DNA of 64,000 nucleotides from the NCBI GenBank assembly GCA_963762565.1, contig CAVXLD010000005.1, forward strand, positions 416,001-480,000. Reading direction: 5' to 3'. Source of the DNA: an uncultured Verrucomicrobiae bacterium. Lineage in GTDB: Bacteria; Verrucomicrobiota; Verrucomicrobiia; Chthoniobacterales; JAFAMB01. Positions 1-64,000 of this stretch are shown here, one piece after another. The position numbers and the translations under genes were made by a program. The notes under the pieces were generated by a model. That model did not search any database, was not told the origin of the DNA, and saw only the letters and a program-made list of their open reading frames with translations. Numbering within the stretch: position 1 is the first letter of the stretch; every line of letters starts with the position of its first letter.

Positions 1-2
1 CA

Positions 3-233
3 GTTGCCGCCGACTTGGACCTCTACCTGATACTAAATGCGTACTGGGAACCTCTGAGATTCGAGGTACCACGGGTTTATGAACATGAATTACGGCCATG
101 GCGACGCTGGTTAGACACGTTTCTTGAGCCCCCTGATGACATCTGTCTATTCTCCAATGCGCCGCCGATCGACGGCTCATCTTATCTAGTGCAGCCGCGT
201 TCTATCGTTGCCCTGGTGCGTGGAGAGAAGTGA
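3..233 (+). CDS. glgX: C-terminal end of glycogen debranching enzyme (5' truncated by window edge)
   Basis: LYLILNAYWEPLRF...WRRWLDT...VQPRSIVALV resembles the GlgX/isoamylase C-terminal beta domain. Confidence 0.75.
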   Translation, partial: VAADLDLYLILNAYWEPLRFEVPRVYEHELRPWRRWLDTFLEPPDDICLFSNAPPIDGSSYLVQPRSIVALVRGEK

Positions 234-370
234 CAAGACAAGCGGAGGAGCTCCTTTTTTGTTGAACGGTAGCAGAGTAAATACAATTATAGGTCCCCGG
301 CCGTGGGGCTTCATGGGCCGACCGAAATTCGGGACTTGCGAAATCTTGTCTGAATCCGGAGGAACCCCAA

Positions 371-2002
371 TTGGTGGTGGCTAAAAGCGCTGCGAGTTCT
401 AGTTGGACCGCCTTACGCAATCGCGCCTTTCGCGCGATCTGGTTCGCCTCTCTCAGTTCCGGAATCTGTGATTCCGCTCACGGCACGGCAGCGACCTGGG
501 CGATGAACCAGCTCAGTCACTCGGCCCTGTTCTTGTCCATGATTTCGACGTTCACCTCTCTCCCGTTCTTCCTGTTTACTCTTCCCGCCGGCGCCATTGC
601 CGACATAATGGACCGCGGGAGGCTGGTAGCGATCATGCATATCTACTTAGCCGGCGCAGCTGGCGGGCTTGCAGTGCTTGGCTGGTTCAATCTCCTCAAC
701 TGCTATCTCATCCTGCTCTTCGTATTTTTGACGTCAGGAGGTTTTGCCTTCAACGCACCGGCGTTTTGTTCCCTGCTGACGGACATCGTTTCCAGCGAAG
801 AGCTTCCTTCCGCAACGGTAATTGAATGGACTGCAGCTTGATCTCTCCGGGATGATCGGGTCGGCCCTGGGCGGGGCACTGATACCGTTAATTGGGACAA
901 ACACCATTTTTGCAGCAAACGGCGCGGCGTTTCTGTTGTTCAATCTCGCTCTGTTGCAGTGGCGCGAACCGAAGGCGCAGCCTCAATCTTTGATGGAGAA
1001 CTTCTTTCAATCGCTTGCTACGGCGGTCCACTACGTCCGCTATGCACCCGGGATGCAAGTCATCTTGGTGCGGCAGATCTTGTTCTCTCTGTTGGTGGCA
1101 GCGATTCCGGCGCTGTTGCCGGTCGTCGCCTTGAACGAATTACACGTCGGCGCGGCTGAGCTTGGACTGTTGTACACCAGCATGGGCGCCGGATCCGTGA
1201 TCACGGCAGCATTTATTCTTCCCTGGGGCCGTGCGCGTTATTTGCCCGACACGTTAACAAAACTGGCCGCGTACCTTTTTGTGCTGGTCATGGTGTTGCT
1301 GGCTTTCGTGCGCCAAATCCAGTTGTTGCCGCTGATCGCGGTTCTGAGCGGCGTGGCTTGGACCTCCACTGCTAACGAGCTCTGGCTGGCCGGGCAGCGT
1401 GCCATGCCTGCCTGGGCTCGCGGCCGGATGAATGCCACGGTCATCATGTTCTCTCAAGGAGCAATAGCGCTCGGCGGAATCATCTATGGCGCCGGCGCCC
1501 AGACCTGGGGCGCCGCTACCGTGTTGATAGCAGTCGTCGCAGTGATCCTGGTTTTGTTGCTGACAGTTCAATTGTTCTCTGTCCCGTTATCGATTGATTT
1601 TACCAAAGAGCTCAACTTCGAGCCCGGGCCCATCGCTCCCTTTTCGCTGAATTTCATTCATGTCCCGCGGCCGGCCGACGGGCCGGTGCGATTACGATCG
1701 ATGTCCAGCTGGACAAGAGTCGAGGGCCCGAGCTCGACGCGTTTGTGAACGAGCTGCGGCTGATTTATTTGCGGAACGGAGCGTACAGCTGGCAGCTGTT
1801 TGCCGATCCTACCCGGCCCAACCGCTTCCATGTCCAGATCATGATGCCGTCCTGGTCCCAATACTTGCTTCTTTGTGAGCGGATCACAAAGGATGAAAGA
1901 AAGCTGATCGATCAGGCGCGAAATCTTCACGTGGGCGAAAACCCGCCCGAAATCCAGATGTATATTCGTGTGAATAAGCGGTTTCGCGATTCGCGACCAT
2001 GA
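371..2002 (+). pseudogene. MFS transporter (MFS_3/DUF894 type) split by two frameshifts
   Basis: ORFs 371-841, 822-1748 and 1745-2002 are consecutive pieces (WTALRNRAFRAIW, LPAGAIADIMDR, QRAMPAWARGR, RNGAYSWQLFADP); breaks near 820 and 1688. Confidence 0.8.
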
Positions 2003-2137
2003 AATGGTCGAACATGACAGCCGGGGGCCCCGCATTCGCTTTGCTACGGCGAGCCCGTGTTCTGAAGCCGCTTTGACTCAAGTTGTCGCCGCGGATTCTG
2101 GCACAAATTCAGAGGAAAAAAGTAATCGGAGCCGGCA

Positions 2138-3112
2138 TCATTGCAAATCTCCGACCGACGCGACCAGTTCATTTAATAGCCAACGGATAGTATGGTCTTC
2201 ATCCGAGGTCTGGTGCCAAACCATCTCGATCTCTACGGCAACCGCCGGGTAGGGCGGATCCAGCAAGAAAAGCGGGGCGTTGGCCGCAGCCCACAACGCC
2301 AGCCGGCGTGGTGCGATCGCGACCATGTCGCTCATTTGGAGAAATGAGACAATGGCCGCGAAATTTGACACCGAAACGGTAGCGCGCCCAGTCGGGCTAA
2401 TCTTTCCTTCCTGAAATTCTTGCAAAGCGCGTTCAACCGAAACCAAGTAGCTCCCCTGGCGATCGGCTCCACTCTTGTTCTCTTCAATTAATCGCAGAAC
2501 TATATGCGGAAACACATTTAGCTTTTCTTTTGTTACCTTGCCTCGTGTCAGTGGATGGCGAGCGCGAACCACAATGACCTCATCCTCGCGCAGTAGCGTT
2601 TTGCGACGCGCGCTTTCCGGTAATTTGCTGAATGACCCGATCACGAGATCGGCATGACCTTTCTCAAGTTGCTGAACCGCGTCGATATGATTAGAGGAGA
2701 CGACCTGGAGCTCTAGATTCGGCGTGCTCTTGGCTAACCGTTTAAGCAGCGGCGGAAGAAGAACGACGCAGGCATAGTCTGTCGCTACGATACGAAGCGT
2801 TCGGGGCAGTTCGGCCGGCGCAGAGTTATTTCTTCTTACAGCTAACTCGAGCATTTGGTACGCTTCTCGAACGGCTGAAGCCAACTCAAGGGCGCGTTGA
2901 GTTGGTAGCATTCCGGATCGGCTCGGAGTAAACAGTTCATCTCCGATCGACTGCCGCAGTCTATTTAACGCGTGACTGACCGCCGAAGGGGTAATTGAGA
3001 GGACTTGGCTCGCTTTGACGACGCTACGAAGCTCCATCATTGCATTAAATACCCGAAACAGATTGAGGTCGATCATACGGAGGTAGTCGTTCCCGACATA
3101 ACCTTGACGCAT
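2138..3112 (-). CDS. LysR-family transcriptional regulator
   Basis: IDLNLFRVF...ITPSAVSHALNRLR HTH plus substrate-binding domain; start chosen at MRQGY. Confidence 0.92.
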   Translation of the reverse strand: MRQGYVGNDYLRMIDLNLFRVFNAMMELRSVVKASQVLSITPSAVSHALNRLRQSIGDELFTPSRSGMLPTQRALELASAVREAYQMLELAVRRNNSAPAELPRTLRIVATDYACVVLLPPLLKRLAKSTPNLELQVVSSNHIDAVQQLEKGHADLVIGSFSKLPESARRKTLLREDEVIVVRARHPLTRGKVTKEKLNVFPHIVLRLIEENKSGADRQGSYLVSVERALQEFQEGKISPTGRATVSVSNFAAIVSFLQMSDMVAIAPRRLALWAAANAPLFLLDPPYPAVAVEIEMVWHQTSDEDHTIRWLLNELVASVGDLQ

Positions 3113-3485
3113 TTCGCGATTCTCAGGTATTCCAAGTGCCTGGTTTTTGGGAAACCTTTCCGCTCGGGATACTCCGATTCTGGACGGGGAACTCAGCATT
3201 GTCGTTCAAGACTCCATACTAAGCTTGGCGCTTCAGTTCTAATTTTACCTTAACCGGTGGACTATTCCTAAGGACCTTCCCTTTCTCAATGTCAAATCGA
3301 GTGCCGCGCGGTTCAGTGTAACACAAGACTTCCACATCTCTAGCTGCATCGTAAATGACGGAGGAGTCTGTGACTAAATCAGCTACGAGAAATGGGTGTT
3401 CGCCGATGATCACTCTTTCTTTCTCCTCAATTACTAACAATCCCATGCGCACCTTCGAGCTCATCCAGTCGGAGTTCAATCCCGG

Positions 3486-6400
3486 TTAGTTGCTGACCTC
3501 TTGGAGCTCTCCTTCGGGGCTTGGCCGTGTGGGCGCCTTGGCCCGAGATTTGCGACCAAAGAGTTTCATGATCACGGAAAAGAACACTGGAGTTAAGAAA
3601 ATTCCGAAAAACGTTACCCCGAGCATGCCGGTAAAGACTGTGGTGCCCAGTGCCTGCCGCATCTCCGAGCCCGCGCCTAACGCAATCACTAACGGCCAGA
3701 CGCCCATGCTGAACGCAAACGACGTCATGAGGATCGGGCGCAACCGCAACCGGCAGGCTTCAACTGCGGCTTCATGCCGCTCCACCCCGGCGTCCATCTG
3801 CTGTTTGGCGTATTCCACGATCAGGATCGCGTTCTTACAGGCCAGACCCACCAAGACCACCAACCCGATCTGGGTGAAGATGTTATTGTCCATGCTACGC
3901 AGGAAGACGCCCGAGATGGCGGCCAACAGGCACATCGGCACGACCAGGATGATGGCAGCCGGCAGCGTCCAGCTTTCGTACTGCGCCGCCAGTGCGAGGA
4001 ACACAAACAGCACGCACAACGGGAAAATGTAGACCGCTGAGTTACCGGCGAGTTCCTGTTGTAGCGCCATTTCGCTCCACTCATAACCGAACTGCTTGGG
4101 CAAGTTTTCGGTCGTCATCCGTTGCATGAGATCCATTGCCTGGCCCGAACTGAAGCCTGGTTGCGGGACCGCATTTATGTCTGCCGAGGGGTAGAGATTG
4201 TAGTGCATCACTTTGTCGGGCCCGTTGGTCTCGGTGATGTTGAGCAAAGTGCTCAGCGGCACCATTTCATTGTTCTGGTTGCGGGTATAAAGGCTGCGGA
4301 TCGACTCCGGCCCAAGCCGAAACGCGTTCTCGCCTTGGATGTTGACCTGGTAGACGCGGTTCAGAAAATTGAAGTCGTTCACGTAGGCGGACCCCAGGTA
4401 GCCCTGAAGGGTATCGAAGATCGAGCTGAGCGGCACGCCCAGCGTCTCGGCTTTCCGGCGGTCGATGTCCAGATAGAGCTGGGGCGCCTGCGAACGGAAA
4501 GTGGTGAACGCGTTCATGATCGCCGGCTGAGCGATTGTTTTTCCGACCAGAGCGTCGGTGGCCGCCTGCAGAGCGGGCAGGCCGGCGGCGCGACGGTCCT
4601 CTACCTGCAGTTTCAGGCCGCCTGCGTTCCCGATTCCTTGGACCGGCGGCGGAGGAAATACCATCGCCCGGCCGTCTTGAAGCGTGGCAAAGCGTCGTTG
4701 CACTTCGGCCAGGATGGCAAAACCGTTCTCTTCAGGGTGTTTTGTCCGCTCTTCAAAGGGCGCCAACACAAGAAAAGTGGTGACTGCGTTACTGCGGTTG
4801 GTCCCGTCGAGGCCGGAAAAGCCCGTGAACTCGACTGTGTGGCTGACTCCGGGCACGCTCGAAGCCAGCCGGACCATTTGCTGGCGCATCTCGTCTGAGC
4901 GTTGCAGGGTAGCGCCGTCGGGTAACTGGGCCAGGCCGATCAGATACCCCTGGTCCTGCATCGGGATGAACCCGACCGGGACCGTCTTGAAGCCGAAAAA
5001 GGTGAGTACCAATAACCCCGCGTACACCAGCAGGACCATCGCTGCGACGCGCAAGAGGCGCCGCACGGTCGAGGCGTACGCGCCGGTGGCGGCGTCAAAC
5101 CCCTTGTTGAACAGGCGGAAAAACCAGCCCAGCGCCAGGTCAAGGCCTCGGGCGATCAGGTCTTTTTTCGCGCTTCTTGGCTTCAGTAGCATCGCGGCCA
5201 AGGCCGGGCTCAAGGTCAGAGAATTGAAGGCTGAAATAATCGTCGCGACCGCGATGGTGAGCGCAAATTGGCGGTAGAACTGGCCTACGATGCCGCTGAT
5301 GAACGCCGTTGGGATGAACACCGCGCTCAACACAATCGCAATGGCCATCACCGCTCCACCAACCGTGTCCATGGCTTTGCGCGTCGCTTCCTTAGGGTCC
5401 ATACCGTGCTCGATGTTGTGTTCAACGGCTTCGACCACGACGATGGCGTCGTCGACCACGATCCCGATAGCCAGCACCAAGCCGAATAATGACAGGTTGT
5501 TGAGCGAAAACCCGAACGCGGCCATCACCGCGAAAGTGCCCACCAACGACACTGGCACGGCGACCATCGGGATGAGGGTAGCCCGCCAGGTTTGCAGGAA
5601 CACCAGCACCACGATTAACACCAGAACGACCGCCTCAATCAAAGTGTGGATGACAGCCTCGATCGATTGTTCGACGAACGTGGTAGTGTTGTAAACGATC
5701 TTATACTCCAGGCCCTTTGGAAAACGCTTGGCTAGCTCTTCCATGGCGGCCGACACCCGGTGGGCGGTGGCCACCGCGTTGGCGCCCGGAGTTTGGTAGA
5801 TGACAAGGGCCTGGGAGGGTTTGCCGTCCAGATAGGAAGCCACGCTGTAGTCCCTGGCCCCGAGTTCGACTCGCGCGACGTCCCCCAGGTAAACGAGCTC
5901 GCCCCGGTCGCCATGTTTGAGCAGGATCTGGCGGAATTGCTCGGGTGTGATGAGCCGGCCTTCGGTATTGACGGATAATTCCAGGTTCGTCCCGGGCGGC
6001 GCCGGTTCTGAGCCGAGGCGGCCGGCGGCCACTTGCACGTTCTGGGCTTGAATGGCCTTGACCACGTCATCGGTGGTTAGCTGGCGCGCCCACATCCGGT
6101 CAGGGTCCAGCCACACGCGCATGCTGTACTCGCGAGCCCCGAGCACGACCACATCGCCTACCCCTTCGATACGGTTCAGCACGTCTCGGATCTGCAGGAA
6201 AGCGTAGTTTGAAATATAGGTTTGATCGTAGGTATTGTCCGGGGAGAGCAAGTTCACCACCATCATCAGGTTGGGCGATTTTTTCTTGGTAGTGACACCC
6301 AGTGAGCGAACTTGATCGGGTAGCCTTGGTTGGGCGGTTGCAACCCTGTTCTGAACGAGGTTCTGCGCTGTATCGAGGTTGGTGCCGAGCTTGAACGTCA

Positions 6401-6680
6401 CGGTGAGGGTCATCGTGCCGTCGCTGGTCGATTGGGAGGACATATAGAGCATGTCCTGAACTCCGTTGACCTCCTGTTCGATCGGGGTGGCGACCGTGTC
6501 GGCGATGACCTTGGGGTCGGCGCCCGGATAACGGGCTGTAACCTCGACCGTGGGTGGCACGATGTCCGGGTATTGGGACGTCGGCAGGCCCAAGAGAGCC
6601 AATCCGCCTGCAAGGAGGATGACTAAGGAGAGCACCATCGCAAAAATGGGCCGGTCGATGAAGAAATGAGAGAATTTCAT
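3486..6680 (-). CDS. RND multidrug efflux permease (HAE1, AcrB/MexF-like)
   Basis: 1064 aa; FFIDRPIFA, GIVVDDAIVVVE, KNAILIVE, RLRPILMTS motifs. Confidence 0.96.
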   Translation of the reverse strand: MKFSHFFIDRPIFAMVLSLVILLAGGLALLGLPTSQYPDIVPPTVEVTARYPGADPKVIADTVATPIEQEVNGVQDMLYMSSQSTSDGTMTLTVTFKLGTNLDTAQNLVQNRVATAQPRLPDQVRSLGVTTKKKSPNLMMVVNLLSPDNTYDQTYISNYAFLQIRDVLNRIEGVGDVVVLGAREYSMRVWLDPDRMWARQLTTDDVVKAIQAQNVQVAAGRLGSEPAPPGTNLELSVNTEGRLITPEQFRQILLKHGDRGELVYLGDVARVELGARDYSVASYLDGKPSQALVIYQTPGANAVATAHRVSAAMEELAKRFPKGLEYKIVYNTTTFVEQSIEAVIHTLIEAVVLVLIVVLVFLQTWRATLIPMVAVPVSLVGTFAVMAAFGFSLNNLSLFGLVLAIGIVVDDAIVVVEAVEHNIEHGMDPKEATRKAMDTVGGAVMAIAIVLSAVFIPTAFISGIVGQFYRQFALTIAVATIISAFNSLTLSPALAAMLLKPRSAKKDLIARGLDLALGWFFRLFNKGFDAATGAYASTVRRLLRVAAMVLLVYAGLLVLTFFGFKTVPVGFIPMQDQGYLIGLAQLPDGATLQRSDEMRQQMVRLASSVPGVSHTVEFTGFSGLDGTNRSNAVTTFLVLAPFEERTKHPEENGFAILAEVQRRFATLQDGRAMVFPPPPVQGIGNAGGLKLQVEDRRAAGLPALQAATDALVGKTIAQPAIMNAFTTFRSQAPQLYLDIDRRKAETLGVPLSSIFDTLQGYLGSAYVNDFNFLNRVYQVNIQGENAFRLGPESIRSLYTRNQNNEMVPLSTLLNITETNGPDKVMHYNLYPSADINAVPQPGFSSGQAMDLMQRMTTENLPKQFGYEWSEMALQQELAGNSAVYIFPLCVLFVFLALAAQYESWTLPAAIILVVPMCLLAAISGVFLRSMDNNIFTQIGLVVLVGLACKNAILIVEYAKQQMDAGVERHEAAVEACRLRLRPILMTSFAFSMGVWPLVIALGAGSEMRQALGTTVFTGMLGVTFFGIFLTPVFFSVIMKLFGRKSRAKAPTRPSPEGELQEVSN

Positions 6681-6695
6681 TAGTTGAGCTCCAGG

Positions 6696-8045
6696 TTAAT
6701 CACTTGTCCCGGCGGGCGCCTTACCGTTTGGGGCAGAGTCGCCCTGCCCGTTCTGAGACTGCGATTCTGCCCTGGCGGTCACAATCGTCTCGGACTGGCC
6801 GGCCAGCGATTGATTCATGTCGCCCGGTTGGGCCGTGACCTTGCTGCCCGGGCGGGCATTGACCAAGCCGTTAATGATGACCCGGTCGTCCGGCCCAAGA
6901 CCTCTGCGGACCACGCGCAATCCATCAAAAACCGGGCCGAGTTCCACCGGGCGCACTTGAACGACACTGTTATCATCCACTAACAGCACAAACTTCTGTC
7001 CCTGATCGGTCGCGATGGCCCGATCGGTGATCAGGAGAGCGTCGTGTTTGGGTGTCCCCGCGATTCGGACGCGGACAAAGGCATCGGGGTAAAGAGACGC
7101 ATCCTTGTTTTGGAAACGGCCACGGATCTGAAGAGTACCCGTCGATGCGTTGTAGGTGTTGTCAACGAAATCAATGAGACCTTCGTGCGGAAAGCCTGTT
7201 TCGCCTTCCAATTGGAGATACACCGGCATGGCCGACACCCGCGGGTCTTGGAGTTGGCCGCCTTGGATCTGGTTGTAGTATTTTTGCACTGTCCGTTGGT
7301 CGACGTTGAAGTACGCGTAGATGGGATCAACGCTCACCACTTTTGTAAGGACGGTCGCATCGGTCTGGACCAGGTTGCCTTTGGTAACGAGTTGGCGGGA
7401 AATGCGGCCCTCGATCGGGGATTTGACCTGGGTGAAATCCATGTTGAGCAGGGCCGAGTTTACCGAGGCCTGTGCCTGAGCAAACTTGGCCTCGGCTTCA
7501 TTCCTTTCCGCAACGCTGGTATCGTATTCTTCTTTCGCGGTAACTTTGTTTTGGAACAGCTTTTCCGCCCGGGCGAAATTAGCCAGCTTCAGTTGGCGTA
7601 GTGCCTCGGCGTCCTGCAGATTGGCCTTGGCTTGGTCGAGAACATCCTGGTAAGGACGCGGGTCGATTACGAACAGAACGTCGCCCGGCTTAACCAGTTG
7701 CCCGTCCTTGAAACTGATTTGATCGATGTAGCCACTCACGCGCGGACGGACGTCCACGCTTTCAATAGCCTCGGTGCGTCCGGTATATTCATCCCACTCC
7801 ACGATTTCCTTATGGATGGGCGTTGCGACAGTCACCGGCGGCGGCGGCAGAATCGGCGCCTGCGTAGATGGTTTGCAACCCGTCGACAAAATGCCAAAAA
7901 CGGCAGCCACCCAGCAAACTGGCTTGAAAAATCTTTTCAAAGATTTGGTTAACTTTAATGAAAGGGAACCCGACTCGGTTCTTTCTGAAAAGAACGAGGT
8001 CGAGGCTCGACGAAAAGTGTTCGCGGCTACGGCGATCGGGATCAT
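6696..8045 (-). CDS. RND efflux periplasmic adaptor (MFP) subunit
   Basis: Lipobox-like STGC, VRPRVSGYI, IDPRPY, SPIEGRISR; true start may lie downstream. Confidence 0.93.
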   Translation of the reverse strand: MIPIAVAANTFRRASTSFFSERTESGSLSLKLTKSLKRFFKPVCWVAAVFGILSTGCKPSTQAPILPPPPVTVATPIHKEIVEWDEYTGRTEAIESVDVRPRVSGYIDQISFKDGQLVKPGDVLFVIDPRPYQDVLDQAKANLQDAEALRQLKLANFARAEKLFQNKVTAKEEYDTSVAERNEAEAKFAQAQASVNSALLNMDFTQVKSPIEGRISRQLVTKGNLVQTDATVLTKVVSVDPIYAYFNVDQRTVQKYYNQIQGGQLQDPRVSAMPVYLQLEGETGFPHEGLIDFVDNTYNASTGTLQIRGRFQNKDASLYPDAFVRVRIAGTPKHDALLITDRAIATDQGQKFVLLVDDNSVVQVRPVELGPVFDGLRVVRRGLGPDDRVIINGLVNARPGSKVTAQPGDMNQSLAGQSETIVTARAESQSQNGQGDSAPNGKAPAGTSD

Positions 8046-8197
8046 AGTAGTTTGGAATCTAAACTAAGAAACGAGGATAGGCGGAAGATGCATACCTTTA
8101 TTTGTCTGAAACTGCCCTTTCCTTGTCATTTCGTTGATGAGGTTTATGCGCGTTTGATCTACTGCAGTTTGGAAAAGTGGAGGCGTATGATTTTTGT

Positions 8198-8385
8198 TTA
8201 GTGGATGCATGTAACAGTCTCTGCCATGCCGCCCATCTGCCGCAATTGGCTGAACGCCTACTTTATTTCCTTCTCAAAAGGATTAGGCGCGCCTAACGGT
8301 CAGGCCGCTGTCGTTGCATCTAAACAAATCGTACATCAATCGAGGATTCGGTGGCAGTAATTAGCCGTAAGCTTGCCGTAAGCTT
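8198..8385 (-). promoter_or_regulatory. Conserved composite upstream element, copy A (before RND operon)
   Basis: Shares blocks ATG.RTGTAACAGTCTC, CCGCAATTG, TTCCYTCTCAAAAG, TGCATCT and CAGTAATTAGCCGTAAG with copies near 9.8, 13.7 and 17.0 kb. Confidence 0.8.
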
Positions 8386-8391
8386 GCGGCC

Positions 8392-9756
8392 TCAGTTCAG
8401 CATAACCTCATTCAGTCTTTTCGAACCTGATGAACCGTCGGACGCTGCTCGCGCGCGAATTCGAGTCATCCGGCTGGTTAGCTCTTCGATATCGCGTAAG
8501 GTAATTATCTGCTCGATCTCTCTGGAGAATAAGAGCTCCAGCGTCCAGCCGCTGATTACCCGCAGCTTTTTCGCCAATCGTGGAAGTTTCAGCAAATACA
8601 CTGTTCGCCAAAGGCACCAGGCGATGAAGCCCGAGAACTTAATCCCGAATACCATGGCTACACCCGTTCGATGCCCGATGCTCGCCAATTGTCCCAACGT
8701 TTTAAAGACGAAAGGTGTTGGGGGACGGCCCAGGATCTCGGCTTCGATATTCTTCGCAGCGACCAGCCCCTGCCGCAGTCCGTGTTGTGCCGTTGGCGGA
8801 TGCAACTTTCCGGTGGTTCCATCGGGTACTGCTGCGCAATCACCAGCAGCCCAAAGGCCAGAAACACCAGGAACACGCAGGAATTCGTTTACCAAAACGC
8901 GGCCTCGCTCCTTTTGGTAAGGTAATGAAGCGATAACCGGACTTGGCTTTATACCTGCCGTCCAAATGAGAGTCGAAGCGGGTAGTGATTTCCCGTCGCT
9001 CAATCTGACGAGGGAACCGTCATCGAAGCCTGCTACACCCACACCGGCGATCACTTCCACTTTGCGCTCGCGCAATTTACGTTCAGTGTAATCACCGAGT
9101 TCCTCACCTAATTCCGGCAGGAGAAACTGGCCTGGATGGACGAGAACAACCCGAATCAACTCCTCGCTCAGATCGGGATAATACGTTGCGGCTTCGTGTA
9201 CGAAATCGTTGATAGCGCCAGCGGTTTCTACCCCTGAAAAACCGGCACCGGCAATTACAAAAGTTAACAACTGGCGACGTATGGCAGCATCGTCTCGTAG
9301 ATTGGCTTCTTCCAACAATGCAATGACACGATTGCGCAGGAGCGCCGCATCGCTCAGGCTTTTCATTGTCACGGCCCAATCGCTCAGGCCAGGAAGATCA
9401 AAAAAGTTCGTTTCTGAGCCAGGAGCCAGCAGCAGATGATCGAATTCTACCTCGAAATCGAGCTGCGCCACGCCTCCAGAACAACGAAGCCGGCGCTCGC
9501 TCGGATCAATTGCCTTCACCTCGGCTTGAACAATCTTCACATGCCGGAGGATACGACGGAGGGGATTAACAATATCGTTTGGATTAAGATCTCCCGATGC
9601 CACCTCGTGCAACATCGGCGTGAAAAGAATGAAATTCTCACGACTGATCAGCACTACCTCTATGTCAGGCTCTGCAGCGAGCCGTTTGTCCAAATAGGTC
9701 GCGGCAGCCAGTCCGGCGAATCCGCCACCGGCAATAACGATTTTGATCTTATTCAT
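8392..9756 (-). CDS. ndh: Type II NADH dehydrogenase / FAD-dependent oxidoreductase
   Basis: IVIAGGGFAG, FTPMLHEVA, GAGFSGVE, WAAGDCA, PPTAQH; start at MNKIK. Confidence 0.88.
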   Translation of the reverse strand: MNKIKIVIAGGGFAGLAAATYLDKRLAAEPDIEVVLISRENFILFTPMLHEVASGDLNPNDIVNPLRRILRHVKIVQAEVKAIDPSERRLRCSGGVAQLDFEVEFDHLLLAPGSETNFFDLPGLSDWAVTMKSLSDAALLRNRVIALLEEANLRDDAAIRRQLLTFVIAGAGFSGVETAGAINDFVHEAATYYPDLSEELIRVVLVHPGQFLLPELGEELGDYTERKLRERKVEVIAGVGVAGFDDGSLVRLSDGKSLPASTLIWTAGIKPSPVIASLPYQKERGRVLVNEFLRVPGVSGLWAAGDCAAVPDGTTGKLHPPTAQHGLRQGLVAAKNIEAEILGRPPTPFVFKTLGQLASIGHRTGVAMVFGIKFSGFIAWCLWRTVYLLKLPRLAKKLRVISGWTLELLFSREIEQIITLRDIEELTSRMTRIRARAASDGSSGSKRLNEVMLN

Positions 9757-9761
9757 CTTTG

Positions 9762-9937
9762 TTAGGTGGATGCTATGTAAATAGTTCTCCGCCATGCGGG
9801 CGATCTCCCGCAATTGGCGGGATGCCTAGATAAACTCCCTCTCGAAAGGGTTAAATGCGCTTGAGGTCATGTCGCTGCGGTGCATCTGAGGAATTCTTGT
9901 ACCATTAGAGGACTCTGCGACAGTAATTAGCCGTAAG
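9762..9937 (-). promoter_or_regulatory. Conserved composite upstream element, copy B (before ndh)
   Basis: CTCCGCCATGC..CCGCAATTGG..CCCTCTCGAAAGGG..TGCATCT..CAGTAATTAGCCGTAAG. Confidence 0.75.
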
Positions 9938-11094
9938 TCCTCTGCGGTTAGGGCGAAAGGCGCACTGGGCGTCCAAATAGGCCAGATAAGAGGTAGCCAG
10001 TTGCCGCCTTCGCGTCGGCCCGGCTGCGTTATGCCTGGTTCAGGCTGATCTGATCGTGAGAAACGGGACCGTTGGCAGGCTGATTAACACACGCGGCAAT
10101 GGCAAAGCAGCACCCAATCAGAAAAGAATGTGAGCCTTGTGATGAAAGAATTGAAGTGGGTTCCGTATCGCGAAGCGGTTAAAGATGTTAGCACTAGGAA
10201 TGCTAAAATGACGAGATAAGCCTTCTCTAGGTCCGCCACGGTGCGCCCAGATGCTTTCTTTGTCCTTCCAGCTCATCGTTTCTTTGCTTTCTGCTCCGCC
10301 TTCCATTGCACATAGGCCGGGTTTACTCGGCTCTGGCAGTTTGGATCCATTTTGGGCGGTATGTCCTTCGGCGTGGATGCGGCCATGATGGGGCCGATGA
10401 TTAGGATTACTGGTATTAGTGGGTTCATAGTTCAAAAGGATCTTTCTTCGTTTTTGCCGCGTTCCGTGGGCGCCCTTCGGGCACCCCAGGGAAACGTCAC
10501 AAATACAAATTTAGAGCTGTAGGCGCGGCACAACCGTGAGAATTGTCCGGCGCTGACACACGATCCTTCGCCAACCCGTTTAGGCCGTAAAGTTTCCGGA
10601 ATAAGGCCCACCATTTGGCTCGACGTAGGCGTCGCTGCTCTGCGCGATGTAAGATTTCACCGATTAATAATGGATACTGCGAAAGTGTTTTGATTTGGTA
10701 AGTATGGACTGTTCGGTTCATATTTCTTCAATTGGCAGTAAGTCGTTTTTCGCCTTTGGCTCCAACGATTTGGTGCTTGATCGTGCCCTGCGTTATTGGC
10801 GACCACGGCGGTCCCGCTCGGTGAAAAATGGTGAGTTGGGGCGGAGGTGTGTTTGCGTACAACACGACCTCATTTTTATTGTGTCGCTCTAGTAAGCCAC
10901 CTCCGCCCCTTTCCCCCCACACGTCAGTTGCGAATTTCAATAGAGCTTACTATCAGGAACTGTTAGCGCTATTGGTGGGATGCGGGATTTTTCTACCTCT
11001 CAGAAGGGTTAGTTCGGCGCGCGACTCGGCATGGCGGTTGTCGTCAGTCACAACTGTGCGGGTTCCAAGATGTAGGTGACAAAGGATTACCGCC

Positions 11095-11320
11095 GTAGCG
11101 GGTTTGCATGAAAGACTAGGCCCTTAGGCCTGGGGAACACCCGTGCCCAAAAACCCGACCTCTAGAGGCGGCAGGGTGCGTATAAAATGTCCCGCTCGGG
11201 AAAAACTATGGCTGATTGGTTAAGAACGTGAGTTTGGCCGCCCTTTCAGGGCGGTTTTCATTCCGTATGTAACCCAGGGCTAAAGCCCTGGGCTGTGATG
11301 TATGCCGCTTCGCGGCAAAC
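11095..11320. repeat. REP-like palindromic cluster
   Basis: Palindromes CCGCCCTTTCAGGGCGG, CCCAGGGCTAAAGCCCTGGG and GCCGCTTCGCGGC, with degenerate inverted partners near 11120-11175. Confidence 0.6.
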
Positions 11321-11479
11321 GCGAGAGGGCAGATTTCGCAATCAGTGTCAGCCATTTTTGTTCAAGTTCTTGCGTGAACACACTGGTCGAGCGACGCGGA
11401 AAGCAAACTGCTAGTTTTCCTAACCGGAACGTGGAATCTACCCCAACCTGCCGTCGCTCCCTCGAGCGCTAAATTAGCG

Positions 11480-12337
11480 TCACGACCCGTGGTTCTTCGT
11501 GCGCCAGCTGTACTTGGGATTGTATCCGAGGATTTTTATCGCTTTCTCAATCGACAGCAGGGTTTCGTGTTGCCCGAAAGACCGCTTATGAGGAACACTC
11601 GGGAAAACCTCGTTTAACAATGACTCATTGTCCCGTTCCATTACTGTGTCGGCATTCGCGATGATGAAAACTTCCGCCCCTTTGATGGTCGATTCTAGGG
11701 AAAGCCGAACCGCTTGAGCTGCATCCCGGGCATCAACGTAACCCCAGAAGTTCCATTTGCGTTTTCGGGCATCATCCTGAAAACCGGGGAACCTGGAATA
11801 ATCGTGGGGTTCCATGATGTTCGAAAAACGCAGGCCGATAATCTTCAACTGCGGATCCCAACGGCAAAACTGCTTTGCCATTTCTTCGCCCATCAGCTTG
11901 GAAAGAGAGTAGGCCCATTCCGGTCGTCCGGGATACTCTTCATCGACCGGGACGTAGGGCGGGGGCGTATCAAAAGGCAAACCGAGCACGGTCTCGCTCG
12001 AGGCCCAAACCACATTTTTAATCCCAAGTTGTCGCGCTGCTTCAAACACATTGTAGGTGCTGATGGTGTTTGTGGCGAAGGTTACTGCGTTCGTCGCCAA
12101 CCCTGGAGCAGGGATCGCAGCCAGGTGTACGATCCCGGTCACGTTGTGGATCCGGTCGTCAATTTGAGAAAACGCGGCCACTGTCTGGCCGAAATCAGTA
12201 AGCTCAACCCGGCTGAATGGTACCGGCACATCCGGCGGCCGGACCAGATCGACACTGGCTACCTCGTAGTGATAAGCCAGCAATTCCGAGATACAGGCTC
12301 GCCCGGCCTTTCCGCTGCCACCGGTTACAATAATCAT
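11480..12337 (-). CDS. NAD-dependent epimerase/dehydratase (extended SDR)
   Basis: VTGGSGKAG, HLAA, ASSE, YSLSK. Confidence 0.92.
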   Translation of the reverse strand: MIIVTGGSGKAGRACISELLAYHYEVASVDLVRPPDVPVPFSRVELTDFGQTVAAFSQIDDRIHNVTGIVHLAAIPAPGLATNAVTFATNTISTYNVFEAARQLGIKNVVWASSETVLGLPFDTPPPYVPVDEEYPGRPEWAYSLSKLMGEEMAKQFCRWDPQLKIIGLRFSNIMEPHDYSRFPGFQDDARKRKWNFWGYVDARDAAQAVRLSLESTIKGAEVFIIANADTVMERDNESLLNEVFPSVPHKRSFGQHETLLSIEKAIKILGYNPKYSWRTKNHGS

Positions 12338-12451
12338 GGGGCACTCAAGCGTTCGGCATTGGCTGTGGCAAACGGTTTCTGCTATAAAGATCTCGCTCCT
12401 ACGGAGCTAGTGATTCGCTTTGCTTGGGGATCCCGTGTTTTTGCCGGTTAG

Positions 12452-12826
12452 TTAAATTGCCTCCGGGCGTCGGCTAGTACGGATCAACCGGCATAAGCTT
12501 ACCTCATAATCTCGCCGCCAACGCACGTTTCGGACGACGTCTAAGGCAATTAACATACAGCAGGTGAACAACCAGGCTGCTCCAAGAACGATGCCGACAG
12601 GCCAACTAAGCAAAAGCAGGATGCTTATTACGACGACCAGAGCATAACCAAAGGCCCCTCTACCCAGAATTTCTCTCGGTCGACGTCGCCATAGCCATTC
12701 GGTGCGCAGACTCTCCGAGGGGTTTACCGGCGGGTAACCAAAATATCTGTGGATCTGCCAGGGTGGGACTTCCGGAAATCGCCATACGTCCTCACTCTGA
12801 AAGTCTGTCCAAAAGTTCGATCGCAT
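12452..12826 (-). CDS. Hypothetical membrane protein
   Basis: 124 aa with a two-helix hydrophobic hairpin; co-oriented with neighbours. Confidence 0.55.
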   Translation of the reverse strand: MRSNFWTDFQSEDVWRFPEVPPWQIHRYFGYPPVNPSESLRTEWLWRRRPREILGRGAFGYALVVVISILLLLSWPVGIVLGAAWLFTCCMLIALDVVRNVRWRRDYEVSLCRLIRTSRRPEAI

Positions 12827-12936
12827 CCGCTTCTTCGTTTATTAGCCGTCATTTGCAAACGCCGTACAAAGAAGAACCAGCGAGATGCAAGAAAGCGTTA
12901 GTAATGTTGCCATGTATTTTCGGCCTAATTAACTGC

Positions 12937-13554
12937 TTACTGCTTACTGACTGCTGGATTGACGTCCGCAGCGCGGTTGCTCAACTCGGAGGCGGCGGTG
13001 TACGCGGCACGAAAAAAGGAATAGCAGATGGACAACTCGTGCTGATCTCTGGGCGTGTATACGACAAGGGCGCCAGGTGGCATTAGTCCATGAGAAGAAA
13101 GGTAGTGAGGCTCGGCCCAACCGCGCACTATCGCCCAGTGAGCACATACCAATGGCAAAGCCAAGTAGATGGTCGGTGCGCCTATTAGGACGCGGCCAAA
13201 CTCTCTCGGACTGATAAATGCAGCGACATTGTACCCTGCGGCGGTTTCCGCTAATCGGAGAGGGATTGTGTTTGAAGAACTATTGTTCGGTGGATTGCTT
13301 TCGACGTAAGGCCAACTCAAAACCGCGGTGGTTAACTGATCCAGGTGCTGCGGATCACCATGTCCGTTGCACTGAATATGCAGTGGTCCACTTAAAGTCG
13401 CGGGCCTTAGCCCTTTTCTACGAGGTAGTTCGTGAAAATCGAACCCTGTCGCGCCATAGCGAAGCGGCGGCGGAGGTTCGCAACTGCAGTCAATATCTCC
13501 GCCTGATTCAGCGCGAGTTGCAAGCTTGTTCATCGCCCTGGGAGCAAGTCCCAC
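12937..13554 (-). CDS. Luciferase-domain (DUF5519-like) protein
   Basis: LPRRKGLRP..PLHIQ..REF..LALP..RGWAEPH..VVYTPRD pattern; start uncertain. Confidence 0.65.
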   Translation of the reverse strand: MGLAPRAMNKLATRAESGGDIDCSCEPPPPLRYGATGFDFHELPRRKGLRPATLSGPLHIQCNGHGDPQHLDQLTTAVLSWPYVESNPPNNSSSNTIPLRLAETAAGYNVAAFISPREFGRVLIGAPTIYLALPLVCAHWAIVRGWAEPHYLSSHGLMPPGALVVYTPRDQHELSICYSFFRAAYTAASELSNRAADVNPAVSKQ

Positions 13555-13659
13555 GCGCCATGGGTCGTGCTTTTTGCGGATTGTTCTGTTGAGATGGATT
13601 GCTCTGGATTCATGTTGAAATCTCCTTTTTATTAATTGGTGGCGTAAGGATGTTTGTTA

Positions 13660-13770
13660 ATTAGTATGCGTGTAACAGTCTCTGACATGCTGTCCAAGGT
13701 GCCGCAATTGCCAGGAGGCTTACATTGTTTCCCTCTCAAAAGAGCTAGCGCGCCTCAGGGTTAGGCCGCT
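13660..13770 (-). promoter_or_regulatory. Conserved composite upstream element, copy C (distal part degenerate)
   Basis: TAGTATGCGTGTAACAGTCTCTG..GCCGCAATTGCC..TTTCCCTCTCAAAAGAGCTAG..AGGCCGCTG. Confidence 0.75.
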
Positions 13771-13819
13771 GCCACGGCGGCCGAAGCGGGACTCTATGGT
13801 CCAAAAATAGTAATGTCCG

Positions 13820-14302
13820 TCACATGGTTTGACGGTTTGAAAAATTGACCGGCGTCAATGCGGACAATTCTTCTCGGCAAATCTCGGCAAATTCTCGTAA
13901 CGGATCCAGTGCACCACTCTCCATCATGCTGCGCAACTCTGGCAGTGTCTTGTTTGGCAAGACATAAGTGTCGAGGATCATGCGAACGAACTTGTCGGCC
14001 CGCTCAGCGATGCGGGGATCGGAGACGACCCTCATTTTGTTGATCAATGCGTAAAGGCTTACCAGTGGCGCGAGGGCGGTTTCATCGTGAATCAGAGCGT
14101 CGACGTAGGACTTGGATGCCTCTTCAATGAATTGTTGGTAAAGCTCTTGCCGCCTTGTCTTCTCTTGCAAGAGCCATTGTACATTCGCCTGTTGATGCTG
14201 TGTAACCCAGGCCGCGGCAAAAGTCATCAATCCTCCGATTACGGATCCGGCCAAAGCGGCCAAGGCGGTGATATAGGCGGGATTCATGGCGCGTGCGGCC
14301 AT
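13820..14302 (-). CDS. Hypothetical protein with N-terminal TM helix
   Basis: YITALAALAGSVIGGL followed by a helical domain; follows the 14310 gene by 7 bp. Confidence 0.7.
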   Translation of the reverse strand: MAARAMNPAYITALAALAGSVIGGLMTFAAAWVTQHQQANVQWLLQEKTRRQELYQQFIEEASKSYVDALIHDETALAPLVSLYALINKMRVVSDPRIAERADKFVRMILDTYVLPNKTLPELRSMMESGALDPLREFAEICREELSALTPVNFSNRQTM

Positions 14303-14309
14303 CCTGAAT

Positions 14310-15884
14310 TCATTTCGAATCGTCCGCCACAGATCCGGACTGGGTCGCGTTCGGCATGTCTGGATCTTTCAGCCGCACTAACAGCCAGGTCTGCGTTGTA
14401 TCCGTATCAAAATGCACCAGGCAACTCGCGACGTCCTGAGTCAAATTCTGCAGGCCGGCCTCGATCACGGTATTATTCGAGCCGATTTTCCAGGCTACCC
14501 GCTGCGTTTTCTTGTCTACTTGGCCGGAGATTGGCGATACCTGTCCGCTCAACAGGTTTTTATAGGCGCCGGTGACGACTCCATCTTTGTCGATAGAGAT
14601 TTGGAAGAACATATAGGCGTCACCCTTTTCTTCCTGAACCATTGCCCAGACTCCAAGCGGCAGGTATTGGGCCTGCTCGCCTTTTTCGGGCGGCACTGGC
14701 GCCGGCGGCTGTTCCTTTGAAGTATTCGCCAAATCAACGGCCTGTTGTGAATACTCCTTGGCGCTCGCCACCCGTTTTCCGTCAACGTAAACGTCGTCGC
14801 CCTCATAGGTCACGTTCACGCCGTAGTCGTAGCTTCGAGAGCGGCCAGAATCGTGGCTTCCAGAGTTGCCGTAATCGTAGCTTCCAGAGCTGCCGTTGCC
14901 ATAGCTTTCGGAGTTGTCGTATGCGCTGTCTAAGGCCAGCCACGTCGCAGCGGTGGCGTACGTCGCTGCTCCCCACCACCAGTATTTTTCGGCGTAACTC
15001 CCGTATTTGTCGGCGTAACGCCAGTAATTGCCGTAATCCCGGCCGGAATAACCGCCGTAGTCCTTCCACCAGTTCGAGCTGAAGTAATTGTCAAGGCTAT
15101 TCCGAGTATTGTCTGTGACCTCAATCGCTCGATTATCCCGATAGTTCTGAACATTATTCTTGTAATCGTTCCACTCGGGCCGGTTAAAGCTGCTTGCTAC
15201 ATTCCGATTATTTCGGAACTCACTGATGTTATTCCAATCTTTGGCACGGTTCGCCTGAAAACCCGCCAGTTTGCCCTGAGTCTGCCCACTCCAATTTTCC
15301 CAAAACTGCTGGTTAGCAAGTGGCTCTGGCGCTCTGTTTCCTGGTTCGCCAGGGCCTTTCCCTGAAAGATCAGGAAATCCCTTGCCCTGCGGTCCTGGTC
15401 CCGGCTGCTTACCTTGCGCAATTGAGGGTAGAACAGATCCGTTTCCTTTCGGAAGGGATTGAATTTTCGATGGCAATTGCAGTCGGTTATTCCCGCCGCC
15501 CCCAAGCTTGCTGTTTGGAACCAAGCCTCCCGTCCGGCTAGAGCCTGGGCGGGTAATGTTTGGGATGTGCGGTTTGGGCCCGCCACCCGCAAGCTTGCCG
15601 TTTGGAGCCAAGCCTCCAATCCGGCTAGGTCCTGGCCGGGAAATATTCGGTGCGTTCGAGAAATTCGGCGGCCTTGAGATACCGGGTCCACCGCCGATAC
15701 CGGGTCCACCGCGGAAGCCCCCTCCAGCCACCGAGGGCGGCATGAATCCGCCGGCAGGTGGACCCATGCTGGGCGGCGGCCCTGGCGGGGGACCTGGGAA
15801 AGCTATCGCATCCGTCCCTATCAGCAGCAAAATGGTCCCGACCACGAGAGCCGATATTTTGAGTAGCTTCAACTCCATAGTCAT
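14310..15884 (-). CDS. Secreted Pro/Gly-rich protein ('mu-protocadherin-like' family seen in PVC bacteria)
   Basis: Signal peptide, P/G-rich repeats, Trp/Tyr-rich segment, C-domain PLGVWA...VDKKTQRVAW...WLLVRL. Confidence 0.75.
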   Translation of the reverse strand: MTMELKLLKISALVVGTILLLIGTDAIAFPGPPPGPPPSMGPPAGGFMPPSVAGGGFRGGPGIGGGPGISRPPNFSNAPNISRPGPSRIGGLAPNGKLAGGGPKPHIPNITRPGSSRTGGLVPNSKLGGGGNNRLQLPSKIQSLPKGNGSVLPSIAQGKQPGPGPQGKGFPDLSGKGPGEPGNRAPEPLANQQFWENWSGQTQGKLAGFQANRAKDWNNISEFRNNRNVASSFNRPEWNDYKNNVQNYRDNRAIEVTDNTRNSLDNYFSSNWWKDYGGYSGRDYGNYWRYADKYGSYAEKYWWWGAATYATAATWLALDSAYDNSESYGNGSSGSYDYGNSGSHDSGRSRSYDYGVNVTYEGDDVYVDGKRVASAKEYSQQAVDLANTSKEQPPAPVPPEKGEQAQYLPLGVWAMVQEEKGDAYMFFQISIDKDGVVTGAYKNLLSGQVSPISGQVDKKTQRVAWKIGSNNTVIEAGLQNLTQDVASCLVHFDTDTTQTWLLVRLKDPDMPNATQSGSVADDSK

Positions 15885-16837
15885 TGAGAAAATCCAGGTT
15901 GTGGCTTTGAGGTGGTGCGCTGCACCACGATCTTTGGAACTGATGGCTGGGGTTCACGATCCAGAGCGCGATTCTGCGATTCCCAAGTGAACTTATTGTC
16001 GTCGACCTTGGTTAGTACGTTTTCGGCTGTGGAGCGGCTGCCGTCCGGCAACACGTTGGAAGCCCGGATCAACCAATGCCCATCCTCATACGACCAGCTC
16101 GATTCGCCGAAGCCGCCGTTACTATCAAAGATCCAGGAACGAATCTGCTGGCAGTCTGGATCCCAGCCGACAATCTCCCAGCCCTCTGTCTCGGCTTCCT
16201 CACGCTTGAGTTTGAATGTGCGCACCAGAAAGTTTCTGTCGCCTGCCCATTCGACCTTCGATTCGACCGTCTGGTCCGCATCTTTATTCTCCCAGTTTCC
16301 GATTAACCATTTAAGCGCTTCTAACTGGGAACTGGCACTGGGAGCCGGCGCCGCCGTCTGCGTCAATTGGGAGATTTGCCAGCGATCAGCTCTTTTGACC
16401 AGAACGGCTAAATATCGAGTCGCGTCGATGGCACCGTTGGCTGCTGTCACAATTGCAACCCCACGATTCACCTGCACATCTGGTGTCAGCGATTTTACTT
16501 CCTCCATCGTGATGGTGATTTTGGCACCCGGAATTGCCTGAAAGTTCTCGGCAAAGAGTTTTTCCATTTCGCCACGGCCTTTTGTTTCTACGCCGTCTTG
16601 ATCGATGTAATCTATATCCTCGGCATAAAAGGCTGCCAGAGTCTTTGCATCGCCTCGGTTATAAGCTTCCTGGTACTTGCGGAATTGATCTTGGGCTGCC
16701 TGATATTCTGGCGATGATTGAATGGCCACCGGCTGTGCCTTCTGAGCACCCAGTGACGAATTTTCGGCTGCCATACTGGTACTACCGAGTGAACATGCCA
16801 TGGCCATAGCGGTCACGGCTAACGATGTTATCTTCAT
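15881..16837 (-). CDS. Secreted SgcJ/EcaC (DUF4440, NTF2-like) protein
   Basis: Signal peptide MKITSLAV; AYNRGDAKTLAAFY, LKWLIGNW, IRSWIFDSNGGFG; 4-bp overlap with downstream gene. Confidence 0.82.
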   Translation of the reverse strand: MKITSLAVTAMAMACSLGSTSMAAENSSLGAQKAQPVAIQSSPEYQAAQDQFRKYQEAYNRGDAKTLAAFYAEDIDYIDQDGVETKGRGEMEKLFAENFQAIPGAKITITMEEVKSLTPDVQVNRGVAIVTAANGAIDATRYLAVLVKRADRWQISQLTQTAAPAPSASSQLEALKWLIGNWENKDADQTVESKVEWAGDRNFLVRTFKLKREEAETEGWEIVGWDPDCQQIRSWIFDSNGGFGESSWSYEDGHWLIRASNVLPDGSRSTAENVLTKVDDNKFTWESQNRALDREPQPSVPKIVVQRTTSKPQPGFSQ

Positions 16838-16911
16838 TTTTTGGTTCGCTAGAGGTTTGTGCCTGGGTGGAATCTCCATTTTTTTGTTAACTGCACGCGA
16901 GAAATTATTGT

Positions 16912-17097
16912 TAGTCACATGCGTGTAACAGTCTCCGCCATGCCGCCCATCAGCCGCAATTGCCGGAACGCTCATATTATTTCCCTCTCAAAAGGGCTAG
17001 ATGCGGCTAGATGGGCTTCAGGGTCAGGTCTGCATCTAGAGAACGGTGCGTGAATCAAGGACTCGGCGGCAGTAATTAGCCGTAAGCTGTCCGTAAG
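16912..17097 (-). promoter_or_regulatory. Conserved composite upstream element, copy D (before SgcJ operon)
   Basis: Full set of blocks including the CCGTAAG direct repeat with 11-bp period. Confidence 0.8.
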
Positions 17098-17192
17098 CCT
17101 GCATTTCTCAGCAGTCTGAGCGCCGGGGAGGGGGCCTAACTAACTAAACCGCAATCAGCGGTGGCTTCGCCCAAGAGTGTGAGATTTGCGGG
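17098..17192. mobile_element. MITE-like element, copy 1
   Basis: Ends CCTGCATTTCTCA ... TGAGATTTGCGGG; internal similarity to 30680-30793. Confidence 0.65.
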
Positions 17193-19004
17193 TTAGTTAG
17201 CCGCGAGATTCAATCTTCTCAAAAGGCTTGTGAATCGGTGCTCGCTCCGGAGCGGCTGAAAGAATGGCTCGACTGCCAGCAGGTTGACGAAATTTGCCTT
17301 GTGATCGATCGCTTCATCGAGGCGTTGAAATGCTAGATCGAAATCTTTCAGTCCGATCGCAGCCAAAGCTTCTGCCAGAGGAGTGATATATTGGCTCGCT
17401 GCGAGTCGATGAAGTTCTTCAACGCATTTCTCGGCCTGCGGCCGCTTACCTCGCCGCGCGTACGTTGCGGCTAGCAAGCCTATTTCTAAGGGAAACCGCG
17501 TATGATAAAGGCACTCTACGGCGGCGTCATACTCTTGCTGCTGGAAATGCAACAGTCCCTTGTAAAATCGTGCTTCCGGATAGTCGCGATCCAAGGCAAA
17601 CGATTTTTCAAGATGCTCGGCAGCTAATCGATGGTCGCCTTTAACGTAGTGAAGGTAGGCCAGCCGTGCGCAGTCGCTGGCGGACAGGGGATCCAATTCG
17701 GTAGAGCGGCGGAGCGCTGCCTCTGCTGCTGGAATCTTGCCAAGGCACAGCAAAGCCATGCCAAGGAAAAAGTGAGCGGGCGCGTGGCCGGGTTGTAGTT
17801 CCAGCGCGCGATCGTACAGCTTCAACGCTTCATCCCAACGATGCTCAAACCAGCCACGAATTCCGCCCAGGATCGTGCACGTTTCTCCCGAGTGGGGATC
17901 GAGAGCATAGCCGCGCTCGGCATTCGCTTTAACTTCGGGATACACGTCACGCCCGGACACCACGCCGAAAAGAGAAAGAAAGCCGGCGGCCGCAGCCATG
18001 CCGCTATAGGCGAGAGCGTAATCCGGAAATGCGTGAGTGAGCTCCCGCAGCTGCTCCAGTGCCGCGCGCAGTGTTTCAGGAGACTGTTGGTGAATGAGGA
18101 ATCGGGCTCGTAAGTACCTGGTATAGGCGTCGAGATCGCCGACGAACGGGTGTGCTCGTGTTCGTGCCGGCGGCGGGTGAACTCGCAGCAACGCGGCAAC
18201 GGATTGGGCTATCTCCTCTTGAACTGCAAACACATCCTTTAGTTCGCGGCGGAACACTTCTGACCAGAGCTCATAGCCGGATTCAACCCGGATCGCCTGC
18301 GCCGTGATCCGCAGTTTTTCGCCCGCTTTCCTGACGCTTCCTTCGATAACGACATCGGCATTGAGACGCCGGCCGGCTTCGCGGATATCGACAGACATTC
18401 CCTTAAACTGGAATGCCGACGACCGCGCGACGACCTTCAATCCCGTGATGTGCGTGAGCGAGTTGATGATTTCTTCGCTGATCCCGTCGCAAAAATAGTC
18501 TTGCTCCGGCTCTGGGCTCATGTTCACGAAAGGCAGCACTGCAACGGACGCACCTATTTGGACTGCAGCGCCGATTTCTTGGTGTGGCTTTTGAGGCTCT
18601 GCGTCTAACCAGCGAAAAATGGGTACGTAACTGCCGGGCCGCAGGCCGATCAGGACAGGGTCATTTCTCCCCGGACCTTCGTAATATTCCTTCAACTTCG
18701 TTCTAAGGCGGCGAGCCTCAACCCGCACAATGGCGTCAACGTTCGGATCGTATTTGGACGAGCGGTCAAACACCTCCATTGCGATCGAGAACTCTTTAAG
18801 ACAGTCGAGATCTCGGCAAAGGGTCCGATTCACAACGTGCGCGAGGAACCGGCACAGCCGAGCCGAGGGAATGAACTTTGGGCTATCCACAATTCGCATC
18901 AATTGTTCGCGAACAGCAGTCTCCGGCACCGCGTCCACCGTAGTTTTGCCAGACATTTCTGTTGATGACGAGCGAGCCATGGGGGTCGAGCCTGGATCGC
19001 TCAC
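17193..19004 (-). CDS. Putative one-component regulator: N-terminal wHTH-like domain, TolB-like domain, TPR repeats
   Basis: LKEFSIAMEVF..DAIVRVEARRLRTKLKEYY; SVAVLPFVNMS..YFCDGISEEII; TPR-like C-terminus. Confidence 0.8.
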   Translation of the reverse strand: MSDPGSTPMARSSSTEMSGKTTVDAVPETAVREQLMRIVDSPKFIPSARLCRFLAHVVNRTLCRDLDCLKEFSIAMEVFDRSSKYDPNVDAIVRVEARRLRTKLKEYYEGPGRNDPVLIGLRPGSYVPIFRWLDAEPQKPHQEIGAAVQIGASVAVLPFVNMSPEPEQDYFCDGISEEIINSLTHITGLKVVARSSAFQFKGMSVDIREAGRRLNADVVIEGSVRKAGEKLRITAQAIRVESGYELWSEVFRRELKDVFAVQEEIAQSVAALLRVHPPPARTRAHPFVGDLDAYTRYLRARFLIHQQSPETLRAALEQLRELTHAFPDYALAYSGMAAAAGFLSLFGVVSGRDVYPEVKANAERGYALDPHSGETCTILGGIRGWFEHRWDEALKLYDRALELQPGHAPAHFFLGMALLCLGKIPAAEAALRRSTELDPLSASDCARLAYLHYVKGDHRLAAEHLEKSFALDRDYPEARFYKGLLHFQQQEYDAAVECLYHTRFPLEIGLLAATYARRGKRPQAEKCVEELHRLAASQYITPLAEALAAIGLKDFDLAFQRLDEAIDHKANFVNLLAVEPFFQPLRSEHRFTSLLRRLNLAAN

Positions 19005-19200
19005 AAATGCTTAGAGAATTGCGAGCGATCCACGATAGCGAATAACAAATCGAAGATAGCTAAGAGTGGACCCCTCCGCTATTCACTATTCGTTACTTGC
19101 TACCTGAATATCTCACAATCTCCGCGGAAAGCCTTCAGATAGTGACCGTCTTCGGCAGAGAGTGTGATCGACTTTGGAATTAACGCAACGGCAACCCGCA

Positions 19201-19220
19201 GCTTACGGCAACTTACGGCA
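19201..19220 (+). promoter_or_regulatory. CTTACGG direct repeat in the divergent promoter region
   Basis: GCTTACGGCA-ACTTACGGCA; same heptad as the distal part of copies A, B and D. Confidence 0.7.
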
Positions 19221-19263
19221 ATTCGCGGGTACGCTTAGCTACGCTGTAATACAGTGGAAGCCG

Positions 19264-19632
19264 ATGCACGCTGAAGAACCGGCAAAGACAACAATCGTGC
19301 TGTGCGCAACGAGCCCACCACCCGAGATCGAGAACGAGATCGAAGCGCGTGGCATCAGAGTGCGATGGGCATCTAGTATCACGGCGGCTACTGCTTTGCT
19401 CGATTCGGCGTCCAATGGAGCCGTTGTAATCACGGAACTGGCGCTCAGGGATGGCAACTGGAGAGACTTGGTCGAACGGCTAAGGCGTATCGGCAAACCC
19501 GTTCGGGTCGCACTCGTGAGTCCAACCCGTACCTCTGAGTTGTGGTGGGATGCATTGGAATGCGGCGTAGAAGATATACTGCTGGCGCCCTTATCGGTTT
19601 CTCGCGTCTGCGAATACCTGGACATCCAATGA
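19264..19632 (+). CDS. Atypical stand-alone receiver-like protein
   Basis: REC-like pattern VVITELALRDGNWRDL...ALECGVEDILLAP. Confidence 0.65.
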   Translation: MHAEEPAKTTIVLCATSPPPEIENEIEARGIRVRWASSITAATALLDSASNGAVVITELALRDGNWRDLVERLRRIGKPVRVALVSPTRTSELWWDALECGVEDILLAPLSVSRVCEYLDIQ

Positions 19633-19800
19633 TCTACAAAAAGGACGCCACAGGTTTACTGCAAAGCCTCCTCGGATTGAGCCACGGTCCGTGGCGATGG
19701 TCGGCTGGTGTCCAAGCTAGCGTGGCTACCGCAGTGCCGCTCGCTGCATTCACGTTGACGGGCCACCAATCGCTCAGGCTCTTGCATCGCTTGCCAGGGG
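19629..19800 (+). pseudogene. Truncated N-terminal fragment of a FUSC-like membrane protein
   Basis: MIYKK..GPWRWSAGVQASVATAVPLAAFTLTGHQSL, then similarity is lost. Confidence 0.4.
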
Positions 19801-19891
19801 CAAGAAAAGTGAGGGTCGCTGTTTCTAACTTTACTCGCATCGCCCATAATACGAAGAGATTAAACGTAATTATACAAGCAACCGCTGAAGT

Positions 19892-22800
19892 GTGATCGAG
19901 CTGTCAAGACAACTGGCGCACGATGATGAATGTGTGCTTTATCGTGCCCGGAGGAAGGAGGACGGGTCCCGGATTCTGGTTTTGGTACCTGCCGTGCAGC
20001 ATCCCAACCCGGACATTCTAAAACGTCTGGAGCACGAATACTCCTTGCGCGAGGAGCTTGATCGGGAGTGGGCTGTTAGGCCCCTGGCATTGAATCGCCG
20101 CGACGGGCAGACGACGCTGGTGCTGGAGGATCCGAGCTCTGCGGCTGTGGGGCTCGATCAATGTTTGGGGTCCGCCGGCATCCGCCAAAGTAGAACCGGC
20201 GCAGGCGCGGAACCGATGGAATTGGGCCGTTTTCTTCGGCTAGCGATCAATCTGGCGGCTGGACTGGACAAGCTCCATCGCCGGGGCCTCATGCACAAGG
20301 ATATAAAGCCGGCTCACATTTTGGTTGATCTTGAAACCGATAAAGTATGGTTCACCGGTTTCGGAATCAGTTCGCGTTTGGCTCGTGAACGACAGGCGGC
20401 TGAACCTCCCGAAGTGATCGCCGGCACACTGGCCTACATGGCGCCGGAACAGACCGGGCGAATGAATCGGTCGATTGATTCTCGCATTGATCTCTACTCG
20501 TTGGGCGTCACCTTCTATCAAATGCTCACCGGCGTTTTACCCTTCGCTGCGGCTGATCCGATGGAGTGGGTGCACTGCCATGTCGCCAGGCAGCCGGCGC
20601 CGCCGGCCGAAAGGTGGCCGGCGGTCCCGGGCGTTATCTCGGCAATCGTTTTGAAGCTGCTCGCCAAGGCCGCCGAGGAACGTTATCAAACCGCCGCCGG
20701 GCTCGAGGTCGATCTGCGGCGCGCCTTGGCCGAATGGGAGAGTCGAGGACGAATCGACGCCTTCCCGCTCGGAGAGCGCGACACGCCTGACCAGCTGCTG
20801 ATCCCTGAGCGCCTTTACGGGCGCGAGCGCGAAATCGCGAGCCTGCACGCCACCTTCGAACGCGTGGCAGCCGGGGGCGGGCCGGAGCTGGTTCTGGTCG
20901 AGGGCCAAGCTGGAGTCGGCAAGTCCGCGATGGTCCATGAGCTTCAGCGCGCGCTGGCGCAGCAACGCCGCCCCGCCCGCAACGCTTCCGCCGCGGCGGA
21001 AGCGGGTGGGCTGTTCGCGTCCGGCAAGTTCGACCAATACAAGCGTGACATCCCCTACGCCAGCCTGGCGCAGGCCTTGCTGAACCTGATCCGGCCTCTT
21101 CTGGCGAAGAGCGAGACCGAACTGGCGTCCTGGCGCGTCGCGCTTACCGCGGCGGTTGGCTTGAACGGCGCGCTTATGGTGACACTGCTGCCGGAGCTCG
21201 AACATATCATCGGCCCGCAGCCGCCGGTGGCGGAGCTGCCACCGCGCGACGAGCAGCGCCGGTTCCAGCTCGTGTTCCGGCGCCTCCTCGGTGTCTTTGC
21301 TCGACCCGAGCATCCGCTGGCGCTGCTCCTAGATGACCTGCAATGGCTGGACGCAGGGACACTCGATCTCCTCGAGGACCTACTGACGCAACCGGATCTG
21401 CAGCACCTGCTTCTTATCGGTGCTTATCGGGATGATGAGGTCACGCCCACGCATCCTCTGATCCGGCGGCTGGCGACGATCCGCCAAACCGGCGGACGCG
21501 TTCAGGTGATCGTCCTAAAGCCGCTTGGGCTCGATGACGTGAGCCGGATAGTTGCCGGTGCGCTGCACTGCGGCAACGCTCGACCTCTGGCCCGGCTTGT
21601 GCATGAGAAGACCGCCGGCAATCCGTTCTTCGCCATCCAGTTTGTGACCACATTGGCCGAGGAAGGACTGCTCATGTTCAACCGTGAGGCGGCCCACTGG
21701 ATTTGGGACCTCAAGCGGATACGCGCCAAAGGCTACACCGATAACGTCGTGGATCTCCTATTGAACAAGCTGCGCCGCCTGCCCGCTACAACACAAGCTG
21801 TCCTGAAGCGGCTGGCCTGCCTCGGGAACAGCGTGCAGATCGGTACCCTGGCCCTCTTCCAAAGCGAGAGCGAGGACGCCCTGCACGCGACCCTTTCGGC
21901 GGCGACACGGGCCGGGCTTCTGTTCCGGCAGCAAGGGACCTACAAGTTTCTGCACGATCGTGTGCGGGAGGCGGCCTACGCACTGATCCCGGACGGCGAG
22001 CGTGCGGCGGCGCACCTCACCATCGGTCGCTGTCTCGCCGCGCGCACCCCGCCTGGCGCGGTCGAGGAAAACATCTTCGAGATCGCCGGCCAGCTCAACC
22101 GGGGGGCCGCACTGATTAGCTCGGGAAAGGAGCGCGAGCAGCTCGCCGAACTGAACCTCATTGCGGGCCGGCGCGCCAAGTCCTCGACCGCCTATTCCTC
22201 AGCGCTGACTTACCTCACCGCGGGTGCGAGCCTCCTACCTGAAGACGCGTGGGAGCGCTGCCATGATCTCGCCTTCGCGCTCGAGCTGAATCGGGCTGAA
22301 TGCGAGTTTCTAACCGGCGCCCTGGCGGAAGCAGAAGCGCGCCTCGCCGAGCTGGCGGATCACGCCGCCACCCCCTCTGAGCGCGCAATGCTAACCCGCC
22401 TCCGGGTTGACCTCTTCATGACCCTGGGCCGAAGCGACCGCGCCATCGAGGTCGGCCTCGACTGCTTGCGCTACTTCAACGTTAACTGGTCAGTGCATCC
22501 GACGAAGAAGGAAGTCGAGGATGAATACGCACTGCTATGGCGGCAGCTCGGAGACCGGCCGATCGAAGGACTGGTCGACCTGCCCCGCATGGTCGATCCG
22601 GTCGCGTGCGCGACGGTGGACGTTCTCGCCTCCCTCGTGACACCGGCGCTGTGGACCGACGAAAATCTTCGCCGCCTGGTCATCGGCCGCATGGGGAATC
22701 TCAGCCTGGAGCACGGCAACAGCGACGCTTCGGGCTACGCCTACACGGCTGTGGGGAACGTGCTGGGGCTTTACTTCGGGGATTACAAGGCGGGATTCCG

Positions 22801-25630
22801 CTTTGCCCAGCTCGGGTTGGACTCTGTCGAGCAGCCGGGAATGGACCGCTGGAAGTCTCGGGTCTATCTGGCCTTCGGTAATCTCGCGAAACCATCGGTG
22901 CGTCATGCTCGCACGGACCGCCCGCTCGCGCGCTATGCTTTCGAAGCCGCGCAGCAGGTCGGCGACCTCGCATATGCCGGGATCAGCTGCAACAACGTCA
23001 TTACGCAGCTTCTCGCGAGCGGTGCCCCGCTCTCGGAGGTGCATCAGGAGGCCCAGGCGGGGCTCGACTTTGCGCGCCAGGCCCGTTTCGGTGTCGTCGT
23101 CAATCTGATCACCGCGCAGCTCGGGATGATCCGGACGCTTCGGGGCTTGACGCCCCTCTTCGGCTGCTTCAACGACGATACCTTCGAGGAGGGTCAGTTC
23201 GAGCAGCAGCTCGCGGCGGACCCAAATGTCGGGTCAACGGCCTTCATATACTGGATTCGCAAACTGCAGGCCCGCATCCTCGCCGACGATTACATCGCAG
23301 CTGTCGCCGCAGCCAGCAAAGCAGAACACCTCGTCTGGATGTCGCCGGTCATTTTCGAGCGGGCCGACTACCACTTCTACGCTGCGCTCGCGCTAATCGC
23401 GCTGTGCAATGCGGGGTCTGATGCCGAACGGGCCCAATACCGAGATAGCTTGGCCTCCCACCACCGCCAGCTCCAGGCTTGGGCCGAACACTGCCCGGAA
23501 AATTTTGCGAGCCGAGCCGCCCTGCTCGGCGGGGAAATTGCACGACTTGATGGCCGCGAGCTCGAGGCTGAGCATCTATATGAACAAGCTATCCGTTCGG
23601 CTCGTAGCAATGCATTGCTACACAATGAAGCGATAGCGTATGAGCGCGCTTCCACATTCTACCGAGCGCGCGGGTTCGACGAAATTGCCACGCTCTACTT
23701 TCAGAACGCCCGCCACTGCTATTTGCGCTGGGGAGCCGATGGAAAGGTGCGGCAACTCGACGAGCTGTACCCAAACCTCAGGACCGAAGGGGCCGCCGCC
23801 GGTCCTACAGGGCAGATTAAAGCGCAGACCGATCAACTTGATCTAGCTGCCGTAGTCAAGGTCTCGCAGGCTATCTCGAGCGAGATCGTGCCTGAAAAGC
23901 TGATAGAAACACTCTTAAAGGTGGCGCTCGAAAATGCCGGTGCTGAGCGCGGTCTTTTGATCCTATCACAAGGGGAGCAACATCGGATCGAGGCCGAAAT
24001 CAAGACGGACCTCGACCAGGTCCGGGTTCAGCTGCGGCATGCGCCGATAACCTCCTCCGAATTGCCCGGGTCACTCTTTTGGTATGTGATTCGAACTCAA
24101 CAGAAGATCATTCTCGATGATGTGTCGGATAGCAACATGTTCTCCGATGATGACTACTTCCGGCAGAGGCGCCCGAGGTCAATTCTTTGCCTGCCGCTGG
24201 TAAAACAAACCAAGGTGGTTGGAGCCCTTTACCTGGAACATAACTTGGCTCCGCGGGTATTCACTCAAAAGCGGTTGGCCATGCTGGAACTGTTAGCCTC
24301 TCAAGCTGCGATCTCGTTGGATCATGCCCGGTTGTACTCGCAGCTAAGCCGCGCCAACGAAAACCTCGAGCAGGAGGTCAACGAACGGCTACGGGCGGAA
24401 GCCGCCGCGCGCCGAAGTGAGGCTTACTTAGCGGAAGCGGAGTCGCTCAGCAAATGCGGCAGTTGGGCGTTAAAACCCGCCACCCAAGAGATCACCTACT
24501 GGTCGCCGGAACGCTACCGCCTGTTTGGGTTTGATCCGGAGGCTGGCGTACCCTCCTACGAGGCCGTTCTCCAGCGAGTTCATCCTGACGACCGGACAAG
24601 ATGGCTTGAAAACACCAAAGAGGCGGAAGCGCGAGATTCCAGCCGTGAGTTCCGAGTTGTTCTTCCGGACGGCGAGATCAAGTACCTGCACGGAGTAGGT
24701 CATCCCGTTTTCAGTGAATCGGGCGAACTCGTCGAAATCATCGGGGCGGCTATCGACATCACCGAACGCAAACGCGCAGAGGAACAACAGCGCGAGGCGC
24801 AGGCACAGCTGGCTCACATGACGCGAGTGGCGACCCTCGGTGAGTTGGCTGGATCAATCGCTCATGAAGTGAAGCAGCCGCTCACTGCTATCATTAACAA
24901 TGCTGATGCCTGCCTCGCTCTGTTGCCAACTGAGATTAGTAAGCTCGACGAGGTGCGTGAGGCATTATCGGATATTATCTCTGACGCCGATAGGGCCAGC
25001 GCCGTGATTGAGCGAATTCGGGGGCTGATTAAGAAGTCGCCGCCGCAGAAGAGCCGGATAGATCTTAATGAGACAATCGGTGGAGTAATCGCTCTGGCCC
25101 GCGGCGAACTAGACCGCCATGGAGTGTTATTACTGACCAGGCTTGCCAATGACTTGCCTCCCATCCTGGGCGATCGAATCCAACTGCAGCAAGTGCTTCT
25201 CAATCTGATCATCAACGCCATCGAGGCGATGAGTGGTGTGACTGAGGGTCCGCGCGAGCTTCAGATACGTTCGGAGAAAATAGCCAAGGCGTGCAGCGAA
25301 TCGGAGCGCCTGATGCCGATACGCTCCGACCGCCGCCGGACCGAGACGCGGACACAGCCAGACGCGCGTCATGAGGACCCGGGATCGTCTTTGGCCGAAA
25401 CGGAAGCAACCTACGCCCTGGTTTCCGTGGCAGACTCAGGTCCGGGGCCGAACGCAAACGCGCTGGATCGTCTCTTTGACGCGTTTTACACTACAAAGCC
25501 TGAGGGATTGGGAATGGGGTTGTCGATCAGCCGTTCTATTGTTGAAGCTCATGGAGGGCGGCTATGGGCGGGGGCAAATGTGCCGAAAGGCGCTCTGCTT
25601 CAATTCACGCTACCGATTGCTAATGACTAA
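19892..25630 (+). CDS. Ser/Thr kinase-like + AAA ATPase + TPR + GAF + PAS + histidine kinase
   Basis: HKDIKP, GTLAYMAPEQTGR, Walker A GQAGVGKS, LDDLQW, GAF SILCLPL, H-box SIAHEVKQPL, G-boxes. Confidence 0.95.
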   Translation: MIELSRQLAHDDECVLYRARRKEDGSRILVLVPAVQHPNPDILKRLEHEYSLREELDREWAVRPLALNRRDGQTTLVLEDPSSAAVGLDQCLGSAGIRQSRTGAGAEPMELGRFLRLAINLAAGLDKLHRRGLMHKDIKPAHILVDLETDKVWFTGFGISSRLARERQAAEPPEVIAGTLAYMAPEQTGRMNRSIDSRIDLYSLGVTFYQMLTGVLPFAAADPMEWVHCHVARQPAPPAERWPAVPGVISAIVLKLLAKAAEERYQTAAGLEVDLRRALAEWESRGRIDAFPLGERDTPDQLLIPERLYGREREIASLHATFERVAAGGGPELVLVEGQAGVGKSAMVHELQRALAQQRRPARNASAAAEAGGLFASGKFDQYKRDIPYASLAQALLNLIRPLLAKSETELASWRVALTAAVGLNGALMVTLLPELEHIIGPQPPVAELPPRDEQRRFQLVFRRLLGVFARPEHPLALLLDDLQWLDAGTLDLLEDLLTQPDLQHLLLIGAYRDDEVTPTHPLIRRLATIRQTGGRVQVIVLKPLGLDDVSRIVAGALHCGNARPLARLVHEKTAGNPFFAIQFVTTLAEEGLLMFNREAAHWIWDLKRIRAKGYTDNVVDLLLNKLRRLPATTQAVLKRLACLGNSVQIGTLALFQSESEDALHATLSAATRAGLLFRQQGTYKFLHDRVREAAYALIPDGERAAAHLTIGRCLAARTPPGAVEENIFEIAGQLNRGAALISSGKEREQLAELNLIAGRRAKSSTAYSSALTYLTAGASLLPEDAWERCHDLAFALELNRAECEFLTGALAEAEARLAELADHAATPSERAMLTRLRVDLFMTLGRSDRAIEVGLDCLRYFNVNWSVHPTKKEVEDEYALLWRQLGDRPIEGLVDLPRMVDPVACATVDVLASLVTPALWTDENLRRLVIGRMGNLSLEHGNSDASGYAYTAVGNVLGLYFGDYKAGFRFAQLGLDSVEQPGMDRWKSRVYLAFGNLAKPSVRHARTDRPLARYAFEAAQQVGDLAYAGISCNNVITQLLASGAPLSEVHQEAQAGLDFARQARFGVVVNLITAQLGMIRTLRGLTPLFGCFNDDTFEEGQFEQQLAADPNVGSTAFIYWIRKLQARILADDYIAAVAAASKAEHLVWMSPVIFERADYHFYAALALIALCNAGSDAERAQYRDSLASHHRQLQAWAEHCPENFASRAALLGGEIARLDGRELEAEHLYEQAIRSARSNALLHNEAIAYERASTFYRARGFDEIATLYFQNARHCYLRWGADGKVRQLDELYPNLRTEGAAAGPTGQIKAQTDQLDLAAVVKVSQAISSEIVPEKLIETLLKVALENAGAERGLLILSQGEQHRIEAEIKTDLDQVRVQLRHAPITSSELPGSLFWYVIRTQQKIILDDVSDSNMFSDDDYFRQRRPRSILCLPLVKQTKVVGALYLEHNLAPRVFTQKRLAMLELLASQAAISLDHARLYSQLSRANENLEQEVNERLRAEAAARRSEAYLAEAESLSKCGSWALKPATQEITYWSPERYRLFGFDPEAGVPSYEAVLQRVHPDDRTRWLENTKEAEARDSSREFRVVLPDGEIKYLHGVGHPVFSESGELVEIIGAAIDITERKRAEEQQREAQAQLAHMTRVATLGELAGSIAHEVKQPLTAIINNADACLALLPTEISKLDEVREALSDIISDADRASAVIERIRGLIKKSPPQKSRIDLNETIGGVIALARGELDRHGVLLLTRLANDLPPILGDRIQLQQVLLNLIINAIEAMSGVTEGPRELQIRSEKIAKACSESERLMPIRSDRRRTETRTQPDARHEDPGSSLAETEATYALVSVADSGPGPNANALDRLFDAFYTTKPEGLGMGLSISRSIVEAHGGRLWAGANVPKGALLQFTLPIAND

Positions 25631-26912
25631 GATGTCTCAGACAAGCCTAGACGGGATTCTACCGAGATTCTGGCGCACAATCGCGTCGGCTTTGCTTGGC
25701 TGCATTCTTCTCGCGTTGGTGATCTTTGTTTGCTTTCAATTGCATACCAGGTTGGGGATTGTTGCTCTTTTCTGTCTGCTTACAATTGTTATCCTCTCGC
25801 TTCAGGGCCGCTTCTTGGTGGCGCTTTTTTGCTCGGTGCTCGCAACCCTGGGTCTGGACTACTTCTTTACGCAGCCGGTTTTCAGCTTAGCCGTGACTCG
25901 GCCGGAGGATATTGCCGCGCTGCTTACTTTCTCGGCGATTGCATTGGTTGTCAGTGCGCTGGGCTCTAAACTGCGGAAATCGTATTGGGAACTCGCCCAA
26001 GAAAACACCGAGCGCAAACGGGCGGAAGAAGAGCTGCGTGAAAAGGAGGCCTCCTTGCGCGAAGCGCAATCAAGTTTGGCTCATGTTAGCCGGCTGACTA
26101 CGATGGGAGAATTGGCAGTGTCAATCGCGCATGAAGTCAACCAGCCGCTCACCGCGATCCTCAATAACGCCAACGCCTGCCTGGCCCTACTGCCGAGGGA
26201 GACCAAGGATGTGGACGAGCTCAGCGCGGCCTTGTCGGATATTGTTAGTGACGCCCACAGGGCAAGTGCCGTGATCGCGCGCATTCGAGAACTGGTTGAG
26301 AAGGTGCCCCCGCAGAAGAGCCGGCTAAATATTAACGAGACCATAGGGGAAGTGATCGCTCTGGCCCGTGGCGAATTGAATCGTCATGGAGTGTTACTGC
26401 AGACCAGCCTCGCCGATGACTCGCCGTCCATCATGGGCGATCGAATCCAGCTGCAGCAAGTGATTCTCAATCTGATCATCAACGCCATGGAGGCGATGAG
26501 TGGTGTGACTGACGGTTCACGCGACCTATTGGTCAGTTCGCAGAATGTGACCGGAATGCCGGGCGAACCGAAGCAAGTCAGGCTCGCTGAAACTGTCGGG
26601 CTGGAGATTGACCGCCGAATACCGAAAGCCGACTTGTCCGACGGAGTCCCGCGTACCGGGACGAAGTCAGAATGCCGAACGCAAAACGCGTACGTGTTGG
26701 TATCTGTGGCGGATTCAGGCCCAGGGCTGGATCCAAAGGACCTGAATCGTCTTTTCGACGCGTTTTACACGACTAAGTCTCAAGGCCTGGGAATGGGATT
26801 AGCAATCAGCCGTTCCATTGTGGAAGCTCACGCAGGACGGCTTTGGGCGATGGCGAATGTGCCTAGAGGAGCGCTGTTTCAGTTTACGTTACCTATCGGA
26901 CAGAGTGAATAA
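25623..26912 (+). CDS. Membrane sensor histidine kinase (DUF4118-like N-terminus)
   Basis: Four TM helices with LDYFFTQP, SIAHEVNQPL, GLGMGLAISRSIVEAH; overlaps the upstream stop. Confidence 0.9.
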   Translation: MTKMSQTSLDGILPRFWRTIASALLGCILLALVIFVCFQLHTRLGIVALFCLLTIVILSLQGRFLVALFCSVLATLGLDYFFTQPVFSLAVTRPEDIAALLTFSAIALVVSALGSKLRKSYWELAQENTERKRAEEELREKEASLREAQSSLAHVSRLTTMGELAVSIAHEVNQPLTAILNNANACLALLPRETKDVDELSAALSDIVSDAHRASAVIARIRELVEKVPPQKSRLNINETIGEVIALARGELNRHGVLLQTSLADDSPSIMGDRIQLQQVILNLIINAMEAMSGVTDGSRDLLVSSQNVTGMPGEPKQVRLAETVGLEIDRRIPKADLSDGVPRTGTKSECRTQNAYVLVSVADSGPGLDPKDLNRLFDAFYTTKSQGLGMGLAISRSIVEAHAGRLWAMANVPRGALFQFTLPIGQSE

Positions 26913-26951
26913 CGCTGGCATAGTGCGTTGCCGTGCTAGCTGCGAAGAGCG

Positions 26952-26979
26952 GTAAGCCATAAGCCGTAAGCAGTAAGCA
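26952..26979 (+). repeat. Heptamer tandem array RTAAGCM x4 (left arm)
   Basis: GTAAGCC ATAAGCC GTAAGCA GTAAGCA. Confidence 0.8.
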
Positions 26980-26986
26980 ATCTATT

Positions 26987-27442
26987 ATGACTGATTTAGA
27001 CGAAACGTTTCGGCCAATGAGTAAAGGCTTTGTGAAGGACTACACGGACCTCCTTGCGTATCGGGCGAGCTTTCAGCTGAGCAAGGAAATTTTTGAAACG
27101 ACGAAGCAATTCCCTAAGGAAGAGGTATATGCGTTAACCGACCAATTTCGCCGTGCTATAAGGTCTGTGGGAGCCAACATTGCAGAAGCGTGGGGCAAGC
27201 GGCGGTACGAGAAGCATTTCATAAGTAAGCTCACCGATGCAGATGCCGAACGCTTGGAGACCCAACACTGGCTCAGAACCTGGTATGCTTGCGAATATGT
27301 CAGTAGCAATCAGGCCGAGAAAATGAACGAAAGATTGCTAGAAATTGGTCGTCTTTTGAATGGCATGATCGAAAGGTCATCCGCTTTTGTGATCAGGGAT
27401 GATCGTGTGCGGGAGGACCCTTTGATCGATGAATTCTTTTAG
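26987..27442 (+). CDS. Four-helix-bundle protein (23S rRNA IVS protein / Avd-like family)
   Basis: FPKEEVYALTDQFRRAIRSVGANIAEAWGKRRY..F.SKLTDADAE..ETQHWL. Confidence 0.92.
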   Translation: MTDLDETFRPMSKGFVKDYTDLLAYRASFQLSKEIFETTKQFPKEEVYALTDQFRRAIRSVGANIAEAWGKRRYEKHFISKLTDADAERLETQHWLRTWYACEYVSSNQAEKMNERLLEIGRLLNGMIERSSAFVIRDDRVREDPLIDEFF

Positions 27443-27464
27443 CTTATCGAAACTGCGTCACATA

Positions 27465-27490
27465 CGCTTACTGCTTACTCCTTACTGCTC
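27465..27490 (+). repeat. Heptamer tandem array TGCTTAC-like (right arm, reverse complement of left arm)
   Basis: CGCTTAC TGCTTAC TCCTTAC TGCTC. Confidence 0.75.
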
Positions 27491-27495
27491 CTGAT

Positions 27496-28113
27496 ATGGT
27501 CGAGCCGGAATCCACGGTATTTGTGGTAGATGACGACCCGTCGATCTGTCGCTCGATCGAGCGGTTAATCGGGCCCGCCGGGTTCAAAGTTCAAAGCTTC
27601 CGGTCGGCAGCTCAATTTCTCGCGCATGGTCGACCGTCAGGTCCGGCATGTCTAATACTTGATGTCCAGCTGCCCGGACTGAGCGGTTTGGATCTGCAGC
27701 GCGAACTAACCAACTCGGGAATCCAACTCCCCATTATCTTCGTGACGGCCCACGGTGATATCCCCATGACCGTGCGTGCAATGAAGGGTGGAGCGGTTGA
27801 GTTTCTAACGAAGCCATATCGCGCCGCACAACTGCTCAGCGCTATTCGGGCAGCCCTCGAGCGAGATCGCACCATGCTCCAGCAGCGGATTGAGGTGGCA
27901 CAACTGCATAGTCGTTACGATTTGCTTACGCCCCGAGAACGAGAAGTGCTTGCCTTTCTCGTATCAGGGCTGCTCAACAAGCAGATTGCAGGCGAATTGG
28001 CCACCACGGAAAGAACGATCAAATTCCATCGTGCTAACATTATGCGCAAGATGCAGGCAGAGTCGGTCGCGGATCTGGTTAAAATGGCGCAAAAGCTGGG
28101 GCTGGGGGAGTAG
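27496..28113 (+). CDS. FixJ/NodW-family response regulator (REC + LuxR HTH)
   Basis: VFVVDDD, LDVQLPG, FLTKP, LTPREREV..LLNKQIA. Confidence 0.95.
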   Translation: MVEPESTVFVVDDDPSICRSIERLIGPAGFKVQSFRSAAQFLAHGRPSGPACLILDVQLPGLSGLDLQRELTNSGIQLPIIFVTAHGDIPMTVRAMKGGAVEFLTKPYRAAQLLSAIRAALERDRTMLQQRIEVAQLHSRYDLLTPREREVLAFLVSGLLNKQIAGELATTERTIKFHRANIMRKMQAESVADLVKMAQKLGLGE

Positions 28114-28405
28114 GGAATAGCAGATAGCAGATAGCAAGTAAGGAGTTCAAGGAGTGTTGGAGTAGTCGAGGCGCGAAGCGCTGACCCCGAAAGCTTTCTG
28201 GGCTGGCAAGAATTTAGCCTGGCTGCGCTTTTTTTCATCTACCTAGGGTTTGCTGCGCTCACCTCTAGACTAAATTCTCCCGCGCCTTCGGCGCTAAATA
28301 CCTACCGCGCTGCACGGGCGGGCCGAATGTCGTCAGATCGTCGTGTCGCACACGCGCTCGTTGGCGGCGTTTTCGGCGTTGTCGGCGTTCCCGCTCGTTC
28401 CAACC

Positions 28406-28426
28406 CCTGTACCAAGGAACAGTAGA
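28406..28426 (+). promoter_or_regulatory. 21-bp motif copy 1, CCTGTACCAAGGAACAGTAGA
   Basis: Recurs at 30236 and 31004. Confidence 0.7.
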
Positions 28427-28477
28427 TTTGTTCTTTAGATATCTTTAATAACTAAACATCTAGCTGAAGAAACGCCT

Positions 28478-30019
28478 ATGTCCCCCAGCGCGAATATCTC
28501 GGAAGCACCGCTCGTTCTCATTGTAGACGATGACGTCTCAGTGAGGCGATCGACTGCGAGACTCCTACGTTCGGCAGGCATGCGGGCGGAAAGTTTCGCT
28601 TCGGCTCAGCAACTGCTCGATTCTGAGAACACAATCAAAGCGGATTGCCTGATCGTCGATGTACGAATGCCCGGTATAGACGGGCTGCAATTAATGCGCT
28701 GTCTAAGGGCACACGAGCAGCGCATCCCAGTGATTTTCTTTACTGGGGAGGCTGCTCAAGAAGATGAAGACTGGGCGCTCCGAGCGGGCGCTCTGGCTTT
28801 TCTGCGAAAGCCCGTCGGTAAAGGCGCGTTACTGCGGTTGATTCAGATGGCGCTCGAGAGTGCAAAGCATGCAAAGCAATTGGCCAAGGCAAACGAAGTG
28901 CTTCGGAGCTGCCTAGACAGGCTAGCCTCAGTTCCTGAGCTAGATGAGTTTCTCGGACAGGTTATGGCGGCGATGATCAGACAGCTAGGGGCAGTCTCTT
29001 GCATCTTAAAAGTGTTTAGCGCCGAACAAAAACGCCCGTTATTTGACCTGCTTTTCCAAGATGGCAGGGTAATCTCTCCCGCGGACGCTAGCTATCCTCA
29101 GGTTTATCGATCCTTGTACTTAGAAGAGCTAGACATTCAGCCCTGTACGACCGTGCTGCATCTTCAAGACCCTCAGACGATGCTAAAACCGGAGGGGCTA
29201 CGCAATTATCTGCTCGGCCAGGGCGTCAAGACTCTATTGACCATTCCATTGATCTCGCGTGGCGAACTCAATGGTGTATTGCGTTTCCGGTTTGCCGAGG
29301 AGTGCGATTTTACAGCCGAAGAACTTGAACTTGCTCGAGCTTTGGCGACACAAGCCAGTTTGGCAATTCACCTCGCTCAACTTGCAGAATCAGCAAAACG
29401 ATCTGCTGTGCTGGAAGAGCGCAATCGGTTGGCTGGCGAGATTCACGATTCACTGGGTCAAAGCTTTGCCGCTGTTTGCATGCAGCTCGCGCTTGCAGCA
29501 GAAGAGACGCAAAACAACCGCAAAGCGGTTCGCGGCCAAATAGGGCGTGCGTTAGAGTTGGCTAGGTTTGGTTTATCCGAAGCGCGTCGTTCGGCATTGA
29601 GCCTGCGATCGCAGGTCATCGAGGAGTTAGGATTCGTCGAGTCCCTCAAAATGTTGGCCGAGCGCTCAACTATCCCGGGCCGGTTGCTCTGTACCTTTCG
29701 GTGCAACCTCGAGAACGACGCCGGCCTGCCGGTCGGGATCCGCCAGGATTTACTGCGAATTGCGCAAGAGGCGATTAGTAACGCAATGCGCCACGCCGAG
29801 CCCACAGCAATTGAGGTCAGTCTGCGCTTAGATCGGACCGATCTGATCCTCAAAGTCACTGACAACGGGTGCGGAATGGCCAATACAGAAGGGATCAGAT
29901 ACGGATTCGGTTTCGTTAACATGCGAGCAAGAGTGAAAAACCTGAATGGTTCATTAAACACCCGCAGCGCGCGCGGTCGCGGAACGAGCATTTTGGTTAC
30001 TGTGCCGGTTGAGGTTTAG
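28478..30019 (+). CDS. Hybrid kinase: REC + GAF + HisKA_3 (NarX-type) + HATPase
   Basis: IVDDD..DVRMP..FLRKP; EERNRLAGEIHDSLGQ; QEAISNAMRHA; DNGCG. Confidence 0.92.
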   Translation: MSPSANISEAPLVLIVDDDVSVRRSTARLLRSAGMRAESFASAQQLLDSENTIKADCLIVDVRMPGIDGLQLMRCLRAHEQRIPVIFFTGEAAQEDEDWALRAGALAFLRKPVGKGALLRLIQMALESAKHAKQLAKANEVLRSCLDRLASVPELDEFLGQVMAAMIRQLGAVSCILKVFSAEQKRPLFDLLFQDGRVISPADASYPQVYRSLYLEELDIQPCTTVLHLQDPQTMLKPEGLRNYLLGQGVKTLLTIPLISRGELNGVLRFRFAEECDFTAEELELARALATQASLAIHLAQLAESAKRSAVLEERNRLAGEIHDSLGQSFAAVCMQLALAAEETQNNRKAVRGQIGRALELARFGLSEARRSALSLRSQVIEELGFVESLKMLAERSTIPGRLLCTFRCNLENDAGLPVGIRQDLLRIAQEAISNAMRHAEPTAIEVSLRLDRTDLILKVTDNGCGMANTEGIRYGFGFVNMRARVKNLNGSLNTRSARGRGTSILVTVPVEV

Positions 30020-30223
30020 CGGTTCACGGTTCACCGTTCGCGGTTCGCAGTTGGTAGTTTGCACTTGAAGACGCGAAGCGTTTACTCCCAGTCTTTCGGG
30101 ACAGGAAAGAATTTAGCCTTCGGCTGAGACTTTCACCCGCTTCACGGCAAAAATCCCTAATGCGAGGATCTACGGCAAACTGCAAACTGCAAACCGCCAA
30201 CTGTGAACCGCGAACGGTGAACC
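30020..30223. repeat. Long inverted repeat built from heptamers around a ~110-bp spacer
   Basis: Left CGGTTCA-CGGTTCA-CCGTTCG-CGGTTCG-CAGTTGG-TAGTTTG pairs with right TGCAAACCGCCAACTGTGAACCGCGAACGGTGAACC. Confidence 0.8.
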
Positions 30224-30235
30224 CGTGCCCTTTCA

Positions 30236-30256
30236 CCTGTACCAAAGGACAGTAGA
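30236..30256 (+). promoter_or_regulatory. 21-bp motif copy 2, CCTGTACCAAAGGACAGTAGA
   Basis: 30 nt upstream of the single-domain regulator. Confidence 0.7.
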
Positions 30257-30286
30257 ACTCCAAGCGCCTCTAAATTAATCACCACA

Positions 30287-30679
30287 GTGGCCCCAAACGC
30301 AAATGCAAGCGAATCAACGCTCGTTATTGTTGTGGATGATGACGCTTCGGTCGCTAACTCGACCTGCAGACTCATACGCTCATTGGGCATGCGAGCCGAG
30401 GCATTTTTCTCCGGAGCAGATTTACTGAATTCGGGACGCGCAACCGAGGCCTCCTGTGTGATTCTGGATGTACGCATGCCGAATCTGGATGGCTTGCAGC
30501 TACAGCGGCGTCTTAAGGAAATTAGGTCGAGTATTCCCGTAATCTTCTTCAGCGCTCACGCGGGCAAGGAAGAGGAAGACCAGGCGCTGCGCTCCGGTGC
30601 GGTGGCTTTTCTGCGCAAGCCCGTGCATAGGGATGACTTGCTGCGCGTAATTCATATGGCCCTCGAACGAACGAGTTAG
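30287..30679 (+). CDS. Single-domain response regulator
   Basis: VVDDD, LDVRMP, FLRKP; paralogous to the REC domain of the 28478 gene. Confidence 0.9.
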   Translation: MAPNANASESTLVIVVDDDASVANSTCRLIRSLGMRAEAFFSGADLLNSGRATEASCVILDVRMPNLDGLQLQRRLKEIRSSIPVIFFSAHAGKEEEDQALRSGAVAFLRKPVHRDDLLRVIHMALERTS

Positions 30680-30793
30680 CCTGCATTTCTCACAGATCTG
30701 AGCGGCTAGGAAAGAGCGCCAGTGTGCTTGTGAGAAATGCGGGCTGAGCCGCAATCAGCGGCTGGCCTCGTCCAAGAGCGTGAGATTTGTGGG
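30680..30793. mobile_element. MITE-like element, copy 2, with TTAG direct flanks
   Basis: ttag|CCTGCATTTCTCAC...GTGAGATTTGTGGG|ttag, plus an extra internal end TGTGAGAAATGCGGG. Confidence 0.7.
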
Positions 30794-31003
30794 TTAGGTA
30801 AATGGGTCAAGACATGACTGAGTCCGATTGGGTCGTTGCGAGGACCAGAAAACTATTCACAACGAGATCCCGAAGGCCACAAAGACTGATTTTGAACGGT
30901 CCGACTTTGTGGCCTTTGTAATCCTGGTGTTAACATTTCTGGCTCTTTGCGCCTTTTCCGCGAGTTGCGAATGTTGAGCCGCTGGCAGTGAAACCCGGCG
31001 CTC

Positions 31004-31024
31004 CCTGTACTAATAGACAGTAGA
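31004..31024 (+). promoter_or_regulatory. 21-bp motif copy 3, CCTGTACTAATAGACAGTAGA
   Basis: Upstream of small ORF 31096 and the NarL-type regulator. Confidence 0.65.
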
Positions 31025-31273
31025 ATTGCCGTATCCAACGATGTTAGTTCATTGTCGCCCACTAAAACCTAACAATCGAAAAGAGACACAAAAATATGGA
31101 CCTCAATGCCTACGTCTTGGCCATGGCTATAATCGCCACACCTAGACACCAGAGAAACCAGCAAATAGTTCCTGAGTCGGAGTTCACTCCGTTCGATCTC
31201 CGTTACCTCAGGGAACTGCCCGTGAACAGTAGCCAACCGGGACACATTAGTCGACAAGGAAAGGCACAGAACA

Positions 31274-31981
31274 ATGTATCTGAAGCCCTACTGGCCTGAA
31301 GCGCCAGGCATTTTATCGGCGGTTGGAGAAGTGCGAGAGAGCGGCGCGTCCCACGAATCGCTGATCACTGTGGTTATTGCCGATGACCATCCCGTAATCC
31401 TAGAAGGATTAGTAAAGATCCTAAACTCGCAAAAAGACATAAGGGTCGTGGCTAGTGCCACCGATGGCGAGGGAGTAAGCAAGCTCTACTATCAGTTTCT
31501 TCCGGACGTGCTCATACTCGATCTTCGCCTGCCAAAGAAGGATGGGCCGCAGGTGCTTAACGAGCTAGTGACGTGTGGCAAATCCAAACCGCAGGTGATC
31601 ATAATGACAACTTTCGATTGTGAAGAAACTATTTTCAAGACCGTCCGTGCAGGCGCCAGGGGTTACTTGGTCAAAGTTGCAGACCCTCAAGAAATTCGGG
31701 AAGCAGTGCGTTGCGTCGCGAAAGGGGAAACCTTCTTTCCTTCAGAGGTTGGGTTGAGACTAGCTAAATCGGTCGCCTCCCCTAGACTGTCGAAGCGAGA
31801 AATGGAGGTTCTTGGGTGTGTAGCTAGTGGTAAAGGCAATAGAGAGATCGGGCGCAGTCTCGACGTCAGTGAAGGGACTATAAAGTTTCATGTGAAGTCA
31901 ATCCTTCGAAAGCTGGATGCAGTCGGCCGTGCTGAAGCGATTGCCATTGCTGCCAAACGCGGGATCATCCAATTAGCTTAA
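31274..31981 (+). CDS. NarL/LuxR-family response regulator
   Basis: IADDHP, LDLRLP, LSKREMEVL..NREIG; start uncertain. Confidence 0.92.
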   Translation: MYLKPYWPEAPGILSAVGEVRESGASHESLITVVIADDHPVILEGLVKILNSQKDIRVVASATDGEGVSKLYYQFLPDVLILDLRLPKKDGPQVLNELVTCGKSKPQVIIMTTFDCEETIFKTVRAGARGYLVKVADPQEIREAVRCVAKGETFFPSEVGLRLAKSVASPRLSKREMEVLGCVASGKGNREIGRSLDVSEGTIKFHVKSILRKLDAVGRAEAIAIAAKRGIIQLA

Positions 31982-32199
31982 TCGCCGTGACTAACGCGCC
32001 AGTGACAGTGGGGAGGAGTAATCATCAATGATCATTTGCAAAGATAAACTTAACGCCTATTACCCCAGGCCGGACAAAGGTTGTGGTTTGATCTGCGGAA
32101 GCAGGAGAATCAGATATTATCGGGGCTTCCTTCTGGTTAGGCCAAAACAGCCCTTATTATTAAGATTCCGTCCAGCAGACAGCAAATAGCGGATGGACT

Positions 32200-32856
32200 A
32201 TGAAATCGTCTTCGGAATCCTCAACCGCTCCCATATCTGTGGTGATCGCAGATGATCATCCAGTCGTGCGACAAGGCTTAGCGGCTATGTTCAAGTCTCA
32301 GAGTGATATAAAAGTAGTTGCTGAGGCCGCGAACGGTGAAGAGGCCTTGGAGATCTGTAATCGACACTTTCCGGATGTGCTTTTGCTCGATCTCCGAATG
32401 CCCAGGAAGGATGGATTGCAAGTCATGGCAGAATTAGCAGCGCGTGCTGCTATCCGGCCCAGGGTTATAGTAATGACTACGTACGATTGTGAAGACGATA
32501 TCCGTCGCTCTGTGAAATCAGGCGCTAAGGGTTACGTGGTCAAAGACGCCACGCCCCAGCAAATCAGAGAATCAGTTCGGAGAGTAGCCGCAGGCGGATC
32601 CGTTCTCTCGACGAACCTCGTTGCAAAACTCGCAGAATCTATCGCGCGTCCGCAGCTCTCCAAGCGCGAACGGCAGGTGCTGAAGTACTTGGCCAATGGA
32701 CGCAGCAATAAGGAGATTGCACAGATTCTTTACATCAGCGAACATACGGCAAAGGCTCACGTTAAGTCTATCATGACGAAGCTAAATGCGGCCAGCCGTA
32801 CGGAGGTCATTGCGATTGCGACTAAGTACGGGCTTATAAAAGCTGTGTCGGGTTAG
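32200..32856 (+). CDS. NarL/LuxR-family response regulator
   Basis: IADDHP, LDLRMP, LSKRERQVL..SNKEIA. Confidence 0.94.
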   Translation: MKSSSESSTAPISVVIADDHPVVRQGLAAMFKSQSDIKVVAEAANGEEALEICNRHFPDVLLLDLRMPRKDGLQVMAELAARAAIRPRVIVMTTYDCEDDIRRSVKSGAKGYVVKDATPQQIRESVRRVAAGGSVLSTNLVAKLAESIARPQLSKRERQVLKYLANGRSNKEIAQILYISEHTAKAHVKSIMTKLNAASRTEVIAIATKYGLIKAVSG

Positions 32857-33529
32857 CGGTCAAACCGTTCGTGGTTTCTAGTTCGGAGTACGGCGAGCGG
32901 AATCTGGAGCGGAAGTTTCCAAGCTGAATTTAGTGCGGAAGAGGGAGGCGGGCTCCGGAGCGTTAAGAGGGTGGAACATGGGGACGGGAGTGCTCTCTTT
33001 CCGCCTCGACACTGATTCCGGCGAAATGCGGTTCAGTTCGGAACCTCGGGAACGCGGCATAGTCGGGGAGAACTGGCAAGAACGGGCGGAAATGGTTGCA
33101 GCAGCCGGAGCGCCCTTGCCCCGAAGGAAATCCATTCCCGCCAGGCAGCAGGTTACGTAATTCCTAGGTAGCGATTGCTGCCTGCTGGCTATTGACTGCA
33201 AAAGCGAAATGATAGGCGGCGGAGCTTCCCATTATCAGCCCAAACGCTTTAGGAGCGTCCAGAGTCAGCAAACGGTCTTGGCCAGCGCTGGGGCAATCTA
33301 CGATGTACGGTTGCCGGAATGCTGCGCGTTGCCAGAATCGGATATCCGTTTTTGGAAAGTGGCTAAGATTTCTTATTTCTTAGCCACTTTTAAGGTTCAT
33401 CCCTGGATAGATTTGACCTTTCATGAGCCGGCGCCTCAAGGGATAGATTGCCCAGGAAAGCTTGTCCAGGAGCCACTTTACGGCTCATAACAGTTCAAAG
33501 CGGATCATAGAAACCGTCGGAACCCGTAC

Positions 33530-33573
33530 ACTCTTAATCACTGGGTTGTAGGTTCGATTCCTACACGGTGCAC
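33530..33573 (+). other. 3' half of tRNA-Lys(CTT); probable att site
   Basis: Anticodon loop CTCTTAA, T-arm GTAGGTTCGATTCCTAC, 3' acceptor strand ACGGTGC; no D-arm or 5' stem upstream. Confidence 0.8.
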
Positions 33574-33825
33574 ATTTTATTGCGAACGACTTGCTATCCC
33601 AATCCTTTTGACCGAAAGAAATTCTGTTTTCATTATCCAATGTTGAAATGCGTCCCTCGAAGGGCGAGATCGCGAAGCAATACGGCGCAACCAAGCCGGC
33701 GTGCTCCGTCCGTTGACTTCCTTGAGCCGGTAGTGGCCCTTTGGATCTCGGATCGCCACCATGGCGCCTAGGTTTTAGTAAAACAGACGCAAAGCGGAAC
33801 AGGACTTCTAGCCCTCTGGAATTGA

Positions 33826-35385
33826 TTGCCTCTACGAGGTCGGTTTTGCTACGCTGTTCGCCCGGTGAAGTTCCTAGCGATTCTCCTCATCGCCCTCCTG
33901 TTACCTTCTCCTGGGTCCCGGGCTCAGGACTTCCGCGATTCCGCCGGCCGCCTCCAGAGCAGCATAAAGCCGGCATGGCCAATCAAGGTCGCAGGTGGAG
34001 GCAGGTACCTGACCGATGCTAAGAGCAATCCGTTTTTCCTCTGGAGCGATACAACTTGGGGCGTATTCCAGGCAGTGCCGCTCACTGGATCAAGCTCTGC
34101 TACGACCTATTATGCAGATAGGGCAGCGAGAGGATTTAACTGCGTCTATTGTACGCTCCTTTATAATCAGTATGTGGCAAATTTTGGTACTTACGACGGG
34201 ATAGCGCCCTTCACTAAAGGATCGGCAACAGGAGGCGGCACCGATAACAACTACAACATTGCCTACCCCAATCCGGCCTATTTTCAGCGAATCGTAGCGA
34301 TGGTCAATCTCGCAGCTCAGTACGGGCTTACCGTGATTCTAAACGTTTATGATAATCCGGGCTGGGAAACCAACTTTGTAAATTCCGGAACCAGCAAGCT
34401 GCAAGCTTTGGGAGCTTATATCGGTACCCAATTTGCCAGCTGTCCGAACGTTATTTATAACTACGGCGAGGACTACCAGGACTGGCAAAATAACTCAGCC
34501 TCTGACGCAGCCCTTGCCGCGCTCGAGGCAGGAATCAAGTCGACTGATAGGTTACACATCCATCTAGGCTGCGAGCTGAACTACATTAACTCGAGTACGT
34601 TTGATGATTCGAATTTGATGGGCTTGGACGGTAATTGCATTTATTCCTATTATCCGCTCTACATCGAGGACTACCATGGCTATGCGCAGTCGACAAAGCC
34701 GATGTTCATGATCGAGTCCAACTATGAGGGCGAGTGCTACAGCAACAATACCGGTTACTACTTCGTCGATGACGGAGGACCCTACCCAAGCGGCAGATTC
34801 GACACTGCTGGCTCCTCAGTCGTGCGGCATCAGATCTTTTGGGGATTAACCAGCGGACTAGCCGGATTCAATTATGGCCAATGGTGGATTGCTGACAACA
34901 TGTCCAAGTCGACAGCGTGGGCTAGTAAACTCAACACTTCAGCTGGCAATTCGGGATGCAAGCTGGTCAAGCTTCTGCAGGGCCAGAACTGGTGGATGCT
35001 TTCACCAGACACTTCGCATAGGTTCGTTACCAGTGGCTACGGTAGGCAACGCGCCTATCCTGGCATCGTAGTTGGTGATCTGCCGGCACCCAACAACGCC
35101 TATAAAACGGTCCCGACCGACACCTTCTGCACGGCCGAGGTGGCGAGCGATGGATCCTTCGGAATCGTTTACCTTCCGCAGACTTCGACTGTGACCGTGA
35201 ACATGACAGCGCTCTCCGGCTTGGTCACAGCCCTGTGGATGGATCCGGTCTCAGGAGCGATGACGACGGTCACCGGCAGTCCTTTTGCTGACTCCGGCAG
35301 TCAGAAGTTTACCTCGCCGGGAACTAATAGCGATGGAATCTCCACCGACTGGGCGCTCGTGCTGACGGCAGCACGCAAGCGGTAG
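33826..35385 (+). CDS. Secreted DUF4038 (apiosidase/GH140-like) protein with C-terminal collagen-binding-like domain
   Basis: GRYLTDAKSNPFFLWSDTTW, PNPAYF, KPMFMIESNYEGE, ALWMDPVSG..DWALVL; start may be GTG 33865. Confidence 0.8.
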   Translation: MPLRGRFCYAVRPVKFLAILLIALLLPSPGSRAQDFRDSAGRLQSSIKPAWPIKVAGGGRYLTDAKSNPFFLWSDTTWGVFQAVPLTGSSSATTYYADRAARGFNCVYCTLLYNQYVANFGTYDGIAPFTKGSATGGGTDNNYNIAYPNPAYFQRIVAMVNLAAQYGLTVILNVYDNPGWETNFVNSGTSKLQALGAYIGTQFASCPNVIYNYGEDYQDWQNNSASDAALAALEAGIKSTDRLHIHLGCELNYINSSTFDDSNLMGLDGNCIYSYYPLYIEDYHGYAQSTKPMFMIESNYEGECYSNNTGYYFVDDGGPYPSGRFDTAGSSVVRHQIFWGLTSGLAGFNYGQWWIADNMSKSTAWASKLNTSAGNSGCKLVKLLQGQNWWMLSPDTSHRFVTSGYGRQRAYPGIVVGDLPAPNNAYKTVPTDTFCTAEVASDGSFGIVYLPQTSTVTVNMTALSGLVTALWMDPVSGAMTTVTGSPFADSGSQKFTSPGTNSDGISTDWALVLTAARKR

Positions 35386-35424
35386 AATCCGGTTCGAGGC
35401 GGGTCCATAGACCAAAAACCACGA

Positions 35425-36174
35425 ATGCCCCGCCCGCTTCGATACTCGCTGGACATTTTCCGCGGCGAGGTGCGCTTAAAGGCGATTCTGGTTTTTGCTT
35501 TCGAACAGCCCGTTCAACGTATGGATGAACTAGCGAGCGATTTACTGGGACCAAGTGAGGCGGCATATTTTTCGACTCTAAGTTCTGCGCGACGGCAGAA
35601 CAGCTATCTGCTCGGGCGCTACGCTGCGAAGCTCGCCCTCAAAGACGCTCTCTCGGAACCCGACCTTAGGTCTATTGAGATCGTAAGAGGGGTTTTTGAG
35701 CAGCCGATTGTGCAATACCGGCGGACCGGAGGATGGGGCGTGACAATTAGTCATACGGACTCATTAGCGGTCGGCCTCGCCTATCCAGCCGGGCATCCAA
35801 TGGGTGTCGATGTCGAGCGAATTGACCGAGCGGGCCAGGAAGCGATCCTTTCCCAGCTATCTCCACAAGAAATTGACTGGATCGATAGTTCTGCAGACGA
35901 TAGGGATACGGTAGCGACCGCTCTCTGGGCGGCCAAGGAGGCCTTATCCAAAGTTCTTACCACTGGCCTCATGAGCCCGGTGAGAATCTACAATTTGAGC
36001 GAATTCTCTCAAATTGATTCGGGGATGTGGGAAGGTCTGTTCGAGAATTTTGCCCAGTACAAGGTGCGGGTTTGGGTCGGCTCGTCCTATGCGTTGTCGA
36101 TTGCCATGCCTAAAAAATCCATGATTGGTCACTGTAGTTATTTCTGCGCCGCCCTTTGCTCGCAGTGTGGCTAG
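35425..36174 (+). CDS. 4'-phosphopantetheinyl transferase (Sfp-like)
   Basis: SYLLGRYAAK, VTISHT, MGVDVE, WAAKEALSK. Confidence 0.92.
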   Translation: MPRPLRYSLDIFRGEVRLKAILVFAFEQPVQRMDELASDLLGPSEAAYFSTLSSARRQNSYLLGRYAAKLALKDALSEPDLRSIEIVRGVFEQPIVQYRRTGGWGVTISHTDSLAVGLAYPAGHPMGVDVERIDRAGQEAILSQLSPQEIDWIDSSADDRDTVATALWAAKEALSKVLTTGLMSPVRIYNLSEFSQIDSGMWEGLFENFAQYKVRVWVGSSYALSIAMPKKSMIGHCSYFCAALCSQCG

Positions 36175-36520
36175 CGAAAAAGCTTTTCTCCAAAAGAGGC
36201 ATTTTTCGCCGCCTATCAGTGGTATTAACCGTTCGTCACGGATTCGTTCACAACGAAAGTCAGCCCCTCACTGACCTGATCGACAAAAATCAAAAATCGA
36301 TTTTCTAGAGTTTACCATAACAGCCAGCAATCTTAAATGATCCTTCTGAGCAAAAGAGATTGATTGGTCTCAATTATTTCCGAGATACTCCCGGCGGTGA
36401 GAACGATGCTGTAATCACGTTTGTGACTCGTTCTCCTAGCGCCAGGCTCCTTTAGTACCACAGCTTTTGGCGTCCTTTAAAAGCACCGTGGGTTTTGCTA
36501 ATTCTCTAAGAGGTGCCACC

Positions 36521-36532
36521 GGCGGTAGCTTG
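36521..36532 (+). promoter_or_regulatory. ops-like antitermination element GGCGGTAGCTTG
   Basis: Exact match to the ops consensus GGCGGTAGnnTG, 29 nt upstream of the PKS start. Confidence 0.6.
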
Positions 36533-36561
36533 CCCTGATTCGGTTGTTAGCAACGACTCAG

Positions 36562-39500
36562 ATGTCGGACTCTGATAATATCGCCATCCGTCAGCCGGAT
36601 CGGAAGGCGCTTTTGCAACGAGCATTGCAGACCATCGACTCGCTCCAAGCCCGCCTCGACGCGGTCGAGCGTGAACGCAATCAGCCGATTGCGATCGTCG
36701 GTCTTGGATGCCGTTTTCCAGCTTCAAACGATCCGCAAAGCTTTTGGCGCCTCTTGCGAGATCGGGGCGATGCCGTAAAAAGGGTGCCCGATGACCGTTG
36801 GGACGTGGAGGCATACTATGATCCAGATCCATCGGCACCCGGAAAAATGCACGCTCCCTATGGTGGCTTTCTGGATGGAGTCGATCTATTTGACGCCGCC
36901 TTTTTTGGAATTTCCCGTCGAGAAGCAGAAGCTATGGATCCACAGCAGAGGCTTCTGCTGGAGGTTGTGTGGGAAACTTTAGAAAATGCGGGAATCGCTG
37001 CCAATCGTCTGCGCGGATCTTCGACTGGAGTCTTTGTTGGAATTACCGTCTCTGACTATGCTCGATTGGCTGCTGCAGACCGGTCAATTGCGTTCGATGC
37101 TTACACCGCCACCGGGGGTGCGCTTAATGTGGCAGCCGGCCGTATCTCTTTTTTATTGGGTTTGAACGGCCCGGCCGTAGCGGTCGACACCGCCTGTTCC
37201 TCCTCTCTAGTTGCGGTGCATTTGGCTTGCCAGAGCCTACGCACACGCGAATCCGATTTGGCTTTGGCCGGGGGAGTCAACCTGCTTCTCGTACCGGACA
37301 GCTTCGTCTGTTTGACGAAATGGGGAATGCTGGCCGCAGACGGTCGGTGTAAGACATTCGACGAACGGGCTGACGGTTTTGTGAGGGGGGAAGGGTGCGG
37401 AATTGTCGCCCTCAAACGTCTGCACGATGCCATAGAGTCAGGCGATCGGATTCTTGCTGTGATCAGGGGAACGGCGGTGAATCAGGATGGTGCCAGCAGT
37501 GGGTTGACAGTACCGAACGGTCTAGCACAACAGGCGGTGGTCCGATCGGCCTTAAAGGTTGCTGGAGTCTCTCCAGAAGAGGTAGACTACGTTGAGGCTC
37601 ACGGCACTGGCACTCCGCTCGGGGACCCGATTGAGCTCGAGGCCTTGGCTAGTGTCTTGGGCAAAGATCGTTCGCCCGATCACCCATTGCGCGTGGGCTC
37701 GGTAAAACCTAACATTGGGCACTTAGAATCCGCAGCAGGCATTGCCGGACTCATTAAAGTTGTACTATCGCTGCAGCGCGAGTGGATCCCGGGACAACTT
37801 CACTATAGAAAGCTCAACCCCCGCATCTCTCTCGGCACCGTGCCGATTGAAATTCCGGTCACTCCAGTAAGGTGGCCGCGGTGCGAGCGTCCGCGCATAG
37901 CCGGCATAAGTTCTTTTGGATTTAGCGGCACTAACGCGCACGCAATTTTGCAGGAGGCTCCGTTACCCAATGCGGGAGGGCCGAGAACTCGCCCGAATCA
38001 GGGGGAAGTTAGCGGTAACGGTTATTCTGTGGCTTTAGCCAATCCGGCGGTGCCCGTAAACCGCGATCGGACAGCTCACCTATTGGTGCTGTCTGCCGAG
38101 TCTGAGCTCGCGTTACGCGAACTATCGCAAGCATACGCCGAGTATCTGAAAAAGGAATCGGACGAATCCCTGGCGGACATTTGCCACACGGCTGCCATTG
38201 GCCGCGCACCCCTATCTTATCGGTTGGCTTTTCCTGCTACAGATGTCGCAACGACACGCGAACAGCTCATCTGTTTCGCGCAAAGCAGACCCAAATTCGG
38301 TATTAATACAGGCCGGGTACGGTCGAAGCCCAAAGTCGCCTTTCTATTTAGCGGCCACGCAACGATGACGCCGGGGAGGGGAAGGACTCTTTATGAAAGC
38401 GAACCTGTGTTTCGCAACGCAGTTGACCGTTGCGCCAATGGGTTAAGCAGATACCACGATATTCCGTTGCCGGAAATTCTCGGGTACACCGGTGGAAACA
38501 CCAGTAGTGCCGGTTTTCTCGATGAAATCGTCTACGCTGAGCCGGCTCTTTTTGCGTTCGAATATGCGATGTCGTGCCTCTGGCGTTCGTGGGGAATCGA
38601 GCCGTGCGCAATCGTGGGACACGGCCTGGGTGAATACGTCGGCGCATGTTTGGCTGGAATCGTCAGCCTGGAAAACGCACTGGGACTGGTTGCTGTCCGA
38701 TCGCGCCTGACACAGGTGTTGCCAGAGAAGGGCGCTATGGCAGCCGTTTTCGCTAGTAAAGATCTCGTAGGCGCAAAGATCGCCGATTACTCAAATTCGG
38801 TATCCATCGCTGCGATCAATTCGCCACGGAACACGGTCATTTCCGGAGCAGCAGGTCACATCCAGGCTCTGCTGGAGCAGTTCCGCCGGGAAGGCATTCA
38901 TGCAGAGTCACTAACGGTTTCGCATGCTCTCCATTCGCCATTGATCGAACCGATGCTGGATGAGTTCGATCAATTTGCCAGAACCATTCCGCATCAGCCT
39001 CCTGTCATTGATCTGACATTGAACGTGACCGGCCAGCTGGCAAATGGAACAGTGCCGCTTGACGGCCTTTACTGGCGCCAGCATACACGCGAACCGGTCC
39101 GATTCGCGGAATCGATCGAAACCCTTCACAAGCATGGGATACGGATTTTCCTGGAGCTTGGACCTTCGCCAACGTTAACACCATTGGCCCGACAATCGGT
39201 TGAGGGTACCGGAACGACTTGGCTGGCGTCTCAGAGCAATGACCAAGAAGACTGGCGTCAAATATTATCTAGTCTCGGGACTCTCTTCGCGCTTGGAGCG
39301 ACCCCCGATTGGTGCGCGTTCGACCGGCACTATCGACGTAGTCGTCTTTCGCTGCCGACTTACCCATTCCAACGCGAGAGACATTGGCTCCCGGTTGCCG
39401 CTGCGGATTCCGGGCAAGCGGGTCTACGATCCCTCAACGATGCCGAACAACGGGATGAGCGGGAATCAGTGGAAAATTGGTTCTACGAGACTCAATGGGT

Positions 39501-41406
39501 CAGACGGGAGACAGCTAACGAATTGATACTTGAAGTCCCGCCCACGGGAAATTGGATTATCTTCCGCGATCAACAGGGGGTCGGTGATGCGCTTTGTGCC
39601 CGACTGCGCGAGTATGGCGCGACCTATGTCTGCGCGGATCACGGTGAGCAACGCTCACAAGTGAACGACGCATTGATGACAATCAGGCCCGACAATGCAG
39701 GCGACTATGTTGGGCTGTTGAACAACGCGGCGCGGCAGAATTCTGTCGCTACCAGGATTGTCCACCTTTGGAGTCTGGACGCTGCAGATCTCGAAAAAGC
39801 AGATCTGAAAGCCGTGCAAGACGCCCAGACACTCGGACCCGTCAGCGTTTTGCACCTGGTCCAAGCGCTCGCCCAGGTAAGGCCATCAGCGCCTCACAAA
39901 CTCTGGTTGATCAGCCGTGGTGCGCAGCCGGTGGAACAAAAGGCTGAGGCGATTTCAGTGCTCCAGTCTCCTCTTTGGGGTTTGGGTCGTACCATCGCGA
40001 TGGAGCGACCAGAATTCTGGGGTGGTATGGTGGATCTGGATTCAGCCGATAGTCCGCGGTCCGCGGCCGGGCACCTGCTTCGTCAATTGGCGGCGGACGG
40101 CGGCGAGGACCAAACGGCAATCCGCGATGGCCGCGCGTATTTGGCACGACTGAGTCGGCTGAGGAACACTCTGCTCAAAACTGAACGAGTTTCGATTCGC
40201 CCGTATGCAACGTATCTGATCACGGGCGGATTAGGTGGTATCGGGCTTATCATTGCCAGATGGCTGGCGATTCAGGGTGCTCGCCATCTTGTTTTGGCCG
40301 GGCGAAGCTCGCTGCCGCCTCGCCAAGCGTGGGAAGATGTCTCAAGCGGAACCATTGAAAGCGCTCGTATCGGCGCAATACGCGAACTCGAGAAACTTGG
40401 CGCCAACGTCCAGACGTTGGTCGTGGACATGGGCAATGATAGATCGGTTACCGCCATGATCAGGCAGTGTCTAGCCCCGGATCGGCCGCCCCTGCGAGGT
40501 GTATTTCATGCGGCCGGCGTGACGCAGAATCAACTGCTGATCGATCAGACTGCGGAGCAAATGCGAGACATTCTGGCCGCGAAGATGGTTGGCGGATGGC
40601 TCCTCCATCGACTGTTGGCGGATATTCCTTTGGAGCTATTTGTGCTTTTCTCCACGTTCTCGTCATTTTTAGGCTCGCCAATGTTGGGAAGTTATTCGGC
40701 CGCCAACATCTTTCTCGATTCGCTCGCACATCATCGCCGTTCGCAAGGCCAAGCGGCGCTGAGCATCAATTGGGGTCCGTGGGCCGATGCCGGCATGGCG
40801 GCTCGATTTCTGGCTGCAGAAGAGTCCAAAGGCATACGATGGAAGGACATCCCCAACGGCGTGAGCGCTTTGTCGACCCAATACGCATTGGAGGCCATGG
40901 AGCGATTGCTCGCGCAGGGCGCCGTACAGACGGGCGTCATGTCGATCGATTGGATGGCGTGGCATCGCTGGACCTGCGGCAACGTTGCAATTGCTCCCTA
41001 CCTTTCGGCCCTCATTCCAGAAAGCGATTCAAGAGTTTCGGCCACAGAGCTCAAAGGAAACAGCCGCCGCGAACGCATTCTGTGCGTCGAATCGGAGCCG
41101 TGCCCAGAAACGGTAGACAAATATTTGGTGGAAGAAATAGCCCGCATTCTCAAGGTGCCTTCGGTTTCGGTGGATCGGGGTACGCCTATCATGAGGTTGG
41201 GGTTCGACTCGCTGATGTCAGTTGAACTGAAAAAGCAGATCGGGACCGACCTGGGTGTGAGCGTAGCGATGGCCCGCCTCGTCCAAAGCCCCACCATCTT
41301 GGAGCTGACCGGCTTCATAGTGGAACTGCTTGCGAATTCGAGCGGTCTTGACCCGACCGCTGCGGTGAGTTCTTCAATCGTTGAAGTTGAGGAGGGAGTA
41401 CTATGA
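36562..41406 (+). CDS. Type I PKS: KS-AT(degenerate)-KR-ACP
   Basis: DTACSSS, HGTGT; AT GHGLG; KR GGLGGIG, YSAAN; ACP GFDSL. Confidence 0.95.
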   Translation: MSDSDNIAIRQPDRKALLQRALQTIDSLQARLDAVERERNQPIAIVGLGCRFPASNDPQSFWRLLRDRGDAVKRVPDDRWDVEAYYDPDPSAPGKMHAPYGGFLDGVDLFDAAFFGISRREAEAMDPQQRLLLEVVWETLENAGIAANRLRGSSTGVFVGITVSDYARLAAADRSIAFDAYTATGGALNVAAGRISFLLGLNGPAVAVDTACSSSLVAVHLACQSLRTRESDLALAGGVNLLLVPDSFVCLTKWGMLAADGRCKTFDERADGFVRGEGCGIVALKRLHDAIESGDRILAVIRGTAVNQDGASSGLTVPNGLAQQAVVRSALKVAGVSPEEVDYVEAHGTGTPLGDPIELEALASVLGKDRSPDHPLRVGSVKPNIGHLESAAGIAGLIKVVLSLQREWIPGQLHYRKLNPRISLGTVPIEIPVTPVRWPRCERPRIAGISSFGFSGTNAHAILQEAPLPNAGGPRTRPNQGEVSGNGYSVALANPAVPVNRDRTAHLLVLSAESELALRELSQAYAEYLKKESDESLADICHTAAIGRAPLSYRLAFPATDVATTREQLICFAQSRPKFGINTGRVRSKPKVAFLFSGHATMTPGRGRTLYESEPVFRNAVDRCANGLSRYHDIPLPEILGYTGGNTSSAGFLDEIVYAEPALFAFEYAMSCLWRSWGIEPCAIVGHGLGEYVGACLAGIVSLENALGLVAVRSRLTQVLPEKGAMAAVFASKDLVGAKIADYSNSVSIAAINSPRNTVISGAAGHIQALLEQFRREGIHAESLTVSHALHSPLIEPMLDEFDQFARTIPHQPPVIDLTLNVTGQLANGTVPLDGLYWRQHTREPVRFAESIETLHKHGIRIFLELGPSPTLTPLARQSVEGTGTTWLASQSNDQEDWRQILSSLGTLFALGATPDWCAFDRHYRRSRLSLPTYPFQRERHWLPVAAADSGQAGLRSLNDAEQRDERESVENWFYETQWVRRETANELILEVPPTGNWIIFRDQQGVGDALCARLREYGATYVCADHGEQRSQVNDALMTIRPDNAGDYVGLLNNAARQNSVATRIVHLWSLDAADLEKADLKAVQDAQTLGPVSVLHLVQALAQVRPSAPHKLWLISRGAQPVEQKAEAISVLQSPLWGLGRTIAMERPEFWGGMVDLDSADSPRSAAGHLLRQLAADGGEDQTAIRDGRAYLARLSRLRNTLLKTERVSIRPYATYLITGGLGGIGLIIARWLAIQGARHLVLAGRSSLPPRQAWEDVSSGTIESARIGAIRELEKLGANVQTLVVDMGNDRSVTAMIRQCLAPDRPPLRGVFHAAGVTQNQLLIDQTAEQMRDILAAKMVGGWLLHRLLADIPLELFVLFSTFSSFLGSPMLGSYSAANIFLDSLAHHRRSQGQAALSINWGPWADAGMAARFLAAEESKGIRWKDIPNGVSALSTQYALEAMERLLAQGAVQTGVMSIDWMAWHRWTCGNVAIAPYLSALIPESDSRVSATELKGNSRRERILCVESEPCPETVDKYLVEEIARILKVPSVSVDRGTPIMRLGFDSLMSVELKKQIGTDLGVSVAMARLVQSPTILELTGFIVELLANSSGLDPTAAVSSSIVEVEEGVL

Positions 41407-44400
41407 GCGAGGCCGTCGAATTGCTGGATTCTCTCGCCAAGCAGGGCGTCGTCTTCTGGGGCGAAGGAAGCAGACTGCGTTACCGCGCTTCGAGCGGTAC
41501 TCTCACCGAGGCGATACGATTGCAATTGGCGTCGCAGAAAGATGTGGTGCTAGGCGCCTGGTGTGAGCGTGCTGCTCAGACCGTTGTTTCGCATCCGGCT
41601 ACGAACGCACAGCGGGCAAATTGGTTTCTGTACCGGACAAAACCCGAAAGCGGCTCATATAATATCGTATTTTCCGCCCGCGTTCGTTCCGCGATTGACG
41701 TGGCTGCTTTGCGTCGTTCTTTTCAGGCTTTGGTGGACCGACATCCATCTTTGCGCACCACTTTTTCAGACGAGGCGGATGGTGTTATTCAGCGGATACA
41801 CGGTTGGATGCCGGTCAGCTTTAGGGAACACGATCGGTCCGGCATCGAGTTGCCCACGCTTCGGGAAGAGGTTCACAAAGCATCGCAAGCACCGTTCGAT
41901 CTAAGAACTGGGCCGCTCATGCGAATCGATCTCTTCAGGCGGTCGGCGGACGATAACGTTCTGCTAGTGACCACACACCATGTCGCGGCAGATGGTTGGT
42001 CGATGTTCTTGCTTCTTGATGATTTAAGACGGCTCTATCCGGCCGAATGTAATGGCGGCGTGGCATACCCGCCGCGTCCGGCGTGCGACATTCTGCAGCA
42101 TGCGCGATGGCAGAGCGACATGCTAGCCGGTCCCGAAGGAGAGGCCCACGAGGCTTACTGGCTCAGCCAGCTGGCAGGCGTTCACACTCAGCTGAGTATG
42201 CCGACGGATCGTCCCCGAACCGTCTTTTTTTCGGAGCGTGGTGCATCGCTTCTGATCGACTTGGGACTCGATTTGAGCCGCGCGGTGCGCGTGCTCGCAG
42301 CGCGGGAGGGAACCACACCATTTACGGTGCTGCTCACGGCCTACCAAATTCTTTTGCACCGTTACACCGGCCAGCATGAGGTGATTGTTGGATCCCCGGT
42401 TTATGGGCGCGATCGTCAGGAATTCGCGGACGTCGTGGGCTTATTCATTAACATGGTCCCGTTAAGGGCGACATTCATTGATGATCCACGGTTCCAGAAA
42501 GTGCTCACACGTACCCGCCAAGCGGTAGTCGAAGGCATTCAGCACCAGGATTATCCGTTTGCGCTTCTGGTTGAGAGGTTACGGCCAAATCGAGACTCTT
42601 CCCGCACTCCCGTTTTTCAAACAGTGTTCAATCTTCAGAAGTACCCGCGGGTTAGCGGACTAGAGGCTTTTTTAGGCCATTGGGGTTCCGAAGAACGCGC
42701 TGAGCTTGGCGGACTAATATTAGAACCGTTTCCGATTCCGCAGCAGGAGGGTCAACAAGAGCTGTCGGTCGAGTTGACCGAGAAAGACGGAGCATATCAA
42801 GGCGTTATGAAGTACAATACCGCCCTTTTTGACGCATCCACGATGGGGCGGTTCTTGAGCCATTATGCTACGCTGCTGCGGTCAATAGTGGCGTCGCCGG
42901 AGACGAAAGTATCTGAGCTGCCTCTGCTAGAGGGGACGGAGCGCGAGTGGCTGGTTACAGGACCAAACGCACCGGAGCGAGAGTATCCCAGAGAGCGAAC
43001 GGTTGTCGATCTAGTTCGGGAACAAGCGGCCCAACGACCGGACGCCAAGGCAGTCAATTTTGAGTCAGAAACACTAACCTATTCGGAGTTAGACATCAGA
43101 TCCACGCGTCTGGCGCGGTACATTCGATCGCTGGGAGTTGGACCAGAGTCGCTGGTCAGTCTCTGTCTGGAACGGGGGTTGGATTTGGAGGTCAGCATCT
43201 TGGCCGTTCTGAAAGCCGGGGCTGCCTATGTGCCGTTAGATCCGACATTTCCGGCCGAGCGATTGCGTTACATGGTGGAAGATTCAGGGGCGAAGATTCT
43301 GATCACTCAGAGGCCGCTTTCGGAGAAATTGTTTTCCGGATCTGATGTGGAATGTGTGTATGTCGACGCCGCCCGAGCTCAAATTGATCAGCAGAGCAGT
43401 GAGCCCTTAGGGCCGCTGGCCGGGCCAGCAAACCGGGCGTACGTGCTTTACACTTCCGGCTCGACGGGCCGCCCCAAAGGCGTGGAGATCGAACATCGTG
43501 CTTTAACTAACTTTTTGTGCTCGATGGCGCGGGAACCGGGGCTAGGGGAGAACGACGTGTTGCTGGCGGTGACTACGCTAGGATTTGATATCGCCGGTTT
43601 GGAATTGTTCCTGCCCTTGATTACCGGAGCCCAAATTGAGTTGGCCAGCCAAGCGACCGCCATGGACGGCGTAGCCTTAGCCCGCGCGCTGAGCAACTCG
43701 GGTGCAACGGTAATGCAGGCTACTCCGGCGACTTGGCAGATGCTGTTTGATTCGGGTTGGCGCGGAGATCGCCGCCTGAAGGTGTTATGCGGCGGAGAAG
43801 CGATGGATCGGGAACTGGCCGCCCGGCTGGTGTCAAGCTGCGGATCGGTCTGGAATATGTATGGGCCGACCGAGACAACGATCTGGTCTTCATTAGCACG
43901 AATCGAATCGGATGAGGTAACGATCGGCCGGCCTATTGCTAACACGCGCTTGTATGTATTGGACAACCACCGCGAACCGGTGCCTCGCGGAGTGGTGGGT
44001 GAGCTATGGATTGCCGGCGATGGCTTAGCGCGGGGATACCTGAACCGGCCAGAACTAACCGCTGAACGGTTTGTGGCCGACCCTTTTCGCCCGGGAGAGC
44101 GGATGTATCGCACCGGAGATCTTGCCCGACACTTAGCCGATGGACGCCTGGAATGTCTGGGACGAATTGACAATCAGGTAAAAATCCGTGGCTACCGAAT
44201 CGAGTTGGGCGAGATCGAGACCGTCCTTCATTCCCACCCCCAGGTGCAAGGTTGTGTGGTGGCAGCGCGATCGGAAAATGGCAGTGACGCGCGACTATTA
44301 GCCTATGTCTTACCGGTTGCTGACCGGCCCGCCATCGAGGAATTGCGAACTTACCTTCAGACACATTTGCCCGACTACATGATTCCGTCGGGGTTCGTGT

Positions 44401-47400
44401 TTCTCGATGCCATTCCGCTTACGCCAAATGGCAAGGTGGACCGCAACGCCTTACCGATTCCCGAGAACAACCTGCCCGAGCAAAAAGCTGATTATGTGGC
44501 CCCTCGTAACGAGATCGAAGCAACCATGGCCGAAATCTGGGCTGACGTTTTGGGCCTCGAGAAGGTCGGAGTTTTCGATCACTTCTTTGAGTTGGGCGGC
44601 CACTCTTTAGCTGCTGTCCGGCTTGCGAGCCGGATCCGCGCGGCATTCGGTGTTGAGCTCTCTATCGCCGAGATCTTTGATTCACCGCAGCTGGCGCAGC
44701 AGGCAGGTTTCGTCGAAGAAGCGCGGGGATCGGTTCGTGTCGTCAGCGAAATCGAAGTTGTCCAACCAAGGCCAGATCGAATTCCGCTGTCGCCAGCGCA
44801 ATTGGGATTCTGGTTCGGCTGTCGACTAGAAGGAAGTGCAACTTTCAATATGCCGTGTGCGCTGAGGTTGCAGGGGGAGCTGCATGAGGCAGCGCTTGAG
44901 GCGGCGTTCAGGGATATTATTGGACGCCATGAAACTCTGCGGACGATTTTCCCCGAGGAAGATGGAGTGGCCTATCAACGGATTCTCTCGATGGAGGAAG
45001 TGGGTTCAATCCTCAAAGTCGAGGAGTTAGAAGAAGCGTGCCTCGCAGAACGATTGGCGGAGAGGGCAGGGATCGCATTGGACCTTACCTGCGAAATCCC
45101 TCTCCGACTATGGGTGTTCAGGCTCGCACCTCATGAACATGTGATGCTCCTCGTTCTGCACCATGTCGCGGGGGACGCTTGGTCAGGTTTGCCTTTCCTC
45201 CGAGATTTGTCGCTCGCTTACGAGGCGCGTTGTCGAGGCCAAGCGCCGGATTTCAAGCCACTGCGCGTGCAGTATGCGGATTACACGCTGTGGCGGCGCA
45301 AATATCTCGGTGAGGAAAGCGACCCGGATAGCCGGCTTGGTCAACAATTGCACTTTTGGAGCAAGGCCTTAGCAGGTGCGCCCCAAGAGTTGAATCTGCC
45401 AGCAGACTACGGCCGTCCAGCCGTTCTCAGCTATCGAGGTGGTAGCATCGCCATGCACATCAACGCCCAGCTGCATCGCGAGTTAGCGGAGTTTGGGCAG
45501 GCTCACGGAGTGAGTCTCTTCATGGTTTTACAGGCAGGTTTGGCCGCATTGTTAACCCGCATGGGAGCGGGCGAAGATATACCAATTGGCGTTGTGACGG
45601 CCGGCCGAATTGATCCGATTCTGGAGGACCTCATCGGAGTCTTCATCAACACGCTGGTGATGCGGACCGATGTCTCCGGTGACCCCAGTTTTGTGGAATT
45701 GCTGGGCAGAGTGAGAAAGTTCGATCTTGAGGCGTACGCTCATCAGGATCTTCCCTTTGGGCACCTCGTGGAAGCATTGAATCCTGAGCGGTCGCCCGCG
45801 CGTCACCCAATCTTCCAGGTGGCACTCGTGCTCCGCAACATACCGGCACTAGAGCTAAAATTGCCACGACTGAAAATCAAGCTTGAACCACTGCATCCGA
45901 CGTTGGCGGCATTGGACCTGATGCTGGACTTAAATGAACACCTCGGAACTGAAGGAGAGCCCTTGGGGATCGACGGCGGTTTGTACTACAGGCTGGATCG
46001 CTTCGACCACGGAACGGTCGAAAAGTTGAGTGCACGCCTGCTCCGCCTCCTGGAGTCCGCTCTAGCATGTCCGGATGAGCCCCTCCACCGGCTTGATATC
46101 CTGCCTCCGGAAGAACGAAGACAATTATTGGAGAATTTCAGCGGCGTCCAGCATGAGGTACCGGAGCAGACGCTTGTCGGACTGTTTGAAACCCGAGTGG
46201 CACGCACGCCGCAAGCTTGCGCGATTAGGTTTGCCAGAGAGTCATTGAGTTATGCCGAACTCAATGCGCGGTCTAACCGGCTCGCCCATTTTCTCGCCGG
46301 CCGCGGAATTGGACCGGAGTCGCTGATCGGTCTCTGTCTGGAACGGGGGTTGGATTTGGAGGTCAGCATCTTGGCCGTTCTGAAAGCCGGGGCTGCCTAT
46401 GTGCCGTTAGATCCGACATTTCCGGCCGAGCGATTGCGTTACATGGTGGAAGATTCAGGGGCGAAGATTCTGATCACTCAGAGGCCGCTTTCGGAGAAAT
46501 TGTTTTCCGGATCTGATGTGGAATGTGTGTATGTCGACGCCGCCCGAGCTCAAATTGATCAGCAGAGCAGTGAGCCCTTAGGGCCGCTGGCCGGGCCAGC
46601 AAACCGGGCGTACGTGCTTTACACTTCCGGCTCGACGGGCCGCCCCAAAGGCGTGGAGATCGAACATCGTGCTTTAACTAACTTTTTGTGCTCGATGGCG
46701 CGGGAACCGGGGCTAGGGGAGAACGACGTGTTGCTGGCGGTGACTACGCTAGGATTTGATATCGCCGGTTTGGAATTGTTCCTGCCCTTGATTACCGGAG
46801 CCCAAATTGAGTTGGCCAGCCAAGCGACCGCCATGGACGGCGTAGCCTTAGCCCGCGCGCTGAGCAACTCGGGTGCAACGGTAATGCAGGCTACTCCGGC
46901 GACTTGGCAGATGCTGTTTGATTCGGGTTGGCGCGGAGATCGCCGCCTGAAGGTGTTATGCGGCGGAGAAGCGATGGATCGGGAACTGGCCGCCCGGCTG
47001 GTGTCAAGCTGCGGATCGGTCTGGAATATGTATGGGCCGACCGAGACAACGATCTGGTCTTCATTAGCACGAATCGAATCGGATGAGGTAACGATCGGCC
47101 GGCCTATTGCTAACACGCGCTTGTATGTATTGGACAACCACCGCGAACCGGTGCCTCGCGGAGTGGTGGGTGAGCTATGGATTGCCGGCGATGGCTTAGC
47201 GCGGGGATACCTGAACCGGCCAGAACTAACCGCTGAACGGTTTGTGGCCGACCCTTTTCGCCCGGGAGAGCGGATGTATCGCACCGGAGATCTTGCCCGA
47301 CACTTAGCCGATGGACGCCTGGAATGTCTGGGACGAATTGACAATCAGGTAAAAATCCGTGGCTACCGAATCGAGTTGGGCGAGATCGAGACCGTCCTTC

Positions 47401-48746
47401 ATTCCCACCCCCAGGTGCAAGGTTGTGTGGTGGCAGCGCGATCGGAAAATGGCAGTGACGCGCGACTATTAGCCTATGTCTTACCGGTTGCTGACCGGCC
47501 CGCCATCGAGGAATTGCGAACTTACCTTCAGACACATTTGCCCGACTACATGATTCCGTCGGGGTTCGTGTTTCTCGATGCCATTCCGCTTACGCCAAAT
47601 GGCAAGGTGGACCGCAACGCCTTACCGATTCCCGAGAACAACCTGCCCGAGCAAAAAGCTGATTATGTGGCCCCTCGTAACGAGATCGAAGCAACCATGG
47701 CCGAAATCTGGGCTGACGTTTTGGGCCTCGAGAAGGTCGGAGTTTTCGATCACTTCTTTGAGTTGGGCGGCCACTCTCTTTCTGCGACTCGGTTGTTGGC
47801 CCGGTTGAAGGCTGCATTTCAAGCGGATCTCCCTCTTAGGAGTCTATTCATTGAGCCGACAGTCGCCGGACTGTCTAAACACATCGTATACGATGTTTCT
47901 AATCAACGGTACCGTTATCTGGATCAGATCCCTCGGTTTAAGCGCCTGGTACCGGTGCAACCTAACGGCTCCCGAATCCCGCTTTTCCTTGTGGCCGGCT
48001 TTTGGAACGCAGAAGATACGATGCGGACACTCTCGGGATTCATACCTCACTTGGGCCTCGATCAACCGCTTTACGGGTTTCAGCCGCGCTGGGTGGAAGG
48101 CAGTGCAGAGCGTTACTCAGGCGTAGAGGAAGTAGCATCTGAGTTCCTGACCGAGTTGCTTTCTGTTCAACCTAGCGGTCCGTACCAGCTCGGAGGCGAC
48201 TGCGTCGGGGGCATCATCGCCCTGGTTATGGCAGATGAACTAATACGCCGCGGTGAGGAGGTCCGGTTTCTCGTGTTATTAGACACTCACAAGCCGGGGT
48301 GGCTGCGCTCGCTGGAAACCTATCTCGGCAATGTCTGGCGCCACCATGTGTTGCCTAGAACGAAACATATAATGGACGTTATCAGCCGAATAGTAACCGC
48401 CGACCACAGCCTACGGAGGGAGCTAGTTCGGGATGTGGCTCGACGTAAACTCAAAGGGGATAGGGCGAGGAGTAAGGAGGAACTGATGCAGGAGCGCCTA
48501 CACAAGTTGAGAATGGATTATATAGACACCGTTTACCGGCACAATCTGAAGAGCTACCCAGGCAAAATTACCTTAATAGTCAACGAGAAACAGTATAAGT
48601 CCGACAAGCACCTGGGGTGGAACGGAATCGCTTTAGAGGGCGTGGAAGTCCACACTACTCCTGGTGACCACTTGACTCGCTTTCATTATGGAAAAGAGCT
48701 CGCCCAATGCCTTGTTCACTGCCTGACCATGGCAAAAGCAAAATGA
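41403..48746 (+). CDS. NRPS: TubC_N-like dock-C-A(Gly)-T-C-A(Gly)-T-TE
   Basis: HHVAADGWS and HHVAGDAWS, YTSGSTGRPKG x2, GGHSL x2, TE GDCVG. Confidence 0.96.
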   Translation: MSEAVELLDSLAKQGVVFWGEGSRLRYRASSGTLTEAIRLQLASQKDVVLGAWCERAAQTVVSHPATNAQRANWFLYRTKPESGSYNIVFSARVRSAIDVAALRRSFQALVDRHPSLRTTFSDEADGVIQRIHGWMPVSFREHDRSGIELPTLREEVHKASQAPFDLRTGPLMRIDLFRRSADDNVLLVTTHHVAADGWSMFLLLDDLRRLYPAECNGGVAYPPRPACDILQHARWQSDMLAGPEGEAHEAYWLSQLAGVHTQLSMPTDRPRTVFFSERGASLLIDLGLDLSRAVRVLAAREGTTPFTVLLTAYQILLHRYTGQHEVIVGSPVYGRDRQEFADVVGLFINMVPLRATFIDDPRFQKVLTRTRQAVVEGIQHQDYPFALLVERLRPNRDSSRTPVFQTVFNLQKYPRVSGLEAFLGHWGSEERAELGGLILEPFPIPQQEGQQELSVELTEKDGAYQGVMKYNTALFDASTMGRFLSHYATLLRSIVASPETKVSELPLLEGTEREWLVTGPNAPEREYPRERTVVDLVREQAAQRPDAKAVNFESETLTYSELDIRSTRLARYIRSLGVGPESLVSLCLERGLDLEVSILAVLKAGAAYVPLDPTFPAERLRYMVEDSGAKILITQRPLSEKLFSGSDVECVYVDAARAQIDQQSSEPLGPLAGPANRAYVLYTSGSTGRPKGVEIEHRALTNFLCSMAREPGLGENDVLLAVTTLGFDIAGLELFLPLITGAQIELASQATAMDGVALARALSNSGATVMQATPATWQMLFDSGWRGDRRLKVLCGGEAMDRELAARLVSSCGSVWNMYGPTETTIWSSLARIESDEVTIGRPIANTRLYVLDNHREPVPRGVVGELWIAGDGLARGYLNRPELTAERFVADPFRPGERMYRTGDLARHLADGRLECLGRIDNQVKIRGYRIELGEIETVLHSHPQVQGCVVAARSENGSDARLLAYVLPVADRPAIEELRTYLQTHLPDYMIPSGFVFLDAIPLTPNGKVDRNALPIPENNLPEQKADYVAPRNEIEATMAEIWADVLGLEKVGVFDHFFELGGHSLAAVRLASRIRAAFGVELSIAEIFDSPQLAQQAGFVEEARGSVRVVSEIEVVQPRPDRIPLSPAQLGFWFGCRLEGSATFNMPCALRLQGELHEAALEAAFRDIIGRHETLRTIFPEEDGVAYQRILSMEEVGSILKVEELEEACLAERLAERAGIALDLTCEIPLRLWVFRLAPHEHVMLLVLHHVAGDAWSGLPFLRDLSLAYEARCRGQAPDFKPLRVQYADYTLWRRKYLGEESDPDSRLGQQLHFWSKALAGAPQELNLPADYGRPAVLSYRGGSIAMHINAQLHRELAEFGQAHGVSLFMVLQAGLAALLTRMGAGEDIPIGVVTAGRIDPILEDLIGVFINTLVMRTDVSGDPSFVELLGRVRKFDLEAYAHQDLPFGHLVEALNPERSPARHPIFQVALVLRNIPALELKLPRLKIKLEPLHPTLAALDLMLDLNEHLGTEGEPLGIDGGLYYRLDRFDHGTVEKLSARLLRLLESALACPDEPLHRLDILPPEERRQLLENFSGVQHEVPEQTLVGLFETRVARTPQACAIRFARESLSYAELNARSNRLAHFLAGRGIGPESLIGLCLERGLDLEVSILAVLKAGAAYVPLDPTFPAERLRYMVEDSGAKILITQRPLSEKLFSGSDVECVYVDAARAQIDQQSSEPLGPLAGPANRAYVLYTSGSTGRPKGVEIEHRALTNFLCSMAREPGLGENDVLLAVTTLGFDIAGLELFLPLITGAQIELASQATAMDGVALARALSNSGATVMQATPATWQMLFDSGWRGDRRLKVLCGGEAMDRELAARLVSSCGSVWNMYGPTETTIWSSLARIESDEVTIGRPIANTRLYVLDNHREPVPRGVVGELWIAGDGLARGYLNRPELTAERFVADPFRPGERMYRTGDLARHLADGRLECLGRIDNQVKIRGYRIELGEIETVLHSHPQVQGCVVAARSENGSDARLLAYVLPVADRPAIEELRTYLQTHLPDYMIPSGFVFLDAIPLTPNGKVDRNALPIPENNLPEQKADYVAPRNEIEATMAEIWADVLGLEKVGVFDHFFELGGHSLSATRLLARLKAAFQADLPLRSLFIEPTVAGLSKHIVYDVSNQRYRYLDQIPRFKRLVPVQPNGSRIPLFLVAGFWNAEDTMRTLSGFIPHLGLDQPLYGFQPRWVEGSAERYSGVEEVASEFLTELLSVQPSGPYQLGGDCVGGIIALVMADELIRRGEEVRFLVLLDTHKPGWLRSLETYLGNVWRHHVLPRTKHIMDVISRIVTADHSLRRELVRDVARRKLKGDRARSKEELMQERLHKLRMDYIDTVYRHNLKSYPGKITLIVNEKQYKSDKHLGWNGIALEGVEVHTTPGDHLTRFHYGKELAQCLVHCLTMAKAK
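43159..47777 (+). repeat. Apparently identical ~1448-bp direct repeat (43159-44606 = 46330-47777)
   Basis: Offset 3171; no mismatch seen by eye; antisense ORFs 43448/46619 and 43939/47110 are identical. Confidence 0.92.
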
Positions 48747-48758
48747 TCTCCACGGCAC

Positions 48759-49610
48759 ATGCTGATTAGCTCATCTACCTCGCCACAGAGCGTGATTTCT
48801 GCACGAGGCGTCACGATGCGTTTCCCAATCCGGAAGCGTTATCGCGAACTCGTACTGGCTCCGTCCAGGCCAAGAAAATTCTTCACGGCTTTGAAGTCCG
48901 TCAATCTAGAAATCGAGAGAGGAGATAGGATTGCAGTTCTGGGTCCAAATGGCGCGGGCAAGACCACACTACTTAAGCTGATTGGCGGTCTGTTACTGCC
49001 GAGTGAAGGTGAAGTTGTGGTCAATGGTCACAGCACCCTTCTCCACAACGCGGCTGCCCGAAAATCGGTTGGATTTGTGATGAACGAAGAGCGGAGTTTT
49101 TTTTGGCGATTGACCGCACGACAGAATCTCGAGTTCTTTGCTGCCTTGGACGATCTGTGGGGAAGGAGTCTGACGAAACGCTTGCAGGAGTTAGTGCAGT
49201 TTGTCGGCTTAGAAGCATCTGCCGATAAGCCTGTCGAAACGTTTTCTTCGGGGATGAAACAACGCCTGGCTCTGGCGCGCGGTCTGATTGCCGAGCCCGA
49301 AGTCCTGATACTGGATGAGCCGACCCGAGCGCTTGATCCGGTAGCCTGTGAAGATCTGATTGACCTTATTATGGACCGGCTGCACAAGGGTTCTCGAAAG
49401 ACGATGCTGATCGCAACCCATCGATTGGAAGAAGCCATGAAGTTGTGCAATAAGGTCCTGGTCATCAGCGAAGGACAAATCGTCGGATTCGATGGTGTCT
49501 CGAATCTGACCGCCCGGGGAATCAGTCTTCGTGAGTATTACCGAAATCATGTGAGTAATAACTCACTGTTTTCGCGAGTTGAGCGAAGCGAATCGCTGGT
49601 TGCAGGGTAG
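48759..49610 (+). CDS. ABC transporter ATP-binding protein
   Basis: GPNGAGKTT, FSSGMKQR, LILDEP. Confidence 0.95.
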   Translation: MLISSSTSPQSVISARGVTMRFPIRKRYRELVLAPSRPRKFFTALKSVNLEIERGDRIAVLGPNGAGKTTLLKLIGGLLLPSEGEVVVNGHSTLLHNAAARKSVGFVMNEERSFFWRLTARQNLEFFAALDDLWGRSLTKRLQELVQFVGLEASADKPVETFSSGMKQRLALARGLIAEPEVLILDEPTRALDPVACEDLIDLIMDRLHKGSRKTMLIATHRLEEAMKLCNKVLVISEGQIVGFDGVSNLTARGISLREYYRNHVSNNSLFSRVERSESLVAG

Positions 49611-49716
49611 CCAGAAGAAGTCCGCCAGACTGCCGTTTGCACCTTCTCGGGCGGAAAAAAGGCTCCATGGGAGCAAAACCTTTGGAGGTGGCCGGGAGCT
49701 ATTCGGCTTAACTGCT

Positions 49717-50532
49717 ATGATCGCATTACTTCGCAAGTGCTTTGCCTTTATCCGGCGAGACTTCCAAATCGAATCCGGTTACAAGGTTAGTTTTGTTACG
49801 GGCGCCTTGGATTCGATGATGATCCTCGTCTTCTTCTATTTTCTGAGTAGACTGGTGACAACCCAAGGCGCGCAGTACGCAGCTCGCTACGGTAGCAACT
49901 ACCTATCCTTTGCCGTCATCGGCATTGCTTTGGCTCGATATTTTCAACTGACGCTACGCATGTTCTCGGATTCTATCCGGACGGCTCAAATGAGTGGCTG
50001 TTTGGAAGCGATGCTTAGCAGTCAGACAAACTCGCTGACCATTGTGCTGCTGTCATCACTCTATGGCTTAGTATCGGGAGCCGTGCAGCCGCTACTAATA
50101 TTCGTGGCCGCGGCGGTGTTTATGGGAGTCGATTTCAGTCACGCGAATGTTCTATCGACAGTTTTGATTCTCGGGTTTTCAATTGTAATCTTCGTGGCGT
50201 TCGGGGTGTTATCGGCGGCAACTATTCTGTGGCTTAAAAAAGGTGATCCGCTTGCTTGGGTCCTAGGTGTGATGGGGACTGTGCTGAGTGGCGCCTACTT
50301 TCCGGTCGACCTGCTGCCGGTGTGGCTTCAGAAGGTCTCTTTTCTGATCCCTATCACCTATTCCCTTGATGCATTGAGATTGACTATCTTGAAAGGCTAC
50401 TCAGTGGCGATGATTTCTGGGCAAACACTGATTTTGGGATTGATGGCTGCGGTCCTGTTGCCTCTCAGTTTAGGCATTTTCGCTGCGATGGTCCGAAAGG
50501 GCCGTATCGAAGGCACGCTGGCTCAGTACTGA
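49717..50532 (+). CDS. ABC-2 type exporter permease
   Basis: Six TM helices; LSGAYFPV..LP.WLQ..S.L.P.TY. Confidence 0.9.
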   Translation: MIALLRKCFAFIRRDFQIESGYKVSFVTGALDSMMILVFFYFLSRLVTTQGAQYAARYGSNYLSFAVIGIALARYFQLTLRMFSDSIRTAQMSGCLEAMLSSQTNSLTIVLLSSLYGLVSGAVQPLLIFVAAAVFMGVDFSHANVLSTVLILGFSIVIFVAFGVLSAATILWLKKGDPLAWVLGVMGTVLSGAYFPVDLLPVWLQKVSFLIPITYSLDALRLTILKGYSVAMISGQTLILGLMAAVLLPLSLGIFAAMVRKGRIEGTLAQY

Positions 50533-50550
50533 AGTCGACTGGTTTTCCGA

Positions 50551-53500
50551 ATGATCGATATTGATCTAACGAATTCGACGTCTTCAAATCGGCTTGAAGT
50601 AGACACTCTCAAGGCTTGGCTAACCAAAGAACTTGCCCAGGCGCTTGAGATCAGCAAAACCGCGATTGCTACAAACCAGCCTTTTAGCAGGCTAGGGCTC
50701 GATTCGGTTAATGCTGTCAGAGTGATTGGTCGCTTAGGTCAATTTCTCGGTCGGAAAATCCCAGTCACTTCGATTTGGAGTTACCCGACGATCGACAAGC
50801 TGTGCAACCATCTAGGCGGCAATTCGGAGTTAGATAGGGAAAAGTCCCCTCAAGGCTCCTTCTTAAGGCCCGGCTGTGAGCAGCCGATTGCCGTGATTGG
50901 CATTTCTTGCCGGTTTCCGGGAGCGCCAGATCCGGCTTCTTTCTGGCAAATGCTCGCCTCCGGACGTTCTGCCATCCGAGAGATCACTCCCGACCGCAGG
51001 GGTCTCAAGACGGGGGATGATGCAGATCGAAATAAGTTTGGCCCAACAAACACGCCTGCCGCCGGCCTTTTAGAGAGCATCGACAAGTTTGATCCAGGCT
51101 TTTTCGGAATTTCGCCGCGGGAGGCGATCCAAATGGATCCGCAGCAGCGGTTGGCTCTGGAGTTGGCTTGGGAAGCTTTGGAGTGTGCCGGGATCAGGCC
51201 GGGCACGCTGCGTGGCAGCCGTACCGGCTTATTTGTTGGTGTGGCCTGGCATGACTATCAAACGCTGGCTCGGAGGATCGGTGCTGAGATCACTCTGCAT
51301 AGCGGTACTGGTCAGGCATTCAGCATAGTTGCCAATCGCGTTTCTTACGCGTTGGGATTGCAGGGGCCGAGTATTGCTCTTGATACGGCCTGTTCCTCGT
51401 CCCTGGTCAGCGTGCACCTTGCATGTCAAAGCCTGTACTTCGGTGACGCCAACCTGGCCATTGCAGGCGGGGTAAATCTGATCATTGATCCTGAGACGAC
51501 GGTCGCTCTCTCTGCGTTTGGCGGACTTTCTCCTAGCAACCTGCTGTGTGCATTCGATGCGCGTGCCAATGGTTTTGTACGCGGTGAAGGCGGCGGATTT
51601 GTAGTGCTAAAGCCACTGAACCGAGCCATAGCCGATGGAGATCCCGTCTACGCAGTCATTCGTGGAACGGCGGTCAATAATGATGGAGCTAGTAACGGTC
51701 TAACGGCGCCGAATCCCCTGGCTCAGGAAACAGTAGTCCGCGAAGCCTATCTGCGTGCCGGTATCAGAACTGCAGATGTGGATTACGTTGAGGCTCACGG
51801 GACAGGAACTCAACTAGGTGATCCGATCGAAGCCCAAGCTCTGGGAAGCGTATTTGCTAGCGAGCGGCCTGGTGCGCGGCCTCTGCTGCTTGGCTCGGTA
51901 AAGACAAATATCGGCCATCTCGAAAGCGCAGCCGGTATTGCCGGTCTCATCAAGCTGATACTTTCGCTCAAGCATCGCCAAGTTCCTCCTAGCCTTAATT
52001 TTCAGACCCCTAATCCTCACATTGATTTCACCGGCTCTAATCTGCGGGTAGTCACGGAACTCGAACCTTGGCCAGATTCGTCGACTCCGGCCATTGGAGG
52101 CGTCAGCTCATTCGGATGGGGAGGCACAAATTGCCATATCGTCGTTGAAGAAGCAGTTCGAAGCCATGCGTACCTATTGCCCTTGAGTGCGCCTGATGTC
52201 AGGTCCTTAAAGGCGACCGCGGAGACGCTTAAAGCCTACCTAAGGGCGAATGCTCGTTTTCTTTCGCTTGGTGATGTGTGCGCCACCGCTGCTGCGAGAC
52301 TCTCGACGCGACCGCACAGAGTGGCCTTGACGGCCACCTCTTTAAGTGACCTTGACCATCAGTTAGAAGGATTCCTGTGCGACCAGAAGCGTCCAGGGGT
52401 GGCGGCCGGTTGCGGGGCTACATCAGGACGAAAGCTGGCGTTTACCTTTTCTCCGCAGGGTTCGCAATGGCTGGGTATGGGGCGAAGCCTTTTAACGGCT
52501 GAACCTGTCTTCAGGGCAAAACTGGCTGAATGTGATCAATCACTAACTGCACTTGCTGGATGGTCGCTCTTTGACTTGCTGTTAGGTGCATCGGAAGAAT
52601 CACGGTTCAGTCAGGTCGAATTTATCCAACCTGCGCTCTCTGCCATTCAACTTGCGTTGGCCGAATTGTGGATCTCTTGGGGCGTACGACCCGATTTTGT
52701 GGGGGCACATAGTCTTGGCGAGTGGGCGGCTGCCGGCGTCGCCGGCGCTTTGACCATCGATGAAGTCATGCGGGTCGCCGTTGAGTCCAGTCGCTCTCAA
52801 TCCGTGGTGGGGTCGGGCGGTGGAATGGCCATCGTTGAACTCACTTGCGAGGAAGTCGCTGAGCGTATCCAAGAATGGTCGGGAGAGATTTTCATTGCTG
52901 GTCAGAACAGCCCGACTTCGATCTTGCTTTCCGGGAATGCTAGTCGGCTCAAATCTTTGGTCACTATCTGGAAAGATGAAGGACTGACCTGCTCGATTAT
53001 CGACGTAAACACCGCCGCGCACAGTCCCTGTATGGATTCGGCGGCGGATCGTTTGCAGGGCTTATTAGGCGGTTTGCATCCGACACGTTCCGTGATCCCG
53101 CTGGTGTCTTCGGTAACCGGGGGCCGTATGGCGGGCCAGGAGTTAGGGCCGAAGTATTGGGCACGCCATCTGCGCCAGCCAGTGCTCTTTAGGCGGGCTA
53201 TCGAGCAGCTGGCGGACGATGGGTGTACCGTCTTTCTGGAGATCAGCCCTCATCCGGTGTTGATTGGCAGCATCAAGCAAGTACTAGCCGCTCGCGGGAT
53301 CGATGGTGTGGCGCTCGGCTCTTGCCGGCGAGCGGACGATGAACGCCAGTCACTCTTGTGCTCTTTGGGGGCCTTGTATGTCCTGGGACAGCCAATCGAG
53401 TGGCGTGCTGTCTTGCACGGTGGAAGGGAGGATCTGGACTTTCCAATTCCCAATGCTTCCCCGGGGATCGTAACCCGCAACACAGCGAAAGAAGTTAACG

Positions 53501-56500
53501 ATACCGCACAATGCAGGCCTTCCGTTCCGACCACTTCTTATTCGTCAATGTCGCTGCTCCCGCTGTCCGGCCATACGAATTCCGCGCTCCGGGACCGGGC
53601 GCAATCAATTGCCCAGTATCTTCGAACCCAACCGGAAACCAGCCTGGACGACGTGTTACATACCTTGGGGGTCGGCCGGGAGCATCTGGAACATCGTTTC
53701 GGGGTCGTGGGAGCAGGGCGAGAACAATTGATCTCGAAGCTCGAGGCATTTGCTGGAGGTAAGTCAGCTCCCGATCTCGACTTTGTAATCGGCAGAGCTC
53801 GTTCCGGCGCTGTGCCGCGGGTAGCTTTTGTTTGCTCGGGCCAGGGGCCCCAATGGCAGGGCATGGGACGCGAGCTCATGCGTTCTGTGCCGGTCTTTCG
53901 CACAGAAATTCTTTGGTGTGCCGAGGCGATGAAACCCCACGCTTCGTGGGACTTACTTGAGGAGTTGGAGCGCGATGAATCGAATTCACGGATGCGCGAA
54001 ACAGAGATTGCGCAGCCCGCTCTGTTCGCCGTTCAAGTTGCACTCGCGGCCACCTGGCGTTCGTGGGGTATTGTCCCACATGCTCTAATCGGCCATAGCG
54101 CCGGAGAGATCGCAGCCGCCTATCTTAGCGGTGCGCTTTCCCTCGAGGACGCGGTGATGGTCATTTGCAGGCGCGCACACATTATGCAGCGCGCGGCCGG
54201 TTTCGGCAAAATGGCTGCTCTTGAGATGACTGAATCCGACGCGGAGGAGCTGCTTGGCCTACATCCCGATCGAATATCCATTGCCGCGGTGAACAGCCCG
54301 ACCTCGGTTGTTTTTTCGGGCGACGCATCTGCCATCGATTCAATTGTAGAGGCTGCTGCGGACCAGGGCGTCCGTGCCAAGTTTCTGCCGGTCGACTATG
54401 CGTTTCATAGTATCCAAATCGAACCATTCCGAATGGAAATGGTCGAATCGGTTTCGGAACTCAAACCTCACACTCCATCGATTCCGATTTATTCGACGGT
54501 GACAGGAGCACAGGCGGCATCCAACGACTTCGGAATGGAGTACTGGGGTCGTAACATCCGACAAACTGTCCGATTCGCTGCCGCAACGCGGGCAATGCTT
54601 GATGCGGGAATCGATACCTTTGTGGAGTTGAGCCCCCATCCGGTCTTGTCGGCGATGATCGGCCAGTGTGCGGAAGCGATTCCGAAAAGAGCTCAACCAC
54701 TGCCTTCTTTGCGACATGGGGCTTCCGAGCAGCTCCAGATGTTCCGCTCCCTGGCTGCTCTCTTCGTGGCTGGAGCTGAAGTTGATTGGAAAGAAGTCTG
54801 CGTAAAAGCCGGCCGGATGGTCTTGTTACCGCCATATCCCTGGCAGAGAAAACGGCGTTTTTGGTTTGAGGTCCGAGCCGACGCTCTTAACGGTTCGCCG
54901 GCGAAAATGCTTACCGACCGGCCGAATACCCATCCACTTCTCGGCGGCCGGCTCTGTTCGCCCGTTCTTAAGGACACCGTTTTTCAGTCCGAATTGAGCG
55001 CCCGCGTTCCGGCATTCCTAGAAGACCATCAGATTTGCGGGCAGGTCGTTCTTCCGGCAGCTGCTTATGTGGAAATCGCAATCGCGGGTGCCCATCAGGT
55101 TTTCGGCGAGGGTATGCACTGCGTTGAAGATCTATCGTTAGACCAAGCGCTTCAATTGGATGTCGCCAGGCAAACCACCGTTCAGATGATCCTTCAAAGC
55201 CCGGAAGAGGGTTCAGCTGCATTCGAGGTCTTTAGCGCGCCTGACCAAGGACAGGCCCCGGACACTGTTTGGACTCAGCACGTCAAAGGGCGAGTGGCCA
55301 GAGTCACCGATGGGCAGGTTCCGGAGGCCGGGTCCGCCGTTCTGGGCGCGCTCCGTAATCGTTGCACTGAATCGGTGGACATCGCGGTGATGTACCGGTT
55401 GTTGAGCGAACAAGGCTCGAGATTTGGTCCGGCTTTCCAAAACATTCGCGCTTTGTGGCGTAGTGCAGGAGAAACCGTGGCGGAAATCGTTCTCGCAGAC
55501 GCGTTGCTTTCGCGGAGCGCTGATTATCGACTCCATCCGGCGCTCCTGGATGCCTGTTTCCAGGCGGCGATTCACGCCCTACCCGAAGGAGCGCGAAGTG
55601 CAGCCCAAGATGAAGTCTTGCTGCCGGTGAACATCGAAAGAGTTCAAATGTTTCGGGATGCTCCGGCGACTGTCTGGTGCCATAGCCGCGTGGATACGAG
55701 GTCCGACAGTGAAGGACACCTGTTCACTTTGCATCTGCAACTTTATGACGTAGACGGCGCCGTTTTGGGCGCGGTCACCGGGCTGCAATTGAAGCGAGTG
55801 AAACGCAGGATGCTCGATCGCTCCTTATCGGTTCCAGAAAAGGAGTGGCTGTTTGAAATGGTTTGGCGCGAAACGCTACGAGTGCAAACTCTCGTGAAAG
55901 GACATTCTGCGCAGTTCAGCCACCCCGGCAGCTGGTTAATCCTGGCCGACGAGCGAGGAACAGGCGAATCCGTTCGAGATCGGCTCGCGTCCGTCGGGCA
56001 GAGGTGTGTTCTGGCATATGCCGGCGCGGATTTTACCCGCCTGACCGACAATCAATTAACGCTTGATCCGGGAAGCCGCTTGGATTTCCAGCGTTTGCTT
56101 CAGGAAATTGTAGCGACTGGTGAGGAGCCACTCAAAGGGGTGCTCCACTTGTGGAGCCTGGATCTTCCGGATTTCGATTCGATGACAAAGGAGGAGCTAA
56201 CCCGCTCGCAACTTCTGGCTAGCGGCGCTGCTCTTCATCTGGTCCAGGCGATCACGTCGTCAAACGCAAAATCGCCGCCACGCTTTTGGCTGATAACCCG
56301 GGGCGCACAGGCCGTACCAGAAACATCACCAGCAATCCACCCAGCGATGGCCCCGTTATGGGGCCTTGGGCAAGTGATTGCCTCCGAACATCCCGAATTG
56401 CGTTGCCGGCGGATCGATTTGGATCCACAGCGCTCTGGCGATTACGGTGATGTTCTGTTCGCAGAGTTGACTCGCGACGAATCCAATGAGGATGCAATTG

Positions 56501-58809
56501 TATTCCGCAATCAATCATGTCTGGTGCCGCGATTGGTTCCTATACTAGCAAAGACGACAACTGGATCGTCTTCTCATCCCATCTCGCAGGCGGTCCAGTT
56601 GGCAGCCAAGCCGACCGGCATTCTCGAGAATTTGCATTGGGCCCCCTTAGAGCGAGTGGCTCCAGGTGCAGGTGAGGTGGAGATTCAGGTGCAGGCGACC
56701 GGACTGAATTTCAGAGACGTTCTTTATACCCTTGGGATGTATCCCGGCGAAATTGATGCGCTTGGCGGCGAGTGCGCCGGAATCATTACGCGAATCGGAG
56801 ATGGTATCAATGGGCTCGAATTGGGCGATCAAATCATGGCAGTCGCACCTGGCGGTTTCAGTACCTACTTGACGCTCCGGCGCGATTACGTTGCCCGCGT
56901 GCCTGATGGCATGTCCATCGCCGAAGGGGCGTCAATTCCTGTTGCATTCCTAACTGCATTCTACGCACTGCACCGCTTAGCTCGTATGAAAGCAGGGGAT
57001 CGTGTGCTCATCCATGCCGCAGCCGGCGGTGTGGGGCTTGCCGCTGTTCAACTCGCTCGACGGGCCGTCGCCGAAATTTTTGTCACAGCCGGAAACGAGG
57101 AGAAACGATCTTATTTGAGAGGCCTTGGCGTAGAACACGTCTTCGATTCGCGCTCTACCGATTTCGCGGCTGAGATTCTGGGCCAGACCGAAGGGCACGG
57201 CGTAGATATCGTACTGAATTCTCTGGCCGGAGAATTTATCGGGAAGAGCGTGTCGGTTCTCGCAGCGGGCGGCCGTTTCCTCGAGCTAGGGAAGCGCGGA
57301 ATTCTGAGCCGGCAGCAGTTTGCTGCGTTGCGTCCCGATTGCGAATATCGCCCTTTTGATTTGGGAGAGGAAGCGCTCGCAGATGCGTCGTTGTTGCCAG
57401 GAATGTTCGCAGAGCTCTCCGCGGCATTGGCCAGCGGAGGTTTGCGTACGCTACCACTTACTCTCTTTAAGAGCGACCGGGTTGTTGAGGCTTTTCGCTT
57501 CATGGCGCAGGCGAAGCATATCGGAAAAATCGTGGTCACGAAATGCGATCCTGAGACAGAAGCCCGAACTTTATTGCGGACGGTTCGTTTCCGCGATGAC
57601 GCTACTTATTTGATCACCGGTGGTTTAGGTGGGCTGGGTTTGGAAACGGCGCGCTGGATGACCTGCGAAGGAGCTCGCAATTTAGTACTGGTTGGACGAC
57701 ACGCACCTGATACTGCGACCTCAACTTTCCTACAGGAACTGAGGCATGAAGGTGTCCGTATCGCAGTCGAAAAATGCGACGTTTCAGAGGCAGCCGAAGT
57801 CGCCGCAATGTTGCAGCGCACCTCTGAATCCCTGCCGCCGCTCCGCGGAATCATACACGCTGCCGGTGTACTGGACGATGGCATCATTGAGCAACAAACC
57901 TGGCTCCGGTTCGAAAATGTTCTGGCAGCTAAGGTCCATGGCGCTTGGAATCTTCACCGGCAGACTTTGTCAGTCGACTTGGATTTCTTTGTCTTTTTCT
58001 CTGCGGCCGCCACACTCATCGGTTCACCGGGGCAAGCGAGTTACGCGGCTGCTAACGCATTCATGGACGCGCTCGCCCATCATCGAAAGTCCAGGGGATT
58101 GTCAGCAGTGAGCATAAACTGGGGCGCCTGGGCGGAAACCGGTATGGCTGCTCGTCTGGCGGCAAAAGACGCGCAACGCTGGGCCGATCGTGGTTTTCGT
58201 CCGATCGGCTTGTCCGAGGGCATGGCAAAACTGGGAGAGATGCTCGCTTCTTCACGTGCCCAGACCGCGGCTTTGCCCGTTGACTGGTCTAAATTGTTCG
58301 CTGGGTTTTCCGGGAGTGCTCCGTCGCTTTTCGAGGAGCTGATTAACGGTTCGGTTAACGAAGTGCCTGTCCGCGGAGAAGCTGGGCCAGCAGAAAACGA
58401 CTTATCGGACCGCTTGGCTGCCGAACCTGGTCGACGGCTAGCAATATTGGAAGCGCACGTCCAGTCCGCAGCTTTGCGCGTTCTCGGCGCAACCGGCTAC
58501 AGTTTGTTAGATCCACGACGACCATTGCACGAGGTCGGTCTTGACTCGCTCATGTCCATCGAATTGCGAAACTCATTGGCGAATTCGCTGAGGCGCGCTC
58601 TACCGGCTACGTTGTTGTTCGACTATCCAACCTTGGAATCCCTCGTTCGTTATCTCGCGAAGGACATTCTGATGCTCGAACTCCCCGAGTCGGTCTCACC
58701 GGAAGGTCGAGTCGAGCCGAGTATTCAAGAAATGGAAGAGCTTGAGAAAATGTCCGAAAGCGAAGCTGAACTGCTCCTGCTGGCAGAATTGGATCAAGCA
58801 AAGAATTAG
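50551..58809 (+). CDS. Type I PKS, loading plus module 1: ACP-KS-AT-AT-DH-ER-KR-ACP
   Basis: N-terminal GLDSV ACP; DTACSSS; AT AHSLG and GHSAG; DH HQICGQVVLP; ER HAAAGGVG; KR VLDD; ACP GLDSL. Confidence 0.95.
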   Translation: MIDIDLTNSTSSNRLEVDTLKAWLTKELAQALEISKTAIATNQPFSRLGLDSVNAVRVIGRLGQFLGRKIPVTSIWSYPTIDKLCNHLGGNSELDREKSPQGSFLRPGCEQPIAVIGISCRFPGAPDPASFWQMLASGRSAIREITPDRRGLKTGDDADRNKFGPTNTPAAGLLESIDKFDPGFFGISPREAIQMDPQQRLALELAWEALECAGIRPGTLRGSRTGLFVGVAWHDYQTLARRIGAEITLHSGTGQAFSIVANRVSYALGLQGPSIALDTACSSSLVSVHLACQSLYFGDANLAIAGGVNLIIDPETTVALSAFGGLSPSNLLCAFDARANGFVRGEGGGFVVLKPLNRAIADGDPVYAVIRGTAVNNDGASNGLTAPNPLAQETVVREAYLRAGIRTADVDYVEAHGTGTQLGDPIEAQALGSVFASERPGARPLLLGSVKTNIGHLESAAGIAGLIKLILSLKHRQVPPSLNFQTPNPHIDFTGSNLRVVTELEPWPDSSTPAIGGVSSFGWGGTNCHIVVEEAVRSHAYLLPLSAPDVRSLKATAETLKAYLRANARFLSLGDVCATAAARLSTRPHRVALTATSLSDLDHQLEGFLCDQKRPGVAAGCGATSGRKLAFTFSPQGSQWLGMGRSLLTAEPVFRAKLAECDQSLTALAGWSLFDLLLGASEESRFSQVEFIQPALSAIQLALAELWISWGVRPDFVGAHSLGEWAAAGVAGALTIDEVMRVAVESSRSQSVVGSGGGMAIVELTCEEVAERIQEWSGEIFIAGQNSPTSILLSGNASRLKSLVTIWKDEGLTCSIIDVNTAAHSPCMDSAADRLQGLLGGLHPTRSVIPLVSSVTGGRMAGQELGPKYWARHLRQPVLFRRAIEQLADDGCTVFLEISPHPVLIGSIKQVLAARGIDGVALGSCRRADDERQSLLCSLGALYVLGQPIEWRAVLHGGREDLDFPIPNASPGIVTRNTAKEVNDTAQCRPSVPTTSYSSMSLLPLSGHTNSALRDRAQSIAQYLRTQPETSLDDVLHTLGVGREHLEHRFGVVGAGREQLISKLEAFAGGKSAPDLDFVIGRARSGAVPRVAFVCSGQGPQWQGMGRELMRSVPVFRTEILWCAEAMKPHASWDLLEELERDESNSRMRETEIAQPALFAVQVALAATWRSWGIVPHALIGHSAGEIAAAYLSGALSLEDAVMVICRRAHIMQRAAGFGKMAALEMTESDAEELLGLHPDRISIAAVNSPTSVVFSGDASAIDSIVEAAADQGVRAKFLPVDYAFHSIQIEPFRMEMVESVSELKPHTPSIPIYSTVTGAQAASNDFGMEYWGRNIRQTVRFAAATRAMLDAGIDTFVELSPHPVLSAMIGQCAEAIPKRAQPLPSLRHGASEQLQMFRSLAALFVAGAEVDWKEVCVKAGRMVLLPPYPWQRKRRFWFEVRADALNGSPAKMLTDRPNTHPLLGGRLCSPVLKDTVFQSELSARVPAFLEDHQICGQVVLPAAAYVEIAIAGAHQVFGEGMHCVEDLSLDQALQLDVARQTTVQMILQSPEEGSAAFEVFSAPDQGQAPDTVWTQHVKGRVARVTDGQVPEAGSAVLGALRNRCTESVDIAVMYRLLSEQGSRFGPAFQNIRALWRSAGETVAEIVLADALLSRSADYRLHPALLDACFQAAIHALPEGARSAAQDEVLLPVNIERVQMFRDAPATVWCHSRVDTRSDSEGHLFTLHLQLYDVDGAVLGAVTGLQLKRVKRRMLDRSLSVPEKEWLFEMVWRETLRVQTLVKGHSAQFSHPGSWLILADERGTGESVRDRLASVGQRCVLAYAGADFTRLTDNQLTLDPGSRLDFQRLLQEIVATGEEPLKGVLHLWSLDLPDFDSMTKEELTRSQLLASGAALHLVQAITSSNAKSPPRFWLITRGAQAVPETSPAIHPAMAPLWGLGQVIASEHPELRCRRIDLDPQRSGDYGDVLFAELTRDESNEDAIVFRNQSCLVPRLVPILAKTTTGSSSHPISQAVQLAAKPTGILENLHWAPLERVAPGAGEVEIQVQATGLNFRDVLYTLGMYPGEIDALGGECAGIITRIGDGINGLELGDQIMAVAPGGFSTYLTLRRDYVARVPDGMSIAEGASIPVAFLTAFYALHRLARMKAGDRVLIHAAAGGVGLAAVQLARRAVAEIFVTAGNEEKRSYLRGLGVEHVFDSRSTDFAAEILGQTEGHGVDIVLNSLAGEFIGKSVSVLAAGGRFLELGKRGILSRQQFAALRPDCEYRPFDLGEEALADASLLPGMFAELSAALASGGLRTLPLTLFKSDRVVEAFRFMAQAKHIGKIVVTKCDPETEARTLLRTVRFRDDATYLITGGLGGLGLETARWMTCEGARNLVLVGRHAPDTATSTFLQELRHEGVRIAVEKCDVSEAAEVAAMLQRTSESLPPLRGIIHAAGVLDDGIIEQQTWLRFENVLAAKVHGAWNLHRQTLSVDLDFFVFFSAAATLIGSPGQASYAAANAFMDALAHHRKSRGLSAVSINWGAWAETGMAARLAAKDAQRWADRGFRPIGLSEGMAKLGEMLASSRAQTAALPVDWSKLFAGFSGSAPSLFEELINGSVNEVPVRGEAGPAENDLSDRLAAEPGRRLAILEAHVQSAALRVLGATGYSLLDPRRPLHEVGLDSLMSIELRNSLANSLRRALPATLLFDYPTLESLVRYLAKDILMLELPESVSPEGRVEPSIQEMEELEKMSESEAELLLLAELDQAKN

Positions 58810-58813
58810 CAAG

Positions 58814-61800
58814 ATGAGTCAGAGTCAGGCATCAAGGGAGCAACTCTCTCCCTTAAAACGTGCAATTTTAGAGCTGCGCGAGCTGCGGGCTAAATTGGAG
58901 GGGGCGGACCGCAGTCAGCGAGAACCGATTGCCATCATTGGAATGGGTTTCCGGTTACCCGGAGGAGCGCATGAAGAATCCTCCCTCTGGCGCATATTGT
59001 CGGACGGAATCGATGTTATCACGGAAATTCCCGGCGACCGGTGGGACCTGGAAGCGTATTACGATCCTGATCCGGACATGCCAGGGAAGATGAATTGCCG
59101 CCACGGCGCATTTCTGAGTGGGGTGGATCGATTCGACGCGGAGTTCTTTGGCATATCGCCACGCGAAGCCGCCAGCATGGATCCCCAGCATCGGCTGCTG
59201 CTGGAGACTTCCTGGCAAGCACTCGAGAATGCAGCCATTGCGCCGGCGAGCCTCCGCGACACAAAAATGGGTGCCTTCGTGGGAGTGAGCACTAACGATT
59301 ACGGGCGCATGGTTTATGATGACGAAGAGGGGATCGACGCCTACTCTACGGTGGGAAACTCCTACAGCGCGGCGGCTGGTCGACTCTCGTATTTTTTTGG
59401 CGTTCACGGTCCATCCATGGCTATTGATACCGCGTGTTCCTCCTCGCTGGTAGCCGTGCATCAGGCGTGTCGGAGTTTGCGCCAAGGCGAATGCAATCTC
59501 GCGCTCGCAGCCGGGGTAAACGTGATTCTCACGCCTCAAGCCAACATTAATTTCTGCAAGTCGCGGATGCTCGCTTCCGACGGGCGTTGTAAAACTTTCG
59601 ACGCCAGCGCTGACGGGTACGTCCGGGGTGAGGGATGCGCAGTTCTGGTTCTCAAACCCCTATCGTCAGCACTGGCGAGTGGCGACCGAATTCTCGCCGT
59701 GATTCGTGGCTCGGCAGTCAATCAGGACGGCCGCAGCGGCGGGCTGACCGCGCCGAATGGTCCTGCCCAGGAAGCGGTGATAAGAGAGGCGCTTGTTGCC
59801 GCTGACGTTGTCCCTCATGAGGTCAGCTACCTGGAAGCACACGGAACCGGAACTTCCCTGGGCGATCCCATTGAAGTGCGTGCAGCATGTGCCGTGCTGT
59901 GCAAAGACCGATCGCCTGACCAACCGCTTGCAATCGGTTCCATAAAAACAAACATTGGCCATCTGGAAGCGGCAGCGGGAATTGCCGGTTTACTGAAAGT
60001 CATTCTCGCATTTCAGCACAAACTGATTCCAGCAAATCTACACTTAAAGAAAAAGAATCCATATATCGACTGGGACCGCTGGCCGATCGTTATTCCGACC
60101 GCTTTGACGCCTTGGAATCCGGCGAACGGACGACGAATTGCCGGTGTAAGCTCGTTTGGCTTTAGCGGCACTAACGCGCACGTCATTGTTTCAGAACCTC
60201 CCCCAGCTGAAATTAGTTCTGAGCTCCCGGGTCAGAATGCTGTTCAGCTCTCCGCAACACCGGTACAGTTGTTGCCCTTAAGTGCTCGTAACGAATCGGC
60301 GCTTCTGGAGCTGGCTGGAAGATATCAACAATTGTTCAGTAAGAATCCGAATCTCCAGCTCGCGGATGTCTGTCACACAGCTGGTATTGGCCGCTCGCAT
60401 TTTGAATATCGGCTTGCTATGGTCGCGGCGGATTTGCCGGAAGCAGAAGAACGGCTGGCGGCTTTCTTGTCTGACCGAAAGGATCGCGGTTTCAGTGGAC
60501 GCCGGATAAAATCAGTGACGCCGGGTGTCGTATTCATGTTTAGCGGTCAGGGATCTCAATACCCAGGCATGGCCCGCGAATTGTTTGAGACTCAACCTGT
60601 CTTTCGGCGGGAGCTGGAAAAATGCGCGGAGATTTTAAAGCCACTGTTCCCAGTTCCCTTGCTCGAGTTGTTCTTCGCTGATGACAGCCAGTCCAGGGAC
60701 GAAAACAAGGAAAATCTTCTGAGCCAAACCCAGTACACTCAGCCTGTGTTGTTCGCACTCGAGTATGCATTAGCGACGATGTGGCGGTCGTGGGGCGTGG
60801 AACCCGTCACCGTGCTGGGCCACAGCGTTGGCGAGTATGTGGCTGCTTGTGTTGCCGGCGTGTTTAGCCTCGAAGATGGACTTCAACTTATCGCAGAACG
60901 TGGCCGGCTCATAGGCGCTCTTCCAGCGGGCGGCATGATGGCGGCTGTTTCGGCCGATGAATCGCGCGTAGCGAAAGCTATACAGGCTCGTGGTAGCCGG
61001 GTTGCTGTCGCCTGTATAAATGGTCCCGCAAACGTTGTTGTCTCCGGCGAATCTGAGGAGATTGAGAGCCTTTTATCTGCTTTGAAAGATGAAGGCGTAC
61101 ATTCTCGCTCGCTGGTCGTCTCCCATGCTTTTCATTCCGAGTTGATGGACCCGATTCTTGACTCGTTCGTCCGAGCGGCGGCAAAGGTCCGGTATTCTGA
61201 GCCGTTGATTCCCATTGTCTCAAACGTAACCGGGAGATTGGTTACTCCCGGGCTAATGTCCAACCCGGAATATTGGCGGGGTCACATTCGCAAGCCGGTC
61301 CAATTCGCGGGCTCCATTCGCTTTCTCCGCGAAACCGGACAGTCAGTTTTTCTCGAGATCGGTCCCCAACCAGTTTTGTCTGTGATGGCTCGCGCGACGG
61401 CGCCGGAAACCGATGTGGTTTGGGCTATGAGCCTGAATCGCAGCCAAAAGAACTGGGAAAGTCTGCTCGAAGCGGCTTCTACCTTATATGTACATGGAAT
61501 AGATCTCGATTGGCGCTGCCTGCCGACGACCCGGAAAGGCAAACCCATCTCTTTACCTACCTATCCTTTTCAGCGCAGTCGCTTTTGGCTCGAGAATAGG
61601 AAGCCGCATGACGATACCGTAGCTCCTGTTGCCGGATCAGACGCCGAAAGTTGGTTCTACTGCTTGGAGTGGCGTGCGCAGCGACCACTGGCGATGGCAG
61701 CAGGTCGCGGCGGAATTGGTCGCGCGGATTTTACCTCCGCCGTGATGGGCGAAGATAAGTCAAAGAAAATATCTCACGGCTTCTGGATTGTGCTTGGGGA

Positions 61801-63733
61801 TGCCGATGGCATCGGAGAAATAGTGGCAGATTTTATCTCGGAACGAGGACAAGAATGTGTCCTAGTTTCACCAGCCCAAGAGTATCAGTTTGGAAAAGGA
61901 ACCAGGGCGAAAATCGATCCGCTGCGGCCGAAAGACTTCGAGCGTCTGTTTTTAGAAGCGAGTGAGGCTCACATGTGCCCCCTCAACGGCGTTTTGAACT
62001 TATGGCCCGGGAACGAGCAAATCGGGACCGAAACAACGGCAACCGAATGGGAAGCGGCGCAACAGCGCGTGGCTGCTGGAGTGCTTCATGCCACGCAGGC
62101 GTTTCTTGCTCTTCCCTCTTACTCCTCCTCGAGAGACGCCCGCATTTGGATCGTCACTCGTGGAGGACAACCAGTCCCGTTTGAGGGCAGCTCAAGCGAT
62201 CGTGTTTCCGAGCCCATACAGGCTCTCGCCTGGGGTCTGGCTCGCGTGATTTCCTTAGAACATCCCGGGCGGTTTGGCGCCATTATTGATCTTGATCCCG
62301 TTACTGCGGGCCGGGAGTCGGCTGCCGCTCTCTGGAGCGAGATTGAGCTTGGCGACGATGAAGATGCCGTCGCTTATCGAGACGGGCAGCGGTTCTTGCC
62401 CCGCCTGGTTCACACCGAAAGACCACCAGCAAAACCATTTTCTCTTAGCAGTCGTGGGTCTTACGTCGTCACCGGCGGATTAGGAGGCCTTGGACTGTTG
62501 ATCACGGAGTGGTTGGCGGCCCGCGGCGCAGGCCAAATCGTGCTAGTTTCGCGACGGGCTTTTCCCGACCGCAGGCTCTGGTCGGATTTGCCTACGGATG
62601 ATCCGCATCGAGCAGTTGTTCAGACCATTATTAGAGCAGAAAAGTTGGGGTCAAAAGTCACCGTTGAACAAGGCGATGTAGGTAACGAAGAAGCGATGCG
62701 CGTGATTTTAGATCCCTTCTCCAAAGCGGATTTTCCGTTACGTGGGATCATCCATTGTGCCATGGATATGACCGGTTATTCTATCCGTGATCTGGACCTC
62801 GAAGCGTTTCGAAAAATGTGCCACCCGAAGGCTCTCGGCGCGTGGGTACTTCACAGGCTGACGAGCGAAATGGACCTGGATTTCTTCATACTTTTCTCTT
62901 CGATCACGGCTCTATGGGGGGCGAGCGGTTTGGGCCATTACGCCGCAGCTAACCAAACGCTGGATTCATTGGCGAATTGGCGGAGAAGACGCGGGCTGCC
63001 AGCGTTATCCGTCAATTGGGGAACCTGGGACGAGATGCGCGTCGCGACTAAAGCGGATAAAGAACTGTTCGAGCGAGCGGGCCTTCGCCCAATGCCTGCT
63101 GCCCGGGCTTTAGCTGCCTTGGAGCGGTTGATTCAGAATCATACCGGGACGGCGGACCACAGCTCGGCGGTGGCTTCAGCCGTGGTTGCATCGGTCGATT
63201 GGGAGGCGCTTCGAGGCGTTTACGAAGCGCGTCGCGCGCGTCCTATCTTTTCAGAGATACAATCCCAGCGCGCAGAATTCCAGAAGAGTCGTATCGAGAG
63301 ATTATCCATATCAAGACCTGATTTCCTCGGTCAGTTGCGAAGGGCACCGGCTTCGCGCCGTCGGGAGATTTTAGTTGCACAGCTGCGTTCGCTCGCCGGC
63401 GAGGTGCTGGGGTTCGAGCCCTGTCGTGAAATTGATCTGGAGCAGGGCCTTTTCGATATGGGAATGGATTCTCTGATGGCAGTTGAGCTAAAGGGACGTT
63501 TAGAACGGAGTTTGGACCTTCAACTTTCTTCGAGCGTCATGTTTGACTATCCAAATATCAGAGCGCTGACTGACTATATTCTTACCGAGGCATTCGATTC
63601 CGAACCGTTTAAGGAAACGACTGGAGCGCTATCCAACGGTGCTCAAGCTCTATCGGATATCGAAGCGTTAAATGACGCTAGCGAAGACGAGATCGCTAAC
63701 CTACTTCTGACCAGGCTGGAACAGCTCAAATGA
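58814..63733 (+). CDS. Type I PKS: KS-AT(malonyl)-KR-ACP
   Basis: DTACSSS; GHSVG and HAFH; KR YAAAN; ACP GMDSL; start at MSQSQ. Confidence 0.95.
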   Translation: MSQSQASREQLSPLKRAILELRELRAKLEGADRSQREPIAIIGMGFRLPGGAHEESSLWRILSDGIDVITEIPGDRWDLEAYYDPDPDMPGKMNCRHGAFLSGVDRFDAEFFGISPREAASMDPQHRLLLETSWQALENAAIAPASLRDTKMGAFVGVSTNDYGRMVYDDEEGIDAYSTVGNSYSAAAGRLSYFFGVHGPSMAIDTACSSSLVAVHQACRSLRQGECNLALAAGVNVILTPQANINFCKSRMLASDGRCKTFDASADGYVRGEGCAVLVLKPLSSALASGDRILAVIRGSAVNQDGRSGGLTAPNGPAQEAVIREALVAADVVPHEVSYLEAHGTGTSLGDPIEVRAACAVLCKDRSPDQPLAIGSIKTNIGHLEAAAGIAGLLKVILAFQHKLIPANLHLKKKNPYIDWDRWPIVIPTALTPWNPANGRRIAGVSSFGFSGTNAHVIVSEPPPAEISSELPGQNAVQLSATPVQLLPLSARNESALLELAGRYQQLFSKNPNLQLADVCHTAGIGRSHFEYRLAMVAADLPEAEERLAAFLSDRKDRGFSGRRIKSVTPGVVFMFSGQGSQYPGMARELFETQPVFRRELEKCAEILKPLFPVPLLELFFADDSQSRDENKENLLSQTQYTQPVLFALEYALATMWRSWGVEPVTVLGHSVGEYVAACVAGVFSLEDGLQLIAERGRLIGALPAGGMMAAVSADESRVAKAIQARGSRVAVACINGPANVVVSGESEEIESLLSALKDEGVHSRSLVVSHAFHSELMDPILDSFVRAAAKVRYSEPLIPIVSNVTGRLVTPGLMSNPEYWRGHIRKPVQFAGSIRFLRETGQSVFLEIGPQPVLSVMARATAPETDVVWAMSLNRSQKNWESLLEAASTLYVHGIDLDWRCLPTTRKGKPISLPTYPFQRSRFWLENRKPHDDTVAPVAGSDAESWFYCLEWRAQRPLAMAAGRGGIGRADFTSAVMGEDKSKKISHGFWIVLGDADGIGEIVADFISERGQECVLVSPAQEYQFGKGTRAKIDPLRPKDFERLFLEASEAHMCPLNGVLNLWPGNEQIGTETTATEWEAAQQRVAAGVLHATQAFLALPSYSSSRDARIWIVTRGGQPVPFEGSSSDRVSEPIQALAWGLARVISLEHPGRFGAIIDLDPVTAGRESAAALWSEIELGDDEDAVAYRDGQRFLPRLVHTERPPAKPFSLSSRGSYVVTGGLGGLGLLITEWLAARGAGQIVLVSRRAFPDRRLWSDLPTDDPHRAVVQTIIRAEKLGSKVTVEQGDVGNEEAMRVILDPFSKADFPLRGIIHCAMDMTGYSIRDLDLEAFRKMCHPKALGAWVLHRLTSEMDLDFFILFSSITALWGASGLGHYAAANQTLDSLANWRRRRGLPALSVNWGTWDEMRVATKADKELFERAGLRPMPAARALAALERLIQNHTGTADHSSAVASAVVASVDWEALRGVYEARRARPIFSEIQSQRAEFQKSRIERLSISRPDFLGQLRRAPASRRREILVAQLRSLAGEVLGFEPCREIDLEQGLFDMGMDSLMAVELKGRLERSLDLQLSSSVMFDYPNIRALTDYILTEAFDSEPFKETTGALSNGAQALSDIEALNDASEDEIANLLLTRLEQLK

Positions 63734-63844
63734 TAGGGTCGGCCTTACGTACCAAATTAGCGCATTTCGTTGTCTCCGTGCTCCGAGACAGCTCGATAGT
63801 TAAAGCTGCTTATCGGTAGCAGGGCTCCTGACGCGCTACATCGC

Positions 63845-63881
63845 TGGCCGCCGCACATCTGTGTGGTGGCCATTTTTTTTT
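63845..63881 (+). terminator. Intrinsic terminator after the last PKS
   Basis: Stem TGGCCGCCGCACA / TGTGTGGTGGCCA followed by a T9 run. Confidence 0.75.
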
Positions 63882-64000
63882 GCAGAATCGCAGAATCGTC
63901 AGTGTCCTGCTACATAAAGCCTCGTGTCTTTGCTGATTTTCGCACGTCTTCCAGTGGCAGAAGCCGGATTCCTAGCGCAAGCTGTCTATATGCCTCGGGG

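Follow-up and report, generated by a model that had tools for sequence, protein, structure and literature searches.

We observed five copies (A to E) of a promoter-like DNA element in the window, i.e. the whole 64,000-nucleotide stretch of a Chthoniobacterales genome that was analysed; all five lie on the minus strand, 5' of genes and inside a tRNA-Lys island. Their ~80-bp core would be an activator-dependent sigma70-type promoter, switched by a NarL-type regulator and copied by recombination in front of unrelated genes, a reading to which we assign a probability of about two in three on the sequence evidence. What was observed is the sequence and its orientation, the constancy of its spacings, a hexamer resembling a -10 box at held-out sites, NarL-type genes linked to the sites, and a mosaic pairing of promoters with genes.

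A preliminary description had listed four copies (A to D) of a composite element of about 180 bp. These were confirmed at their positions and with the block order described, but a divergent fifth copy, E (10944-11013), had been overlooked, as had two more sites on other contigs. The copies with their putative parts are as follows.

8192 to 8394, minus strand: copy A, full length, heptads 8355-8382, distal box 8272-8283; putative proximal site 8248-8259, putative -35 box TTGCGG 8240-8245, predicted -10 box GAGACT 8216-8221 (minus strand), predicted start near 8209
9757 to 9945, minus strand: copy B, one heptad plus ATTACTG 9918-9937, box 9840-9851; putative proximal site 9816-9827 and -35 box 9808-9813 (minus strand), -10 region altered
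10944 to 11013, minus strand: copy E, divergent family member, box 10998-11009; putative -35 box TAGCGC 10966-10971, 16 bp, -10 box TAAGCT 10944-10949 (minus strand)
13654 to 13771, minus strand: copy C, core only, box 13734-13745, proximal site 13710-13721; putative -35 box 13702-13707, 19 bp, -10 box GAGACT 13677-13682 (minus strand)
16905 to 17104, minus strand: copy D, full length, heptads 17070-17097, box 16986-16997; putative proximal site 16962-16973, -35 box 16954-16959, -10 box GAGACT 16930-16935 (minus strand)

A profile built from copies A-D was searched against their own 6.1-Mb genome. It recovered A-D, its training set, at E 1e-48 to 1e-59, along with one weak fifth match in the window at about 10967-11041 (E 0.021), and beyond the five copies this profile found nothing in the genome below E 0.7. 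The repeat is not due to chance, since with copy D alone as the blastn query the E-values for A, B and C were 4e-12 to 4e-34, and 5 of 100 other genomes yielded copies as well (E <= 1e-13). Copy E was matched at E 2e-7 by a wider-family model that had copy E in its training set, and its held-out counterpart in another genome (G004:C465) carries TAAGCT, again at 16 bp.

Over about 80 nt the core is 85% identical between A and D and 82% between C and D. The distal part of copy C, earlier called degenerate, has no recognisable homology to A, B and D (41-51% identity), and copy C is thus the core only. Copy B has GAGAACTATTTACA in place of GAGACTGTTACA, which corrects the earlier account of its blocks, and its activity is uncertain because the -10 region is altered. 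The statement that spacers diverge while blocks persist was partly right; however, across nine full-length copies identity is 84% in the -35/-10 spacer and 83% in the heptad block, and the sole low-identity stretch (68%) lies just upstream of the palindrome. The unit of ~180 bp was not borne out: the conserved unit is the ~80-bp core, probably also the functional one, since the half containing CTTACGG and CTAATTACTG is absent from most copies elsewhere (5/28 metagenomic copies carry the CTTACGG half). The heptad direct repeats have periods of 11 and 10 bp, and with them the distal part would offer the promoter a second input, on an optional basis.

The genes behind the copies, and the right boundary of the island, are listed here.

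3486 to 8045, minus strand: after A, RND membrane-fusion gene (6696-8045) and AcrB-family pump (3486-6680)
8392 to 9756, minus strand: after B, type II NADH dehydrogenase-like gene (Pyr_redox_2, NDH2_C)
10497 to 10721, minus strand: after E, first ORF, a 74-aa protein without Pfam match
12937 to 13613, minus strand: after C, PF17648 (Luciferase domain) gene, Pfam E 8.7e-6
14310 to 16837, minus strand: after D, SnoaL/DUF4440 (SgcJ-like) exported protein (15881-16837) and a second gene on the minus strand, a 524-aa protein without Pfam match
33530 to 33572, plus strand: exact 43-bp copy of the tRNA-Lys(CTT) 3' end, island right boundary

The source tRNA-Lys(CTT) is at C5:398885-398957, giving an island of ~50.6 kb. 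The gene after C does match PF17648, as its description as luciferase-like implied, but the ATG at 13613, its probable start codon, is not in frame with the remainder (as judged against an intact relative in L047). Short relatives of the 74-aa protein after E follow other family sites (L154, L148). An Acido-Lenti-1-like hairpin, below the Rfam gathering score, was seen at 11273-11317.

The wider family has the order palindrome ACYC-N4-GRGT, second degenerate site, -35 box and -10 box. ACYC-N4-GRGT is the symmetric core of the palindrome, and CCCTTTTGAGAGGG is a variant of it. The earlier layout had overlooked both the -10 box and the second site beside the -35; its proposals of TTGCGG as the -35 box and of a promoter-like element were supported, and the palindrome is supported as a likely activator site. 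Among 31 divergent sites, the gap from the box to the -35 is 25 bp (20 sites) or 26 bp (11 sites), and position four of the proximal site is always C (31/31). A metagenome scan, with a search pattern that favours near-consensus copies, gave 36 matches, of which 8 were discarded as chance (7 lacked a profile match, and L040 was weak). The palindrome was kept in 27/28 of the true copies, though it lay outside the search pattern.

The model R2 spans only the box to the -35, so that the -10 was left out of it. We observed 23 new held-out matches at E <= 0.011, and TAnnnT followed the -35 by 16-18 bp in 17 of them (11 of these at exactly 17 bp), against background rates of 2.1% (genome) and 2.7% (flanks). 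These sites are not independent, since orthologues and related genomes are among them, and the 6/23 that miss TAnnnT were counted against the promoter model; two more held-out sites have GATAAT at 17 bp, with G at -12 as in GAGACT. The -35/-10 spacing of 16-18 bp in the wider family is that of sigma70-type promoters. In copies A, C and D, GAGACT stands at 18-19 bp, with A and T kept and G instead of T at -12; in copy B no hexamer at 16-18 bp matches, and the L013 copy has TAGACT. Besides the start near 8209 for A, minus-strand starts are predicted near 10937 (E), 13670 (C) and 16923 (D), while that of B would be weak or shifted. A matrix scan of the own genome revealed a new site at C14:158431 (TAGCGG-17-TAGGAT), just 5' of an RND fusion gene, with a score of 21.5 as compared to a best reversed-genome score of 16.8. 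TGGC and GTTACA, conserved around the -10, are unaccounted for by the promoter model.

We also evaluated the promoters of the host. The -35/16-18/-10 pattern was present in 15/43 tRNA upstream regions, all with TTG (random 70-mers, 5.5%), and these regions include TTGC starts and one GATGCT -10. Judged by sequence, the -35 TTGCGG of the sub-lineage is close to the host housekeeping form, and its -10 GAGACT is weak. The copies went unflagged in a promoter scan of E. coli style (3 sites vs 6.5 expected), whose threshold is too strict for these boxes. Sigma54 promoters follow the rule GG-N10-GC; the genome has rpoN, but TGGCAGAGACTGTTAC reads GG-N10-TA and so departs from this layout. Copy A is 91-92% identical to its L016 counterpart, while the four-fold sites of the membrane-fusion gene are 66% identical, and this identity above the synonymous level is, at the level of sequence comparison, a sign of selection. 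In one soil RNA run, the assembled contigs span 8186-8373 and 9699-9849, upstream of the predicted starts, and lend no support to the model; read-through or DNA could explain them.

The wider site family was present in 14/43 genomes of the family. The search pattern had no match in 358 genomes of the order outside the family or in the viral contigs searched, and R2 gave one partial match (E 8e-4) in 150 other genomes of the class. Copies stand 5' of membrane-fusion, ndh, SgcJ-like, PF17648, DUF3016 and AEC transporter genes, and also of phosphoketolase, a glgX fragment and others, about ten unrelated genes in all. The ndh gene of L050 is 95% identical to the gene after B; however, its promoter resembles A (86%) more closely than B (73%), and the break in this mosaic falls at the first codons. 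Near-identical ndh genes with different copies, together with about ten unrelated targets, point to promoter swapping, and the core appears to have been copied and swapped by recombination. A tree of the copies was drawn without support values and was used only beside the pairwise identities. We consider it rather unlikely that the 80-190-bp promoter doubles as a homology arm, which would amount to integron-like capture of stress-regulon genes without an integrase, under a NarL-type switch and with intergeneric spread on tRNA-Lys islands. The targets (RND pumps, malic enzyme, oxalate decarboxylase, aquaporin, ndh, phosphoketolase and AEC transporter among them) suggest organic-acid or redox stress as the signal; acid stress as such is a tentative assignment.

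The genes that bear on regulation in the window are these.

17193 to 19004, minus strand: TPR protein with a predicted winged-helix-like N-terminus
19202 to 19218, plus strand: stand-alone CTTACGG-N3-CTTACGG repeat, upstream of a receiver-domain gene
28478 to 30019, plus strand: REC-GAF-HisKA_3 histidine kinase, candidate sensor
31274 to 31981, plus strand: NarL-type response regulator 1, candidate activator
32200 to 32856, plus strand: NarL-type response regulator 2, recognition helix SEHTAKAHVK

Both the 17193 protein and NarL-type regulators had been put forward earlier. The NarL-type genes fit the core best. The optional heptad repeat is the only part for which the 17193 protein is a candidate binder, and a weak one, as its modelled N-terminus resembled OmpR/PhoB-type DNA-binding domains below the level of trust (Z 4-5, pLDDT 66); Foldseek with this N-terminus returned nothing at E <= 0.001. 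The stand-alone repeat at 19202 is the 5' edge of conservation in two other genomes, and across the family the counts of the heptad pattern outside orthologous loci were about those of the reversed control.

NarL-type response regulator 2 is the best local candidate for the activator, and its orthologue directly adjoins a copy in L024. NarL-clade genes lie within 10 kb of 11/41 sites and are absent from this distance at 30/41, many of the contigs being short; FixJ-like genes lie within 10 kb of none of the 41. The NarL clade occurs in 13/14 site-bearing genomes as compared to 16/29 others, the latter 16 having the clade without a strong site, and there are several paralogous NarL-type regulators per genome. 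For FixJ the co-occurrence (13/14 vs 22/29, p 0.18) was uninformative. The island HisKA_3/NarL cassette flanks 6/35 element loci, and the 17193 gene flanks one. The clade mostly retains both lysines that contact bases in NarL. A phosphorylated NarL-type response regulator from the same island probably switches the core on. One dimer would bind the distal palindrome ACYC-N4-GRGT, centred near -66.5 to -68.5, and would help another dimer to occupy the weaker site that abuts the -35, centred near -43.5 or -44.5 (the -67 and -44 positions assume a standard start), and the bound dimers would recruit RNA polymerase.

The same promoter could be served by another trans-acting factor, such as the FixJ-type protein of 27496-28113 or the LysR protein of 2138-3199, both encoded inside the island. 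LysR promoters have a strong site near -65 and a weak one near -35, which counts in favour of LysR, but LysR sites follow T-N11-A and the symmetric core here is A-N10-T (from column counts). Together with the absence of island FixJ and LysR genes from the flanks of all 35 element loci, and of FixJ-like genes near the 41 sites, this makes a different regulator unlikely. We also considered that the element serves mainly as a recombination socket, its promoter role being secondary; it would then be a dedicated cassette-exchange site, comparable to integron attC. The sharp right edge after TTACAC, where new genes or fragments are fused (L014, L024, L044, L049), the ndh stop codon supplied by an RYYYAAC-like start in L018, L023 and L034, the short tandem repeats in the 3' tail in L030, L033 and L054, and the L050 swap would all agree with this. 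However, the best integron integrase match in the genome scored 78 bits against a cut-off of 265 (TIGR02249), the core (L016 copy examined) has no attC-like end-to-end fold, left edges are nested and variable, and the divergent family retains the promoter geometry without common ends. Ordinary homologous recombination and deletion can explain the mosaics, and a dedicated socket is very unlikely.

We see a slim chance for a structured leader RNA or riboswitch. Every copy precedes genes of its own strand, copy D folds with a z of -2.24, two small hairpins are about 90% pairable, and the sense consensus fold was reached by 6/100 column shuffles. Nonetheless, none of the 11 pairs in the two hairpins had changed on both sides, the covariation score was below the shuffled mean, the RNAalifold covariation term was unfavourable (+0.17) with many G-U pairs, and a 23-sequence divergent alignment showed no structure on either strand. 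Several copies also begin right after divergently oriented genes, which leaves an upstream promoter no room. Rfam left the copies unmatched at E <= 10 in window positions 7500-18000 and gave nothing at gathering score for 8 related loci; the leader-RNA alternative raised earlier was thus not borne out, having neither compensatory changes nor an Rfam family. It is just as improbable that the copies are neutral remnants of duplicated segments, or a small mobile element that regulates nothing. The island is indeed mosaic and fragment-rich, copy B is decayed, the gene after C is out of frame and the window copies cluster within 9 kb; but identity exceeds the synonymous level, the palindrome is retained in 27/28 copies despite changing flanks, and neutral sequence would not be expected to have the fixed spacing and the held-out -10 signal. 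Copies are few, constant in orientation and without terminal repeats, the longest exact match between their 35-nt ends being 3-5 nt. The earlier view that there are no terminal inverted repeats was correct, and the element, clustered and co-oriented with genes, is not a MITE.

The activator-dependent promoter reading resembles known systems only in part. NarL heptamer sites have a 7-2-7 layout, and the core here, ACYC-N4-GRGT, is 2 bp tighter by inspection of column counts. The two sites are 23-24 bp apart and not 33, the candidate kinase is REC-GAF-HisKA_3 and not NarX, the regulator scores 167 bits against a NarL cut-off of 250, and the target set is without nitrate genes; this is not the E. 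coli NarL regulon proper. NarL is reported to activate from -43.5 and -44.5, and also from -67.5 when the promoter is engineered; among the promoters it activates in E. coli, yeaR has -43.5, and ogt has -44.5 and -77.5 (engineered -67.5) (PMC7419079, PMC10853779). Our predicted positions match the activating ones, and yeaR and ogt share with our proposed layout a sigma70 promoter, an inverted-repeat site beside the -35 and a second site upstream. Mycobacterium tuberculosis DevR/DosR is reported to use a primary site and a cooperative site overlapping the -35 (PMC3029386). It is similar in having a NarL-subfamily regulator, a strong primary site and a weaker, closely packed -35 site; the box sequence, phylum and gene set differ, and cooperativity would be by analogy here. 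The E. coli EvgA regulon (yfdXWUVE, ydeP) likewise pairs a LuxR/NarL-type regulator with acid- and oxalate-related targets (PMC3720670). A YfdV-like transporter (match below cut-off) follows one copy here and a YdeP-type gene occurs in one site-bearing locus; however, the regulator is distant (79 bits vs a cut-off of 251), no oxalyl-CoA decarboxylase was identified and the TPP enzymes are PoxB-like or acetolactate-synthase-like, so that this is an analogy only.

Putative mobile promoters (Nijveen, Matus-Garcia and van Passel 2012) are highly similar non-coding DNA before unrelated genes of one genome, shared across genera; they are not known IS or RNA, and are mostly pairs without an assigned regulator (PMC3575422). 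The core pairs A-D and C-D have the >= 80% identity over >= 50 nt before non-paralogous genes of one genome by which these are defined. Copy A, however, lies further upstream than the -150 to -50 window of that paper, and in our case one island carries five copies, about ten different genes follow the element, its architecture is resolved, a regulator can be proposed and one swap was observed.

A literature search found the site or a regulon of this kind in soil Verrucomicrobia undescribed, with most subscription journals outside its coverage. The surprise is limited, since the mechanism class is already known. The hosts are abundant, mostly uncultured soil Verrucomicrobia, for which the element yields a precise model of the site, together with predicted starts and a handful of candidate regulators. 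It is a clear natural case of whole-promoter reuse, with one module, about ten unrelated genes and one swap at the start codon, and the visibility of this swap, together with the shared module, makes mobile-promoter movement directly testable.

The preliminary description had placed four copies of a repeated element on the minus strand of the window, and all four were confirmed at their coordinates. When all 15 contigs of the genome (6.1 Mb) were searched with a profile, these copies and a weak fifth (~10967-11041) were recovered, with no further match below E 0.7.

Copies of the element in the window and what lies downstream of each
A, 8192-8394, minus strand: RND fusion protein and pump
B, 9757-9945, minus strand: ndh-like gene
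E, 10944-11013, minus strand: 74-aa ORF
C, 13654-13771, minus strand: PF17648 gene, with the 5' end out of frame
D, 16905-17104, minus strand: SnoaL/DUF4440 exported protein

The distal part of copy C, originally noted as degenerate, is not recognisably homologous (41-51% identity to the other copies), and C shares only the core (palindromic box, proximal site, predicted -35 and -10). Two tiny ORFs follow E (10497-10721 and about 10270-10430, minus strand); the former had no Pfam match, and the two recur behind other family sites (L154, L148, L104; L014, L024, L044). An Acido-Lenti-1-like hairpin repeat lies at 11273-11317 (plus strand; 34.8 bits against a gathering score of 37), and many soil contigs have this repeat, with unrelated flanks.

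Clear copies of the close form (those resembling the window copies) were found by blastn in 5 of 100 related genomes, every one in the same family. A pattern search was positive in 5/42 family genomes and 0/358 others of the order. Scanning metagenomes with the pattern gave 36 loci, of which 28 were true copies, several being the same organism repeated. The named carriers were Chthoniobacterales or Verrucomicrobiota genome bins, with the addition of one 3.4-kb contig whose bin carries the label Acidobacteriaceae. The palindrome was kept in 27 of the 28 metagenomic copies, although it was absent from the search pattern, while the CTTACGG heptads were kept in only 5/28, and the left edges formed a nested series. 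The conserved unit thus begins with the palindrome, ends at TTACAC and measures about 80 bp; of the ~180-bp composite element first proposed, this core held and the heptads proved optional. The downstream gene was co-oriented wherever identifiable (several contigs end too early to show it). These genes were MFP (the RND fusion gene), ndh, SgcJ-like, PF17648, DUF3016 with MFS, AEC transporter, phosphoketolase, a glgX fragment before a DACNV-domain gene, thioredoxin-like and acyltransferase genes.

Weak matches of the first model spanned only its left half. On alignment they showed the palindrome, an A/T tract, CAA and a T(A/G/T)GCG(A/G) hexamer, and a matrix made from them revealed a new site in the same genome, on contig C14 upstream of a second RND operon, where TAGGAT follows the hexamer at 17 bp. 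A second model, restricted to box through hexamer and lacking the -10, matched 41 sites (E < 0.001) spread over 14 of the 43 family genomes. TAnnnT was present at 16-18 bp in 17 of 23 held-out matches (E <= 0.011; 11 at 17 bp; background 2-3%), although these sites, outside the training set, are partly orthologous, so that the nominal probability overstates the significance. The same -35/-10 layout was seen upstream of 15/43 host tRNAs, as against a 5.5% background. The wider family appears to reveal a promoter within the element, in which TTGCGG would be the -35-like hexamer, as had been suggested. In the four copies first described, the hexamer is TTGCGG and GAGACT follows at 18-19 bp as the predicted -10, except that copy B has no clear -10; locus L013 has TAGACT, and L093 retains GAGATT and has lost GTTACA.

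Among 31 divergent sites, the -35 is preceded at 25 or 26 bp by a symmetric core (ACYC-NTTC-GRGT); between the two is another, degenerate site (ACYC-GTTC-YGCC, with an invariant fourth base), whose end is 2 bp from the -35. With a standard start, the predicted centres would be near -66.5 or -67.5 and -43.5, and one base further upstream in the window's 18-bp copies. These positions match those of E. coli NarL, for which activation is described from -43.5, -44.5 and, in an engineered promoter, -67.5 (PMC10853779 and PMC7419079); DevR has a packed primary-plus-secondary site pair at the -35 (PMC3029386). By inspection of the column counts, the core is spaced 2 bp more tightly than the 7-2-7 of NarL, so the element would work like a NarL promoter but is probably not a NarL site.

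A structured leader RNA had been put forward as the alternative. None of the 11 pairs in the two obvious hairpins changed on both sides among 30 distinct copies, the covariation term of the consensus fold was unfavourable, the divergent alignment gave no structure on either strand, and Rfam had no match to the element. Set against this are two weak signals, namely the fold of copy D alone (z -2.24) and a sense consensus fold reached by only 6/100 shuffles. The element also lacks terminal inverted repeats, as was claimed from the outset, and an end-to-end hairpin, and no integron integrase was found above cut-off in the genome. The element is most likely not a structured RNA, a MITE or an attC site.

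For the putative promoter, the response regulators encoded near the sites fall into a single NarL-type group, which includes window genes 31274 and 32200 and has NarL as its best solved relative. Most members retain the two base-contacting lysines named in PMC10853779. Genes of this group lay within 10 kb of 11/41 sites, compared with 0/41 for FixJ-like genes, and the group was present in 13/14 site-bearing genomes versus 16/29 others (p 0.013; kin are not independent). The island's HisKA_3/NarL cassette flanks 6/35 close-form loci. Close 32200 orthologues also occur in three genomes (G020, G028, G021) where no close-form copy was found, so the pairing of this regulator type with the element is not tight.

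A second repeated site, CTGTACYAWRGACAGTAG, with a palindromic core, was observed at 28407, 30237 and 31005 (plus strand), preceding the kinase, receiver gene and NarL pair, and also at C1:871099. It occurs 4 times in the genome versus 0 in a reversed control, and is conserved in G020, G021, G022, G028 and G038. It is likely a separate input, and possibly autoregulatory.

The heptads recur with periods of 11 and 10 bp. The same double heptad also occurs by itself at 19202-19218, upstream of a receiver-domain gene and beside the divergent 17193 gene (a TPR protein), and in two other genomes similarity to this promoter begins exactly at the double heptad. The modelled 17193 N-terminus has three helices and a hairpin (pLDDT 66); Foldseek gave no match for it, and OmpR/PhoB-type domains were frequent among weak structural matches (Z 4-5). 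The 17193 protein might conceivably be a second input at the heptads.

The copies sit in a ~50.6-kb island that ends in the window at 33530-33572, a 43-bp exact copy of the tRNA-Lys(CTT) 3' end (att repeat).

The island and further positions noted with it
C5:398885-449572: tRNA-Lys(CTT) island, beginning with the tRNA gene (398885-398957)
C5:480264-480336 and 569243-569323: further positions

Degenerate further copies of this region downstream suggest tandem islands. ORFs of the left part encode what we take, from their translations, to be phosphoketolase, acetate kinase, alcohol dehydrogenase and glycogen enzymes; among its inspected ORFs of at least 150 aa, no integrase-like ORF was seen. 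Two genomes from a different genus encode the FixJ-like protein of the island at 98-99% identity, a sign of horizontal spread. A four-helix 23S_rRNA_IVP/bAvd-like gene (26987-27442, plus strand) lies within the kinase-FixJ cluster and is kept in G022. A 38-nt repeat (87%) common to 17162-17199 and 30740-30800, the two ends of the regulatory block, is possibly another rearrangement scar. Past the island boundary, large PKS/NRPS-like ORFs, so judged by their size and repeats, occupy 36544-63733; a phosphopantetheinyl transferase was confirmed at 35425, and 43134-43433 and 46305-46604 form a 99%-identical repeat with a spacing of 3171 bp.

Selection on the element is suggested by comparing copy A with its L016 counterpart, which precedes the orthologous MFP: identity is 91% in the distal half and 92% in the core, versus 66% at the genes' four-fold sites. 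Between D and L054, identity reaches 88% in the core, against 68% in the distal half and 72% at four-fold sites. Recent in-place amplification of the window copies is rejected, since copies from other genomes match A at 92%, whereas B, C and D match it at 69-85%. The L050 ndh gene is 95% identical to that of B, but its promoter resembles A (86%) more than B (73%), with the break in similarity at the first codons, which suggests promoter swapping. Identity between copies before different genes can reach 97% (L016 and L054). Judging from these comparisons, the simplest account would be recombination between copies, with duplication and deletion in a plastic island. On one 7.8-kb contig, two copies (L038/L039) share upstream palindromic sequence and a 5' leader and lead into different genes (SgcJ-like and AEC transporter); a DDE_3 (IS630-like) transposase adjoins one of them.

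First genes behind wider-family sites encode RND fusion proteins, malic enzyme, an oxalate-decarboxylase bicupin, aquaporin, PF17648 proteins, small or exported proteins and a TatA-like protein (judged by eye). The same loci hold pyruvate oxidase, lactate dehydrogenase, fumarase, formate dehydrogenase and FUSC exporters. An exported ~177-aa protein, with no Pfam match, comes first in four genomes (L104, L142, L147, L149). The target set is alike in spirit to the EvgA acid regulon (PMC3720670), although the regulator here is not EvgA; our guess is that the signal may be organic-acid or redox stress. Literature searches gave no description of the motif or regulon. We conclude that the repeat is real and the regulon undescribed, while the kind of mechanism is already known. 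The reuse of promoters fits the concept of putative mobile promoters (PMC3575422), and the element family is a clear case of promoter reuse.
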